From Cyanophora paradoxa CCMP329 (Eukaryota; Plantae; Glaucophyta), in the NCBI GenBank assembly GCA_004431415.1, contig QPMI01000428.1, forward strand, positions 434,001 to 498,000: a stretch of 64,000 bases of DNA. The letters are read 5' to 3'. Position numbers and translations under genes: made by a program. The notes beneath the pieces were generated by a model. It saw only the letters and a list, made by a program, of their open reading frames with translations, had not been told where the DNA came from and ran no database searches. Every line of letters begins with the position of its first letter. Position 1 is the stretch's first letter. This document shows positions 1 to 64,000 of the stretch, piece by piece.

Positions 1-103
1 GGGCGGCGAGGTCAGCGCCGCGGCCGCGCGCACGACCGGGCTAGCCCTAGCCCCGGAGGAGCCGGCCGCCCACGGCGCTCGGGGCGCCAAGCGCGCGCGC
101 GCG

Positions 104-2423
104 ATGGACAGGCTGGAGGGGCTGCGCCTGGCAAACCTCGCCACCGGCGGGCGGAAGGGGCGCCCGCGCGGCGCGCCCCGCACGAGGAGCGCGCCCGCCG
201 ACGCGGGCCCCCGCCCCCGCCCGAGCCCGCCCTCTGCGCGCCGGCGCGGCCGCTCAGCACGAAGAGTACGCCCCCGGCCCGCCCGCCCGCCCCCCGCCCT
301 TCGCGCCTGCCGTCGCCCGATCTCGCGCGGGTCCGCCGGCAGGCCCGTTCGTGCGGGCGGAGCTGCGGGCCAAGCACACGTTCGGGTTCCCGTCCTTCGG
401 ACCGGTCCGCTGGGACGGCCAGACGATCTTCGTGCGCCGCGCGCCGCGCGCGCCCCCTCGCTCCCCCGCCGGCCCCCTCTGCGTGACCGCCCACGACTGT
501 ACTCCCCGGCGCAGCTGCCCGGGGGTATCGTTCCAGAAGGGATGACGGGCCCGCCGGCCCGCGAGGCCGAGCTCTACGGCTCCGAGCTGGGCCTGGGGCT
601 CGCGCCGCGCCCCGTCGCCACGTGGGCCCTGCGCGCCATCGAGGGGGCCTTCCTGGGGAACCCCGCGGGGCCCCGGCACGCGGCAGCGGTGGCCATGCTC
701 TCCATGGCGCCCCACCGGCACGCGGCCCTCGCCTACAGCCTTCCCGGCGGCGGCGGCGACGTCGACACGCGCTACCTCGCCGAGGTCGAGCGGCCCAGGG
801 TCCGGCCTCCCTCCCCGCCCCGCGCCCCCCGCGCCCGCGCCGCCCCGCCCCGCCGAGCCGCCCGCGAGCGCAGGGCAAATTCCGCCCCCTCGTCGAGCCG
901 CTCCCGCCCGGCTGCGCGAAGGGGCAGGAGGCGAGGCACGACTTCGTGATGGGGCGCGAGTCGGACAAGTCCTGCCTCCGCTTCGGCACCGAGGTGGCCG
1001 CCGTCCACCTCCCCGGCCTCTTCGCGGAGGGCGAGGCCGCCCGGCGCCTCGCCGCCCTCGTCGCCTGCGGCGCCCCTGCGTTTCCCTTTGCCGTCAGAGG
1101 GGCCTCGAAGCCCCACGAGAACGCGGAGCTCGTGCGTCCGTCCCCGCTTCTTGTTCTACCCCCATCCCCCCCCCCCCCTCCCCCATCCCGCCCCTCTGCC
1201 CCCCCCTGGGCTCATTCGGGATCGGGCGGGCGCAGGACGAAGCGCTCCTGGAGGCGGCGGCCGAGGCCGGGCGGGCGGCGCTGGAGACGGGCGCGCTCGA
1301 GGTCATGCGGGACAAGCTGGCGGAGCTCGAGCGCGAGGGCTGGCTCACGCGGCCCGCCCCGAACCCGAAAAAGCGGGCCCGCAAGGAGGGGGAGGGCGAG
1401 GGGGAGGGCGGGGCGGACGAGGTGCGCGGCGAGCGCATCACCACGGGCTGCCAGCGCCTCAGCGCCAAGGTCCCGACGCCGGTGCGCCCCCGGCCCTCTC
1501 TGAGCCTCTGCATCTAGACCTCGCCTTTCACCCCGCCCCGCCCCGCCGCAGCCCGTCCACCGGCCTCGCGCCCCTCGCTCACGCGCCCCTCAGGTCGTGC
1601 TCAACATGCAGTTCGGGCCGGATCCGAACGCGAACCGGCGGCTGCACCTCTTCAACTGGTACCTCGGGGGGGTCCTGGAGTACCTCTTCCCTGCGCTCTG
1701 CGCCGTCAACCTCTTTGCGGCGTGCCAGATGGCCCGTGTCGCCTTTGCGCTTCTCGAGCGGCAGCCGTACAACTACGGTCCGCCCCCTCGAGCCCGCCCG
1801 CTCCCGCCTCCGCCTCCGCCCTCATGTGCGGGGGGCGCGCAGGCTTCTGGTCGCTCCATTGGACGAACGGGCCGGAGAGGTGCGCCCGAGCGCGCCTCGG
1901 GGCCGCCGCGAGCGCCGGCGCCGGCGCTCACGTCGCCGCGGCCGGGCCGGGCAGGGTCACGCCGCCGCACCGGGACGCGAACGACGCGCGGGAGTCCTAC
2001 GCGGCGCTCATCTACTTCCACCGCGACGGCGACCGCGACGCGCGGCTCCACCGCCTCCGCTTCCCCGCCCTCGGCATCTCCATCGCCGTCCGCCACGGCG
2101 ACGTCGTTTTTATCAGGGTCGGCGGGGGCCCCGGCGGCCCGGCGGGGCGTGGCGTGGCGGGGCGGCGGCTGACGCGCGGGCCCCGGCCCGGCCCCGGCAG
2201 GGGCACTGCCTGGAGCACGGGGTGTTGGAGGACGACGGGACCGAGGGCCGGTGCGTGGCTGGCTGGGGCGCCTCCCCCTTCTCTTACGGGCCTAATTACA
2301 ACCGTCCTCGTCCTCAGCTACTGTATCGTCCTGACGCTGGGCAACAACCTCAAGGTCGACGCCCCGGGCCCCGCGGCGCCTTCGAATTCCCGCGGCCGGC
2401 GGCGTTGCCGCAGGGGCAAGTGA
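104..2423 (+). CDS. TET/JBP-family 2-oxoglutarate/Fe(II) dioxygenase, multi-exon; 5' end uncertain and may lie upstream of the window
   Basis: Spliced C-terminal exons read NYG|FWSLHWTNGPER|VTPPHRDANDARESYAALIYFH...LRFPALGISIAVRHGDVVFIR|GHCLEHGVLEDDGTEGR|YCIVLTL. This gives HxD, a distal H and a final-strand R, with the N...HRDxxD and L.FP.L...v..GD pattern of the TET/JBP clade. GT..AG introns join the frames; stop TGA at 2421-2423. Upstream exons include a basic NLS-like PKKRARK. Confidence 0.72.
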
Positions 2424-3490
2424 CTGCGTCTAGATCTCCCTCTAGATCTAGCGGCGGCCCCGAGCGGCGCAGCCCGGCCTGACCCCGGCGGGGACGCCTG
2501 TTTCTAAATTTCTTCTCTCGCTTTTCGCTAGAAGCTTAAAGCATCATCCTCTCTTCTTTCCACCTCTTTCTTTCGCTTCAGCTGTATACCTATACGTAGT
2601 GGATTCCAACGCCTCTTTCACTTTTGCCGGCGCCCCAGATCAAGATTTACAATCATTTGAATTTGAGCTAAGAGCGTGAATTTCGCTAATTGGCCCCGCC
2701 CTGCAGCTGGTCTCTAGCCTTTCGAGCAAGCTTTTGCTTCTCCCATCAACTATAACTAGAGCTAGTCGCCAGGTCACTGTAGTTTTAATTTAGCAAGACT
2801 CTGAGATTCAAATGACGAGTCATTGACGACAGGTTATACTTCTGTTCTTTTTATCCTGAAGCATAACTATAGGCCTGATCATGAGGTCTTCAAATTTAAG
2901 AACGCTCATCCAGTGATTCAAATGATTGCTTGACATCGATGATGAACGGCGTTGATACTTCAATGTTGTTAGTAAGTAATTATATAATTACTTACTAACA
3001 ACATTGTCGGGCCTCGACGGCGGCGTTGCCGCAGGGGCAAGTGATTCAAGATTGCGTCTCCCTCTAGCGGCGGTCCCGAGCGGCGGAGCCCGCGGCCGGC
3101 CTGGCCCCGGCGGGGACGCCTGTTTCTAGATTTCTTCTTCCGCGTTTCGCTAGAAGCTTAAAGCATCATTCTTTCTTCTTTCTTCCCTCCTCCTTTCGCT
3201 CCAGCTGTATACTTATACGTAGCTATATATATAGTGGATTCCAACGCCTCCGAAACTCTTTCACTTTCGCCGTAAATCAAGTCGGACAATTTGAGTTAAT
3301 ATAAGAGCGTGAATTTTGCTAATTGGCCCCGTCCTGGTCGTTAGCCTTTCGAGCAAGCATTCGCTCCTATCATGATCATTCACTAGAACTAGAGATAGTC
3401 TCTAAATTAGCAAGATTCAGGTGACGACAGTTATACTTCTGTTTGTTTTATCCTGTTAACGTTGCATAACTATAGGCCTGATCATGAGGT
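2399..3490. repeat. Diverged direct duplication (~490 bp; 2399-2888 and 3019-3490) of the dioxygenase 3' end/UTR
   Basis: Both copies begin with cggcgttgccgcaggggcaagtga, share gctagaagcttaaagcatcat and gtggattccaacgcctc, and end gcataactataggcctgatcatgaggt. Confidence 0.9.
2961..3006. repeat. Perfect 46-bp palindrome between the duplicated copies
   Basis: caatgttgttagtaagtaattatataattacttactaacaacattg equals its own reverse complement. Confidence 0.97.
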
Positions 3491-4067
3491 AATCTCGCAC
3501 TCGATCGATCGCGAGTCTTTCGCGACACCGTAGTCTCGAGCTTCCGCAGAATGTGTACCATTGTGATCATGCACATGGGGCCTGGACAAAGACGTCGACA
3601 TTGTGAAACAATATATACGGGTGCTTAGAGAACAGAGGTTGGCCGCGGCGCGGCGCAGTGGGAGGCGACGTCAGGAGTCGACTCGGGACTGGCATATGTC
3701 ATGATATATATCTTCAGTGTTGTTAGTAACTTGTTACTAGCTAAATATAGCCTAGAAACTTGTTAGTAACTTGTTTAACGGTTCAAGTGTTGTTATGCTC
3801 CAAAAAAGCCTCAATGCATACCCCAAACCGGAGTCGACGGCGCCCGGCCAGGCGACAGTCCGACCGACTTGATCGGAGGCGGAGTATCTTATCTAATCTT
3901 ATCCTCTAGTCCTATCTTATCTTTGTAACTCGGAGTCGGAGCCTACCTTTTTTGTTTTTCCTGACTGGATTTCCGATTTTCAGGATCTGGCGAGTTATAA
4001 TACGTGGCTTACGTCCGACGGTCGGGCCGTCGGCGGCAAAGCTCAACGGTTAACTTGTAGTCTGTTG

Positions 4068-4573
4068 CAGTGATGCTAAACTTTCACTTTCCAAACTTTC
4101 AACTTGAAAATTTTCATGTAAATTTTCAGTAAATTTTCACCTCCAAAATGAGCAATGAAAACTTTCAATAAATTTGCAAGGGGGGTACCCTTGAAGAGGC
4201 CATTCTGGGGGCGTTTCACGCCATAAACGAGGGTCAAATCCGTCGAAATACGAGACTATGGAGGCCTGGACACATTCTGGCGGTCTCTGCTGGTGTCAAG
4301 AGACCAGAGTATGCATTTCTCAGGAACCGTACCCCCCTCCTCAACGTGAAAAGAACGGCAAAGATACATCTGCACCTCGTGCACTTGTAATACAAAGGTC
4401 GTCAATGACATCCTAACGCATATCGCTCGTGTCTGGAGGCTTCTCTGCAGAGAAACGTGTCACTTTCGCTGTGCAAGTAAACTTTGTATGGGTGAAAATA
4501 TTTGCTGAAAGTTTTCGAAAGTTTACTGAAAATTTACAGGGCATTTTGGGATAATAAAATTTCAGCAACACTG
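4068..4573. mobile_element. Non-autonomous hAT-type MITE (506 bp)
   Basis: Imperfect TIRs CAGTGATGCTAAACTTT / AAAATTTCAGCAACACTG, perfect 8-bp TSD GTCTGTTG at 4060-4067 and 4574-4581, AT-rich subterminal aaattttca/tgaaaa repeats, no ORF. Confidence 0.88.
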
Positions 4574-5865
4574 GTCTGTTGTAGACCACGTCGACGTCGG
4601 ACTGATGACAGTGTTCGATCTTAAATGAGGCTCTCCCCCAGGCATATTCAGCCTCTAGAGCACTCTAGAACCCTGGTGACTGAGCCCCAGCCCTCACACG
4701 CAGAGATACAGACCTGGACAGTCGGATTCCCAGACACAGGAGCCCGAGGCACAGACGCCTGGCTCGTAGGCACACGCTGACTCGTGTACATGGCTGCAAG
4801 AGGGCTTATATAGGCTAGGCTAGGAAGCTTCTCGAGGGGCTGGCCGACTGCGGCTAGCCTCGGAATATTCACGAATAACTAGCCCTAGAAGCTTCTCGAA
4901 CATCTAGCCCTAGCCGCCCTGTCTAGGGGTACATGATCCTGCGCTTGCTAAGGGTACATGATTCTGTATTACAATGAGTCACGCCCTGATCATGAGTTCG
5001 ATCACGATCACGAAGCTAGCGCTTCAAAGCGACCACAACAACAGCGCCGCGGTCCGCGCCGCGGCCGGCGCAGTCCTGCACGGCGGCGCCGGCCCGGCCC
5101 AGCACAGTTCAGTTCAGTCACTTCAGTGACTCCCCGACTTGCCGACTCCGGTCCTCCGGATCCCCGCGCCGGGCCCGCGGCCGCCGGCCGAGCTCCGAGC
5201 CTCCGAGGCTCTGATCCGATGATCATGAGCTCAACTGCGAACCGTTAACTTTGAACTTCCGGGAGTCTTCCCGGCGCGCCGGCGGCCGCCGGCCGGAGGC
5301 CCGGCGCTGCCGCCAGCCTGCCGGGCCGGGCCGTCACGCCGTCCGCATCATGGCATCATGATCATCCTCGGAGTCCCTGGTGACTCCCCGGCGAGTCCCC
5401 GCCGAGTCCCCGGGGCCCTGCCCGCGGCCCTGCGGGCCGTGAATATTAATCCCGTGATCGATGATCTGCTTCTCCGTCCGCGGCCGCCCGGCCGCGGGCC
5501 GGAAAGCTTACAAATTGCAATTCAAGCCCAAGAATATTAATCCGGGCCAAGATCATGGCAACTTTGGCAAGATCATCAGATTCTAGTAGGTCCCATATAT
5601 AAGTGACGTCAATTTCGTCGTCAAATGCGGAACTCGCCTAATCATAACGATTCGAATTCATAAGCCTTGAAGCACGCCGTGTGCGAGAGTAGGGCCCAAT
5701 TGCATTTCGATTGAGCCGACTGACATAATTTGCTGACTGAGGCGCGGCGGGCCGGGCCGCCGGGCGGCGCCGCGGGGCGCAAATGCAACGGGCACACATC
5801 CACCCACCACGGCCCTCCAACGAAAACGATCTCTAATCATAGCTCTGCTGGGCCCCCGCCTCCCC

Positions 5866-8769
5866 TCACCGGCGGCGGCGGATGCGCATCCAGAGGCCGC
5901 CGTCGGGGCAGATGGGGATCGTATACGGCTCGGGCCGCCCCGTGCACGCCGCGTCCATCTCGAAGGCGAGGTCGCGCAGGAGGACGGCGAGCACGAGCTT
6001 CGCCTCGAGCATCGCGAAGTGCTGCCCGACGCACACGCGCGGGCCCGCCGTGAAGGGCAGCCACGCCACGCGGTCCCGGTCCTTGCTGCGAAGGGGGGCC
6101 CGGGGGGTCAGGTCAGGCCGAGCGGGGATAATAATATCGTCTAAGATTAGATGGGAGTCGACTGGTCGGGTTAGAGTGGACTACATAGGCCGCCTAGCCC
6201 AGCTTATACAATTAGAGTCTTTCACACTGGCGGCCCGGCCCAGCCCAGCCCAGCGGAGCAATACAATTAGTCTTTCACACTTATACAATTAGAGAACTGC
6301 AGAGGCCGCCAGGCTTAGCTTAGGCTGAGCGGGCGTAGCCCAGCCCAGCCCAGCCCAGCCCAGCCCAGCCCAGCGGGGCGAGCGGGGCGCCCGATCGGGC
6401 AGGCGGACCTGGTCTCGTCGTCGAAGCGGTCGGGGTCGTACTCGTCCGGCTTCTCCCAGATGGTCTCGTCGTGGTGCAGCGTCCACATCGCCACGATGAT
6501 CTTCGTCTGCGCCCCGGCGCTCAGCCGTCGGCGGCGGCGGCGGCGGCGGCGGGGCTAGGTAGAGGCAAAGGGGGCTAGGTGTGGGTACAGCGCCGGCTGA
6601 GGGTACGGCAGGGCGCGTGCCGGGACCTAGGCGTCGGCGGCGGAGGGGGGCGGGGGGGGCTCGGCGGGGGTACGGCGCTGCCCGGGGGTACAGGGGGGGG
6701 AGGCCCCGCGGGGGAGGGGCCGACGGCGACGGAGGAGGAGGGGGGGGGGAGGAGGGGGCGCGGGCGAGGCCTAGCTGGATGGGAGGGCGGGCGGGCGGGC
6801 GGGAGGGCGGGCGCGCGCACCCCCTTGGGGATCTTGTAGTCCCCGAGCGTGTCCTCGCTCGCAGTCTCGCGCATCACCGCCGGAACCACCGAGTAGTAGC
6901 GGACTGCGGAAGACCATAAGGCGGTGGGACAGGGCGGGGCGGGCGGCAGAAGAAGAAGAAGAGACGCGAGGGGTACGCACGGGTCTCCTTCAGGACGTTG
7001 CCGGTGTACTTCATGGCCTGCGTACCCCCCCCCCGGGTCAGAGGGGGGTACCCCGGGGATCCGTTTGAATCGATGGGGGTACCTGGAGGTCCTCGAAGGT
7101 GGGGATGTCACGGTCGCCCATCACGCGCTCGACCTCCTCCAGGAGCTGCGGGGGGTACGCCGCGCTCGGAGGGGTACGGGGAAAGCAGCGCGGGGGAGGG
7201 GGGTACGGGCGCGGGCACCTTGGCGAGGACCTTGGGGTGCTGGGTGAGGGCGTGGACGGTCCAGGTCAGGAGCAGGCCAGAGGACTCGTGGCCGGCGAGA
7301 ATCATCGTCTTGGCCTGCCGGCGCATGACGGATCAGATCAGATCAGATCAGATCAGATGGGAAAGGATCAGATGTGATCTGACCTCGTCGGCGATCTGGT
7401 GATCGGGCATCTTGCCCCCGGCGACCCAGTCGCTGAGCAGATCGTAGCGCGGCTTCTGCGGGGGCGCTCAGCTGAGCGGAGTAGGAGAAAGAGGGGGGTA
7501 CGACGCACGTCTGGGTGCTCCTGAATGTCCTTGCGGCGGTCCTCGATGAGCTTTCGGACGATGCGGTTCAGCTCCGCCTCGTTCTTCTTGAACTGGAACG
7601 TTGCCGGAATCGGAAGGTACTGCGGGGCGGGCGGGCGGGCGGGCGGGCGGGCGGGCCGGGGCCGTCAGGACAGGTCGAAGCGGAGGGGCGGGAGCTGGGG
7701 TGCGGCGCACGGGGCGGAAGGGGTAGAAGATGCGGGTGTTCATCTCGTGCATCATGGAGAGGTAGAGGCGGGGGATCGCGCTGTCGTCCTCGAAGGACAT
7801 GCCGAACGAGGCCTGCGGGCGGGCGTGAGGGGCGGCCGCGCCGGGCGCGCGGGGCGGGGCGGGGCGGGGCGGGAGGGCGCGGGGGGCGCGCACGCGGCAG
7901 ATGACGTCGAGAGTCAGCATGCGGAAGTCGCGGGACACGTCGAACTTCGACGTGGCGCCAGGCGCGGGGCGCCAGCGGTTGAGCAGCGTCACGGCGGTCT
8001 GCGGCGCGGGCGCGTCAGGCGGCGGCGTCGGCTGCAGCGCGACGCCCGCTGCGCGGCGCGCACGTCGGAGAAGATGGTCAGCATGCTCTTGAGGTGGGCG
8101 GGGTCGAAGGAGCGCGCGATGATCTGCCGCTGCCGCTTCCACAGCTCGTCCTCGGCCGAGACGAGGCCGTGCCCGAGAACGGGTGCGAAGACGCTGTAGC
8201 TCCATGTGTCTTTCAGGTAGTTCTGCGCGGGGCGCGCGGCTCGGCACTCATGCAGGCGCGTGGCACGCGGCGCGGCGGCTGGAGGCGGGCGTCGGGCGGA
8301 CCTTGACGTTCGTGACGAAGATGCGGTTGCAGGAGGCGGTGTCGCACACGACGACGATGGGCTCCCACCACACGAAGAGCTTGTAGACGTTGCCGTACTT
8401 CGCCGACCAGCGGGCGAATGTCTTCCACGGTTCGCTGATCATGCTGAAGATGTTGCCGAAGACAGGCAGCCGCGCGGGTCCCGGCATCCGCCACATGCTC
8501 AGCGTCTTCCCGTGGAGATGGTACCGCTGCGACGCAGGCGCGCGACGCGTGAGCACGCAATCACGTCCCGGCGCGCTCGGCGCGTCCGACGACGCCGCGC
8601 CGCCCTCCTAAGGCCAAGAACGAACAGGACAGGTCGCCTAGACACGCGGCGGGAGGGCGGCGGGTTCCCGCCAGGCGGCGCGGCGCACCAGGAAGACGGT
8701 AACGGCGACGGCGGCGAGGCCCGCCGCCGCCGTTAGCGGCGTGAGACCGGACGCCAGGAGAGCGTCCAT
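5866..8769 (-). CDS. Cytochrome P450, multi-exon
   Basis: N-terminal hydrophobic anchor and MPGPARLPVFGN hinge; I-helix MILAGHESSG; K-helix KET|LRYY (ExxR across an intron); meander YDPDRF; haem motif WLPFTAGPRVCVGQHFAMLE; stop at 5866-5868. Start at 8769 is approximate. Confidence 0.93.
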
Positions 8770-9263
8770 TTCGTCCAGCACCGTCCGACGGGCCGGCGAG
8801 CCGAGGTTCTGTCCGGCGGTTGTACCCTGCCTCGGGAGCCCTTGACGCGGTGTGGCGCTCGCTTCGGCGCGGGCGCGCGCTTCCCGTCGGACCTGCCACG
8901 CTTGCTCGAGACCGAAGACGCGCGCCGCCCGTAACCGCTGGACTCGCCGCGCCGCGCCTGCATGCGCAGTCGAGCGCCCACTTTCCGGCTAGCTATAGCG
9001 ACCTGCAATCGCCGTGGTAGTGCGAGCAACGCTCAATCTATGTTTTAGATTGCGGCCTGCACGCGCGCGCCATCAGCGCTCGGCGCCGCCCTCGAAACGC
9101 GAATTTGATCCAGCGCCGCCCTTAGGCGTGCACTGCACTGCGGCAGCAGATGAGCGCCCCGCTGCTATTAGCCATAGCACCGATGAGACAGCAAAGCTCA
9201 ATCTCATTGATGACACGGCTCGCACGCAGGCGCGAGCGCCGCCGCGCGGGCGGCGACACTAGG

Positions 9264-10303
9264 CTACGCGGGGTTCGCGAGGAGGTAGGTCCGGAGCTTG
9301 TCCAGCGCGCGGTACCGGTGTGAGATCGTGTTCTTGATGTTCTTGTCCATCTCCGCGTACCTGCGGCGATGAGGGGCCCGTCAGGGGGACGCCGGCGGGC
9401 GGCGGGCGATGGGGCGGGGCCGGGGCCGGGGCGCGCGTCTCGTTGTAGCCGTCGGGCTGGAACACGGGATCCCACCCAAAGTCAGGCGGGCCGCGCGCGG
9501 GCACGATCTTCCCCTGCTCGATCGCAGGGCGTCAGCGCGCCGCCGGGCGTGAGGGGAGCGGTGGGGCGGGCGCACGTCCGTCCGGCCGGCGAAGGTGTGG
9601 ATTTCCTTCCCCGGGCCCGTGGTGTAGCTAAAGACGCACAGCGCGTACGCGCTCTTGTCATCAAAGCCCGCCAGCATGCGGTTCAGGCCTGCGCGGGCGC
9701 GCGCGGGCGGAGGCGGTCGATCACGCGCCGCGGGCGAGCGGCTGCGGCGGCGGCGGCGGCGGGGCGGTTCGGCTTTGGCTCTCACCGTCGTGTCCGAGCT
9801 TCTCGAGGAACCACTTGCTGCGTTGCGAGAGCGGCTTCAGCGTGTGCGGGCGTGCGGGCCGGGCGGCGCACATGTAGGGGCCGGGGAGGCCCTTGAGCGC
9901 GTTGAAGCAGAGGCAAGTGTCCTCCACGCACACCGGTCCGTTGACCTGCTCCAATGGCTCGCGTGGAGCCGCTGCGCGGTGCGCGGGGCGCGCTGGCGCA
10001 CCTCCGCGGCGGCTATCCTGCACTTCTCTCGGCTGATGTCCTCCGGCTCGCCCTGAAGCTCCGGAACTGGTGCGGACGTGAAAGCTAAGCACGCGGATCA
10101 TTTCGCGGGCCGCGGGCGCTCCGTACGCACGGTCGATCTTCTTGCTGACCATCGGGATGCTGTCGCCAATGATGGCGCAGACCTCCTCGAGCTTCTTCTT
10201 GTTGCCTGCGAGCGGATCCTTCTCGGGACGCGCGACAGTCGCTCGCGCGGCTGGTGGAGGCACCTGTGACGAACACGACGGGCGCGCGGCTCGCGGACGC
10301 CAT
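9264..10303 (-). CDS. ITPA: Inosine triphosphate pyrophosphatase (HAM1/ITPase), 8 exons
   Basis: [14 protein letters not shown]|NKKKLEEV...[15 protein letters not shown]...[18 protein letters not shown]|[11 protein letters not shown]|[17 protein letters not shown]...[15 protein letters not shown]|[19 protein letters not shown]; all HAM1 motifs present. Confidence 0.97.
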
Positions 10304-10779
10304 CGCGTGAAACCTGGAAGCCGCTGGCTTCACTGGCGAGGGCTTCACAGCGGCGCAAATGCGGCTTGACTTGCTCCGGACGCCGTTTGCAGGAGCGCGG
10401 AGCACAAGACCACCCCCGCAGCTCGCGAACATTGTACCCTAGCTATGGGCCAGACCTCGAGGCCTGGCCGGGCTCCCCAGCTGCAGCCAACGCGTCCCTA
10501 GGCTCAAGCTATGACAAGGCGAACCGATCTGCTAGAGCGCGTTAGCCTGCAGGCGGCGGAGCAGCCGCGGCAGCGGCAGATCGAATTTCGACTCTGGTGC
10601 CCGAATCGCGGCGAGCGCTGCGAATGGCACCGCTTACGAGCACGCAGCGGCGCGTCGGCAATTCGTGCACGAGATGAAGTGCTGCCTCCGTCCCGAATGT
10701 TGAAGCTTGCAACGGCGCGCAGCCCGAACCTGTCCCTGTCACGGCGACGAGCGCGTGCTGCCGTGCACTCTTCGGGCGT

Positions 10780-12340
10780 TTGAACGCGCTTCCGTGGCTC
10801 AGCGCCGCAAGTGTGGGCTCCTCGCATGCTCGAGTCGGGCTGCCGGAGGTTTCGGACGTGAGCAGCTCGGTCAGCCAACGGCGCAGCTGGAGGCGCGCAT
10901 CTCTTCGGCGGCATCCCACCGACTTTAAATCTCAACTGGCCTGCCCGCCCCGCCCGGCGGACCCGTCTCGGCCGTTCGGGTCGCTGCGGCTCGTGCTGCC
11001 GGACGACGGCGTCATCGCCCGCCCCGGCAGCTTCCTGCAGATCCGCTGGACCACCCGCGGCATGCAGAACCAGGATCGGTCCGCCCGCCCCGCCCCGCGC
11101 CCGCCGCCGCCGCCGCCGCCGCCTCCGCCGCCGCCCACGCGTCGGCTCCGCGGGCAGCTTCTTCTTCGCGCTGGTGCGGGACAGCGCGATCCCCGAGACG
11201 CTCGCCGCCGGCCCGCCCGACGGCCTCCTCCTCGCCCGGCCCCTCGTCGCCCGCATCGGCGTCGAGTGGAACTACGGTCCGTCGCCCCCGCCGCCCCGGC
11301 CCCGCCCCCGCCCTGCGCCAGCCCGGCGCCCGCCCTCACCGCCCCCCAGGGAAGCTGAACTGGTGGATCCCGGCCTCGATCCTCCCCGGCAGCTACCGCG
11401 TCTGGGGTACCCCTTCCTCATTCAATTCCGCCGCCGCCTCCGGTTCGGCCCGATCTTCCCGCCCTGCCGCGCCCCTCGAGCGTCCCGGGCTGCGGCTCCT
11501 TCGCCCTGCCCCCGGCCTGCGAGGCGCGCGCGCGCGCCGGCCCCGCCCCTCCCCGCCCCCGGACGCCCGCCCGACGCCCCTCCGCTGCGCTGCGCTCAGG
11601 CGGCGTCGGACGGCTGCGGGGCCGGGGGCGGCGGGGCCGGACGGGGAAGGGGCGGGAGGCGAGGACGTGTGCGTCGCGCGGGGCGGCGCCGGCGGCGAGG
11701 AGGCGGAGCTCGCAGAGGCGTCCCCTGCGCCGCCTCAGCTGCGGCGGCGGGGCCGGGGGCGGGGCGGGAGGAGCGGGAGGCGGCGGGGCCAGACGGCGGT
11801 CTCGCGGAGAGCGGCGGCGGCCGCCCCCTTCACCGCCCGCGCCAGCAGCGGCAGGTCCGTCAGCCTGCACGCCCGTCCATCGTCGGGGGCGGGGCGGGAG
11901 GGGGCGGGCGGGAGGGCGGGGCGGTCTCGAGAGAGAGGGGCGCCTGGCAGGCGCCTGGTGGTCCGGAGACGCCGTCAGCGCCGAGAGGGCGCGCGCGAGC
12001 CCCCGCCCGCCCGCCCGCCCCCCCGCCCGCCCGCCGCCTCGCCGCTGACCGCCCGCCCCACGCAGGTCTCGTCGCTATCGGAGTCTCGGAGCCAATCGTG
12101 ATCGCCGGCGACGGGCCGGCCGCCGCGGCCGGCTCCCCCGGCTGCGTGGCGTGCGCCGCTTCGGACGGCGGGCCGCTCGTACATATACCCCTCAACGCCT
12201 CCGGCCTCCTCCTCACGTGCACCTCTTTCTCCCTTGCGCGCGGCCGCCAAATCGTCCTCGCTCGCAAACCCCGTGGTCGTACCCGCCGCCACCGTTCCCG
12301 CCGGGCTGGTCCATACTTACGTATACCCCCTTCTGAAGTC
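10780..12340 (+). CDS. Hypothetical multi-exon protein, possibly with an Ig-like extracellular domain; ends uncertain
   Basis: Coding-like exons bounded by GT..CAG C-rich introns: LRLVLPDDGVIARPGSFLQIRWTTRG, FFFALVRD...IGVEWNYG|KLNWWIPASILPGSYRVWG, LVAIGVSEPIVIAG. No family recognised. Confidence 0.45.
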
Positions 12341-13589
12341 GACCCGTACGCGTTTATAATGAACTTTGGGCGCAGCTGCTGCTATAAAAGGTCCAGTTTG
12401 CGGACCCTGCGCATATGCATGCGCGCGGCGCCGTCGGCGTAGCCTAAAGCTAGCCTAGTAGGCCTAGGCCTAGGCATCGCGATCGCGCGCGCCGTTTACA
12501 TACGAACGTAAATTTTAACGTTGAGTGTTTAAAGGCATCGCCGAGCCTCGGAGTCGGCCGCGGATTATCGATATCGGATCGAGCGCGCCTAGCTACAGGC
12601 CTTATTAAGCGAGCGTTTAGCTACCGTTCCGTAGTACTAGTACGTATATACCAGCTAAAGTACCGTGACAAGTATACGTACCACGTGTAATAGTACTAGT
12701 ACCCCTGTGCCTCTCGATCTAGATCTGACTCTGACCCACCGTAACGTTTTTGACTCCGTCTGCCAGGACCTTGTACCCAGCTTGAATTCCTCTTACGTCG
12801 ACGACTTCATGAGCTGTCATGGCCCTTGAAAGCTCAAGGCGGACCCTACATGAAAGCTCACGGTGAGCCGTGACGCTTTCGCCACAGCCGTTTTTGAACG
12901 AGTACTTTCGAGACAAAAAACCTCGACTCTCGGTCTGAGGCCGAGTTCTCGGAGATATAGATGAAAATGTCGTTTTTAATAATTATAATTAAGTGACTTT
13001 AAGTCAACGTTAAATCATAAACATAATCTCAATTATTATAATTATACATCAAAGTAACCTCATTTATTGACATAATTATATTGAAGCAATCTCAGATTTT
13101 TGAGCGATCATTGCACTTTCCGTCATTGCCGTCATTGCCGACTCAAAGTCAATCGCCGTCAACGGCGTCAAGTCGTCCACTCGTCGACGTCGTCGTCGAC
13201 TCGTCGACCAACTCCGACCGGTACAGTCTCGTCCGGGAGTCCGGGACTCCCCACGGTGGACCGTCGGTGCCACGGTGGTCCGCTTCTTCTTGCTATTAAG
13301 TATTGCTGCCAAGTCATGATCATCGATATCATGGCAATCATATCGATGGCATGATCAACGTTAACCTGCAATTATATAATTTTATATTGCAATGCCAACT
13401 TGCAAGTTGCAACTTGGCAATGCCAACTTGCAAGTTGCAACTTGGCAAGCAGCGATCGCGAGATCCTAGCCGCTGAGCAATTGATGCAATTGGTGCAAGT
13501 TAGCCTAGCAAATTATAAATTAGTGGCGAGATCGCGGCTATAGCTAGCTACAGCCGGCTATACCAAATTACTGCGTTCCATCGGCCTCG

Positions 13590-14052
13590 AAAATGTAAAA
13601 GTTTTGCGAAATTTTTAGAAAAGTTTTGCCCCGAAAGAATCGAAATCATCGTCTAAAGTGCTTCAAATCGCATTCAAACACGTCTTTAACATTGGTGTAC
13701 TCATGTTTATCGATCGCCGGCTTGTGAGAGCTGCTATCTGCACATGAAACCCGCCTGCCCGTGTTTCAAGGCCAAGTATCCCCCCACCCAACAGGAGCCA
13801 GAAGCCCAAAAACTCGCCTAGCTATAGGCCTTCCACGCTCAGAATAGCCTCAGATTGCCTTCTTCGTCGTTTATATCTTCATTAAACATCGCCTGAGCTG
13901 CCGCAAACGATACATTTCGGAGGATGAGGGGGGGTGGGGTGCAAAAAATTTCCAAACATTTTGGAGGCCCGAAACGGGGACCAAAACTTTTCTAAAAAGT
14001 TTTGCAAAAAGTTTTGCATTCTTTTTCCAAAAATTTTGGGCGGCGAACCCTG
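13590..14052. mobile_element. Degenerate MITE-like element
   Basis: AT-rich inverted arms: tttttagaaaagttttg (~13612-13628) versus caaaacttttctaaaaa (~13982-13998). Right end ...cggcgaaccctg is hAT-like (CAGGGTT on the minus strand). Left terminus and TSD not found. Confidence 0.45.
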
Positions 14053-16813
14053 GTCGCCATCAGGTTACGGTCCACTGACGCGGATCGCGAGTAAAATCGG
14101 AGTCATGCCTTCATGATTTCAAGGGCCTTGCAAATTGCAATTGGAATCAAGCCTTATCCGCTTATCCGATGATCCGATGATCCTGACTGAACTTATCCAG
14201 TCGACGCGTACCGTCGCGTACGTCCGTGGCGGGCCGACGGTCCGCCACGACGGTCACGCGTCCGATTGACGGTATAGATCTCCCATGAACTTTCATCCAT
14301 ATCCGACGTTGCCCCCCACCCGCTGGTTCCTGCAGCTGATGCCAGCGCCGCCGGCTCAGGTGGTCCGCTCAGTCGGCTGAGTCGACTCAGAGTCCGAGTC
14401 TGTTGTTCCGAATGGTTTCCCAAATTCCTATTCATCAAAAACCGACCTTAATAGAGGATTCTGGCAGATTGCGTCAACTTGAGCTTGAGATTCGAGTGCG
14501 CGAAAGCGTATCCTTTTTGGATTCGACCAATGGGCGTTCGTCCCTCTTCGGAGCCCCCAGGCAGGCCGGCAGGCTGCACGCTTGTATGCATAGCAGTCTG
14601 ACTTGACGGTTCAGATAACGATCCGCGACCTCCACAGGCTCGCTCTCAATCAGTGCGTCTGGGCCCTGGGACTGGCGCGGCTGGGATGCGCAGGCCTGAA
14701 TTTATAATGCGCGCATTGCACTTGATTCATGCGCCCCCAATTTCATGCTTTTTCTGCTGCATGTGGGCCATTAATTATAATTAGTGAGTCATAGTAACTA
14801 GCCTAAGAAATATGCGCGCAGATAATTATTATGCGCCCGCTATTTAGGTCCGGTAGCCATATTATAGCCACGCATTAATTTCAGGCGCATCAATTATAAG
14901 TGCTACAGAGTTGCACGGTCTATAATTACACCGTTTTACACGGTATGGAATCATTATGATCGATCCCAAAGTCACTGCGGGCTGACACGGACTCAATCGG
15001 TCCGACCGAGTCCGACCGTCTCCGACGTCGACGTCGACGCGTACCGCCGCGTACGGTCGTCGGTCGGCGTCGAGTCGCCGTCGACTCAGAGAGTCGATCG
15101 GATCGCGATTCGCGAGTCGATCGCGATTGGCGACGTCGACTCGCCGAACGCCGGCCTTGTCGGCCCAGGCCGGCGCCTACGCGGGCCCGGCCGCCGGGCC
15201 CAGTACTAGTTAGCCGGGCCCACTGGGCCAGGGCGGCAGGGCCCGGATCCTGAACTTCGGAACTCGGAAGAGTCGGAACTTCGGATCTTGGACCGCCTCG
15301 ATCAACCGTGGCAACATCAGGTCCTCCTGGCATGCGCATGCGCACCCCGGCCGCGGGCCCTCACGGACATATACACTGACACTATATCATATTATATATA
15401 TATATGATATATGCATCTACAGTACCAGGGCGCCGGGCGGAAACCAGCCTGCCGGCCCGGCGGCGGGCCCGGGGCAGGCCCCGGCCAACTTGGCAACTTG
15501 CAAGTTGGCAAGCGCCGCCGCTGCGCCGGCGCCGGCCGGGCGCCCCGCCGGGCCCGCCCGCCCGGGCCGCCGCCGCCGGCGGCCGGCGGCCAGCGCCGGC
15601 CGCCCATCGGCCTTCCCCCGCGGCCCGGGCCCAGGCTCAGGGGCCCGCGCGCCAACCCGGCCGGGGCGCCGGCCAGGGCCCGCCTGCCAGGCTGCAGGCT
15701 GCCGCTGGGCCACCTGCAGCCTGCAGCTGCTGTCAGGCTGAGGCAGCCCGGCCCAGTGAGGCAGCCCGGCCCAGGCTAGCGCTGCTGCCTGGCAGGCCGC
15801 CCCCAGGCCGGCCTCCCGCCCCGGGCCCCTGACTCAGTGAATTCAAAGGCCGCGGCCCGCGGGCAGCTGCAGGCTGCAGCCAGCCTGTAGGCTGCAGTTA
15901 AGCAGGCCTGAATTTTCGAATTCGAAGCGGCCGCGCATGCGCAGGCCTGCCGGCGCCGCCGCGAGCTGTCTGCAGCCTGGCAGCCGCTGAGCTTTCTTAA
16001 TTCTGCAGGCCCTGGCAGCCGCCCTGCAGCTGAGGCCAACATCAGCTAGCTGCAGCCTGCAGTGCAGGCCGCTGTATGCGCAGTGTTACGCACGCGTGCG
16101 TCGGCGCGTTCGACGGTCTGGCTTTGCACCAGGCCAAGGAGCTGCTGCTGCGGCTGTCCTCAGTTCGCATCATATAGACAGCCTAGTTTCGTCGGTAAGC
16201 GCTCAACGTTGAAGGGGCGCGCGTCTGCAGCTTCTTCCTGAGCTGGTACGCTTTTCGACCTCGCCGCTCCCAACGAGTCCGTTAAGAAGCTGGGCCCCTG
16301 GCCATGCATGGTCTCTAGATCTGGACTGACGCAGGCCGGCCGCAGTTGCGCATGCCAGCGGACTCGCGCCAGCTCTCGCTGTGAGGGCTCACATGATCAT
16401 GAGGCGCGCGCACAGGTGCGCCGGATTCGTGCTCGCCGAGTCAAACTTTCATTTCGTCATCCATATATATATATATATATATATATATTCTGTCATTTCG
16501 TCATCCATATATATTCTGTGACTGCTTCTTCGTGCTGCTTCTGCGCCTGAAAGCGGCTCGCATGCGCAGAACGGGGGTTCTTCCCTGCACAGATACGGCA
16601 CCCATGGCCATGTGCGTAATCATACGTATACATATACATATACACGCTCACTGCATAGTACGCTTGCAATCGGAGCTTTAGATCTGCGCCTGTTTACATC
16701 TATATGCTCTCAATCTTCGTTAACGTTCGGCCGCGCCTGGGCTTACTTTATATATATGTGTGTGGTGTGCTCGCAGAAGTTCCGAACCGAACAGGCGCGG
16801 AGCGGCCGTGTAC

Positions 16814-19800
16814 ATGGCCCAGAGTGGCCGATGCAAACGCTTGCTTCTTCCAGTGCAAAAGCAAACGACGATCCTGCACTGTTTCGTGATACTCTCGGTG
16901 CTCGCAGCAGCAATGACAGCTGCAGCACCGCTATGTGCCCCCCCTCAAGCACTGGACGGAGCCTGCACCAACCATGCTTGCAAGAACGAGGGCTTTTACG
17001 TACGACTTCCACCTGTTACAGCTTTGACTTCATTCAACCTCGCATCATTATGATCTTCGCAGGTGGACACTGTGAAGGGTGTTGTCAAGTGCGTCAAGAC
17101 GTGTGAGACGCCGGGGACGACGCGCGTGGTGCGCGCGACTGATTATTCGGCGACTTATTGATCTGATACATATCAATGGTGTGACGCTGCGCATGCTTAG
17201 ATCGCCACGGGCATTTGCGAGGTGGCCGCTTGCAGACCCGGAGATGCCATCGCAGCCGGCACCGCGTGCGACTCCGACGCCACCTGCGCCAGCACGGACG
17301 GACTCTACGTGAGCACTTAACTATGCAGTACTATTCAGTGTCACTAGGAGAGACCCCCCCTTAAAGCTTACTACATACATGTTAGCTTCAGAGTTACACT
17401 GTTATCAATATTAGATCTCTATTAAGCTCTATCTCGATTAAGATCTCTCTCTATGTGTAAGTATACGTAGAGGCGAAACGTCTTCGAACGCAGTTGGATG
17501 GAACCGGACGCTGTGCAAGAACGGACTCGGGCATAGTCCAGAGGCTGCAGCGCTATTGGCGGCGATGGACTGGACAAGAGCACTTGTCACCGGCAGAGGT
17601 GCTGCGCGAACACTTCCACCGCCCGCTTCGAATCAATCAAAACTAATACTACGAGCGTCTCGCCTAGCAGGCCCCAACCCCGGCAGTGCGTACGGGCGCC
17701 GAAGCGTCTCATTCAGAAGCCGAGGTGCCGCTCGCCGTCCCCGGCCGGCCCCGCTCGAATTTTTGAGCCGCCGCACCTGAGATTTCGTGCGCCACCCAAA
17801 GAAGGTGCCGACCGCCAACACACGGAATGGACGCCGGAACTTGTTACAGGAAACCACGGTGCTGCCGCCCACTCAAATGTTCACGCCACAGGAGCTGATC
17901 ACCAGACCTCGTGCGCAGCCAACGCCAACAGAGACGCCGACGGAAACCCCGACGGAGACTCCCACGGAGACGCCGACGGAAACCCCGACGGAGACTCCCA
18001 CGGAGACGCCGACGGAAACCCCGACGGAGACTCCCACAGAGACGCCGACGGAAACCCCGACGGAGACTCCCACGGAGACGCCGACGGAAACCCCGACGGA
18101 GACTCCCACGGAGACGCCGACGGAAACCCCGACGGAGACTCCCACGGAGACGCCGACGGAAACCCCGACGGAGACTCCCACGGAGACGCCGACGGAAACC
18201 CCGACGGAGACTCCCACGGAGACGCCGACGGAAACCCCGACGGAGACTCCCACGGAGACGCCGACGGAAACCCCGACGGAGACTCCCACGGAGACGCCGA
18301 CGGAAACCCGACGGAGACTCCACGGAGACGCGACGGAAACCCGACGGAGACTCCACGGAGACGCCGACGGAAACCCGACGGAGACTCCCACGGAGACGCC
18401 GACGGAAACCCCGACGGAGACTCCCACGGAGACGCCGACGGAAACCCGACGGAGACTCCCACGGAGACGCCGACGGAAACCCCGACGGAGACTCCCACGG
18501 AGACGCCGACGGAAACCCCGACGGAGACTCCCACGGAGACGCCGACGGAAACCCCGACGGAGACTCCCACGGAGACGCCGACGGAAACCCGACGGAGACT
18601 CCCACGGAGACGCCGACGGAAACCCCGACGGAGACTCCCACGGAGACGCCGACGGAAACCCCGACGGAGACTCCCACGGAGACGCCGACGGAAACCCCGA
18701 CGGAGACTCCCACGGAGACGCCGACGGAAACCCGACGGAGACTCCCACGGAGACGCCGACGGAAACCCCGACGGAGACTCCCACGGAGACGCCGACGGAA
18801 ACCCCGACGGAGACTCCCACGGAGACGCCGACGGAAACCCCGACGGAGACTCCCACGGAGACGCCGACGGAAACCCGACGGAGACTCCACGGAGACGCCG
18901 ACGGAAACCCGACGGAGACTCCCACGGAGACGCCGACGGAAACCCCGACGGAGACTCCCACGGAGACGCCGACGGAAACCCCGACGGAGACTCCCACGGA
19001 GACGCCGACGGAAACCCCGACGGAGACTCCCACGGAGACGCCGACGGAAACCCGACGGAGACTCCACGGAGACGCCGACGGAAACCCCGACGGAGACTCC
19101 CACGGAGACCCGACGAACCCCGACGGAGACTCCCACGGAGACGCCGACGGAACCCCGACGGAGACTCCCACGGAGACGCCGACGGAAACCCCGACGGAGA
19201 CTCCCACGGAGACGCCGACGGAAACCCCGACGGAGACTCCCACGGAGACGCCGACGGAAACCCGACGGAGACTCCCACGGAGACGCCGACGGAAACCCCG
19301 ACGGAGACTCCCACGGAGACGCCGACGGAAACCCCGACGGAGACTCCCACGGAGACGCCGACGGAAACCCCGACGGAGACTCCACGGAGACGCCGACGGA
19401 AACCCCGACGGAGACTCCCACGGAGACGCCGACGGGAACCCCGACGGAGACTCCCACGGAGACGCCGACGGAAACCCCGACGGAGACTCCCACGGAGACG
19501 CCGACGGAAACCCCGACGGAGACTCCCACGGAGACGCCGACGGAAACCCCGACGGAGACTCCCACGGAGACGCCGACGGAAACCCCGACGGAGACTCCCA
19601 CGGAGACGCCGACGGAAACCCCGACGGAGACTCCCACGGAGACGCCGACGGAAACCCGACGGAGACTCCCACGGAGACGCCGACGGAAACCCCGACGGAG
19701 ACTCCCACGGAGACGCCGACGGAAACCCCGACGGAGACTCCCACGGAGACGCCGACGGAAACCCCGACGGAGACTCCCACGGAGACGCCGACGGAAACCC

Positions 19801-22800
19801 GACGGAGACTCCACGGAGACGCCGACGGAAACCCCGACGGAGACTCCCACGGAGACGCCGACGGAAACCCCGACGGAGACTCCCACGGAGACGCCGACGG
19901 AAACCCCGACGGAGACTCCCACGGAGACGCCGACGGAAACCCCGACGGAGACTCCCACGGAGACGCCGACGGAAACCCCGACGGAGACTCCCACGGAGAC
20001 GCCGACGGAAACCCCGACGGAGACTCCCACGGAGACGCCGACGGAAACCCCGACGGAGACTCCCACGGAGACGCCGACGGAAACCCCGACGGAGACTCCC
20101 ACGGAGACGCCGACGGAAACCCCGACGGAGACTCCCACGGAGACGCCGACGGAAACCCCGACGGAGACTCCCACGGAGACGCCGACGGAAACCCGACGGA
20201 GACTCCCACGGAGACGCCGACGGAAACCCCGACGGAGACTCCCACGGAGACGCCGACGGAAACCCCGACGGAGACTCCCACGGAGACGCCGACGGAAACC
20301 CCGACGGAGACTCCCACGGAGACGCCGACGGAAACCCCGACGGAGACTCCCACGGAGACGCCGACGGAAACCCCGACGGAGACTCCCACGGAGACGCCGA
20401 CGGAAACCCCGACGGAGACTCCCACGGAGACGCCGACGGAAACCCCGACGGAAACCCCGACGGAGACTCCCACGGAGACGCCGACGGAAACCCCGACGGA
20501 GACTCCCACGGAGACGCCGACGGAAACCCCGACGGAGACTCCCACGGAGACGCCGACGGAAACCCCGACGGAGACTCCCACGGAGACGCCGACGGAAACC
20601 CCGACGGAGACTCCCACGGAGACGCCGACGGAAACCCGACGGAGACTCCCACGGAGACGCCGACGGAAACCCCGACGGAGACTCCCACGGAGACGCCGAC
20701 GGAAACCCCGACGGAGACTCCCACGGAGACGCCGACGGAAACCCCGACGGAGACTCCCACGGAGACGCCGACGGAAACCCCGACGGAGACTCCCACGGAG
20801 ACGCCGACGGAAACCCCGACGGAGACTCCCACGGAGACGCCGACGGAAACCCCGACGGAGACTCCCACGGAGACGCGGACGGAAACCCCGACGGAGACTC
20901 CCACGGAGACGCCGACGGAAACCCCGACGGAGACTCCCACGGAGACGCCGACGGAAACCCCGACGGAGACTCCCACGGAGACGCCGACGGAAACCCGACG
21001 GAGACTCCCACGGAGACGCCGACGGAACGAGACAACCCGACGGAGACTCCCACGGAGACGCCGACGGAAACCCGACGGAGACTCCCACGGAGACGCCGAC
21101 GGAAACCCCGACGGAGACTCCCACGGAGACGCCGACGGAAACCCCGACGGAGACTCCCACGGAGACGCCGACGGAAACCCCGACGGAGACTCCCACGGAG
21201 ACGCCGACGGAAACCCCGACGGAGACTCCCACGGAGACGCCGACGGAAACCCCGACGGAGACTCCACGGAGACGCCGACGGAAACCCGACGGAGACTCCC
21301 ACGGAGACGCCGACGGAAACCCCGACGGAGACTCCCACGGAGACGCCGACGGAAACCCCGACGGAGACTCCCACGGAGACGCCGACGGAAACCCCGACGG
21401 AGACTCCCACGGAGACGCCGACGGAAACCCCGACGGAGACTCCCACGGAGACGCCGACGGAAACCCCGACGGAGACTCCCACGGAGACGCCGACGGAAAC
21501 CCCGACGGAGACTCCCACGGAGACGCCGACGGAAACCCGACGGAGACTCCCACGGAGACGCCGACGGAAACCCGACGGAGACTCCCACGGAGACGCCGAC
21601 GGAAACCCCGACGGAGACTCCCACGGAGACGCCGACGGAAACCCCGACGGAGACTCCCACGGAGACGCCGACGGAAACCCCGACGGAGACTCCCACGGAG
21701 ACGCCGACGGAAACCCCGACGGAGACTCCAACGGAGACGCCGACGGAAACCCCGACGGAGACACCCACGGAGACGCCGACGGAAACCCCGACGGAGACTC
21801 CACGGAGACGCCGACGGAAACCCGACGGAGACTCCACGGAGACGCCGACGGAACCCGACGGAGACTCCCACGGAGACGCCGACGGAAACCCCGACGGAGA
21901 CTCCCACGGAGACGCCGACGGAAACCCCGACGGAGACTCCCACGGAGACGCCGACGGAAACCCCGACGGAGACTCCCACGGAGACGCCGACGGAAACCCG
22001 ACGGAGACTCCCACGGAGACGCCGACGGAAACCCCGACGGAGACTCCCACGGAGACGCCGACGGAAACCCCGACGGAGACTCCCACGGAGACGCCGACGG
22101 AAACCCCGACGGAGACTCCACGGAGACGCCGACGGAAACCCGACGGAGACTCCCACGGAGACGCCGACGGAAACCCCGACGGAGACTCCCACGGAGACGC
22201 CGACGGAAACCCGACGGAGACTCCCACGGAGACGCCGACGGAAACCCCGACGGAGACTCCCACGGAGACGCCGACGGAAACCCCGACGGAGACTCCCACG
22301 GAGACGCCGACGGAAACCCGACGGAGACTCCACGGAGACGCCGACGGAAACCCCGACGGAGACTCCCACGGAGACGCCGACGGAAACCCCGACGGAGACT
22401 CCCACGGAGACGCCGACGGAAACCCCGACGGAGACTCCCACGGAGACGCCGACGGAAACCCGACGGAGACTCCCACGGAGACGCCGACGGAAACCCCGAC
22501 GGAGACTCCCACGGAGACGCCGACGGAAACCCCGACGGAGACTCCCACGGAGACGCCGACGGAAACCCCGACGGAGACTCCCACGGAGACGCCGACGGAG
22601 ACTCCGACGGAGACGCCGAGCCCAAGCCCCTCCTCGGAGATCCCGACGGAGACGCCGACTCCGAGTCCGTCGCCGAGTCAGACGCCGAGCCCAAGCCCCT
22701 TGCCCAGCCCCTCGCCCAGTCCTTCGCCTAGCCCGAGTCCGTCGCCAAGCCCGAGCCCCTCGCCCACACCGTCTCCCATTCCTCGACCGGCTCCTCCAGT

Positions 22801-25800
22801 CTTCATTACTCCGTCCACGGACGGCCTCGCCAACATCCCGCGCCTCTCCTCGGGAAGAGTCGCTCTCACCCTCAACACGACTGCAGCGGATGCCGTCAAG
22901 ACTGTCACCGTTACTTGCCAGGGGGGAGGGACCACGGCCTCCGGATCTGCCGATCTTACGTCGACTTCGGCTGTGGTCGAGGTCGCACTTGCTGCGGGGA
23001 CTACGTACGACTGCAGTGCCCAGAGCACCAACATCGATATCCTCGGCATCTCCCGCATCTCCGACTTCGCCACGCGGCGATTCACGACTGCCCCAGGACC
23101 TGCCGTCCCCATCATCACTTCACCCGCAACAGACGGCGTGATGGGAGTGACTCGTGTTAATGCTGAAGGACAGGCCTCGCTCAAGATTGGAGTGCTTGCT
23201 TCTGACGGAGTCACTGGCGGAACTCTGACTTGCAGGGCGGCCAATGGAGCTTCCACCTCGGTCACCCTGACAGCGCCTCCTCCTGACAGTCCAACATCAA
23301 TCACCGCTCTGGTGCGCTCGCTGAATTCGTTTTATCAAAGACTTTGTGTTGAATTTCAATTACAGGTTACACTTAACCCAGGCCTGGAGTACACGTGCGA
23401 TGTCTCAACAACGAACTCGCGTGGATCATCGCCCAGTGCGACTAGGAGATTCACCACCGGGGCCCAGCCGGCCCCTCCGCTGATCATGACCCCAACAAAC
23501 AACGCTGTCGACGTGGAGCGGACGAACGAGGGTGTGGTCTCGATCGTGCTCTCCGTGCTTTCTATCGACACTGTCACCAATGCGACGGTTTCCTGCGCCA
23601 CGACCGCCACACTGGCTGCTGTTGCATCCGTCACGGTCTCTGTGCCCGCTGCTCAGACGTCTGTCACCGTCCCAGTGACGCTTGATGCCCTCACTGGATA
23701 CCAGTGCACTGCCACGACAGCGAACGCAGGCGGCTCGTCGGTCGCCACCATGAGCACGTTCGTCACCAAGAAGGGCCCTGCGCCGGTCGTCGCGTCGCGC
23801 AGCATTGCGAGCGGGCCTGCCGTTTGCGATCCTACGAGTCCTGCAAATTATTACCAGATTGTTGGCTGGTCCACCAGCGTTGTCGTCCAGGCATTCGACT
23901 CGGATGGTCTACTTGTTTCCGGGCGCAACGCTGGCACTCTTTCTGCCCAGGTGCGAATCGACCATCTAGTGTGATAATGGACCTCTTTTGCTAATTCTAT
24001 TGACCGCAGCTCGTCTCTCTGACTGCATCCGACCCGACGGACCCTTCGTTCAGCTTTTACGGGGTGTCGCCCGCCTCCGACACCAGCTCGGCCCCCACGA
24101 TCACGAACTTCTTGAACGGTCAGCTTTAATTTCGCACAACCGTTTCTCGTCCAAATCGAAGATGCGACATCCATTTCTGAACGCGATTGCAGGGACCTTC
24201 GAGGTGGCATTCCAAGTGCCGCTTCGCCGAGGCACGTACGAGCTGCGGCTGAGCCTCGATACCGGGGACGCCGCAGCCTCCGGCGCCATCTCCAACTCGC
24301 CGATTCGCTTCTTTGCCCTCCCGTCGACCCAGACGAAGGTCTCCTTTGAGGGCGTCCCCGCTACCGTCAGGGCGTTCAAGGGCTTCCCCATCTCGTTCTC
24401 TGGCATCTACCGGGACAGGTTTGCAGTGCGCTCTTTTCGCTCTGGCTCTCTTACCCACATTTCGTCTCGGCAGCAACGACAACTTCATGGGCCGCATCCC
24501 AGCTGGCGTCGCAACATCGACGTGCCCCGCCGCCTTCGCGTACCGCTCGTCGGCAGGCACGGCAGCCGATGCACCGGTCGCTGCGAGCATATCCGCCTCG
24601 CCGGCTACCCCCGTGGATGTTGTCACCACCAAGGGCACCTACGGCACTGGCGGCACCTGGGTAGACAAATTCGTGCTGACCGGCAAGACCTCCGTGGATG
24701 GAAGCGCGACGGTGACCGTCACTGGCACCGTCGGCGCGTCGTCGTCGACGGTCACGACTATTTCGCTTACGGCCGGCAACATCGCCATTTCCAAGTCGGG
24801 CGTTGTCAGCGACGTCTGCAAGACGTACACGGCAGGCAAACCCTTCACGCTCCGCATCGAGCTCAAAGACGATGCGGGAGCCAAAGTGGACGGGTTCAGC
24901 ACGGTTACGGTCACCCCGACCTACCTCGGCCCGACCTCGTCCGCCGCCGCTCCAGGGTGCGCATATGCTTCCGATGTCTTTTTCGGCTTGATTCGAATTC
25001 GTGGTCATTGACAAGAACCGCAGGGAAATTGTATTCACGCTGCCGGACTCGTTCGTGGCCCTGATTAATCCGAACAGCTTCCCGTCCGCGGCCACCGCAA
25101 CGGTCTCGGCGGGCACCGACGGGTCCTACACAGCCTCTGTGACGGCATTCAAGGCCGGATACTACAGGCTGTCGGTCTCGATCAACGGGCAGCCGGCCGG
25201 TGTCGGCGCGAGCCTTGCCGTGTTCGTCGCCCCCGGAGAGGCGGCGACGGCGCCGGATGCGGCCTTCCCGACCTACAACGCGTCGCGCCTCGAGTGGCTT
25301 GCCAGCCCCAACGCACTTGCCGGCCAGAACACCACCGCGTACCTCGCTGTCCGCGACGCGTTCGGAAATCTCGTGGAGCCCTCCGCTTACGAGTCGATTG
25401 CCTCGGTTACCAACCTCCAGCTGGGCCTCAGCACCACTAGTACTGTTACTGGTTGCCCCTCGAGCTCCTCTTCAATTCCTCTCCCGTGGGCCGCGTCGGC
25501 GGTTACGTTGGCAGCTCCTGCGAATGTTGTCAAGGTGCTGCCTGTTGTCGCACCAACAGGGCTCAGTACAACGTGGGGTGTCGCTGAACAACCCTCAACA
25601 CTTGCGGGAGTCTACCAGATCACGTTCTCAGTGTGCCCCGCCGGCCTTCAGCAGATCCAGGCCTCATATGGCGGGAAGGCCTTCGGCAACAGTTTCCCTC
25701 TGACAGTGAACCCCAACATTCTGGCGGGCATCCAGGGCGCATCTACACTCACGGAAAGCACCGCGGGTCCGCTTGCCGCGGAGGCCGTCAACTGGATTCG

Positions 25801-28800
25801 CGTCACAGGCGTCGACGCGTGCGGCAACGTCGTCAACTTTGACCAGTGCGCTCCCGCTCAAGAGCTCGAGTGCGAGATCTAGTGCTCACGCGAGGGTTTG
25901 ACCCGTTCCGTTCAGGGCGCCGAACAACGCGTACGAGTTTGCGTTCTCCGGAGGTTTCGCCAAGCTGCCGTTCTTCGCGGACTTCACGACCGCGGCGGGC
26001 GCAACCCCGCTCTGCTCGTACGTGCGCTACCAAGGCGTCATCGGGTGCTTCCGCGAACTTAAGGTGCGACATCCACATCCGTTGCAATGTTTGTGGTGTT
26101 GACTGCGTCGACGTCCGTCCGACGTGCAGATTTCCCGCGTCGTCGGCACAACTGGCGTCGTCACCATCTGTGCGCTCCTAATGTTTTGTTTTCCATTTGC
26201 GTCTGGAGAACGGGGGCCTGGCCTTACTGAGCGAATCTGCGCAGCCTACAAGCTCTTCGCAACCGGGGATGGAAAACTGAACCTCTTTGTTAACACGAGG
26301 CAGACCACCTTCATCGAGGGATCGCGCATCGCGTCCACCGACGAGCCGGTTGCAAAGGTATCCGTGTCCCGCATCCCGAAGGATCCGATCGAAATCGTCT
26401 CCGCAAGGTTCTCCGATGCGGTACGCCTGAACTCGGAATAGCTGTGCGCGACTGATCACGACTGACTCTGTTCCTGCGTTCACGTATACGTAGGGCAACA
26501 CTGTACTGTTCGAGCTGAGCGACAACTCGGACATGCTTCAGGTGCGGCTGTCCGGATATATTCACGGATAATGATCTGTAGTGCTAAGCGTTCGAATTCT
26601 TTGGCAGAGTTATATGGGCACTTCAGGCGCCTTGTTGGACTCGGCGAGAAATGTGCGCGCGAGCGCCATCTTTGAGAATGCCGAGACCCTGTTCGGTCCT
26701 GGTGCTCTTGCTCCTTCGTGATACTTTCCTATTGCTCCTTCGTGACACTTTGCTCGCAGCCTCCTACTGCTCGTTTGTCAGCCCAAGGGTAATGGAAGTC
26801 ACGATCGCCGGAGTGACCGAGCAGAACATCGGAAGCCTCGCCGGGCCTTCGACCAACGTGAGGATCGCGAGCGCTGGCGCCCCGATCTACAACGCGTGCG
26901 TTCTGTCGCCAATGCAAATCCGCGCCCCCGCCACTAAAATTCCTGCAGCATCGGCAACTCTGCGCGGATCCCGTCTTCGGCGCCCGCCAAACCCATTCTC
27001 GCTCCGAACAACCCGCCGACCCCCGTTGTCCAGCTCACGGGTGACACGTCGGTTGGAAAATGCGACCCCGCCGAGTACATTGCCAAGGTCGAAAGCGGCG
27101 GCTGCGGTCGGCCACTCGGCCTGACGTGGACTGTTACCAAAGATGGGACCGCTATGACCCCAGGTTCGTGCACATAATATACTCGAGTGGAATCTCGTGT
27201 GGGATTCTGCATTTCTAGCCGCCTCTTACCTGGCCTATTGAGCAGGCGCTAGTTCATACCAAGAATCGGGAACGGCTCTCCGCATTCTTGCGAGCAATGC
27301 GGGCACGTACACGGTGGCCGTGACTGGTAAGAATTTCCTGCAGGAGGCCAGCACGCAGCAGACGATTACGGTGAGCCCGCATTTGCTTGCAATGTCATTC
27401 CAAAGAGTGCATGCGTGCGCCTCTAATTCTTGCCTTCAGCTTGTAAAAACCGAAACGGCGATTCCGAGGGTCGTGATCGCGGAAGGCGCGAGGCTGGAGT
27501 CTGCGAAGACCACAGACACGACCCTCACCGCCCGTGCCACGTTCAGCTCTTGCCCCACTGGCTCGAGCTCGAGTGCGCGCCCTCCCCGGTCCCGTCCCAC
27601 GGCCTTTTTTACTGGGGGATTCTCACGCCTTCTCCCAGGCGAACCCGCGATGGAGTTCAAGTGGTTCGTTGGAGGGGAACAGACCGCGGTGACCTCTTCG
27701 TCCTTCACGATCGGGCCGACTGGAGTATCGCTGGCGGTACGCTTGTCGAATAACAGCTTGCAATCGATTCCATCCGCTCATATTAGCCCGCCCCGCAGCC
27801 TCGCGACGCGCCGTACGAAATCAAGGTGGAGGGCACCGTCAAGGGGACGGATCTCAAGAACTCGTTCACCACGATGCTCACCGTGAAGGCAGCAAGGCTT
27901 GTGGCGGACGTCAAGGCGTTTGCCGAGTCGGGCGGCGTCCTGCAGCAGACGAGCACCATCGGCATCGACACCAACATCGAGCTCAACGCGACGGCGTCCT
28001 TCGACCCCGATAACTTTGATCCCAAGAATCCAAACCCCGCTTTCGACACGATGCTCTCGTGCAAGTGGACGATCGCGGCGAGCTCCCCGGCGAACGGTCT
28101 TGCGAAGGACGCCAACGGCTTCATTGCCGCCGGCTCGGGCGTATCCATTCCCAGCGACAAGAATGGATGCGTCCTGAAGATCGCAGCTGAAACCCTGAAG
28201 CCGGACAAGACGTCTCCACGAATGCCGTAAGCGAATTGGTACAAATAAAGAGTCTGGTTTCTCATTTCTCACTCCATTGAGCAGGTTTGTCTTCACGGTT
28301 CAAGTCACTCGCAGCGACACCCTCAACCGCGCCGCGGCTACGGCCTCCATCCCGGTCGTCGTTTCAGAGTTCGCCCCGCCTGCAGTCTCCATTGTGGTAC
28401 GAGGCGCCCGCTTTCGTAACCCCGCTCACGCCATTGACGCGTTACCGCCATCGCGAACCAACAGATTGACGGCTCGCGCACCGTGAACGCGTTCCGCGAG
28501 CTGAAGCTGACCGGCGCCATCGAGGCCCCCAGGGACATCGACGCGGACGACTTCAAGAGAAATGGAGAGACAAAGTACAAGCTGCAGTACCTGTGGACCG
28601 TGCAGAGCGCGAGCACGCTGGACCTTCAGGACAAGAACATCACGGAGAGCAGCACGGGACCGTCCCTCGTCCTGAAAAGGAATGTCCTCCGCCCGGGGCA
28701 GACCTACACGTTCGCCCTCTCGGTCACGCTCGAGAAGGACGGAAAGATCCGCACCGCATCAGCGGAAACCACGCTGGAAGTTAACCGGGTGCGCTGCGTT

Positions 28801-31800
28801 GCCGACGTCAACGTGCATGCACATGCGCCGAGACGTCTCTGATCACAGTCGCGCAGCCACCCGCGTCGGGCAGCTGCAAGCTGCTGCAGCTTGTCGGTGG
28901 CAGCCTGCAGAGCGTCACGTCCGCCAAGGCCCTCACGGAGGAGTACCGCCTCTCGTGCAGCGACTGGGTCACGAACAGCCCGCCCCTTCAGTACGCCTTC
29001 GAGGTCGAGGATGATACCGGAAAGAAGAGCACCCTCCGCGGCTACTCGTCTGACAGTACCCTTCCGAAGGTCAAGGCCTTCCCTGTGAGGGGTGCGCCCG
29101 GCCCGTCCCTTTAAATTTACAACCGCATACGTATTCTATGGCGCGCGTCCGCTCACGCGAGCGCCTCTCTCGCGGGCCGCAGGTTCCCTGAAATTCCGCG
29201 GGTACATCCGCGACGCGACGGGCGCCTTCACCGTCTTCAACGACCTTGCGCCCGTGCCGGTCGAGGACCCGACAATCGGCAAGTCGGCGTCGCAGGTGGC
29301 ACAGCTGATCAAGGACAACACGGACGCCGCGACGAGCACGTGCATCCGCGCCCAAGATTACGTCTGCGCGTTTGGCAGCATTCTTACGGCCACCAACTCG
29401 GCCCAGCAGCAGGCAGCCATCAACGCGCGGAGGCGCAAGGCTCTTGAGACCTTCACGAGCGTTCCTGCGCGCCGCCGCCTCAGCGCCGTGGACCCTGCGC
29501 TTCTCCAGATCCAGATCGACGCGCTCCGCAGCGCGACGCAGGCCGTCGAGGGCGCGGCGTACAGCCGCACGACCGTCAGCGCCGCCGCGTCTCAGTACGC
29601 GACGGTCCTTGGCGCCGGCTTCGCTGCTGAGTACAGCGCATCCATCATCCACGACGCCCTCGCCCTCGCAGGCAACCTGACTTCCCGCTACGTGCGAGAC
29701 TGCAGCTCGTACACGCCGGACACGGATGCCGTCATCGAGAACCTCGTCCGGGGCTCGCTCAACGTGTTCAGCAACGATGCCGGCGTCAACCGCACCCTCG
29801 CCTCGTCGCTCTCGCTCCGGCACCTCCTCGCGCAGCTTGGCCGCCGCAGCCTCGAGTGCGGCACCTGCGCGTCAACGCTCAGTAACTCGCCCTCGCCCGT
29901 CGCGGCGTACGCCGCGCCTACTGCCTCCCGCAAGGACGCCGAGCTCCTCCCGCTGCAGCTCTGCGTCTCCCGCACCGTTGCCTACCCGCCGCAGACGGTC
30001 GCCTTTGCCGGCTTCGACTCCCGCGTCGTCCTCCCGTCCAGCTTCGCGCTCAGCGTCCTCGGCAACGCGACGACCGACCGGACCCTGGACCTCGTTGCCC
30101 TGCGCCTCCCCGCCGCCCTGTACAGCGCCAGCGAGCGCTTCGCATCCGACGTCGTCCAGATCTCCGTGTTCAAGGCCGGCTGCGGCGCCAGCTGCGAGAG
30201 CCTTCCGATCGCCGGCCTCCCGGAGCCCGTCACCTTTGCCGGGCTCGTACCGGCCTCGGCCGCCTTCGACTTCATGTCCGAGCGAAGTGAGTGGCCGAGG
30301 GGGCGCCGGCGCCCTCGCTTTTCGCGCTCCGTTGTTAACGATATGTGTCTCGCAGTTTCGCTTTCGCGCTTCAACGTGTCGGCTTCCACGTGGACGGAGA
30401 CCACCCCTGGCGCCATTGCCGTTCGCGGCGTGGACATGCGCTACGCGTCGGCCGAGGCGAACGTGGTCCCGGCGAGTGCGACCGCCGTTCTCCACGACAT
30501 CGCCCACGTCGTCCGCTCGCGGCCCGAGTCGCGCAACGTCACCTCGCGCGCGACGCTCGGAATCGCGTTCGTTTTCTACCCCGGCCAGGGCAACACGACG
30601 GCCGCGTCCATCTTCGCGAACAGCTCGGCGTCGGACCCGGCCGGCCTCGTCGCGGCCATCGCGGCCCGCATCCGGGCCCGCGCGGCCGCCCTTGGCTCGG
30701 CGGCCTCCCAGGTCGCCGGCTTCGACCAGGACATGCAGCTCGCCGTGGAGACGGGGGCCATCTCCCCTTCGGCCGCCGGGGCGGTCGAGGGCCTCCAGAT
30801 CACCTTCTCGTGCGCAACGGTTCTTCCTTCGAAGCTTCCGGCTTGGTGAGGCTGACGACCCGATTTCGCGTCTCAGGTTCTTCGGGGTGGCGAATCCGGC
30901 CGCCGGGACGAGCCGGCCGTCGTCCGTTCCGCTCCGCGACTTTGTCTACGCTGACGCGCTCATCAACGGCCTCGACCTCTCTGCCATTGACCCGCTTCTC
31001 GTGGGCGGCGTCCCGCGCGCCCTCAACGGCCAGCGCATCACCTCGGTGCGCGACGCGTGATGCGTGATGCGTGATGCCGGTGAAGTGGCGACCCGTACTC
31101 ACCACCCACTTTCGCAGCCGGGCGTGCCCGGCATCGGCGGCTTCCGCAACACCGCCGGCAGCGCGCTCTCCGTTGTTCTCTCGTTCCCGGCGCAGGCGGT
31201 CACGCTCGCGACGTTCCGGACTCTGTATCCCGTGTCGGCCTCCGTGTTCGGCAACCCGCGGCTTGTCCGCTCGGTGCTCGGCGCGCTCCGGGGCGCAGTG
31301 AACGGCACCTCGTTCTCTGCCGATCTCGCCAAAGTCATCGACATTCAGGTGCTTTATCTTCCTGCAAATTTAATGTAAGACGTCGACGGCCCGTAACGCT
31401 CGATATATCGATCTCAGATGGCCTACGTCGGCGCCGAGGCGGGCTCCGTCGTTCTGTCCTTCAACGCCTTCGGCGCGCTGCTGGCCAGCCCCGCCGCCAA
31501 CGGCGGCTTCGAAGTTGCGGCGACGGCGACCGGGCCGGAAGCGATCGCCCGGGCGCTCGTCTACGCTTCTTTGACGGGCGGCCTCACCCTCCCGCTCGCC
31601 GACGGCTCTCGCCTCACGGGAGGCACCGTCCGCTCCATCGGCGGCAGCTTCGCCGGCGTCGCGCCGTACGTTGCGGCGGTCGCGGCGGAGCTGAGGCGCG
31701 CGGCGCCGGCCGTCTCTGCCAACGCCTCGCGCCTGAACTTCACGATCCGCGTGGAGAACGGCGCCGGCTCGTTCGCGGCGTGGCTCACTGACAACTACGA

Positions 31801-32488
31801 CGCGCTGGACGCCGCCACTCGGGACGACTACTGGGCGCTGTCCCTCTTCAACTTCCTGCGCCAGATCGACCCGTCCGTCAACGTCAACGGCGTCCTCTTC
31901 CCCGGCCGCGCGGCCTTCGCCGACGGCGTCAGCAACGGCACGCGCCGGCACGCCCTGCAGCTCACGGTCAGCCCGTCCGTCGACATCACGGGCATCTATC
32001 TTGGCTCCTCGCCCATCCTCGGCTCTGGCTCGGGCTTTTCGCGCAACAGTCCGTGTCCTTGCTTCGTTCCCCGTCCGCGCTGCTGCGATCTCCTGACAAG
32101 CCCTCGCGCAGGCACGTTCTGCGGGACGGCGTACACCGTCTCGCTCCCGAGCGGCACTGCGACCGCCAGGCCGCAGTGCACGCAAACGGACGTCAAGGCA
32201 CAGGTGCCAGGCACCGGCGGCCCGATCAGCCAAGGGCAGACCTCGTCGCCCGCGTCGTCGGGCCTCTCGGGCGGGCAGATCGCCGGCATCGCCGTGGGCA
32301 TCATTGTTGGTGTCGTCGCGGTCATCGCCATCGCAGCGTTCGTGTTCATGCGCAAGAACCGCGGAGATGCCATGGATCTCCCGCGGCCTGTGCAGTCCGC
32401 CGCCTACGTCGTGGACGCCAACGGCGTCGCGGAACCGGTCCGCGCTGCGGAGCCGGCCGCGCCTCACACCCAATTCATTCTGGTGTAA
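16814..32488 (+). CDS. Giant type-I membrane protein: signal peptide, Cys-rich head, (TETP)n mucin stalk, SP repeats, FN3/Ig-filamin-like repeats, PKD/REJ module, TM and short tail
   Basis: Signal-like [19 protein letters not shown]; Cys-rich exons at 16814-17610; TETP array; PSPSPS; repeated beta-sandwich units ([31 protein letters not shown]); REJ-like [11 protein letters not shown] and YLWTVQS...[22 protein letters not shown]...[10 protein letters not shown]|PPASGSC...[17 protein letters not shown]; [29 protein letters not shown] followed by RKNR; stop at 32486-32488. Joining the 5' exons to the repeat is inferred. Confidence 0.8.
17925..22615 (+). repeat. Coding tandem array with a 36-bp unit ACGGAGACTCCC-ACGGAGACGCCG-ACGGAAACCCCG (3 x TETP), roughly 130 units
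   Basis: Directly visible and nearly invariant; scattered single-C deletions in CCC/CCCC runs shift the frame. Confidence 0.98.
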
Positions 32489-33978
32489 AATAATGATGAG
32501 ACAGTCGTATTTGATTCGTTCCAACACTCCTATTTTCCGCTATTTTTCACTTTATTGCAGCAGTATAACATAGCAGAGTTCTTTTTGTAAGTAGCAAGTC
32601 AGAGCTTTTCATCGATCGATATCATGAGTTAACGTTTGACGTGGCCATATACTGTATTGTCGCAAAAGTTTCGCGGTACCGGTTTATTTATATCACAGCA
32701 TTTCGGAAGTCCTCATCAACGTATTCGTGAAATGAATATTGCGTAGGCGTCTGGTAGCCTCTGCTCCTCTGCAGAGCGTGTTGCAGGCGCTCGCACCCAA
32801 GTAGATTCGCTTTCAATAGCGTTTTCCGATTTCGACCGACAGCGGACGATTTCGAGTGAATAAATTATAACCTTAGACCTTTCGGATTTCGACACGCAAA
32901 AGTATATTCACCTGTTGCCAGCAAGTTGCCTCGAGCTCGTTAGGACGCTTTGCCGGAGAAGTTATAGAGAAAGAAGGAGCGGTAGAAGAATAAATGAAGA
33001 GGCCGCGGGCGGCCATGTTGTTGTTGCAATTGCAATATGGTATTATCAAGAAGAATATCCGGATCCGGATCCCCCGGGCCCCGTACATAAACGTGCACGC
33101 GCATACACCTGCTCCTAATAATAATATATATATAGTAAATTCGTGCCGCAGCGCGCGGGCTGGGCCTCGCCCCCGGCCAGCCACTGTCTAGATTTGGGGC
33201 CCGGGGCGAGCCTCGGAGCTGACGCCTCGGCCCTGCGCCGGCTATGCGGAGGGCCCGGCGCTATTTGCTGCGCTGCCCGTACGCGTGTCCCCTCCCGCCG
33301 CCGCCCTCGCCGAGCCTCGGAGTCGCCTGCCCGCGCGCCAGTCTGGTGCGCCGGTGCGCACTGCGGCATGCCGCCGCCCGCCTCGCCATCCCGCCCGCCT
33401 CGCCCGGCCGCCTGACTCGCCTCTCTGCCCTCCGCCCCCCCCTAGTACCCTGCAACGTGGCCTAGTAACCAATTTTATTTATGCCCGTAGGCCTTAAATC
33501 AATCAATGCGTGCGCTTTAATTCGACCGCGGCCGGGCGCCGCGCGCGCTGCACTGCGGCAGCTACTAGGCTAGCGCTGCAGCTGGCCTGGATATCGATCG
33601 CGCGCGAGCATGCCGCGCAAGCCGCCGCGCAAGCGCCGCGCCCGATATCGGCTCCGCGGCTAGCGCTAGCTATATAGCGCTCCAGATGCAGCGGCGCCCG
33701 GCGCGCGCCGCGGCGCGCGCGCGCGCGAGCTCGAGCAGCTACAGCCGCGCCCGCTGGTTCTAGATCTGCGAGGCGGGCCGGGGCGCCGCGCCGGCACTCT
33801 AGATCTAGATTTAATTTCGCCGAGTCGGATCGATGTTGGTTCTCCGCGGGTAAACCGGTACCCCGCGACTTTTGCGATTCATCAGTGCGGACTGAGGCAG
33901 CAGCGGCAGCTGAACTTCGGAATCAGCATCCGCATGAGGTTTTAGCTCTAGTTAGGAACGGCCAGCCGTGCGCTGGGA

Positions 33979-36582
33979 ATGAGCGACAAGTACCGCGATG
34001 GCGCTGGCCAAATGCATGGCCCCGCGAAGGCCGCGGGTTGCGGGCTTCTGTTCGAAGCAGCCGGCTACGTTGCGATCGGCGTCTGCATGTTCCTGCTGGT
34101 CTGGGGCGCCACGCACGCGACGAGGCCACGCTGCTGCCCCGAGGGCGCCATCGCCTCCAACGCGTGGCTCAAGGTACGCACCCGCGACGCGCAGGCGAAC
34201 GGCCCCGCTTTGCTGCGTGCACATGAAGATTTCGGACTCGCCCGACGCGTCCCCCGCGCGCAGACCTTCCGGAGGCCAGCGAACGTGACGGGCGCCATCA
34301 CGCGGCAGTTCTCCGCCCTCTCGAACTGGACGGCGCTGAGCGCGCCGCTGCGGCGCGCGCGCTGCGGGCGGCCGCGGGAGCCGCCGTGCTCGCGGCCGAA
34401 TCCCGTGCCGAGCATGCGGCAGCTCCCGGCGCCGGCGTTCGACGAGTCTGATCCGCTCCTTTGGAACAAGACCCTCGCGCAGGCGCGCAGACTCCCCCGC
34501 CTCGCACGTGCACGGCCCCGACAACTTTGGCCTCACAGCCCCCGACCCGCCAGGTGAAGCCGGGGACCTTCTGCCCCGGGGCGGACCTGCAGCAGCTGCC
34601 CGACGTGAAGGACCTGCGGCAGTGCGTCGAGGCCTGCGTCCGCAACAACTTATGCGCCCTCGCCGCCCTTCGCAAGAAGGCTCGCGCCCCCCGCCCCCCC
34701 GGCCCGCGCCGCATCCCCGCCCCCGGCTTAAGCTTGAACCCCCTTTCGCAGGGCGGGTGCCACCTGAAGCGGCTCGGGGTACACTGCATGGACGCCCCTT
34801 GGGACGAGGCCTGGTACAAGCCGGGGGTACAGGAGTTCCAGGCGACTCTGCCCAAGCGGGATCCGTTCAAGGGCGCGCGCCGCCCGGTCGGGCGTACCCC
34901 CCTTGCCGCTCTTAAGCTCACGGCCCCGCAGCGCGCGTGGGCGGCAAGATGGCCGTCGTCGTACCCCTCCGAGACAGGAAGGTGCTTCGAATTCAATTCG
35001 AATTCGGGGATCCCGGCCCGCTCCCGGGTCGTGATCGTTCCCGTGCAGCTGCAGGAGGTGCCGTTCGTGCAAATGGTCCCGGAGCTCCTTAGGGCGCAGT
35101 ACCCCTCCCCCGATTCCTTCACGGTCTTCTTCGTCGAGGCTCGTTCAACCCCCCCACCCACCCCTCCCCCCCCTCACCCCCACCCCACCCGCAGCAAGAG
35201 GAGGGGTACCGCTTTAACCGGGGGGCCCTGATCGACGCGGGGGCGGCCCTCGTCCTCGCCTCCGACTTTGACTGGATCTGCGTCCACGCGCGCCCTGCCC
35301 CACCCCGCCCCGCCCCGCCCGCCTGCCGCCGCCCGCCCTGACAGACTGACGCGTCTGGCCTGGCAGGACGTGGACACGCTCCCGAAGACAAAGAAATGGC
35401 TCTACGACCAGTACGACGACAGAGTGACGCACGTCACCCCCAGCGCGTCCCCCCACGCCCTCCCCCGCCCCGCCCCGCCCCGCCCCGCCTCGGCCCCTGA
35501 CGCCCCACGGCAGATTGGGCGCACCCAGTGTACTCAGTGTTCCCGATCTACTTCGGGGGTAACGTAATCTTCCCGGCGAACGTTCTCCGCGAGATCGACG
35601 GCTTCCCCGTCGACCTCTGGGGCTGGGGCCAAGAGGACGACGGTGAGTGAGAGAACTTTTCGCCGCCCTTCTTCACACCCCCCCCCCCCCCCCCCCCCTC
35701 CCCCATCCCCCATCCCGTTTTCTCTTCTTACCCGAGCAGCGGCGAGGTGGCGCCTCGTCCAGCGGGGCCTGTGGCCCGCCGAGGAGCCCTACTTGGAATC
35801 CCTGGACGGTTTCGACACCAAGAGGCTCCACAAAGAGTTGTTTACCCACTCCAACGACGGTGTGTTTCATGAATGTAAACCGCGGCCATGTACCCCACTG
35901 ACCATACACGCGCAGGGCACGGGGCGCGGCTGAAGCGGCCCTTCTGGGCGAGGCCTCCGTACCCCTACGGCGGCTTCCAAGAGCTCTCCTACTGGACCCT
36001 GGCCGCCGCCGCCGAGCACAACGGCACCGTCCTGCGCTTCACGACGCACGTCTTCTGCGACCCGCGCCGCGTGCCGTGGTGCCTCCAGCCCCCGCCCCCT
36101 CCCACCCCGGCCCCCACTCCCACCCCCACTACTACCCCGACCCCGCCCGCGGCCGCGGCCGCCAAGACCGCCGCCGCTACTTCCCCTCACTCCCCCTCCG
36201 CGCCCGCCTCCGCCGCCCTCCGCGCCCCGGCCCCCACTCCCCCTCCTGCCACCCCAGCCACCCAGGCCCCCACCACTCCCACCCCGACCCCCGCGCCCGC
36301 CTCCGCCTCCGCCTCCGGCTCCGCCGTCGCCCGTCCGAAGGCCCAAAGATAGAGGCCGCCCCTTACGCTCCCGCGCCGGCTCTGCTGCCCCCCTTCCCCC
36401 CCCCCCCCCCCCCCACCCCCCCCCCGCCTCCAACCCTCCCACCGCGGCCCCGCTGCCCCCCACTCCCACCCCGACCCCGCCCGCGGCCGCGGCCGCGGCC
36501 GCCAAGACCGCCGCCGGCGCCGCTACTTTGTCTGCGCACACTTGACGCCGGATTATTGCGTTATTTCTTTTTCGGCTTTTAA
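33979..36582 (+). CDS. GT7-family (beta-1,4-galactosyltransferase-like) type-II membrane glycosyltransferase with PAN/apple domain and Pro/Thr-rich C-terminal tail
   Basis: N-terminal TM YVAIGVCMFLLVWGA; PAN-like FCPGADLQQLPDVKDLRQCVEACVRNNLC...GGCHLK; GT7 motifs KMAVVVPLRDR, FFVE|QEEGYRFNRGALIDAG, WICVH|DVDTLP, YFGGNV, IDGFPVDLWGWGQEDD. Stop is at 36352 or 36582, depending on homopolymer frameshifts. Confidence 0.88.
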
Positions 36583-37254
36583 GTTGATTCAATGTTATTT
36601 ATAGTGTTAGTGGTCCTGCACGTGCAGTTGAGCTGTCGAGTTGCGCCACCTGCTTTTTTTCTTTTCAATCGAAATCGTCCGACGGTCGACGTCCGTGAAC
36701 CTGTACATGCACGTTCTGTATGCCGTGATTCGTATACGTAGCTATAACTGCAGCCTCGCAGCTCCATGGCTGTTAACTTATAATTACACTAAACTGCGTT
36801 CTCATATGCATGCGCATGCCGTGTTTCTCATCCCGTGTTTTCTCATGACTTCGTACTCTGCAGAACAAGCATATATATAAGGCGTATTCTTATCATAGTA
36901 TCATTCTGAATCCTGTATTCTGCATTCTGCATTCGAATCTGCATTCTGAATAATCTGTAGCAGTCTAACTTTTGTCATAACTTCGTATTTGAAAGACAAG
37001 GCGGCAAAACTCGCCGCCGTGCAAAAAAGAATCATCTGGTCTCGCAAGACAGGCGGAAGGCTAGACGGGAATATCGATCCACAAAAATAGACGGGAATAT
37101 CGATCCACGAGAGGGGGGGAAAGAACTTTCATTGACTGGGAAAACCGACGGATAGCTCTTGTGTTACAATAATCGATGTTCGAATAGCTCCGATTCTGTA
37201 CGAATAGCTATAGCTAGAGTCATAAATGAAACGAAACATAAATGTTTAGGCAAG

Positions 37255-39570
37255 TCAGCGCCAGCCTTTGAGCCAGACGCGGGCCTCATACTGGGCCTTG
37301 GTGAGGGGCAGGGCGTAGACGAAGGGCGCCCAGTACACGTAGGCGGCGACGACGAGGGCGAGGAGGGCGGCGGCGACGGCCGCGAGGAGGCGGGGGCGGC
37401 CCCCGAAGAGCCGCTCGAGCAGCACCGCGCTCATGTACACGGCGCAGAGGAGCGCCGGGAAGTAGTGATAGAGGAACGTGCACCGCTTGATCGGCACGTA
37501 GCTGCAGGCGCGCGTCAGCTTCGGCGAGGGCGCGCGCGGGGCGCGCGTGCGGGGCGGGGCGGGCGGACGGGAGGAGGTTGAGGAGCCACTCCATTAAGAG
37601 GAAGGCGGTGAGGGAGAGGTAGCGCTGCGAGGCCGCCGAGAAGGGCACCTCGAAAAGCAGCATCGCCCCGCCCACCACCAGCGAGATCGCTGACTTTTGG
37701 CCTCAGCGCCGGGCCCCGCGGCGGGGCGGAGCGGGGGCGGTAGATCTAGAGCGGAGCGGACGCACCGACGAGGATTGAGGTGCCCCACCAGACGGCGGGG
37801 TTGCCGAGGAGGTAGATGCGAGCGAAGAGCTCTTCGCCCGTCTTCGGGTGCTTCCGGGGCGGGCTCGACTGCTCCTGCCAGTAGTAGATGCCACGCTTGT
37901 TCAGCGGCCACGACCACCACTCGGACTGCCACGTGTGCGGCGTCTTGTTGCCCGAGCTCGTCGCGTACATCGTCCGCGTCATCTCCCACGCCTTCTGCAG
38001 GAAGGTGATCGGCTTCGCGGCCGCCCGCTCTTCCGGCGTAAGGCTCCCCTGCCGCCGCGCGCCCCGCCCCGTCAGGGGACAGGAAGGCCGCGGCCTGGCG
38101 GGGCGGGGCGAGGCGGGGCGGGACGGGCCTCGAGGGTGGCGCGGAAGGCAGGAGTCATGAACTTGTCCCCGGGGCCCGAGAGCGGCAGCATGCGGAAGTG
38201 GAGCCACTGCGCCGGCGTCAGGCAGCGGCGACGCGGGGCGGGCGGCGGGGCGGCCGGGCGGGGCGCGCCTGGAAGTAGACGTAGACGAGGACGGGAACGG
38301 CGGCGAGGAAGAGAGCGCGCGTGAGGAGGTCCCCGAAAAGTCGCAGGAGGGAGCCCCGTCCGCGCTTGGCCCGCAGGTTGTACAGCGTCTGCACGGCGGC
38401 GGCTAGGCATTGGAACCGCACTCGGACTCTATCTGGGCCGGCACTAGCTAGCCAGCTAGCTTTAGGCATCTGAAGCTCACCGCGACGACGTGGTGGACCC
38501 CGATGGCGCCCACGGCGGCGAGGGCGGTCCACTTGACGCTCGCCGCGAGGCCTGCCGAGACGCCCGTCGCGACCAGCCAGAAGTAGTAGCCCCGCGAGAA
38601 GAGGCGCCTGTCGTCCTGCGTGTAGCTGTGCAGGCTGCGCCGGCGGGCGCCTCAGCGGCCAGCGAGGGCGGGGCGCGCGGGGCGCACCAGAACGAGCAGA
38701 GCATGGCGAGCGTGATGAAGAAGAACAGGAAGCTGTCGATGAGGATGAGGCGGGACTGGACGAGCAGCGCCGTGTCGAACACGATCATGCACGCCGCCAG
38801 GAACGACGCCGTCAGGGACGCGCCCAGCTGCCTCGCCGTGAAGAACACCAGCGGGCACGTCAGCGCGCTCGCGCTGCCGCGCGGGAGGCGGGTCAGGCTT
38901 TCAAGCAGGCCTAGGGGAGAGCCGCGACCGCATGCGCACAATGCGGGCGCCCCGCGGAGGAGCATGTACGGGACGTGTTGCCCGTCCGCGTACTTGCCTC
39001 TGATGCTCTTGAACTCGAAGTCCCCCCGGTACTCCTTGCTGAAGCCCGCGGCCCACGCCAGAATCATCTTTCCCAGCGGCTGCGGGCGTGCGTTCGACGG
39101 CGCGGACCTCGCTCGGCCCGACCTCCCTCGCGCACCGGATGGATGTCGAAGAAGAACTTGCCCGTGAGATAGCCGTTCGCGAACTTGCCGAAGTGCACCT
39201 GCAGGCCCCGCGCGCGGCGTGAGATGCCGAATGCGGCCGGAAGCGGCGCGCCGACGGCGTGACGGGCCTCGTCGAAGACGACCTCCGGCGGGTTCGAGAG
39301 CATCCAGAAGCGGGTCGCGAACGCGAGGATGCAGATGATGAGGACGAGTCCGAGCGAGTTGTCCTTCGAGCTCGCCCACGTCTGGTCCCACGTCGCGACC
39401 AGCAGCGGGCCCGCCTGCTTCTTCGTGTCCTCCGCGTCCTCTAGCTCCGCGTCGATAGCGCGGGAAGCCGCGTCCGACGGCCTCGACACCACCGGCTCCT
39501 GCTTCCGCCGGCGAACCTCGGAAGTCGCGATATGCGAGCAACGCGGGCACGCCGCTGCATGCCCTGCCAT
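37255..39570 (-). CDS. Dolichyl-phosphate-mannose:protein O-mannosyltransferase (PMT/GT39), copy A, lacking MIR domains
   Basis: VVFDE|VHFGKFANGYLTGKFFFDIHP|PLGKM, QSRLILIDSFL, SVKWT, HFRMLPLSGPGDKFM, HTWQSEWWSWPL, IYLLGNPAVWW, FLYHYFPAL; ends RVWLKGWR*. Confidence 0.93.
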
Positions 39571-39788
39571 ATCCGCTAACCAGACGAACACTCTTGGCTA
39601 GCAACGTGCATATGCGGTATGCGCGCTCGCTCGCTCTTGAATGCTCAAGCCCAAGCGGGCCAAGCCCCGCTCAAGCTTGGCCGGCTCAAGCTTGGCCGAC
39701 TAGGGCTCGAAGGGGGGGTATTCAAGTCCAAGCGATCAGCGATGCCCCGCCGGCGCCATCCAATGATCGCGGTCCGCGGCCGCCTACC

Positions 39789-39822
39789 CAGCTAGCTAAC
39801 AGCTAACAGCTAACAGCTAACA
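39789..39822. repeat. Heptamer microsatellite (GCTAACA)n
   Basis: cagctagctaacagctaacagctaacagctaaca; a further copy near 39850. Confidence 0.8.
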
Positions 39823-40189
39823 TCAGAACCCATGCCATGATGCATGCTAGCTAACAGCTGGCGAACCCGCGCGGCACGCCATGGCCAGTATGCGATCGAG
39901 CCTGCCATATGCATCGCGGGGCGGCTTCTAGCACCGACTCGGCGAGTCAACCCGCGGGCCGGCCGGCCGCTGCCGCGCGCTACGGCAGCTGCGCATGCAG
40001 CCGCGCGCGCGCGCGCGCTAGACCGGCAGCGAGCTCGAGGCAGGCGCTGGCGCGCGGCATGCGATCTAGATCTAGATCTAGCGATAGCGAGGGCGCTATG
40101 TAGATGGCAACAAGCTCAGCTGCATGCGCAGCGCGGGACGTCGACGGACGCGCGGCGGCCGCGGCCGCGCGCGACCGCACGGGACTGAG

Positions 40190-41045
40190 CCTCGGAGGCG
40201 TGGCGGCCCTGGCGGGCGGCGGCGCGGCTCGCCGGGCGGGGCGGAGGCGCGCGGGGCGGAGGCGCGACTCGCCGGGCGGGGCGGAGGCGCGGCGGGCGGC
40301 GGCGCGGCTTAACGGGCGGGGCGGAGGCGCGCGGGGCGGCGGATCGGCTCTCCAGGCGTGGTAAAGGCGCGACCGGCGGCGGCGCGGCTCACCGGGCGGG
40401 CGGAGGCGCGCGGGGCGGCGGATCGGCTCTCCAGGCGTGGTGAAGGCGCGACCGGCGGCGGCGCGGCTCACCGGGCGGGGCGGAGGCGCGCGGGGCGGCG
40501 GATCGGCACTCCAGGCGTGGCGAAGGCGCGGCGGGCGGCGGCGCGGCTCACCGGGCGGGGCGAAGGCGCGGCGAGCCGCGGCGCGGCTCCCCGGGCGGGG
40601 CGGAGGCGCGGCGGGCGGCGGCGCGGCTCGCCGGGCGGGGCGGCGGGGCGGGGCGGCGGGGCGGCGGAGTGGGGCGGCGGGGCGGCGGAGCGGGGCGGCG
40701 GCGCCGCGGCGCGGCTCGACGGGCGGGGCGGACGCGCGGCGGGTGGCGGCGCGGCTCGCCGGGCGGGGCGGCGGGGCGGCGGAGCAGGGCGGCGGGGCTG
40801 CGGGGCGGGGCGGCGGGGCGGAGGCGCGGCGGGCGGCGGCGCGGCTCGCCTGGCGGGGCGGCGGGGCTGGGCGGCGGGGCGGCGGCACGGCTCGCCAGAC
40901 GGGGCGGCGGGGCGGCGGGGCGGAGGCGCGCCGGGCGGCAGCGCGGCTCGCTGGGCGCCGGCGGGGCCGCCCGGGGCCAAGCCGCGGCGGCGGAGCGGGG
41001 CGGCGGGGCGGCGGTGCGGCTCGATGGGCGGGGCGGACGCACGGC
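40190..41045. repeat. G-skewed GC-rich minisatellite between the PMT copies (about 40-bp subunits; three 80-bp units at 40321-40560)
   Basis: Unit cggaggcgcgcggggcggcggatcggctctccaggcgtggtgaaggcgcgaccggcggcggcgcggctcaccgggcggg repeated three times, then decaying. Confidence 0.85.
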
Positions 41046-41652
41046 TTAAGTTTCTTCTGCCATTTAGATTTCGCTGCTGCGATAGCGAGCTAATGATCAT
41101 GCATATGATCATGATCGAAGTCTGGCCGACCCAGGCCAACGCCGAGAGAGCGCTAGCTGCAACCTGCAAATGCTGGGTTTGTTGATTTAGCCCCCGGCCA
41201 CCTTGCACATCCTGATCGTGAGACGAGCAGGGGGCGGGGGCGGGAATTCACGCATTGAATTCGAATATCTACATCATGACATGGAAAATTAATCTGTACG
41301 TGGGCCCAAGTATTCGCATGACAGCCTGCAGGCGGATCCCGGAAGTTGAGCTGCTGATCATGAAGGGCCTACAAGTATACGTAGGCTACAACTGGCCGCT
41401 TTCAATGGCTCTCTCGGTAGCGTGGAAAAACGGACTCGGAAACTTGAAAAACGGACTTCCGATCGAGGGAGAGAACGGACGGGAAACTCTTGTGTTAGAA
41501 TGATTAGTGCTGGAATAATAGTCCTTGTTGTAATAATAATGAGAAAATTCTTGTGTTACAGTAAATGATGTTCGAATAGCTCCGATTGTGTACGAATAGC
41601 TATAGCTAGAGTCATAAATGAAATGACGTATGCACGCTTAGGCAAGTCATGA

Positions 41653-43988
41653 TCAGCGCCAGCCGCTGAGCCAGATGCGGGCCTCGTACTGGGCCTTGGT
41701 GAGGGGCAGGGCGTAGACGAAGGGCGCCCAGTACACGTAGGCGGCGAAAATGACGGCGAGGAGGGCGGCCGCGACGGCCTTCAGGAGGCGGGGGCGGCCC
41801 CCGAAGACGCGCTCCAGCAGCACGGCGCTCATGTAGATCGCGCAGAGCAGCGCCGGGAAGTAGTGGTAGAGAAATTTCGATCGCGAGATCGATACGTAGC
41901 TGCGCGGGAGGGTGGGCTGGGGTCAGAGAGGGCGAGTGCCGGGGAAAGCAGGGCGGGGCGGGGCGGGCGGACGGGAGGAGGTTGAGTAGCCACTCCATAA
42001 AGAGGAAGGCGGTGAGGGAGAGGTAGCGCTGCGAGGCCGCCGAGAAGGGGACCTCGAAGAGCAGCATCGCCCCGCCCACCACCAGCGAGATCGCTGGCTT
42101 TCGCTCTAAGCGGACGCCGGCGGGGCGGAGCGGGGCGGGAGTGGGGGCACCGACGAGGATTGAGGTGCCCCACCAGACGGCGGGGTTGCCGAGGAGGTAG
42201 ATGCGCGGGAAGAACTCCTCGCGGGTCTTCGGGTGCTTCCGGGGCGGGTTCGACTGCTCCTGCCAGTAGAGGATACCGCGCTTGTTCAGCGGCCACGACC
42301 ACCACTCGGACTGCCACGTGTGCGGGTTCTTGATGCCCGAGTTCGTCGCGTACATCGTCCGCGTCATCTCCCACGTCTTCTGCAGGAAGGTGATCGGCTT
42401 CGCGGCCGCCCGCTCTTCCGGCGTAAGGCTCCCCTGCCGCCGCGCGCCCCGCCCCGTCAGGGGACAGGAAGGCCGCGGCCTGGCGGGGCGGGGCGGGGCG
42501 AGCCTCGAGGGTGGCGCGGAAGGCAGGAGTCATGAACTTGTCCCCGGGGCCCGAGAGCGGCAGCATGCGGAAGTGGAGCCACTGCGCCGGCGTCAGGCGG
42601 CGGCGGCGCGGGGCGCGGGGCGCGGGGCGGCCGGGCGGGGCGCGCCTGGAAGTAGACGTAGACGAGGACGGGAACGGCGGCGAGGAAGAGAGCGCGCGTG
42701 AGGAGGTCCCCGAAAAGTCGCGGGAGGGAGCCCCGTCCGCGCTTGGCCCGCAGGTTGTACAGCGTCTGCGCGGCGGCGGCGGCGGCGGCGGTTCACGATC
42801 AGACTCGGCGCTAGACGTCTCGCAGCCAAGTGGGCGCGAGGGCTCCGCGTGGGCCGCCCCGCAAGCAGACACGGCGCGCGCGGGGGGGCTCACCGCGACG
42901 ACGTGGTGGACCCCGATGGCGCCCACGGCGGCGAGGGCGGTCCACTTGACGCTCGCCGCGAGGCCTGCCGAGACGCCCGTCGCGACCAGCCAGAAGTAGT
43001 AGCCCCGCGAGAAGAGGCGCCTGTCGTCCTGCGTGTAGCTGTGCAGGCTGCGCCGGCGGGCGCCTCAGCGGCCAGCGAGGGCGGGGCGCGCGGGGCGCAC
43101 CAGAACGAGCAGAGCATGGCGAGCGTGATGAAGAAGAACAGGAAGCTGTCGATGAGGATGAGGCGGGACTGGACGAGCAGCGCCGTGTCGAACACGATCA
43201 TGCACGCCGCCAGGAACGACGCCGTCAGGGACGCGCCCAGCTGCCGCGCCGTGAAGAACACCAGCGGGCACGTCAGCGCGCTCGCGCTGCCGCGCGGGAA
43301 GCGGGTCAGGCTTTCAAGCAGGGGTCGAGGGAGAGGGAGCCGCCGCCGCATGCGCACAACGCTGGCGCCCCGCGGAGGAGCATGTACGGGACGTGTTGCC
43401 CGTCCGCGTACTTGTCTCTGATGCTCTTGAACTCGAAGTCCCCCCGGTACTCCTTGCTGAAGCCCGCGGCCCACGCCAGAATCATCTTTCCCAGCGGCTG
43501 CGGGCGTGCGTTCGTCGGCGCGGACCTCGCTCGGCCCGACCTCCCTCGCTCACCGGATGGATGTCGAAGAAGAACTTGCCCGTGAGATAGCCGTTCGCGA
43601 ACTTGCCGAAGTGCACCTGCAGGTCCCGCGCGCGGCATGAGATGTCGTATGTGGCGGGAAGCGGCGCGCCGGCGGCGTGACGGGCCTCGTCGAAGACGAC
43701 CTCCGGCGGGTTCGAGAGCATCCAGAAGCGGGTCGCGAACGCGAGAATGCAGATGATGAGGACGAGTCCGAGCGAGTTGTCCTTCGAGCTCGCCCACGTC
43801 TGGTCCCACGTCGCGACCAGCAGCGGGCCCGCCTGCTTCTTCGTGTCCTCCGCGTCCTCTAGCTCCGCGTCGATAGCGCGGGAAGCTGCGCCCGACGGCC
43901 TCGACGCCGCCGGCTCCTGCTTCCGCCGGCGAACCTCGGAAGTCGCGATATGCGAGCAACGCGGGCACGCCGCTGCATGCCCTGCCAT
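41653..43988 (-). CDS. Protein O-mannosyltransferase (PMT/GT39), copy B, tandem paralogue lacking MIR domains
   Basis: Same exon structure and motifs as copy A, with near-identical 5' exons; ends RIWLSGWR*. The duplicated unit includes the 3' UTR (cttgtgttaca...gctatagctagagtcataaatgaaa at ~37158 and ~41550). Confidence 0.93.
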
Positions 43989-44405
43989 TTCCGCTAAGCA
44001 GCGGGACACTCCTGGGCCGTCCTGGCTGACCCCGCTCACCAGCCGCACACCGCTACCCCCCGTACCCGCTGCACATGCAAGCTCGCACGAGCCTCGAGCT
44101 CGGGGCTCTTGACCGCCGAATTCGAACAGCTCAAACTTGAGCTCGAGCTCAAGCCGCCGCTGGCTATCTGTTGGGCTTGAGGGTGGAGGGGTACGAAAGA
44201 CCAGGCGGGCGGGCGGCGGGCGCGGCAGCTAGCGCTCGCGCGGCGGCTCACGGCGGCTCGCGCGGCATGCTCTCGCGCGCCGGGCTGGAGCCGATCCAAG
44301 GCCAGGGCCAGCAGGTCGGCGCCCGGCGAATTAAAGCGCAGAATTCAAATTAAAGCTTATAATTAAGGCGGCCGGCAGACAGAGAGGAGGGCGCGCGGCC
44401 GGACT

Positions 44406-46480
44406 CTAGAACTCGAGGGCGCCCCGCAGGACGGGCCGCAGGGCCGCCGCCACTCGCTCCACGACGCCCTCCCCCAGCGCCGCCGCCGCCCGCCCCGCCG
44501 CCCGGCCCCGCCTGAGGGGGCCGCCCTCAGAAAAGGGGAGCGAGAGGCGGGCGCGGGCGGGCGCCGGCGCCGGCGCGCCTCTGTGCCTCGGCGGGGTCCG
44601 ACAGGAGAGAGGCGAGCGCCGTCTGGAGTTCCCCCTCGCTCGCGACCTGCGCGCGGGCGCCGGCGCCGCCCGCTGGAAGCTTGAGAGAGGGGTACGAGAG
44701 GGGAGTGGCGAGAGGCGCAGGCCGCACGGTCCAAAGGGCGTCGGGTTCGATTCCGGCCAGGTCCGAAGCAACGCCCGCGAAGTTCTCCGTGTGAGGGCCC
44801 TGCGCGAAGCGGCGAGGTCGGGGGTACTACGTGGATCCGTGCACGGCGAGGCGGGGGTACAGACCTGCAGGACGGCGCAGGAGGCGGCGGCGGGCTCGAG
44901 GAAATTGTGGCCCCCGATCCCTGGGTACAGCGATCCGCCCACGAAGCAGGCGGGCACGCAAGCGTAGAACGCGGGGAGCTCGCCTGTACCCCCCACCGCC
45001 GGCCTCGGCGGAGGGCTGAAAGAAGAAAGCGGGCAGGAGGGGTACCGAGCGTGTCGACGATGTAGACGGCTGTACCCGGGAGGAGGGGCTCGCCGAGGGA
45101 TCGCCGGGCGGAGCGGAGGCCCCGGGTGGCGGCGAGGGCGGCGGCGGCGGCCCCCCGCTCCGGGTGCCGGGGGGCGAGGATCGTAAGGAGGCCGGGGTAC
45201 GTCGAAGCCAGCGCCGCGTGCGCCCCCAGCGCCGCTGTTTGCGCGCTCGCGTCGGGGGTACAGCGAAATATGCGGGCGGGGGGGGGGGGGGGGGGGGAGG
45301 CAAGGCGGGGGCACGCACCCTCCTCCTCGCCCTCGTGCGTGCTGGCCGCGAGCCAGGCGGGCCTACCCCCGATCGCCTCCCGCAGCGCGGTGCACTCTAG
45401 AGAGTTCGGGTCGGTCCGGCGCGACGCTGCCGTGGGTCAGAGGCGAGCGACGGGGGGTGGGAGGGCAGCAGGAAGGGGGTACCCGATTTTAGGTTGCCGA
45501 GGAAGGCGGGGGAGGGGGCGCCGAGGGCGGAGAAGCGAGCCCGGTCGGCGTCGGACTGGCAGAGGACGAGGCGGAAGCAGCGGGCGAGGAGGTATCGGGC
45601 GACGCCGCGCGCCGGCGCCGCGCGCGCCCAGCGGCCCTCCGACCGCCGCGACATGCGCGCGTTCACAAGCGCCAGCGGCACCTGATGCCGGCTGAGCTCG
45701 GACGGGGAAGGAGAGGGGTACGCGAATGCGCACGCCGCGGAGGTCCGCGGCGCGGCGGACGAGGTTGGGCCACAGCTCGGATTCGAAGAAGAGCCCCACT
45801 GTGGGCCGCCAGCGATCCAGGAACCGATCGATGGAAGGCGGGTGATCCAGCGGAGCCATCTGAGCGACGGTTGCTGAGGCGGGGCGCGGGCCGGGGAGCG
45901 GAGAGCGGGCCGGGGCTGACCTGGCAGCGGAATCGGGGGCCGTCGCGGCGCCGCATGAGAGCGTAGGCGCCGGCCGTGCCGACTGTTAGGAGAAAGAACG
46001 CCTCCGGATACTCGCCCTCCAGACGCGAGAGCAGCGGCAGCGTCGAGAGCGCCTCGCCTGGCGCGCGCAAGTGCCGGCTCAATGCGAGCGGCCGGTCGGC
46101 CGTGCGAGCCGGCTAGCTTACCGACGGAGACCGCGTGCAGCCACACCGTCCTGCGCGAGCCGTCGGTCCCGGCGGACGAGCCGCGGCCCCACTTCTGCGC
46201 CTCGGCCTCCGCCGCGTCCGCATCGCCGAGCCCGTGCTCCCGCAGCTGCCTCCGGAGCCGCTGCAGGAACAAGGCCGAGTAGAGAGACGGCAGCAGGTGC
46301 GTGGTCGCGCGCTCGTACGCCTGCAGGGCCCAGGGCGCTGCCGGCGGGCCTGGCAACCGGACATCGGCCGCCTGGAGCGCGCGGGCCGCGAGGGCGCGTA
46401 CCGACGTGTGAGGAGGTGGTCAGCAACCTGCGAGAGAGCAGCAGCGCTGCCGCGCCGCCGGCGACGACCGTCCACCGCAT
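44406..46480 (-). CDS. waaA: 3-deoxy-D-manno-octulosonic acid (Kdo) transferase, GT30, with organellar transit-like N-terminus; multi-exon
   Basis: TVWLHAVSVG|E, APLDHPPSIDRFLDRWRPTVGLFFESELWPNL, VPLALVNARMS, LVLCQSDADRARFSALGA, GNLK, ASTHEGEE, GELPAFYA...FVGGSLYPGIGGHNFLEPAA. N-terminus MRWTVVAGGAAALLLSRRLLTTSS is Arg/Ser-rich with no acidic residues. Confidence 0.93.
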
Positions 46481-46541
46481 GTTTTGGGGTACGCGGTCAA
46501 TTAACGCGGGCGCTCCAACGACAAGGCAACGGCTCAGCGGG

Positions 46542-49146
46542 ATGTCGGCTGGGCTCAGTAGGGCGAGTTCATCGACTCAGGTGGGCCCCAGGCCCTCCTC
46601 CCGACAGGCCAGCAAGGTCCGGCTCCAAACGTCTCCCCGCGGCCCTGCCACGCTCTCACACCCAAGCACCGTGCAGCTCTCGGTGAACACGAGCTTGAAC
46701 CGCACAAAGAGCGCCGCCAGCGTCCGAACGCTGAACCTTTCTGGTCTGCGGCGCTGCTTCCCCGTGCCGATCTGGCGGCCCGCGCTGAGCGCCCCCGCGC
46801 GCAGGCTCGGTTTTGAACCTTAACTCTAGCTGTGCGCACGCTCCCTGCCGCGCCGGCTGGGGCATGCTAATTCCTGCGCAGTCATCACTTCGGTGGCCGC
46901 CACGACGCCCAAAACGCCGCAGGACCGCCAGAGCGATAGCAGGCAGAACGAAAGCCGCCAGCTGCGCAGCTCTAGCAGCATGGGTGCGTGCCGCCGCGCC
47001 GGCGCCCGGGCGGCGCCCCGCCCCGCTCGATCGACCCCTGCTGAGCGCCCGCCCGGGCCCCGCAGCAGCGGCGTCCTCGAGCAGCAAGCACCCATTCGAT
47101 CACAGGCTCTACAAAGAGGTGCGCCGCGCGCCGATCTTCCGCGCTTTAGAGGCGACGCCCTCCGCTAGCCCTCTCCCTCTCCCTATCCCCGACCCCCCGG
47201 GCCCTGACGGCGCCGCAGGTGATGGAGGTAAGGCAGACGGCCCCCTGCGCTCACACCGAGAGAGCCGACTCGCCTCGAGCTAACGCGCGCCTCGCCCGCC
47301 CGCCCGCCCCCCGGCGCAGCTGAAGAGGATATTCGACCAGTATATGTGCGCCGCGGGCCCAGACGTACCGATACAGACGCAGTGCCTCCCGCCGCTTCCG
47401 CCCCCGCACCGGACCGCCCAATCCAGACCAATCCAGCCCATCCTTCTTTGAGCTAAGCTAGCTGAGGGAACAGCCGCCCCGATCTGCGCCGTCCCACCCA
47501 TACGTCCCGCCACACCCCGCCCCGCCCCGCCCCGCCCCGATCCGCGCCGCCCCGCCCCGCCAAGCCTTCTCCCTGCCTAAGCTAACCCGCCGTACCCCGC
47601 CGACATGCCCCGCCCACGCGCCCACGCCCACGCCCCGCCTTGCCTTGACGCCACGCGCCGCTGCGCGCCCACCGCCGCTCCAAGTTTTCGCCCCCACCTC
47701 ACCTCCTCCTCCCCCCCCCCTCCCCATACGCCCCGCACCGCCCCGCACCACCGCCGCTCCACGCTTTCGCCCTCCCACGTCCCGCCCACGCCCACGCCCG
47801 CGCCCCGCCCCGCCCTGACGCCGCGCGCCGCCGCGCGCCTCACCCCCCTCACCCCCCCCTCCTCACCCCCTCACCCTGACACCTCCCTCCTCCTCACCCC
47901 CCTCCCCATACGCCCGGCCCCGCCCTGACGCCGCGCCCCTCGCCTCGCCCCTCGCCGCAGCCACGGGAAGACGGGCCTGCTGACACCCGAGTCCTTCGCC
48001 CAGTCCCTCGCCCGCTGGGCCCCCCACCTCGCACCCCAGGCACGCCCCGCCCCGCCCCGCCCCGCCCGGCCTTGGATCTATACTTCATACCCCTCCGAGA
48101 CCCCTCGCCTGATTCTGGGGCCCTCGCCCTGCCGCCGCCCCGCAGGCCGTCACCATGTTCGACGCCCTTGGTCCGTACCACCGCCCGCCCGCCCGCCGCC
48201 GCACCCCCAGATCTGAACTCGGCACCCCATCTCCTCCCCCACCAGACCACTACGGGGACGGGTACGTCACGTTTCGCGAGTTCCTTGCGGAGATGCATCC
48301 CACGGCGACGGACCGCGAGCTCGACCGTATGCTCGACTACATCGTGCGATTGATTGGATTCAGTCCGATTGAGTTTGATTTCGACTTGATGCGATCCGTC
48401 GCGCAGTACCCCCCTCCGGCGCCGCCGCCCAAACCGCAGCCGAGCGAGGTGCACGCGTACCCTCCCCCCTCACCCCTTCCCGGGGTACGCCCGCGTTCGA
48501 GCCCTACCCCAGGAGCAAATGGACGAGGTGCGGGCGATCTTCGACGTGTACAACAAGAGCAAGACGGGGTGCGGACCGCGTACCCCCTTTCCCCTCCCAT
48601 CCCCGGCGACGTCTAAGATCCCGTACCCCGCGCAGCTACATTACATTCCAAGAATTTAGGGAGGCGGCGGGTGACCTGATGAGCGACGAGGAGGTGCGTG
48701 GGGGTACCGTTGCCTCCAATCGCGTATCCACCTTGACCGTCCCGGGGGGGGGGTACAGGCGAGGGAGGCTTTCCTGAAGCACGCGCGGCCGAGCCCGCCG
48801 AACCCAGTCTCTGCGCGGGGGCCCCTCACCGACCGGCGCGAGCGGTACTGTGCGCGCGCGCCGGCCACGTTCCGGGCGGGGTACGCAATTCCCGGTTCTT
48901 ATGGGGGGTACAGCGCTGGATTTCCAGGGGGATATCCCGGCGCGGGACGTGGAGGCGGCGAAGAAGAGTAACCCCCCGGGGGGCGAATCCGGGCTCGACA
49001 ACCTCCGGATGGACTTCGACGACTTCTTCGCTTTCTTTGAGGTGAATTCTCTTTCATTTTATGAGTTTCAGGCGTCTTATACCTTACGGGGGGTACAGGA
49101 TTCGTACTTCTTGAGACTCAGCCTCTGGGGCGGCAAGGTACTCTAG
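46542..49146 (+). CDS. EF-hand calcium-binding protein with Ser/Arg-rich N-terminus, multi-exon
   Basis: LKRIFDQY, MFDAL|DHYGDGYVTFREFL, EQMDEVRAIFDVYNKSKTG|YITFQEFREA, MDFDDFFAFFE|DSYFLRLSLWGGKVL*. Start codon tentative. Confidence 0.78.
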
Positions 49147-49711
49147 ATCTAGCGTCGGGGGGGCGGCCCCGCGCGTCCGCCTCATTATCGATTAATTATT
49201 GTAACAAACAAGCAAGCACTGATTCGTAGCTATATAGCGCTGTGTCGAGCCTGCATTCTCGCTAGAATGCGCCTGGTTAGCTTCGCTGCAATTAGACCCG
49301 ACCGCGCCGCCTTCCGAAGTTCCCCTCCAAGCCTGGAAGCTTAGAGCTCAGCATCGCAATTGATGCGTACGAGAACAAAAGTCGCTATCCTGATTACTAG
49401 CTATAGTTAATAGCTAACAACGCCATGCATATGGCCATGGCCGCCAGAGCTAGTTGACCCAGGCGCCGGCCTAGCTATAGGGGCAGCTGCGGGATCTTCC
49501 AATTGCAAGCGCTAGCGGCCCCGGTCCCCGGCCCCGCCCGCCGCCTACCGGCACCCGGTGACCGCGGGCCGCGCGCGGCGCGCCCCGGGCCCGGCCGATA
49601 TCGATCAAAAGAATTTCATATAGGATTCCGAATATTCGAATATTGAATTTTTCGATCGGAGTCTGTACCCCAGAGATCGCCCATCGATCGGACCTCGACG
49701 CAGCGACGCGC

Positions 49712-52700
49712 ATGACAACGTTAACGCCTACGGGAGACGGGACCGCTTCCGGCCGATCCTCGCGCGAGCTCCAGCGGGAGCGCACCCTGAGCACAGCGAG
49801 CGAGGGCGGCTCGAGCGAGCGCCTCAGCTCCGCCCTGCGGATCTGCTTGTGCTGCCTATGCGAGAAGTCGAATCTATTCACGTTCGGTGCGCGGTCCGCG
49901 TGGGCACCAACCGGCGATCGCTTTCGCTCCGACCAACAATGCCGCGCAGGCGAGGCCTGGATCCCGAGCGGATTCGACTCCCTCAAGCTCAGCGATGCAT
50001 TCCACGTACATTCCCACAGCGATAAGGACTTCAAGAAGTGGCGAGAAGTCTCCAAGGCCATCAAGTTCCGCGTCGGTGGGCCGCGGCCTCGCCCGAGCGC
50101 GCATCGTGCGCCATTCTTCCCGACTGACGGCGTATGCGGCGGCCGGGCTCCGCCGCGCACAGACAAGGGCCTGCCCGGCCGGTGTTTGACCCGGGATGGC
50201 GGTGCGGCCCGCTTCGCCGGCCCCCGCCTCGGAGCCTCACCCCTCTGCTCGCGGCAGGTCCGGAATGGATTCGGGACGTGCGAACGGAGCCCCCCGACGT
50301 GCGCCGCTCCGCCCGGCCCGGCGCGGTTGCCCCCTCGGCGCTCGCTGACCGCGGCCGCCGCCGCGCCGCGCCCGCAGCGCTTCCTTCGCGGGGACGCCGC
50401 GCGCGAGATCGGGCTCGGAGCGGCGGTCTCCATTCCGATCTTCTCCGACACGTTCAACCGCTCTGGGACCATCGTCGCGATCCTGTGCCTCTTCGCGGAG
50501 CGCGCCGCGGATCCCGACACGGAGCTGCAGGACGATCTTCTCTCTCTCGTGACCGCGATGCTCGCCACGGAATGGTTCAGGTCGACCTTCGTCGACGTAC
50601 CCGGCATGTTCCCCCTCTCGACCCCCATGCAGGCGCGCCCCGTCTCTCCCTTTCTTCTCGTTTCTCTTGTACCCGGCCTCGCTCACGCCCCCCTTCGTCG
50701 CTCAGCAACTGAGCCTGCAGGGGGCGTCCCACGGCCCGCCCGACAGCCGCCCGGCCCCGTCCAACTTCCCCCTGGAAGGCCCAGGCCCCGCCCACCCGCC
50801 CACGACCACCCCAGACAAACCGCGCGTCCTCATCGTCAGCCGCCGTCTCTTCCGGAAAGGGAAGTGGGTCGACTTCGTGGTTCGCGTACCCCCATTCGTC
50901 CCCCCCCCCCGCATCCTTCCTCGTCCTTACCCGCCACAGGGTGAGTACCACCTGGATTTGATCTTCCGCTTCGGCGCTGTACCCGTCGTGGTTCCCCGCG
51001 TGGCGGGTACGCTCGACAACATCGACCGGTACGAGCCGATGCACGGGCTCCTCATGTGCGCAGTAGCCCTCTCTCTCCCCTTTTCCTTCCTTTTCCTTCC
51101 TTTTCGTTTCTTGCTCCTACTCCTACGCCCCCTCCCCCTACCCCCCCTCACTTCTTCCCCCCCCCCCCGCCAGGATCGAGGGGGAGGACATCGATCCGAA
51201 GTTCTTCGCGTCGACGTCGTATGACACCCTTTCGCCGCACGCCAAGGCCAAGATGGGCGAGGTGCGCCCTTCCCCCCCCCCCCCCCCCCCCCCCCCCCCC
51301 GTTTCCTAAGCCTAAACCTGTACTGCGCCCCTCTGACCCTTGTCCTCTCCTCTCCTCTCCTTTCCTTTCCTTTTCAGATCCACAAGGCGGACATGGAGAC
51401 GGACAGCATCAAGGACGAGATCGAGATGGAGCTCTCCCGCCGCTGCCTCATGCGCGGCGTGCGCCCCGCCCCCGCCTTTGCCCCCGCCCCCGCCCTCCCG
51501 CTCCGCTCCGCTCCACCCATCCCGCTAGGACCCCTTCCGCCCCAGCTGCGGCGCCTCGGAGCCCCAGCCCGGCTCCGAGCGGGCGGCGTCGGGCCCCCGC
51601 CCCGCCCCCGCCCTCCCGCCCATCCGCTAGGTCCCGTTCCGCCCCCGCTCTAGGCATTGTTTCCCCAGCAGCGGGCCCCGCCGCCCCGCTCCTGCTCCCC
51701 CGCCCAGCTCCGACCCCAAGCCTCCCAAGCTCTAGACCCCGCTTGCGCCCCGGCGCTGCCTCGTGCGGCGCCCCTCCGCCCGCCGCCCGCCGCCCGCCGC
51801 CCGCCGCCCGCCGCCGCCCCGCCCCGCCCGCCCGCCCCTTGCTCGCCTTAGAACACGGCCGCACACGCCGCGGCGCCGCCGGCCCCAGCAGCCCCCTCCT
51901 GCCCGCCTCCCCCCCCCCCCCCCCCCCCCCTTCCCTCGGCTCACGGGGAGCCCGGCAGGCGCCGATCTTCGGGATCTGCCGGGGGTGCCAGCTCCTCAAC
52001 CACATCTGCGGCGGCTCCCTCTACCAGGTCCGAGCCTCCGCCCGCCCCTAGGGCTTAGGAGGACGTAAAGATTTATCATGGGGGGCTTGTCTTGGGGGGC
52101 TTTGCGCCCAGGAGGACGTCCTCCCCCCGGGCTCTAGTTCTCTCGTTCTAGTTATATTCCTCTAGTTATATTAGAGCCTCCACTCCTAGGGCTCAGGAGG
52201 GCGTAAAGATTTATCTATCCCGGCTTCCCGCCCGCTTCGAGAGCTGGGGGCGCCACCGCTTCTAGAACGGAAGCCCGCCTAGCGCCTCCGCCACGCCCCG
52301 CTCCTAGCTGGGCTTAGCGCGTCGCGTACCCGTCGCGAGCGCCGCAGCTTGGCCCGCTTGGCCCCCTCCCCTGACGCCGCCTTCCCCCCCCCCCCCCCCC
52401 TTTTTTCCTTCCGCAGGACGTGATGCTCCAGAAGGGCTCCACTCTCTCCCACATCGATTGCGCGTACCCCGCCCCCCCCCACCCCCTTCGCCCGCCTTCT
52501 CGTTCGTACCCCTCTGATCCTTCCTCACCCCGCTCCCCACGCCCCCGCAGACGCGAACTACGACGGGTACCGGCACCCGATCCGCATCGAGCGGAACACC
52601 CCCCTCTTCGACTGGTTCGGTGCGCCCTCTCCGTCCCCTTCCTCCCTCCCCCTCCCACTCCTACTCCCTCTCCCCCCCCCCAACCCCAACCCCAACCCCA

Positions 52701-53692
52701 ACCCACCGGCTCCTCCTCTCCTCCTCCTCCTCGGTCCCCAGGCCCTCGCCCTCGGGGGAATGATGGCGCTGCCTTGGCTTGACGGCACGCGGCCCGGCCC
52801 CCGCCCCCGCCCCCGCAGGTCAGGAGCACCTGATGGTCAACTCGTACCACCACCAGGTACTCCTCCCCGCCCCGCCCCGCCCCGTGCCCTTTCCCTCCGG
52901 CGCCCCGGCGCACAACCCTCGGCTATAGCGCCAGCCAGCACCCCGCCCCTAGCGCGGAGCCTCGTTCTGAGCGCGCACCCCGGACCTGACCTCGTACCCC
53001 CCAGGGCGTCAAGCGCCTCGCGCCGAGCTTCAAGCCCATGGCCTTCGCCCCCGATGGTGCCCCATTCCCCCTCTCCCCCCCCCCCCCCCTCTTCCTTCCC
53101 ACTCTCCCCCCCTTCCTCCCGTCGCCCCTCACGTCCGTTCCCCCCCCCCCTCCATTCCCCCCCGCAGGGCTCATCGAGGGCTTCTACGACCCCAACCACC
53201 CCTTCCGCATCGGCCTCCAGTTCCACCCGGGTACGTACCCCTCCCGTCCTCCTCCCCTATCCCCCCCCTCATCACCCCCCCCCCGCAGAGCGTATGATGA
53301 GCGAGCACCCGGGCTGCGCGCGGCCCTTCCAGGCCTTCGTCAACGCCACCAAGAGCTACATGGTCAAGGTGCGCCTAGCTAGGCTCATAATATATAACAC
53401 GATGAATAGATAATCTTGATCTAGACAAGCTATAGCTCCGCTCCCGAGCACCGTGTCCAGCATCGATTGCATTTGATAAAGAGCTGGAAGCATGCTAGCC
53501 CAGATCCTGCCGTCCTTTCGCCCCGCTCCCAATCCTCGAAGATATAGCGCAGCTGAGCGCCCTGCCGCCCTCGTTCTTCGCTCGCAGGTGGCGTCCGTGG
53601 GCGTGCACACGACGCACTTCCGCCCCGCGGCGAGGCTCGGGCCGGTCGGGGACCGCCTCATAGGCTCCGAGTCCTTGTCGCCCAAGCAGTGA
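49712..53692 (+). CDS. GAF domain fused to class I glutamine amidotransferase (peptidase C26; plant GAT1_2.1-like)
   Basis: GAF: GEAWIP...[19 protein letters not shown]...PEWIRDV...[22 protein letters not shown]...[11 protein letters not shown]: [20 protein letters not shown]|[48 protein letters not shown]|GVKRLA, GLQFHP|ERM (Cys-His-Glu triad). An in-frame linker exon (50706-50879) joins the two. Confidence 0.88.
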
Positions 53693-54662
53693 ATGTGAGT
53701 CACTGAACTCGGTCAGTTAGTGGGCCAGTGGCTCGCGCCGCGTTGTTTCAGCCGTTTTCGGCTTCTTTTTGGCAGCCCCGTTGTACCCTATCCGTATCAG
53801 TATTATTCGTAGTTTCTACAATGCAGACAGACAGCTTTTGGAGATCCCCGTTTTACAGGCGCAGGATGTCGCCAGACCAGTTTTGTTGCTACTACGTATA
53901 CTCCTAAAGACCGATCCCGGAGTCTGCACCTCCCAAGTTGTAAACAACGGAAGTTTTGGCCTCGGAGCGCGGCCTTCCCTGTTAGATTTAATTAGGCCCT
54001 GCCGCGTGCCACAGTGGCCCTGTAGTTCCTCAGAGTCTGGGTGGTTTTGACCTGTAACGTTAGCTATAGCTATAGGTCCTAATTCTTCTGAATGCCCGGT
54101 CGTCGATTCTCTGGGGTCTCCTCATGTCTTTTAGCTCTCGCTGAATGTACACTTGTACTCGCTAGAAGCAGGCGCGCGTGTTATTCGTTCACCACGAAAT
54201 TTGGAGAATTGAGGCTTATCATTCGATCGAGAGGCCCGGCCCTGACTTGCAAACCCCCCCCTCCCTGCCTGGCCGGACCTATCCGAGCAACTTTTTTTTG
54301 TAAACCCCCCCCCCCCCCCCCCCCCCGAGCTCTGGGCTAGAGAAGGGGGAGAAGCAACTCGAATTTGAAGACTCGAGCTCGCGCGATCGATCGAGCTAGT
54401 GTCGAGAACTAAGGGGGATCCGGACGTACGTACGTATACGTACTGGAATCGGAATTCGATCGAAGGGGATCGGGCCAAGGCCGGATTACGTACGCGCAAT
54501 GATCGAAATCGAAAGCTAGGGGAATGTTTTAAAGAAGGAGACGGATCGAAGGTGACATATTTTTTTGCAATCGCGGGAGCCTTTCAAGTTTTCTCCTCTA
54601 GATCTCGCGATCGGGACTCCACAAGCAGTTCTCAGTCACAGGGCCTGCGGTCGAGATAAATC

Positions 54663-55980
54663 ATGCCGGGGGGCGACACAGGTGACGCCAGCGACACGAG
54701 CCGCGACCTAGGTAAGAAATACACGCGAAATTTCGTGAGCTCGAGGATTTCGCGCACTCATTCTTCGCCAGACTTCGTCGACGCTACCTCGGGGGCCCGC
54801 GAAAGTGCGCATCAGGATGTCGGCGCACTCCCCTCCACGCTTCGAATTCTGGGCTCTCGCGGCGGTGGCCAAGGTGTGCAATTGCAAGAAGGCGCTCTCG
54901 CCCAAGAACTAATTCGCGCCCTCGCCCTCGCCCTCGCCCATGGCCAGCGCTGTTCGCGATGGTGCTGTCCATCGCCATCGTGTACTTGGCCACGGGCTAT
55001 CAGGCGGCGATCCAGGCCAAGTCGGTCAGCCGACGGACGTCGACTGATGTCGACGTCGTTTCTTCGATCTTGCTAGCTGCAGCTGATCTTCGAGGCTTCA
55101 CGCACAGATAGAGCAGGCCGCTGATTTCAAGGAGCTGGCCCGGGCGGTGCACATGCTCATGCACGATAACGAGTAACGTTAACGATTGAGGCGAGGGGCT
55201 TGCAGATTACGACCGTCGCGGAGCGTGCAGCTGCCTCCGAAAGCAAATTAGTCGAGGAGCGCGCAGCTGCCTCCGCCACCGCGGAGCGCGCAGCTGCCTC
55301 CGAGGCCAAAAATCGCGCGCTAAACGTGAGTACGCTAATATTTCCTTCTATACATCTATTTCCGCGCGATAAATATACATCTATTTCCTTTCGCCGCATA
55401 TGCATACCCGATTTGCAAGCTCGAATAGGAATCGATATGATTTTCCCCTACATTAAATTTGCCTTCGCGCGCGCGCAGGAAAGCCTCCACACTGCCAAGC
55501 AGGAAATAGAGGCGCAGAAGAAGCGTGCGGAGAACGCAGAGGCAGATCTTGCGGTGCGGTAAAATATCGAATTCGCATCCCTTCTAATTTCTTGAAGTCT
55601 TTGTTCTAATTATATATATAATCGTGAGCTTTGTCCCATGATCAGGCTGCCAGTCGGGAGATTCAAGTCGGTCCTGGCCCCGGGGCGAAGATCATAGACG
55701 CCGTGCGACGTGCCGTGCCGGGCCAAACCATCCGGCTCGCCCCAGGCCGGTGCGTCATGATTAGATACATATGCGCTTGCAGTTCGTGCAGATATCGATG
55801 CGCAGCACGCGCAGGTATTATTTGAAAGAAACCTTGATTTTGGACAAGGATGTCCGCATCGTTGGGACGCGGGAAGCCGTGCTGGAGTGGGATAAGGACG
55901 CATCTATTCAGACCTATGGCGCCATTCTCTGCACAGGCCCTGCATCGCCACGCCTGGAAGGACTCACCGCTCGCATGGGG
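54663..55980 (+). CDS. Coiled-coil plus right-handed beta-helix (pectin-lyase/CASH-like) protein, truncated in this window by the AT-rich insertion
   Basis: Exons with ERAAAS x3 and ESLHTAKQEIEAQKKRAENAEADLA, then IIDAVRRAVPGQTIRLAPGR|YYLKETLILDKDVRIVG...ILCTGPASPRLEGLT (typical beta-helix cap). Composition changes immediately after 55980. Confidence 0.68.
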
Positions 55981-56304
55981 GTGAGCCCCACCAATTGTGC
56001 GACCTTCCCGCGACCATTTTCAATAAGCACATTTTCAGCATCACGAATCTCAGTCACAAAATCACAAATTCGCACTGAGCCACACTGTATTTTTCAAACA
56101 TCTAACCCCTCCTTACTGAAACCAATCACAAAAACCTACATATAATCTTTTCTCTAATTCCTTACCATTCCCAGTAAGCCCTTAAACCCTCCCTCGATTT
56201 CTCAGTAAGGACAGTAAGACCCCTATTTTTACGAAATGTTCCCGATCGTTTCCGGACTGTTTTCAGTTAGCCAAATTGAAAAATCAAGGTGAGCCCCACC
56301 AATT
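55980..56304. repeat. 17-bp direct repeat GGTGAGCCCCACCAATT at the junction (55980-55996) and 308 bp inside (56288-56304)
   Basis: Exact match read from the sequence. Confidence 0.95.
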
Positions 56305-56351
56305 AAACAAGTGATCCCCACTTAAAGACTTCCCGATAATATACTGTAACA

Positions 56352-56675
56352 ATGGCAAGCGATCAAGTAACTCTACCTGAGAGTAAGCAATGCAATGTAT
56401 GCAACAAGGTAAAACCGGCATCGAGTTATACATTGCAAAAGGGTAGCTCAGGAAGTATACTTTTGAATTGGAGATGCAAAGTCTGCGAACGTGACTATCG
56501 CAATTACCTTTATCATTTCGTGTTAAAAACGCGTCCGAAGATCGAAGTACAATCGAAGATATGCTCGCACTGCAAGATTGAGAAGCCTGCAAGCGAGTAT
56601 AATAAAAAACAAAGCACAAAGGATGGTCTCTACTATCAATGCCGAGAATGTTATAGTAAAACTCGTAAGAGTTAA
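56352..56675 (+). CDS. Small viral protein with two CxxC...CxxC zinc-ribbon modules
   Basis: KQCNVCNKVKPASSY...WRCKVC and KICSHCKIEKPASEYNKKQSTKDGLYYQCREC; this module type is common at the N-terminus of phage/NCLDV HNH-type proteins. No nuclease domain here. Confidence 0.75.
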   Translation: MASDQVTLPESKQCNVCNKVKPASSYTLQKGSSGSILLNWRCKVCERDYRNYLYHFVLKTRPKIEVQSKICSHCKIEKPASEYNKKQSTKDGLYYQCRECYSKTRKS

Positions 56676-56892
56676 AACCGAATTTCATTTTATATTTTTT
56701 AAAGCGAGTTTGTGCATGAGCAAGCATGCCGAAAATGCCCACCTGCACAAACTTGCGCACCCCATCGACAAAGTACGATGATCGACGAAGTACGACGATA
56801 GACCACGTTAAAATAAACTCGCGCCCCGCCCACTATGCAAGATACATGCCTTTCTTATGCATGATCTATGTAAAAACAATTATTTCAATGCC

Positions 56893-57156
56893 TCATTCCT
56901 CAGCAACTGTATTATACTCGATGCCTTTCTTTACGGTTCCCCTTTGGAATGCCTGTAATACAATGGCTTCCTTTGAGGTTGGTATTTGAACTCCTGATGA
57001 GATGCAAGATTGAATTTCTTTTTGAACAATATCATCGATTGCGATTCTTGCCCTATTGTGAACCACATTATCAATCCAATCCTGAACGGATAAAGCGCAA
57101 TACTCCATTCCCAACTTCTCAATATCAGATAGAACTACTTGGTATATATTTGACAT
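56893..57156 (-). CDS. 87-aa phage-like protein, possible fibre-associated or chaperone protein
   Basis: MEYCALSVQDWIDNVVHNRARIAIDDIV...IPTSKEAIVLQAFQRGTVK. From memory it resembles small aquatic-phage proteins encoded after C1q-domain fibres (unverified). It lies 21 bp downstream of the C1q gene. Confidence 0.65.
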   Translation of the reverse strand: MSNIYQVVLSDIEKLGMEYCALSVQDWIDNVVHNRARIAIDDIVQKEIQSCISSGVQIPTSKEAIVLQAFQRGTVKKGIEYNTVAEE

Positions 57157-57177
57157 CTCTACTTAATAGAGAGAAAA

Positions 57178-58197
57178 TTATGTGATACTTAGAAGTTCAC
57201 CTGTGAAAAGTGTTCTACTTGAATAACTACCTGTGGAACCTGTGACAAGTGTTACATACTCACCAGCAGGAACATTGATAATTGCACTGAGAGTAAGAGG
57301 TTTTGTTGTGATAGTGGAATTAGCTTCTACTGAAATGTTAACTCCATTGGGTAAAAGATTATTTTTCAGAAAACTAAGACTTATTGCAGCACTTGTTGTT
57401 GAATTGGTATATGCTGTAAATCTATAATCACCTGCAACAGGAGCTGTAAACCTTCCATTAGTAACATCGAATGACCCTGTATTATTTATCAAAACGGTTG
57501 TCCAATTGATCAGAGCGGCTGCACTTGTAGCAACATGAGTATATCCAAGTTGAACAGAAAATCGTGGCTGAGAAACATATTTTAAATAGCTTGAATTCAG
57601 AGTCAAACGATTGGCTTCCAGTGTTGCAAAAAGATCACTGTTACGTTTTAACAGCAGATTAACATCTGCTCCTGTATCTATTTCAGGAGTGACCACCTTG
57701 GTTGATGCTGTTATTATTGATTCTGTGGAATTGGGAATACTAATTCCAGCATTTGCTGTTACCAATCCTGTAAATGTGCTTGTTCCTGTTATGCTTACTT
57801 GATTGGCTGTAAGGGTTCCATCAATCCTTGCCCCATCTCCAATATAAGCGCCTCCACTTCTTACTACAAGAGCTGAGTTATTGATGGTGTTGTCAAAGGT
57901 AACAATCTTTGGTGTGGTGAACCCTCCCACATCATCATAAATTGCTGAATCTGATACAATCTGACCTGATTGAACTTGGTTCTTGTTTGAGACTATTAGA
58001 CCTGTGGTTCTCACCTTGCCTGCATTTCGATCACATCGAATTTCTTTGCATCTGATCACAGAATGTTGAGAGAATGAATCGGCTCCTGTGGTCTCTGTGC
58101 AAATGAAACCTGGGGTAGCATCTGTTACTGTATGGTTGAGTTGATGCAATTTCGGCGCTGCATAACAGAAAACAGGAACAGCTATTTGTGTAGACAT
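57178..58197 (-). CDS. Fibre/spike protein with C-terminal C1q/TNF-like head (paralogue 1)
   Basis: C1q signature QPRFSV...INWTTVLINNTGSFDVTNGRFTAPVAGDYRF...LSAIINVPAGEYV...FTGELL; shaft motif ALVVRSGGAYIG. Confidence 0.85.
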   Translation of the reverse strand: MSTQIAVPVFCYAAPKLHQLNHTVTDATPGFICTETTGADSFSQHSVIRCKEIRCDRNAGKVRTTGLIVSNKNQVQSGQIVSDSAIYDDVGGFTTPKIVTFDNTINNSALVVRSGGAYIGDGARIDGTLTANQVSITGTSTFTGLVTANAGISIPNSTESIITASTKVVTPEIDTGADVNLLLKRNSDLFATLEANRLTLNSSYLKYVSQPRFSVQLGYTHVATSAAALINWTTVLINNTGSFDVTNGRFTAPVAGDYRFTAYTNSTTSAAISLSFLKNNLLPNGVNISVEANSTITTKPLTLSAIINVPAGEYVTLVTGSTGSYSSRTLFTGELLSIT

Positions 58198-58219
58198 TCT
58201 TTATATTATACAAACAATA

Positions 58220-59283
58220 TTATGTAGCACTTACCAGGTAAACCAACAAGATGTGATTGCTTGGAAAGTCAATACTACCTAACATACAGTAAATTTGAAG
58301 ACTGTCTCCCATGGTGAGGGTAATAAGAGCTTCGTAGCACATCTGATTCCTGCTTGATTGACTTGCATATGAAAGAATCTGATTTGTATTGTTTCCGTTT
58401 ATTCTTAGTCCAATCTGGGTCAAGGAGGCAGTTGCAGTATTGTCTTCCGTAATTGTAAAATAGACCCTATAAACTCCTGAAACAGGGCTGTAAATGTTGC
58501 TGGATACAGTTTGTCAAAATGACCCTCATTATTCACAAGATATGTTCCAACTGGAAAAGGAAGTGTTGGGGTGCCGGAACTAACACTTGTTCCAAAAATC
58601 TGAGCGTTTGCTTGTTGTCCTGAAATACACATTCTTGGGCAATAGCTGCGTTTAAGACCACTGTTTGTTGGAAATGTGATTGCTTTCAGATCTGTTATTG
58701 TCTTTTCGAGAGTGAAAATGATATCTCCGTTTCGTTTATAATTCACATTTGCATCTGTCCCATTATCCATCTCAGGTGCATTAACTCTTGTAGTAGCTAT
58801 TCGAGTAACATAGTTAACATCTCCTGAGAGACCACCATTAAAGGTCATCAATCCTGTGAATACACTTGTCCCACTCACATTTAATTGGTTTGCTGTAACA
58901 GTTCCTGCTACATTTGCTCCATCTCCAATGTAGGCTCCTCCACTCTTGACTACAACAGCAGAATTATTACTTGTGTTACCAAAAGTAACTATCTGAGCTG
59001 TGGTAAATCCACCCACATTATCATATATTGCCGAGTCTGAAACCACTTGACCTGCTTGAACTTGATTTTTATTCGAGATTATAATTCCTGTGGTTCTTAT
59101 CTTGCCTCCATTGCGATCACATCGAATCTCTTTGACTCTGAGTATATTATTCTCTGTGAAAGAGGTATTACTTGAAGTTTCAGTGCAAATAAACCCGGGT
59201 GTAGAATCAACTACTTCATGAGAGGTGCTGTGTAGTGATTTTGCTGCAAGTTCATAGTTTGGGATTTCTAATAGAGAGGTCAT
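58220..59283 (-). CDS. Fibre/spike protein with C1q-like head (paralogue 2); one frameshift at ~58486
   Basis: N-terminal ~150 aa closely match paralogue 1 (PGFICTET, KEIRCDRN.GK.RTTG, SNKNQVQ.GQ.VSDSAIYD.VGGFTT). Adding one base to the GGG at 58485-58487 restores FTAPVSGVYRVYF and joins ORF 58220-58423. Confidence 0.82.
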
Positions 59284-59302
59284 CTTTATATTAATCAAAT
59301 AG

Positions 59303-60868
59303 TTAAATTGCGACAGCAGTGTAATGAATTGTAACTGGAAATCCTGGTCTGTCAAAAGAACTTAATGGAACTATGTCAAGCTCACAAGTGAAATAGCTAC
59401 TGTAAACTTGTTTAAGCCTTACATACATGCGGTAGTAGTAGGCTGTCTCATTGTGTTGTATACCGGTTGTTACAATAGGAGGGTTAGCAAAGCTGCTGTT
59501 GAAATTAATAGTGAGGTTAAACCTATGGTCAGGGTTTGCCCAAAGATAAGGAGTAGTGTAAACATACGTTCCTGCTTGAATTTTCCCATTAAAATATGCA
59601 TTGAGTTGACTGGAAAGATCTGCTTCTGTAATGCATCTACTGATAGTCTGATTATTTGAAGGGTTCATAGCATAGAAATTCCTTGCATAGGCATTCCCTC
59701 TCACAAGTAAGGTTTTATCAAAGTAATTCTGCGAATTGTGGAAGAACCATGTTTCTTCAAACATAGGTCCTGCTGGTTCTACAATCTGACCTGATCCTAC
59801 ATACATTGTGTTGTTGGCTCTTATAGTGGTAGCTGTGAATGGATCCAGAGTAGGTCGATCTGTAATATCTCCCCAAAGGTGGGTGTGTGCGAAATCTGTA
59901 ATTTGGGATTTTGTATGAGTATGAGCAAAGTCTGTAATTTCACCTTTGGTGTGAGTGTGAGCAAAATCTGTAATCTCACTCTTGACATGAGTGTGTGCAA
60001 AATCTGTTATCTCACTCTTGACATGAGTGTGTGCAAAATCTGTAATCTGTGATTTTGTGTGAGTGTGCGCGAAATCTGTGATTTCCGATTTAAAATGAGT
60101 GTGAGCGAAATTAGTAATATCTGCTCGGGTATGGGTGTGTGCAAAATCTGTTATTTGGGATCTGGTGTGAGTGTGTGCAAAATCTGTGATTTCTGCCTTT
60201 GTGTGGGTGTGTGATCTATTATTAAGGTCGAGGAAACTCCCCGAAAATGCAACAGGGTGTAGATTAGCTGCGGTGGGTTTGTTTATGAGATCATTATAGT
60301 CTCCTGAGAACGAAACCGTTTTCAGTTCACCCCTTCCTACATAATCAGAAGGGAGGTCAATTTTTATGGGCATTATAGCTGGATCATCTGGGATCACATA
60401 CTCTCCACCTGTGTGAACCACAGGGTATCTTCGAATATACATATTGGATGCACCCATGAGAGGTGCTACAATGGGCACATCCGAATTAACGAGATTGCAA
60501 GTGATGGAGAAAATGGTTTTGGGGGCATACAGATTGCAATCAAAGGTCACAGTGGCGGGATCAATAGTAGGATCTACATTTGAACAGATCTGAAACATCC
60601 ACCCACCCACACAGTTGCAATTTAAATTGCGAAAGGCTGTGCCTGCCATTGCATCCACATAGCCTATTCCACTTGCAATGTCATAGATGTGCCCAAACTC
60701 ATAACCAAAAATGTCATTCCACAGGTTGGAAGCCATAGCTCCCATCACATACCCTTTCAAATTTACAAGTAGGTCATTGGATTCACTGGGTATATTGCTA
60801 TGGGTTATGTAAAATTGATTATTCAACACAGCATTCCTAATTGTCGTCTCTACTATGGGCTCCGTCAT
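59303..60868 (-). CDS. Tail-fibre-like protein with 10 x 12-aa HTH-x-x-x-ITDFA repeats and C-terminal H-type-lectin/gp53-like domain
   Basis: VSFSGDYNDLINKP and VAFSGSFLDL motifs; (AHTHTKSQITDF)n; HTHLWGDITDRP; C-terminal INFNSSFANPPIVTTGI...IHYTAVAI. Confidence 0.85.
   Translation of the reverse strand: MTEPIVETTIRNAVLNNQFYITHSNIPSESNDLLVNLKGYVMGAMASNLWNDIFGYEFGHIYDIASGIGYVDAMAGTAFRNLNCNCVGGWMFQICSNVDPTIDPATVTFDCNLYAPKTIFSITCNLVNSDVPIVAPLMGASNMYIRRYPVVHTGGEYVIPDDPAIMPIKIDLPSDYVGRGELKTVSFSGDYNDLINKPTAANLHPVAFSGSFLDLNNRSHTHTKAEITDFAHTHTRSQITDFAHTHTRADITNFAHTHFKSEITDFAHTHTKSQITDFAHTHVKSEITDFAHTHVKSEITDFAHTHTKGEITDFAHTHTKSQITDFAHTHLWGDITDRPTLDPFTATTIRANNTMYVGSGQIVEPAGPMFEETWFFHNSQNYFDKTLLVRGNAYARNFYAMNPSNNQTISRCITEADLSSQLNAYFNGKIQAGTYVYTTPYLWANPDHRFNLTINFNSSFANPPIVTTGIQHNETAYYYRMYVRLKQVYSSYFTCELDIVPLSSFDRPGFPVTIHYTAVAI
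59859..60213 (-). repeat. 36-bp coding repeats x10 encoding HxH fibre repeats
   Basis: Degenerate at synonymous sites, e.g. gtgtgtgcaaaatctgt recurs with a 36-bp period. Confidence 0.9.
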
Positions 60869-60906
60869 TATATATCTATTATTGCATACTACAAAAATTA
60901 AGGTTG

Positions 60907-63900
60907 TTACATAACGTTTGGAACATGTTCATATATTCTTCCTTCTCGCTGTGCCATTTCCGCCATAAAGTCTGCATTATCTTTTATTATTGATTCAGCC
61001 ATTCGTTGTGCTCGTGATTTTTTGGGTGCTGCCCTACTTGCTGGTGGTTGATCAGTTCTCACAACACTTAGACCATGCCCCTCGGCTGACCTCACCTCTA
61101 AGCCCACATCTCCTTCGGCTGTTTGGGTCACATTCAGCTCAGGTGTGGAGTATTTATTACCTGCTCCTGCAATGGTTCTGTCTATGCAAGCACAACATAA
61201 AGCTCGGAATTTGTATGCAAGCACAAGCCCAAGAGCACCGAGAATCGGTAAGAGAATCATAAGCACTAACGTTCCTGGATCAGTTCCCGGTGCTCCGACT
61301 GGATTAGTAGGATTTGTGGGATTATTAGGTGTTGTAGGATCAGTGGTAGGTGGGGTCTGTGGGTCTGACTCATCAGGAGGCAAGTTAGGATCTGAATCTG
61401 GGGCGGTTCCGTCGACCCTGCTAATGAGGTCGGCGCTGTGTATGCATTTGCAAACACGATGGGAGCCGTCGCTGGATTTCCTGTGGAGGATCCTGAGATT
61501 GCACCATAGGTATCTGACAGATATTTATACAATTCCTGTGTCACAGGCGGATTACTCACAGATCGACACACCCAAATATTGCATGTGGTATCATAGACTG
61601 TGTCCCTGATAAAGGGCGGTAGAGCCGTCCCACTGAATGACTCAAAGAGTCCATTTCGCGATAGCAACCTATGTCCTGTATCACAATTCCCACCCTCAAA
61701 GTACTTCGAAGCCGAAATCGCACCTTGCACATAAATATTGCATGTCGAATGCAATCCAATGTTATTTAGGTTAGGAGTGTATCTGTCATCAAGCCGGACA
61801 GTGCACACCCATGGGGAAGCGGTTTTTATATATTTCTTATCGCCTGCTGTGATCACATCAGTGTTTGGGTGGCTGTCAATTTGGGTAGCAATAGACTCAT
61901 ATTTGTAAGAGTAATAAACTAAGAGACCATCTGTGGAGGATGTAAAATAAAAGAAGTCTCTCATGAAGTCTGTGGATCCAAAGAAGTCAGCATTGGTCGA
62001 TGTTAGGGTGACTCTGGGATAGCTCATGTTGACAGTCTCAGAAGGATATGGAATATAAGAGGTGTAATAGCGATTTAACAGATAATAGTAAAATCCATCT
62101 GAGACATTCGAGTGAGTGGGCAAGGTCACTGTTAAGGTCTTACTGCGATCCTCAAACGTTTTATGTATGACAATATTGCAAGTATTAATGTATCGAGAAT
62201 CGAAAAAGTAATTATTCGTCACTCGATTATCGATCAGAGTCGCATTGGTTCCATTAAACACGAAATTCTGCCCATTAATTCTCGTAGTATGAATGTCGGT
62301 CACATCGAGAGGATACCTTATTTTTAATCGATCTTCGGAGTCAAACCGAGGTATAGTTCCTGTTGCCTTCCAACTAATAGTAAAGGGAGGAGAAAGGGAC
62401 ACTGCTGGGATAACGGAAAGATTGAATTTCGCGAAGTACAATCCAACAGGATACCCTGACAGAGCATATGTGACAGTGGCATTTCCAACAAGTGTAAAGC
62501 CGGTTGTTGTAATGTTAGTTGCAAGAAATGGGGAGTAGCCTGCGGGTGCATTTTGAAGTGAGGTAGATGACCCATCATTGACGACATACAAGTTGGTGTC
62601 TGTTATTTCAATTGTAGGAGGGGAGACAAATGGAGACTCAAATGTGAAATTAAAACTCGCTGGAACCCCTGCAAGATATCTATATGAGACCGATCCTATT
62701 TCAGATGCCTGGAATACTTTGCTTCCACTCCGCACTACATTACTTGTGTCTTTCACATTGTGGTATGATATGCTGGGAGTCGGGGAGAGCACCAACGAAA
62801 TAGCATCTGGTAAATCAGACTTTGTTATATACAGCTCTTTAAGATACTCCTTTCTAAAAGGCGCGGTCAGATCTCCAATAGTAGCCGATGAACCTGCGAC
62901 TACAATATTACAGGTGTTTGCACTCAAAGAATAAACTGTGTTCCACCTTAAAGAGTTCGCGCCAAGATCGAAATTCTGTGAGAAGGGCACGATATTGCTA
63001 CCTTGTAAATCTCGGTAAACCTTTACTCTGGGTTCGCTATCGAATTCAGGGGTGATATAATTGATGGTAAGAGTGAAACTTATAGTAGCTTCGGAAGTCA
63101 ATAAGTTGTTTCGGATGATAAGTAAATTGTATGTCTCGTTAATGACAAACGAAATCTGAAACCCTGTGGAGGTGACATTTTGAATAAATGCTTTATTCGA
63201 TTCATTATTGTTAGTGATAGGATTATAATAAGTAGTGTGATCCACCAATGAAACAGTGGGTATAGTCGTCTCGAAACCTGTGACACCCAACTGATCCCAA
63301 GTGAATGTAAATGTAGGTTTGCCTACATAAGCGACAAAGACCCCATTTGCAATCTGCTGAGGGTATCCTTCGACAGTGTAGGTCTCAGTTTGCGAAACTG
63401 AGCGGGAAAGGTTGCTATTAAAGTCAGTGTAGCTGATCAGTGCATTATCATTGGTGAGAATCTGATTGGGTCGGAGTGAGTGATTAAATGGAAGGATTAA
63501 ATTGGAGGCAAACATGGAAACTCCATGCAACTCTGACCATCTCAGATTCGAGAGACCAATTCGGTATGTGTTGTCAGTCGCGGGGTAAATGTTCCTTTTC
63601 GATAAAATATGGGCTAAGGTAATTGCAAGCGCTCCATCTGCTGCAAACAGAGCATTAATTTCGGATTGCAAAGCCGCGATTTCAGTAGTGTGGGTCGTGA
63701 GGGTTCCATCCTGACTTGAATCTTTGGTGTTCTTGCTCCTCTCGAACTCCAAAAACGCCTTTACGATGTCCTTGCCTAAAAGATCGTTTATATTGTCTCT
63801 GGTAATGTAAACATGATCTGTTCTCAGTGCTGTTTCTCTGTGGTAAAAGCCGGAATCTCCTCTGCAAATGATATAGTCGTTTTATCAAGTGCTAAGGATC

Positions 63901-64000
63901 TCACATTCGGAGCATTGGCGCCAATTATATCCACAACGTTCCCATTTTCGACAATTTCTAAGGTCGGTTTCGCGGGGTCTAATGTGAAAACACCCTCTGT
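60907..64000 (-). CDS. Large (>1000 aa, 5'-partial) fibre-like protein with Pro/Thr linker, C-terminal TM and Cys cluster; two apparent frameshifts
   Basis: ORF 61266-63752 has IYPATDNTYRIGLSNLRW and IVPFSQNFDLGANSLRW motifs and two lectin/gp53-like units (FESPFVSPPTI...NITTTGFTL...ISWKATG). One added base in GGGG at ~61400-61403 gives STEPPPDSDPNLPPDE, joining ORF 60907-61383 (TM LVLMILLPILGALGLVLAY, then ALCCAC). Another frame change between ~63825 and 63890 links to an open frame reaching the window edge. Confidence 0.72.

Follow-up and report, generated by a model that had tools for sequence, protein, structure and literature searches.

The low-GC island that closes the 64-kb stretch of DNA analysed here (the window) raises the question of what kind of element has brought a series of bacteriophage-type fibre genes into a GC-rich, intron-rich eukaryotic genome that carries KdtA and PMT genes. 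The element is at least 8 kb long, its other end lying beyond the window. Most probably, the island represents the left terminal part of a Polinton-like virus (PLV) with phage-type fibres, integrated in many copies in a microalga that is likely a glaucophyte; its C1q tips differ between copies.

A composition count over the 64-kb window gives a GC content of 0.409 in the island and 0.655 in the host DNA (65.5%, against 67.6% for C. paradoxa), with CpG o/e values of 0.62 and 1.17, respectively. Six-base palindromes occur at 12.5 per kb in the island and 33 per kb in the host. The sharp boundary at 55981 in a preliminary description of this DNA is recovered as the change point of an order-3 Markov model (interval 55970-56015), and models of order 1 and order 2 place it at 56012 and 55989. 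However, GC content alone, searched over 50-64 kb, puts the change at 55320, displaced because the neighbouring host introns are AT-rich, and the edge is therefore blurrier than claimed. The absence of GGGTAC from the island had been read as a sign of recent arrival, an argument that is rejected because the 2.6 kb of host DNA adjoining the junction itself contains only one copy; recent arrival is instead plausible from the intact copies under purifying selection described below.

The features on either side of the junction are as follows.

55646..55749, forward strand: host exon of a coiled-coil protein running into a putative beta-helix cap, read by eye
55815..55980, forward strand: last host exon before the island, an open frame
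55967..56003, forward strand: likely left terminus of the element with a weak hairpin, from contig end, excess depth and hairpin score
55980..55996, forward strand: first copy of a 17-nt motif, with a GTG-N5-CAC inverted repeat (exact direct repeat)
56288..56321, forward strand: second copy of the motif (56288-56304) and a third GTGANCCCCAC site (56311-56321), z -3.96

The first of the two exons is followed by a GT-AG intron (55750-55814), and the second is either cut at 55966/55967 or closes at a GT donor at 55981. The beta-helix label of these exons comes from a sequence pattern and is unconfirmed: Pfam, NCBIfam, PDB and the protein collection gave no beta-helix match, and profile searches with exon 55646..55749 returned no family. 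A single-copy host contig spans 54337-55996 in all four sequencing runs, agrees with the window over its full length and stops at a branch at 55996, with no run-on into other host DNA. It carries 16 letters of the island, or 30 if the end lies at 55967, fewer than the 31 letters of a formal bridge. The true end of the element is probably 55967, 14 nt to the left of 55981. In the short-read contigs the host contig ends at exactly 55967+29, the excess depth at the end corresponds to about 37 nt times the backbone copy number in three runs, and the sequence at 55967..56003 folds into a hairpin that is equalled by 6 of 200 shuffles (z -1.96). The 17-nt motif has only two copies in the window, even with up to three mismatches allowed, and any exact 17-mer repeat arises in 1 of 500 shuffles. 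All three exact GTGANCCCCAC sites lie inside 340 nt, and those at 56288..56321 are candidate protein-binding sites of the terminal region. As regards terminal inverted repeats or a target-site duplication, the one end in view is well delimited, common to the copies and furnished with repeated motifs, and its depth shows no doubling; under the 55967 model, the depth there is about 1x backbone rather than 2x, which hints weakly that the element does not have identical inverted ends.

Inside this end, the island contains six genes.

56352..56675, forward strand: 107-aa zinc-finger protein, with PHROGs matches over the Cys motifs only
56893..57156, reverse strand: 87-aa partner of the C1q fibres, of phage type by sequence identity and synteny
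57178..58197, reverse strand: fibre A, 339 aa, with a conserved N-terminal region and a C1q tip (Pfam, PDB)
58220..59283, reverse strand: fibre B, a paralogue of fibre A with a C1q-like tip and a frame break near 58484
59303..60868, reverse strand: 521-aa fibre with an N-terminus of unknown family, PTR repeats and an H-lectin tip (Pfam, depth)
60907..64000, reverse strand: large gene of more than 1,000 codons that exits the window, with frame breaks near 61399 and 63829

The genes are intron-less, as described earlier, but they are not all co-oriented, since the first ORF lies on the opposite strand. The figure of about 7 kb in four fibre genes holds, with at least 6.7 kb measured.

Copy numbers were gauged from the depth of short-read contigs relative to the host in four runs, which date from 2012 and 2024; this gauge is rough, and GC bias may inflate the values. 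A copy-number check shows the element to be multi-copy: in the four runs its backbone is about 27-40 times as deep as the host, from which about 30-40 related copies in the host genome are estimated. The ratios fall into discrete classes (about 1x, 4-7x and 27-40x) that are stable across runs 12 years apart: the C1q tip alleles of the window lie at about 5-7x, and further tip variants at about 1x. Among the best 40 of 468 variant rows by support, 39 variants are coding, comprising 27 synonymous and 12 non-synonymous changes and no stop; the synonymous share compares with a neutral share of 0.26 (p 2e-8, although linked variants are not independent). Together, the depth ratios and the variant pattern indicate an integrated multi-copy family whose tips vary and on which purifying selection acts, and not a contaminant. 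No excess of C>T or G>A was found between copies, which thus show no sign of decay by methylation. The frame breaks near 58484, 61399 and 63829 look like assembly errors, each being mended by one extra base in the short-read contigs of all four runs.

The zinc-finger protein resembles HNH/endonuclease VII proteins in their N-terminal part, without a match to the nuclease domain. The depth of its gene, 4.1-5.0x host, corresponds to about four to five copies, and joints in the short-read contigs of other copies bypass it, so this position is an accessory slot. The 87-aa protein is 37-51% identical to proteins of Synechococcus phage S-SRM01, Limnohabitans phage DC33 and loci L001 and L002, and a C1q gene lies directly upstream of its homologue in L002, L097 and L098. 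The C1q tip of fibre A is matched in Pfam at 35.1 bits (cut-off 23.7) and in PDB at E 2e-7. Fibre B is 51% identical to fibre A over 258 aa, with a weak Pfam match for its C1q-like tip (E 0.006). The tip alleles of both fibres occur in about five to seven copies (4.9-7.4x for fibre A). A protein search with the C1q fibre returned only generic fibre motifs and three C1q proteins, and neither this search nor the ESM Atlas yielded a phage homologue of the N-terminal region.

In the 521-aa fibre, 12-aa HxH (PTR) repeats at 59883-60213 score 30.3 bits (cut-off 27), and the isolated tip scores 25.0 bits as H_lectin (cut-off 24); this tip is common to about 27-34 copies. The N-terminal part of the protein has eight matches, and those inspected share just a short repeat motif. 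The large gene reaches a depth of 36-40x host at 63104-63389 and begins, as far as it is in view, with two units, each made up of a fibre-shaft motif and an H-lectin-like module (weak H_lectin matches, E 0.0065 and 0.036), followed by an unknown domain, a Pro/Thr stalk, a helix and a tail. The helix is hydrophobic and 19 residues long (61216-61272; mean hydropathy 2.64) and is a predicted transmembrane segment. Since the ORF ends in stalk, hydrophobic helix and tail once the break near 61399 is treated as an assembly error, it does not encode a plain fibre. A 158-aa ORF was rejected as a gene of its own, having only a TTG start and being fused to the large ORF by an extra base in contigs at about 13-18x. 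The four phage-type fibre genes previously counted are thus upheld as to their C1q, HxH and H-lectin modules, whereas the largest ends in a predicted membrane anchor. PLV fibres do not usually carry such an anchor, which is a point against the PLV reading. Both this anchor and the multi-copy state with its variable tips had been overlooked. The search with the large ORF gave 13 protein matches, on the shaft motif. AlphaFold models have a pLDDT of 31 for the large ORF and 48 for one lectin-like module, and a fold search from them gave no match at E 0.001. The ESM Atlas offers leads to single-pass membrane proteins at 0.77-0.80, which is chance level, and to unnamed, mostly viral clusters at 0.89; N-glycosylation sequons are not enriched.

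Viral-contig and protein searches found no close relatives of the island proteins. Scans of viral contigs detected no locus for the C1q fibre, the large ORF or the end motif, and the zinc-finger scan gave a single locus, which lies on a contig of 178 kb and was discarded as an unrelated gene for endonuclease VII. The end motif has 93 single matches in metagenome contigs, treated as chance; the loci examined bear no likeness to the island past the motif, barring a weak tblastn row (L010, E 5e-4). Two window proteins are absent from the 15-billion collection, and the window's sequence was present in 20 sequencing runs under one species label. None of the runs listed is of RNA, which has no bearing on expression.

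Domains, contigs and depth ratios all support the first proposal, in which a dsDNA element of virus type has integrated into the genome of an intron-rich eukaryote and carries receptor-binding genes of phage type. Multi-copy, low-GC integration with related, non-identical copies and phage-like fibre genes were both found, and both are typical of, but not exclusive to, PLVs. Genes for a capsid, penton, ATPase, polymerase or integrase are absent from the window, so that we infer the virus class; the integrase, the host species, particle formation and the exchange of tips by recombination are likewise inferences. An integrase beyond the window, of rve type by analogy with glaucophyte PLVs, would have set the roughly 30-40 copies at separate sites, the present one in a host exon or at its edge. 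On activation, a double jelly-roll capsid with trimeric fibres would form. The two C1q-tipped paralogues and the 87-aa partner may have been acquired as a unit from freshwater bacteriophages, the HxH-shaft fibre with its H-lectin tip would also be borne on the capsid, and through its fibres the particle would attach to sugars or proteins at a surface. The large gene would encode a single-pass membrane protein displaying lectin-like modules on a stalk.

Four other explanations were weighed. It is improbable that the island closes off a larger endogenous virus, either giant or of undescribed middle size and possibly enveloped, with the membrane-anchored protein as its envelope spike. The stalk, hydrophobic helix and tail would suit such a protein, no PLV hallmark is in view, and giant-virus insertions are reported in C. 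paradoxa (PMC12344493, section 9). However, 30-40 copies of a giant genome would be a heavy load, and no giant-virus gene, including the Nucleocytoviricota hallmarks, was matched in the 8 kb of island. The preliminary description had argued that 7 kb of fibres calls for a larger, undescribed virus; this is rejected, since according to PMC12220804 PLVs span 14-40 kb, their fibre proteins reach 3.9k aa (3,900 aa), and a fibre combining PTR repeats with H_lectin is already figured from a C. paradoxa PLV. Considerably less likely is a capsid-less or defective mobile element that spreads within the genome with captured phage fibre genes, perhaps displaying adhesins on the host cell. Core viral genes are not in view, the membrane anchor of one gene is host-like and the window copy has three frame breaks, but matching short-read contigs lack these breaks, and purifying selection on all fibre genes suits a function in particles. 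An endogenous virophage (Maveriviricetes) with fibres binding a giant helper virus or the host is more doubtful still: low-GC islands in many copies, with phage-like fibres, are seen for virophages too, yet the supplementary table of 156 glaucophyte elements lists no virophage capsids and no virophage proteases, which counts only if the host is a glaucophyte (PMC12220804, Table S6). A contaminating phage misassembled onto host DNA is scarcely credible, even with phage proteins as best matches and a junction short of a formal bridge, given near-integer depth ratios (1x variants included) stable in runs 12 years apart, a host contig that reaches the end motif in 4/4 runs and halts at 55996 rather than continuing into other host DNA, which speaks against a chimeric assembly as well, and 20 runs that share one species label.

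The multi-copy PLV is thus preferred. Endogenous PLVs of protists are abundant, and their recognition of host or helper virus is mostly unexplored. Here, dozens of intact copies are likely present in a single cultured alga, and because they share a constant backbone but differ in their tips, tip specificity can be compared directly inside one strain; a range of binding specificities in one host genome would follow. With the C1q-plus-partner unit, a specific pair of genes can be followed from phages of fresh water into a virus of eukaryotes. A further proposal, tentative and rather unlikely, is that co-resident copies of one virus recombine their C1q tips onto a constant backbone, so that the algal genome keeps a library of receptor-binding tips, and that the same virus encodes a membrane-anchored lectin fibre shown on the host cell or virion membrane. 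If true, an endogenous small DNA virus would, with components of bacteriophage tails, act as a system for variable recognition of surfaces, and the anchored fibre could be, for example, a decoy or a block to superinfection. The anchored protein, if real, would imply a membrane stage or a role at the host surface; in the portions of the PLV literature compared here, no account was found of such a stage or role, of a tip repertoire or of a membrane-anchored fibre-like protein.

The island likely belongs to a PLV family already catalogued, by analogy with the endogenous PLVs of C. paradoxa. These are likewise low-GC, multi-copy insertions in a GC-rich alga (PMC10120064; PMC12220804, section 13 and Fig. 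S6), and there, too, PTR repeats occur with a C-terminal H_lectin, and frameshifts, commonly assembly artefacts in endogenous viral copies (PMC10120064), arise from assembling near-identical copies (PMC10120064, Tables S1, S2 and S4; PMC12220804). C. paradoxa has 366 capsid matches in two clusters (PMC10120064), the 156 glaucophyte elements include 139 with an A32 ATPase, 85 with rve and none with a tyrosine recombinase (PMC12220804, Table S6), and PLVs carry phage-like fibres, with the PTR-PTR-H_lectin arrangement seen once, in a C. paradoxa PLV (PMC12220804). In contrast, the island stands apart from the C. paradoxa PLVs, as presented in the parts of these reports compared, by its C1q fibres with their 87-aa partner, its fibre-like protein with a predicted membrane anchor and the variation of tips between copies (PMC10120064; PMC12220804); C1q has no mention in the main text and both supplements of PMC12220804. 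The PLVs of cryptophytes, rhizarians and haptophytes similarly have large modular fibre genes, lectin-type tips and adjoining small chaperone-like genes, but their modules are laminin G, collagen, BppL and S74 chaperone (PMC12220804), none of which was matched in the window. Phages S-SRM01 and DC33 share the module of a C1q gene directly followed by the small protein, whereas here the module lies in a eukaryotic multi-copy insertion, and the fibre N-terminal region has no phage counterpart. Finally, the giant endogenous viral elements of C. paradoxa are also blocks of genes of viral origin in what is probably the same kind of host; in contrast to those elements, the 8 kb of island shows no giant-virus hallmark, and its copy number and compact end suit a small virus better (PMC12344493).

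The low-GC island that begins near position 55981 and reaches the window end at 64000 likely behaves as an endogenous Polinton-like virus (PLV) and probably belongs to a family already catalogued; any core genes would lie outside the window. Its genes are as follows.

Genes of the island, from its left end
First in the island, plus strand: zinc-finger gene of 107 aa
After the zinc-finger gene, minus strand: four intron-less genes, encoding 87, 339, about 354 and 521 aa
Running off the window end, minus strand: intron-less largest gene of more than 1,000 codons

The preliminary description of intron-less, co-oriented ORFs is correct as to introns but not orientation, the zinc-finger gene lying on the plus strand and the others on the minus strand. 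The spacers are AT-rich and only about 20-40 nt long (57157-57177, 58198-58219, 59284-59302 and 60869-60906), and a TATA-like run immediately precedes the ATG in all three fibre genes. The proposed C1q heads, HxH repeats and H-lectin tips are borne out. The 339-aa protein scores above the Pfam cut-off for C1q, and the 521-aa protein does so for PTR repeats and, when its tip is scanned in isolation, for H_lectin; two modules of the largest gene match H_lectin weakly.

The largest gene carries a phage fibre-shaft motif twice, as an internal repeat; all 13 matches fall on this motif. Each unit is followed by an H-lectin-like module, and an unknown domain comes after. In contigs of 13-18x depth the gene is continuous with a 158-aa ORF. 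This ORF contributes a Pro/Thr stalk, a hydrophobic helix of 19 residues (mean hydropathy 2.64, the highest within the island), basic residues, a pair of cysteines and a tail. Stalk, hydrophobic helix and tail are an established layout for single-pass membrane proteins. Thus, of the four fibre genes originally proposed, the fibre and lectin modules were found, but the largest gene is predicted from this layout to encode a single-pass membrane protein, not a plain fibre; its N-terminus lies outside the window. The short motif T-C-N-I occurs four times in the large protein (62188-61566, minus strand), at residues ~303, 547, 694 and 746 of an 809-aa piece.

GC content is 0.409 from about 55981 to the window end vs 0.655 in the host part, CpG o/e is 0.62 vs 1.17, and there are 12.5 six-base palindromes per kb vs 33. 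An order-3 Markov model places the change point at 55981 (interval 55970-56015), as first described, but lower-order models give 55989 and 56012, and the start shared among copies is placed at 55967 (see below). The host exons at the junction, earlier called a beta-helix gene, matched nothing in profile, structure or protein-collection searches; that label, which reflects a pattern read in the sequence, is tentative. High GC, many introns and exons of KdtA and protein O-mannosyltransferase mark the flank as DNA of an alga or other protist; genome GC (67.6% in Cyanophora paradoxa; PMC6704402) and fibre architecture suggest a glaucophyte such as C. paradoxa.

Several other features of the host part may be recorded. 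KdtA (Kdo transferase, PF04413, 58 bits; 44363-46419, minus strand) belongs to the lipid-A pathway and is here part of a eukaryotic genome, and the dolichyl-phosphate-mannose protein mannosyltransferase exons (PF02366, 67 bits; 38477-43064, minus strand) enclose a GC-rich tandem array at 40193-41020. A very large, intron-split gene for a surface protein (17537-32488, plus strand) has Thr-Pro repeats of 12/36 nt spanning 4.7 kb (17931-22659), Ig/filamin-like pieces (weak Pfam matches) and, by eye, a C-terminal membrane helix. The gene at 51393-53400 (plus strand) resembles peptidase C26/glutamine amidotransferase by eye; a Pfam scan of one 21-aa piece of it gave no match.

Twenty sequencing runs under one species label contain at least half of the words of 54500-64000, and contigs from four short-read runs among them were compared with the window. 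In all four, a single-copy contig covers 54337-55996 and then stops (depth 35.6, 77.7, 110.4 and 72.3). Relative to this contig, depth is 36-40x at 63104-63389 and 27-34x in the H-lectin tip (three runs each), 4.9-7.4x for the two C1q tip alleles of the window, about 4-5x for the zinc-finger gene and 0.6-1.1x for four alternative tip joints, contig depth being a rough measure whose ratios GC bias may inflate. The depth steps are alike in runs of 2012 and 2024, and therefore fit integrated copies rather than free phage.

Because the contigs were built with 31-letter words, a contig of unique flank runs 30 letters into the repeat before it ends, and the stop at 55996 therefore gives 55967 as the start common to the copies. 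The same position follows from bin 55670-56003, whose excess depth corresponds to about 37 nt multiplied by the copy number of the backbone (three runs with a figure). The alternative is an out-branch at 55997 with two alleles, for which 180-215x across 7 nt would be required. Under the 55967 model a host exon would be cut within coding sequence, with the element supplying a putative donor-like GT at 55981. The end region also holds an exact 17-nt direct repeat (55980 and 56288; 1/500 shuffles) and, confined to 340 nt, three GTGANCCCCAC sites. If one mismatch is allowed, these sites are no commoner in the window than expected by chance, and it is their clustering alone that carries weight. Repeat and sites alike are candidate binding sites for a dimeric protein.

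The copies are under constraint. Among the best-supported 40 of 468 variant rows, 39 are coding, with 27 synonymous, 12 non-synonymous and no stops, against a neutral synonymous share of 0.26 (p 2e-8, from linked and hence dependent variants). Frame breaks near 58484, 61399 and 63829 are probably assembly errors, since contigs of all four runs carry one extra base at each; such errors are described for copies of this kind in PMC10120064. Joints and loose ends mark three places where the sequence differs: the C1q tips, the stretch 5' of the 87-aa gene, and the zinc-finger slot. This slot (56283-56759) adjoins the end, with the zinc-finger gene present in about 4-5 copies and skipped or replaced elsewhere. 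Some copies seem to lack the HxH block, as a loose end at 59856 (three runs) looks, on inspection by eye, like the short repeat motif preceding it. Tip differences may reflect recombinational exchange or arrival with diverged viruses.

Proteins with 37-51% identity to the 87-aa protein are encoded by Synechococcus phage S-SRM01, by Limnohabitans phage DC33 and by the viral contigs L001 and L002. The gene directly upstream encodes C1q above cut-off in three of these four loci; in L001 another small protein is encoded there. The island has its C1q and 87-aa genes in the phage order, and this agreement makes it likely that the pair moved as a unit. One might guess at a chaperone or tip-binding role for the 87-aa protein. 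Within its gene, 57025-57085 has 81-84% nucleotide identity to L001/L002 over 57 nt.

The larger, undescribed virus first proposed is not needed, since PLVs carry phage-like fibres of up to 3.9k aa and a PTR-PTR-H_lectin protein is reported once, in a C. paradoxa PLV (PMC12220804, in the portions available); giant-virus insertions are reported in C. paradoxa (PMC12344493, in part), and a larger virus is unlikely. A capsid-less element is less probable again. A virophage is more doubtful still: none of the 156 glaucophyte elements in PMC12220804 has a virophage capsid, which bears on the island if its host is a glaucophyte. Of the same elements, 139 have A32 ATPase, 85 rve and 49 pPolB, and none tyrosine recombinase. 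An artefact is the least credible reading, for although the junction lacks a formal bridge and the host contig carries just 16 island letters, the depth steps are stable between 2012 and 2024 and the host contig, matched to its last letter in one run, stops where a pure chimera, itself unlikely, would continue into other DNA.

The endogenous PLV remains the preferred reading. C1q is absent from the text and supplements of PMC12220804 as available, and a literature search covering few subscription papers found no account of C1q fibres in PLVs and, among titles, none of variable tips or membrane-anchored fibres in them. The tip repertoire within one genome, the phage C1q-plus-partner unit in such an element and the predicted membrane-anchored fibre-like protein may therefore be new. 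For C. paradoxa, PMC10120064 gives 366 capsid matches in two unnamed clusters (272 and 94). Adintovirus-like proteins are reported from C. paradoxa contigs (PMC8502044), and the C. paradoxa PLV, as far as the available parts of PMC12220804 describe it, has the PTR and H_lectin fibre architecture in common with the 521-aa fibre.
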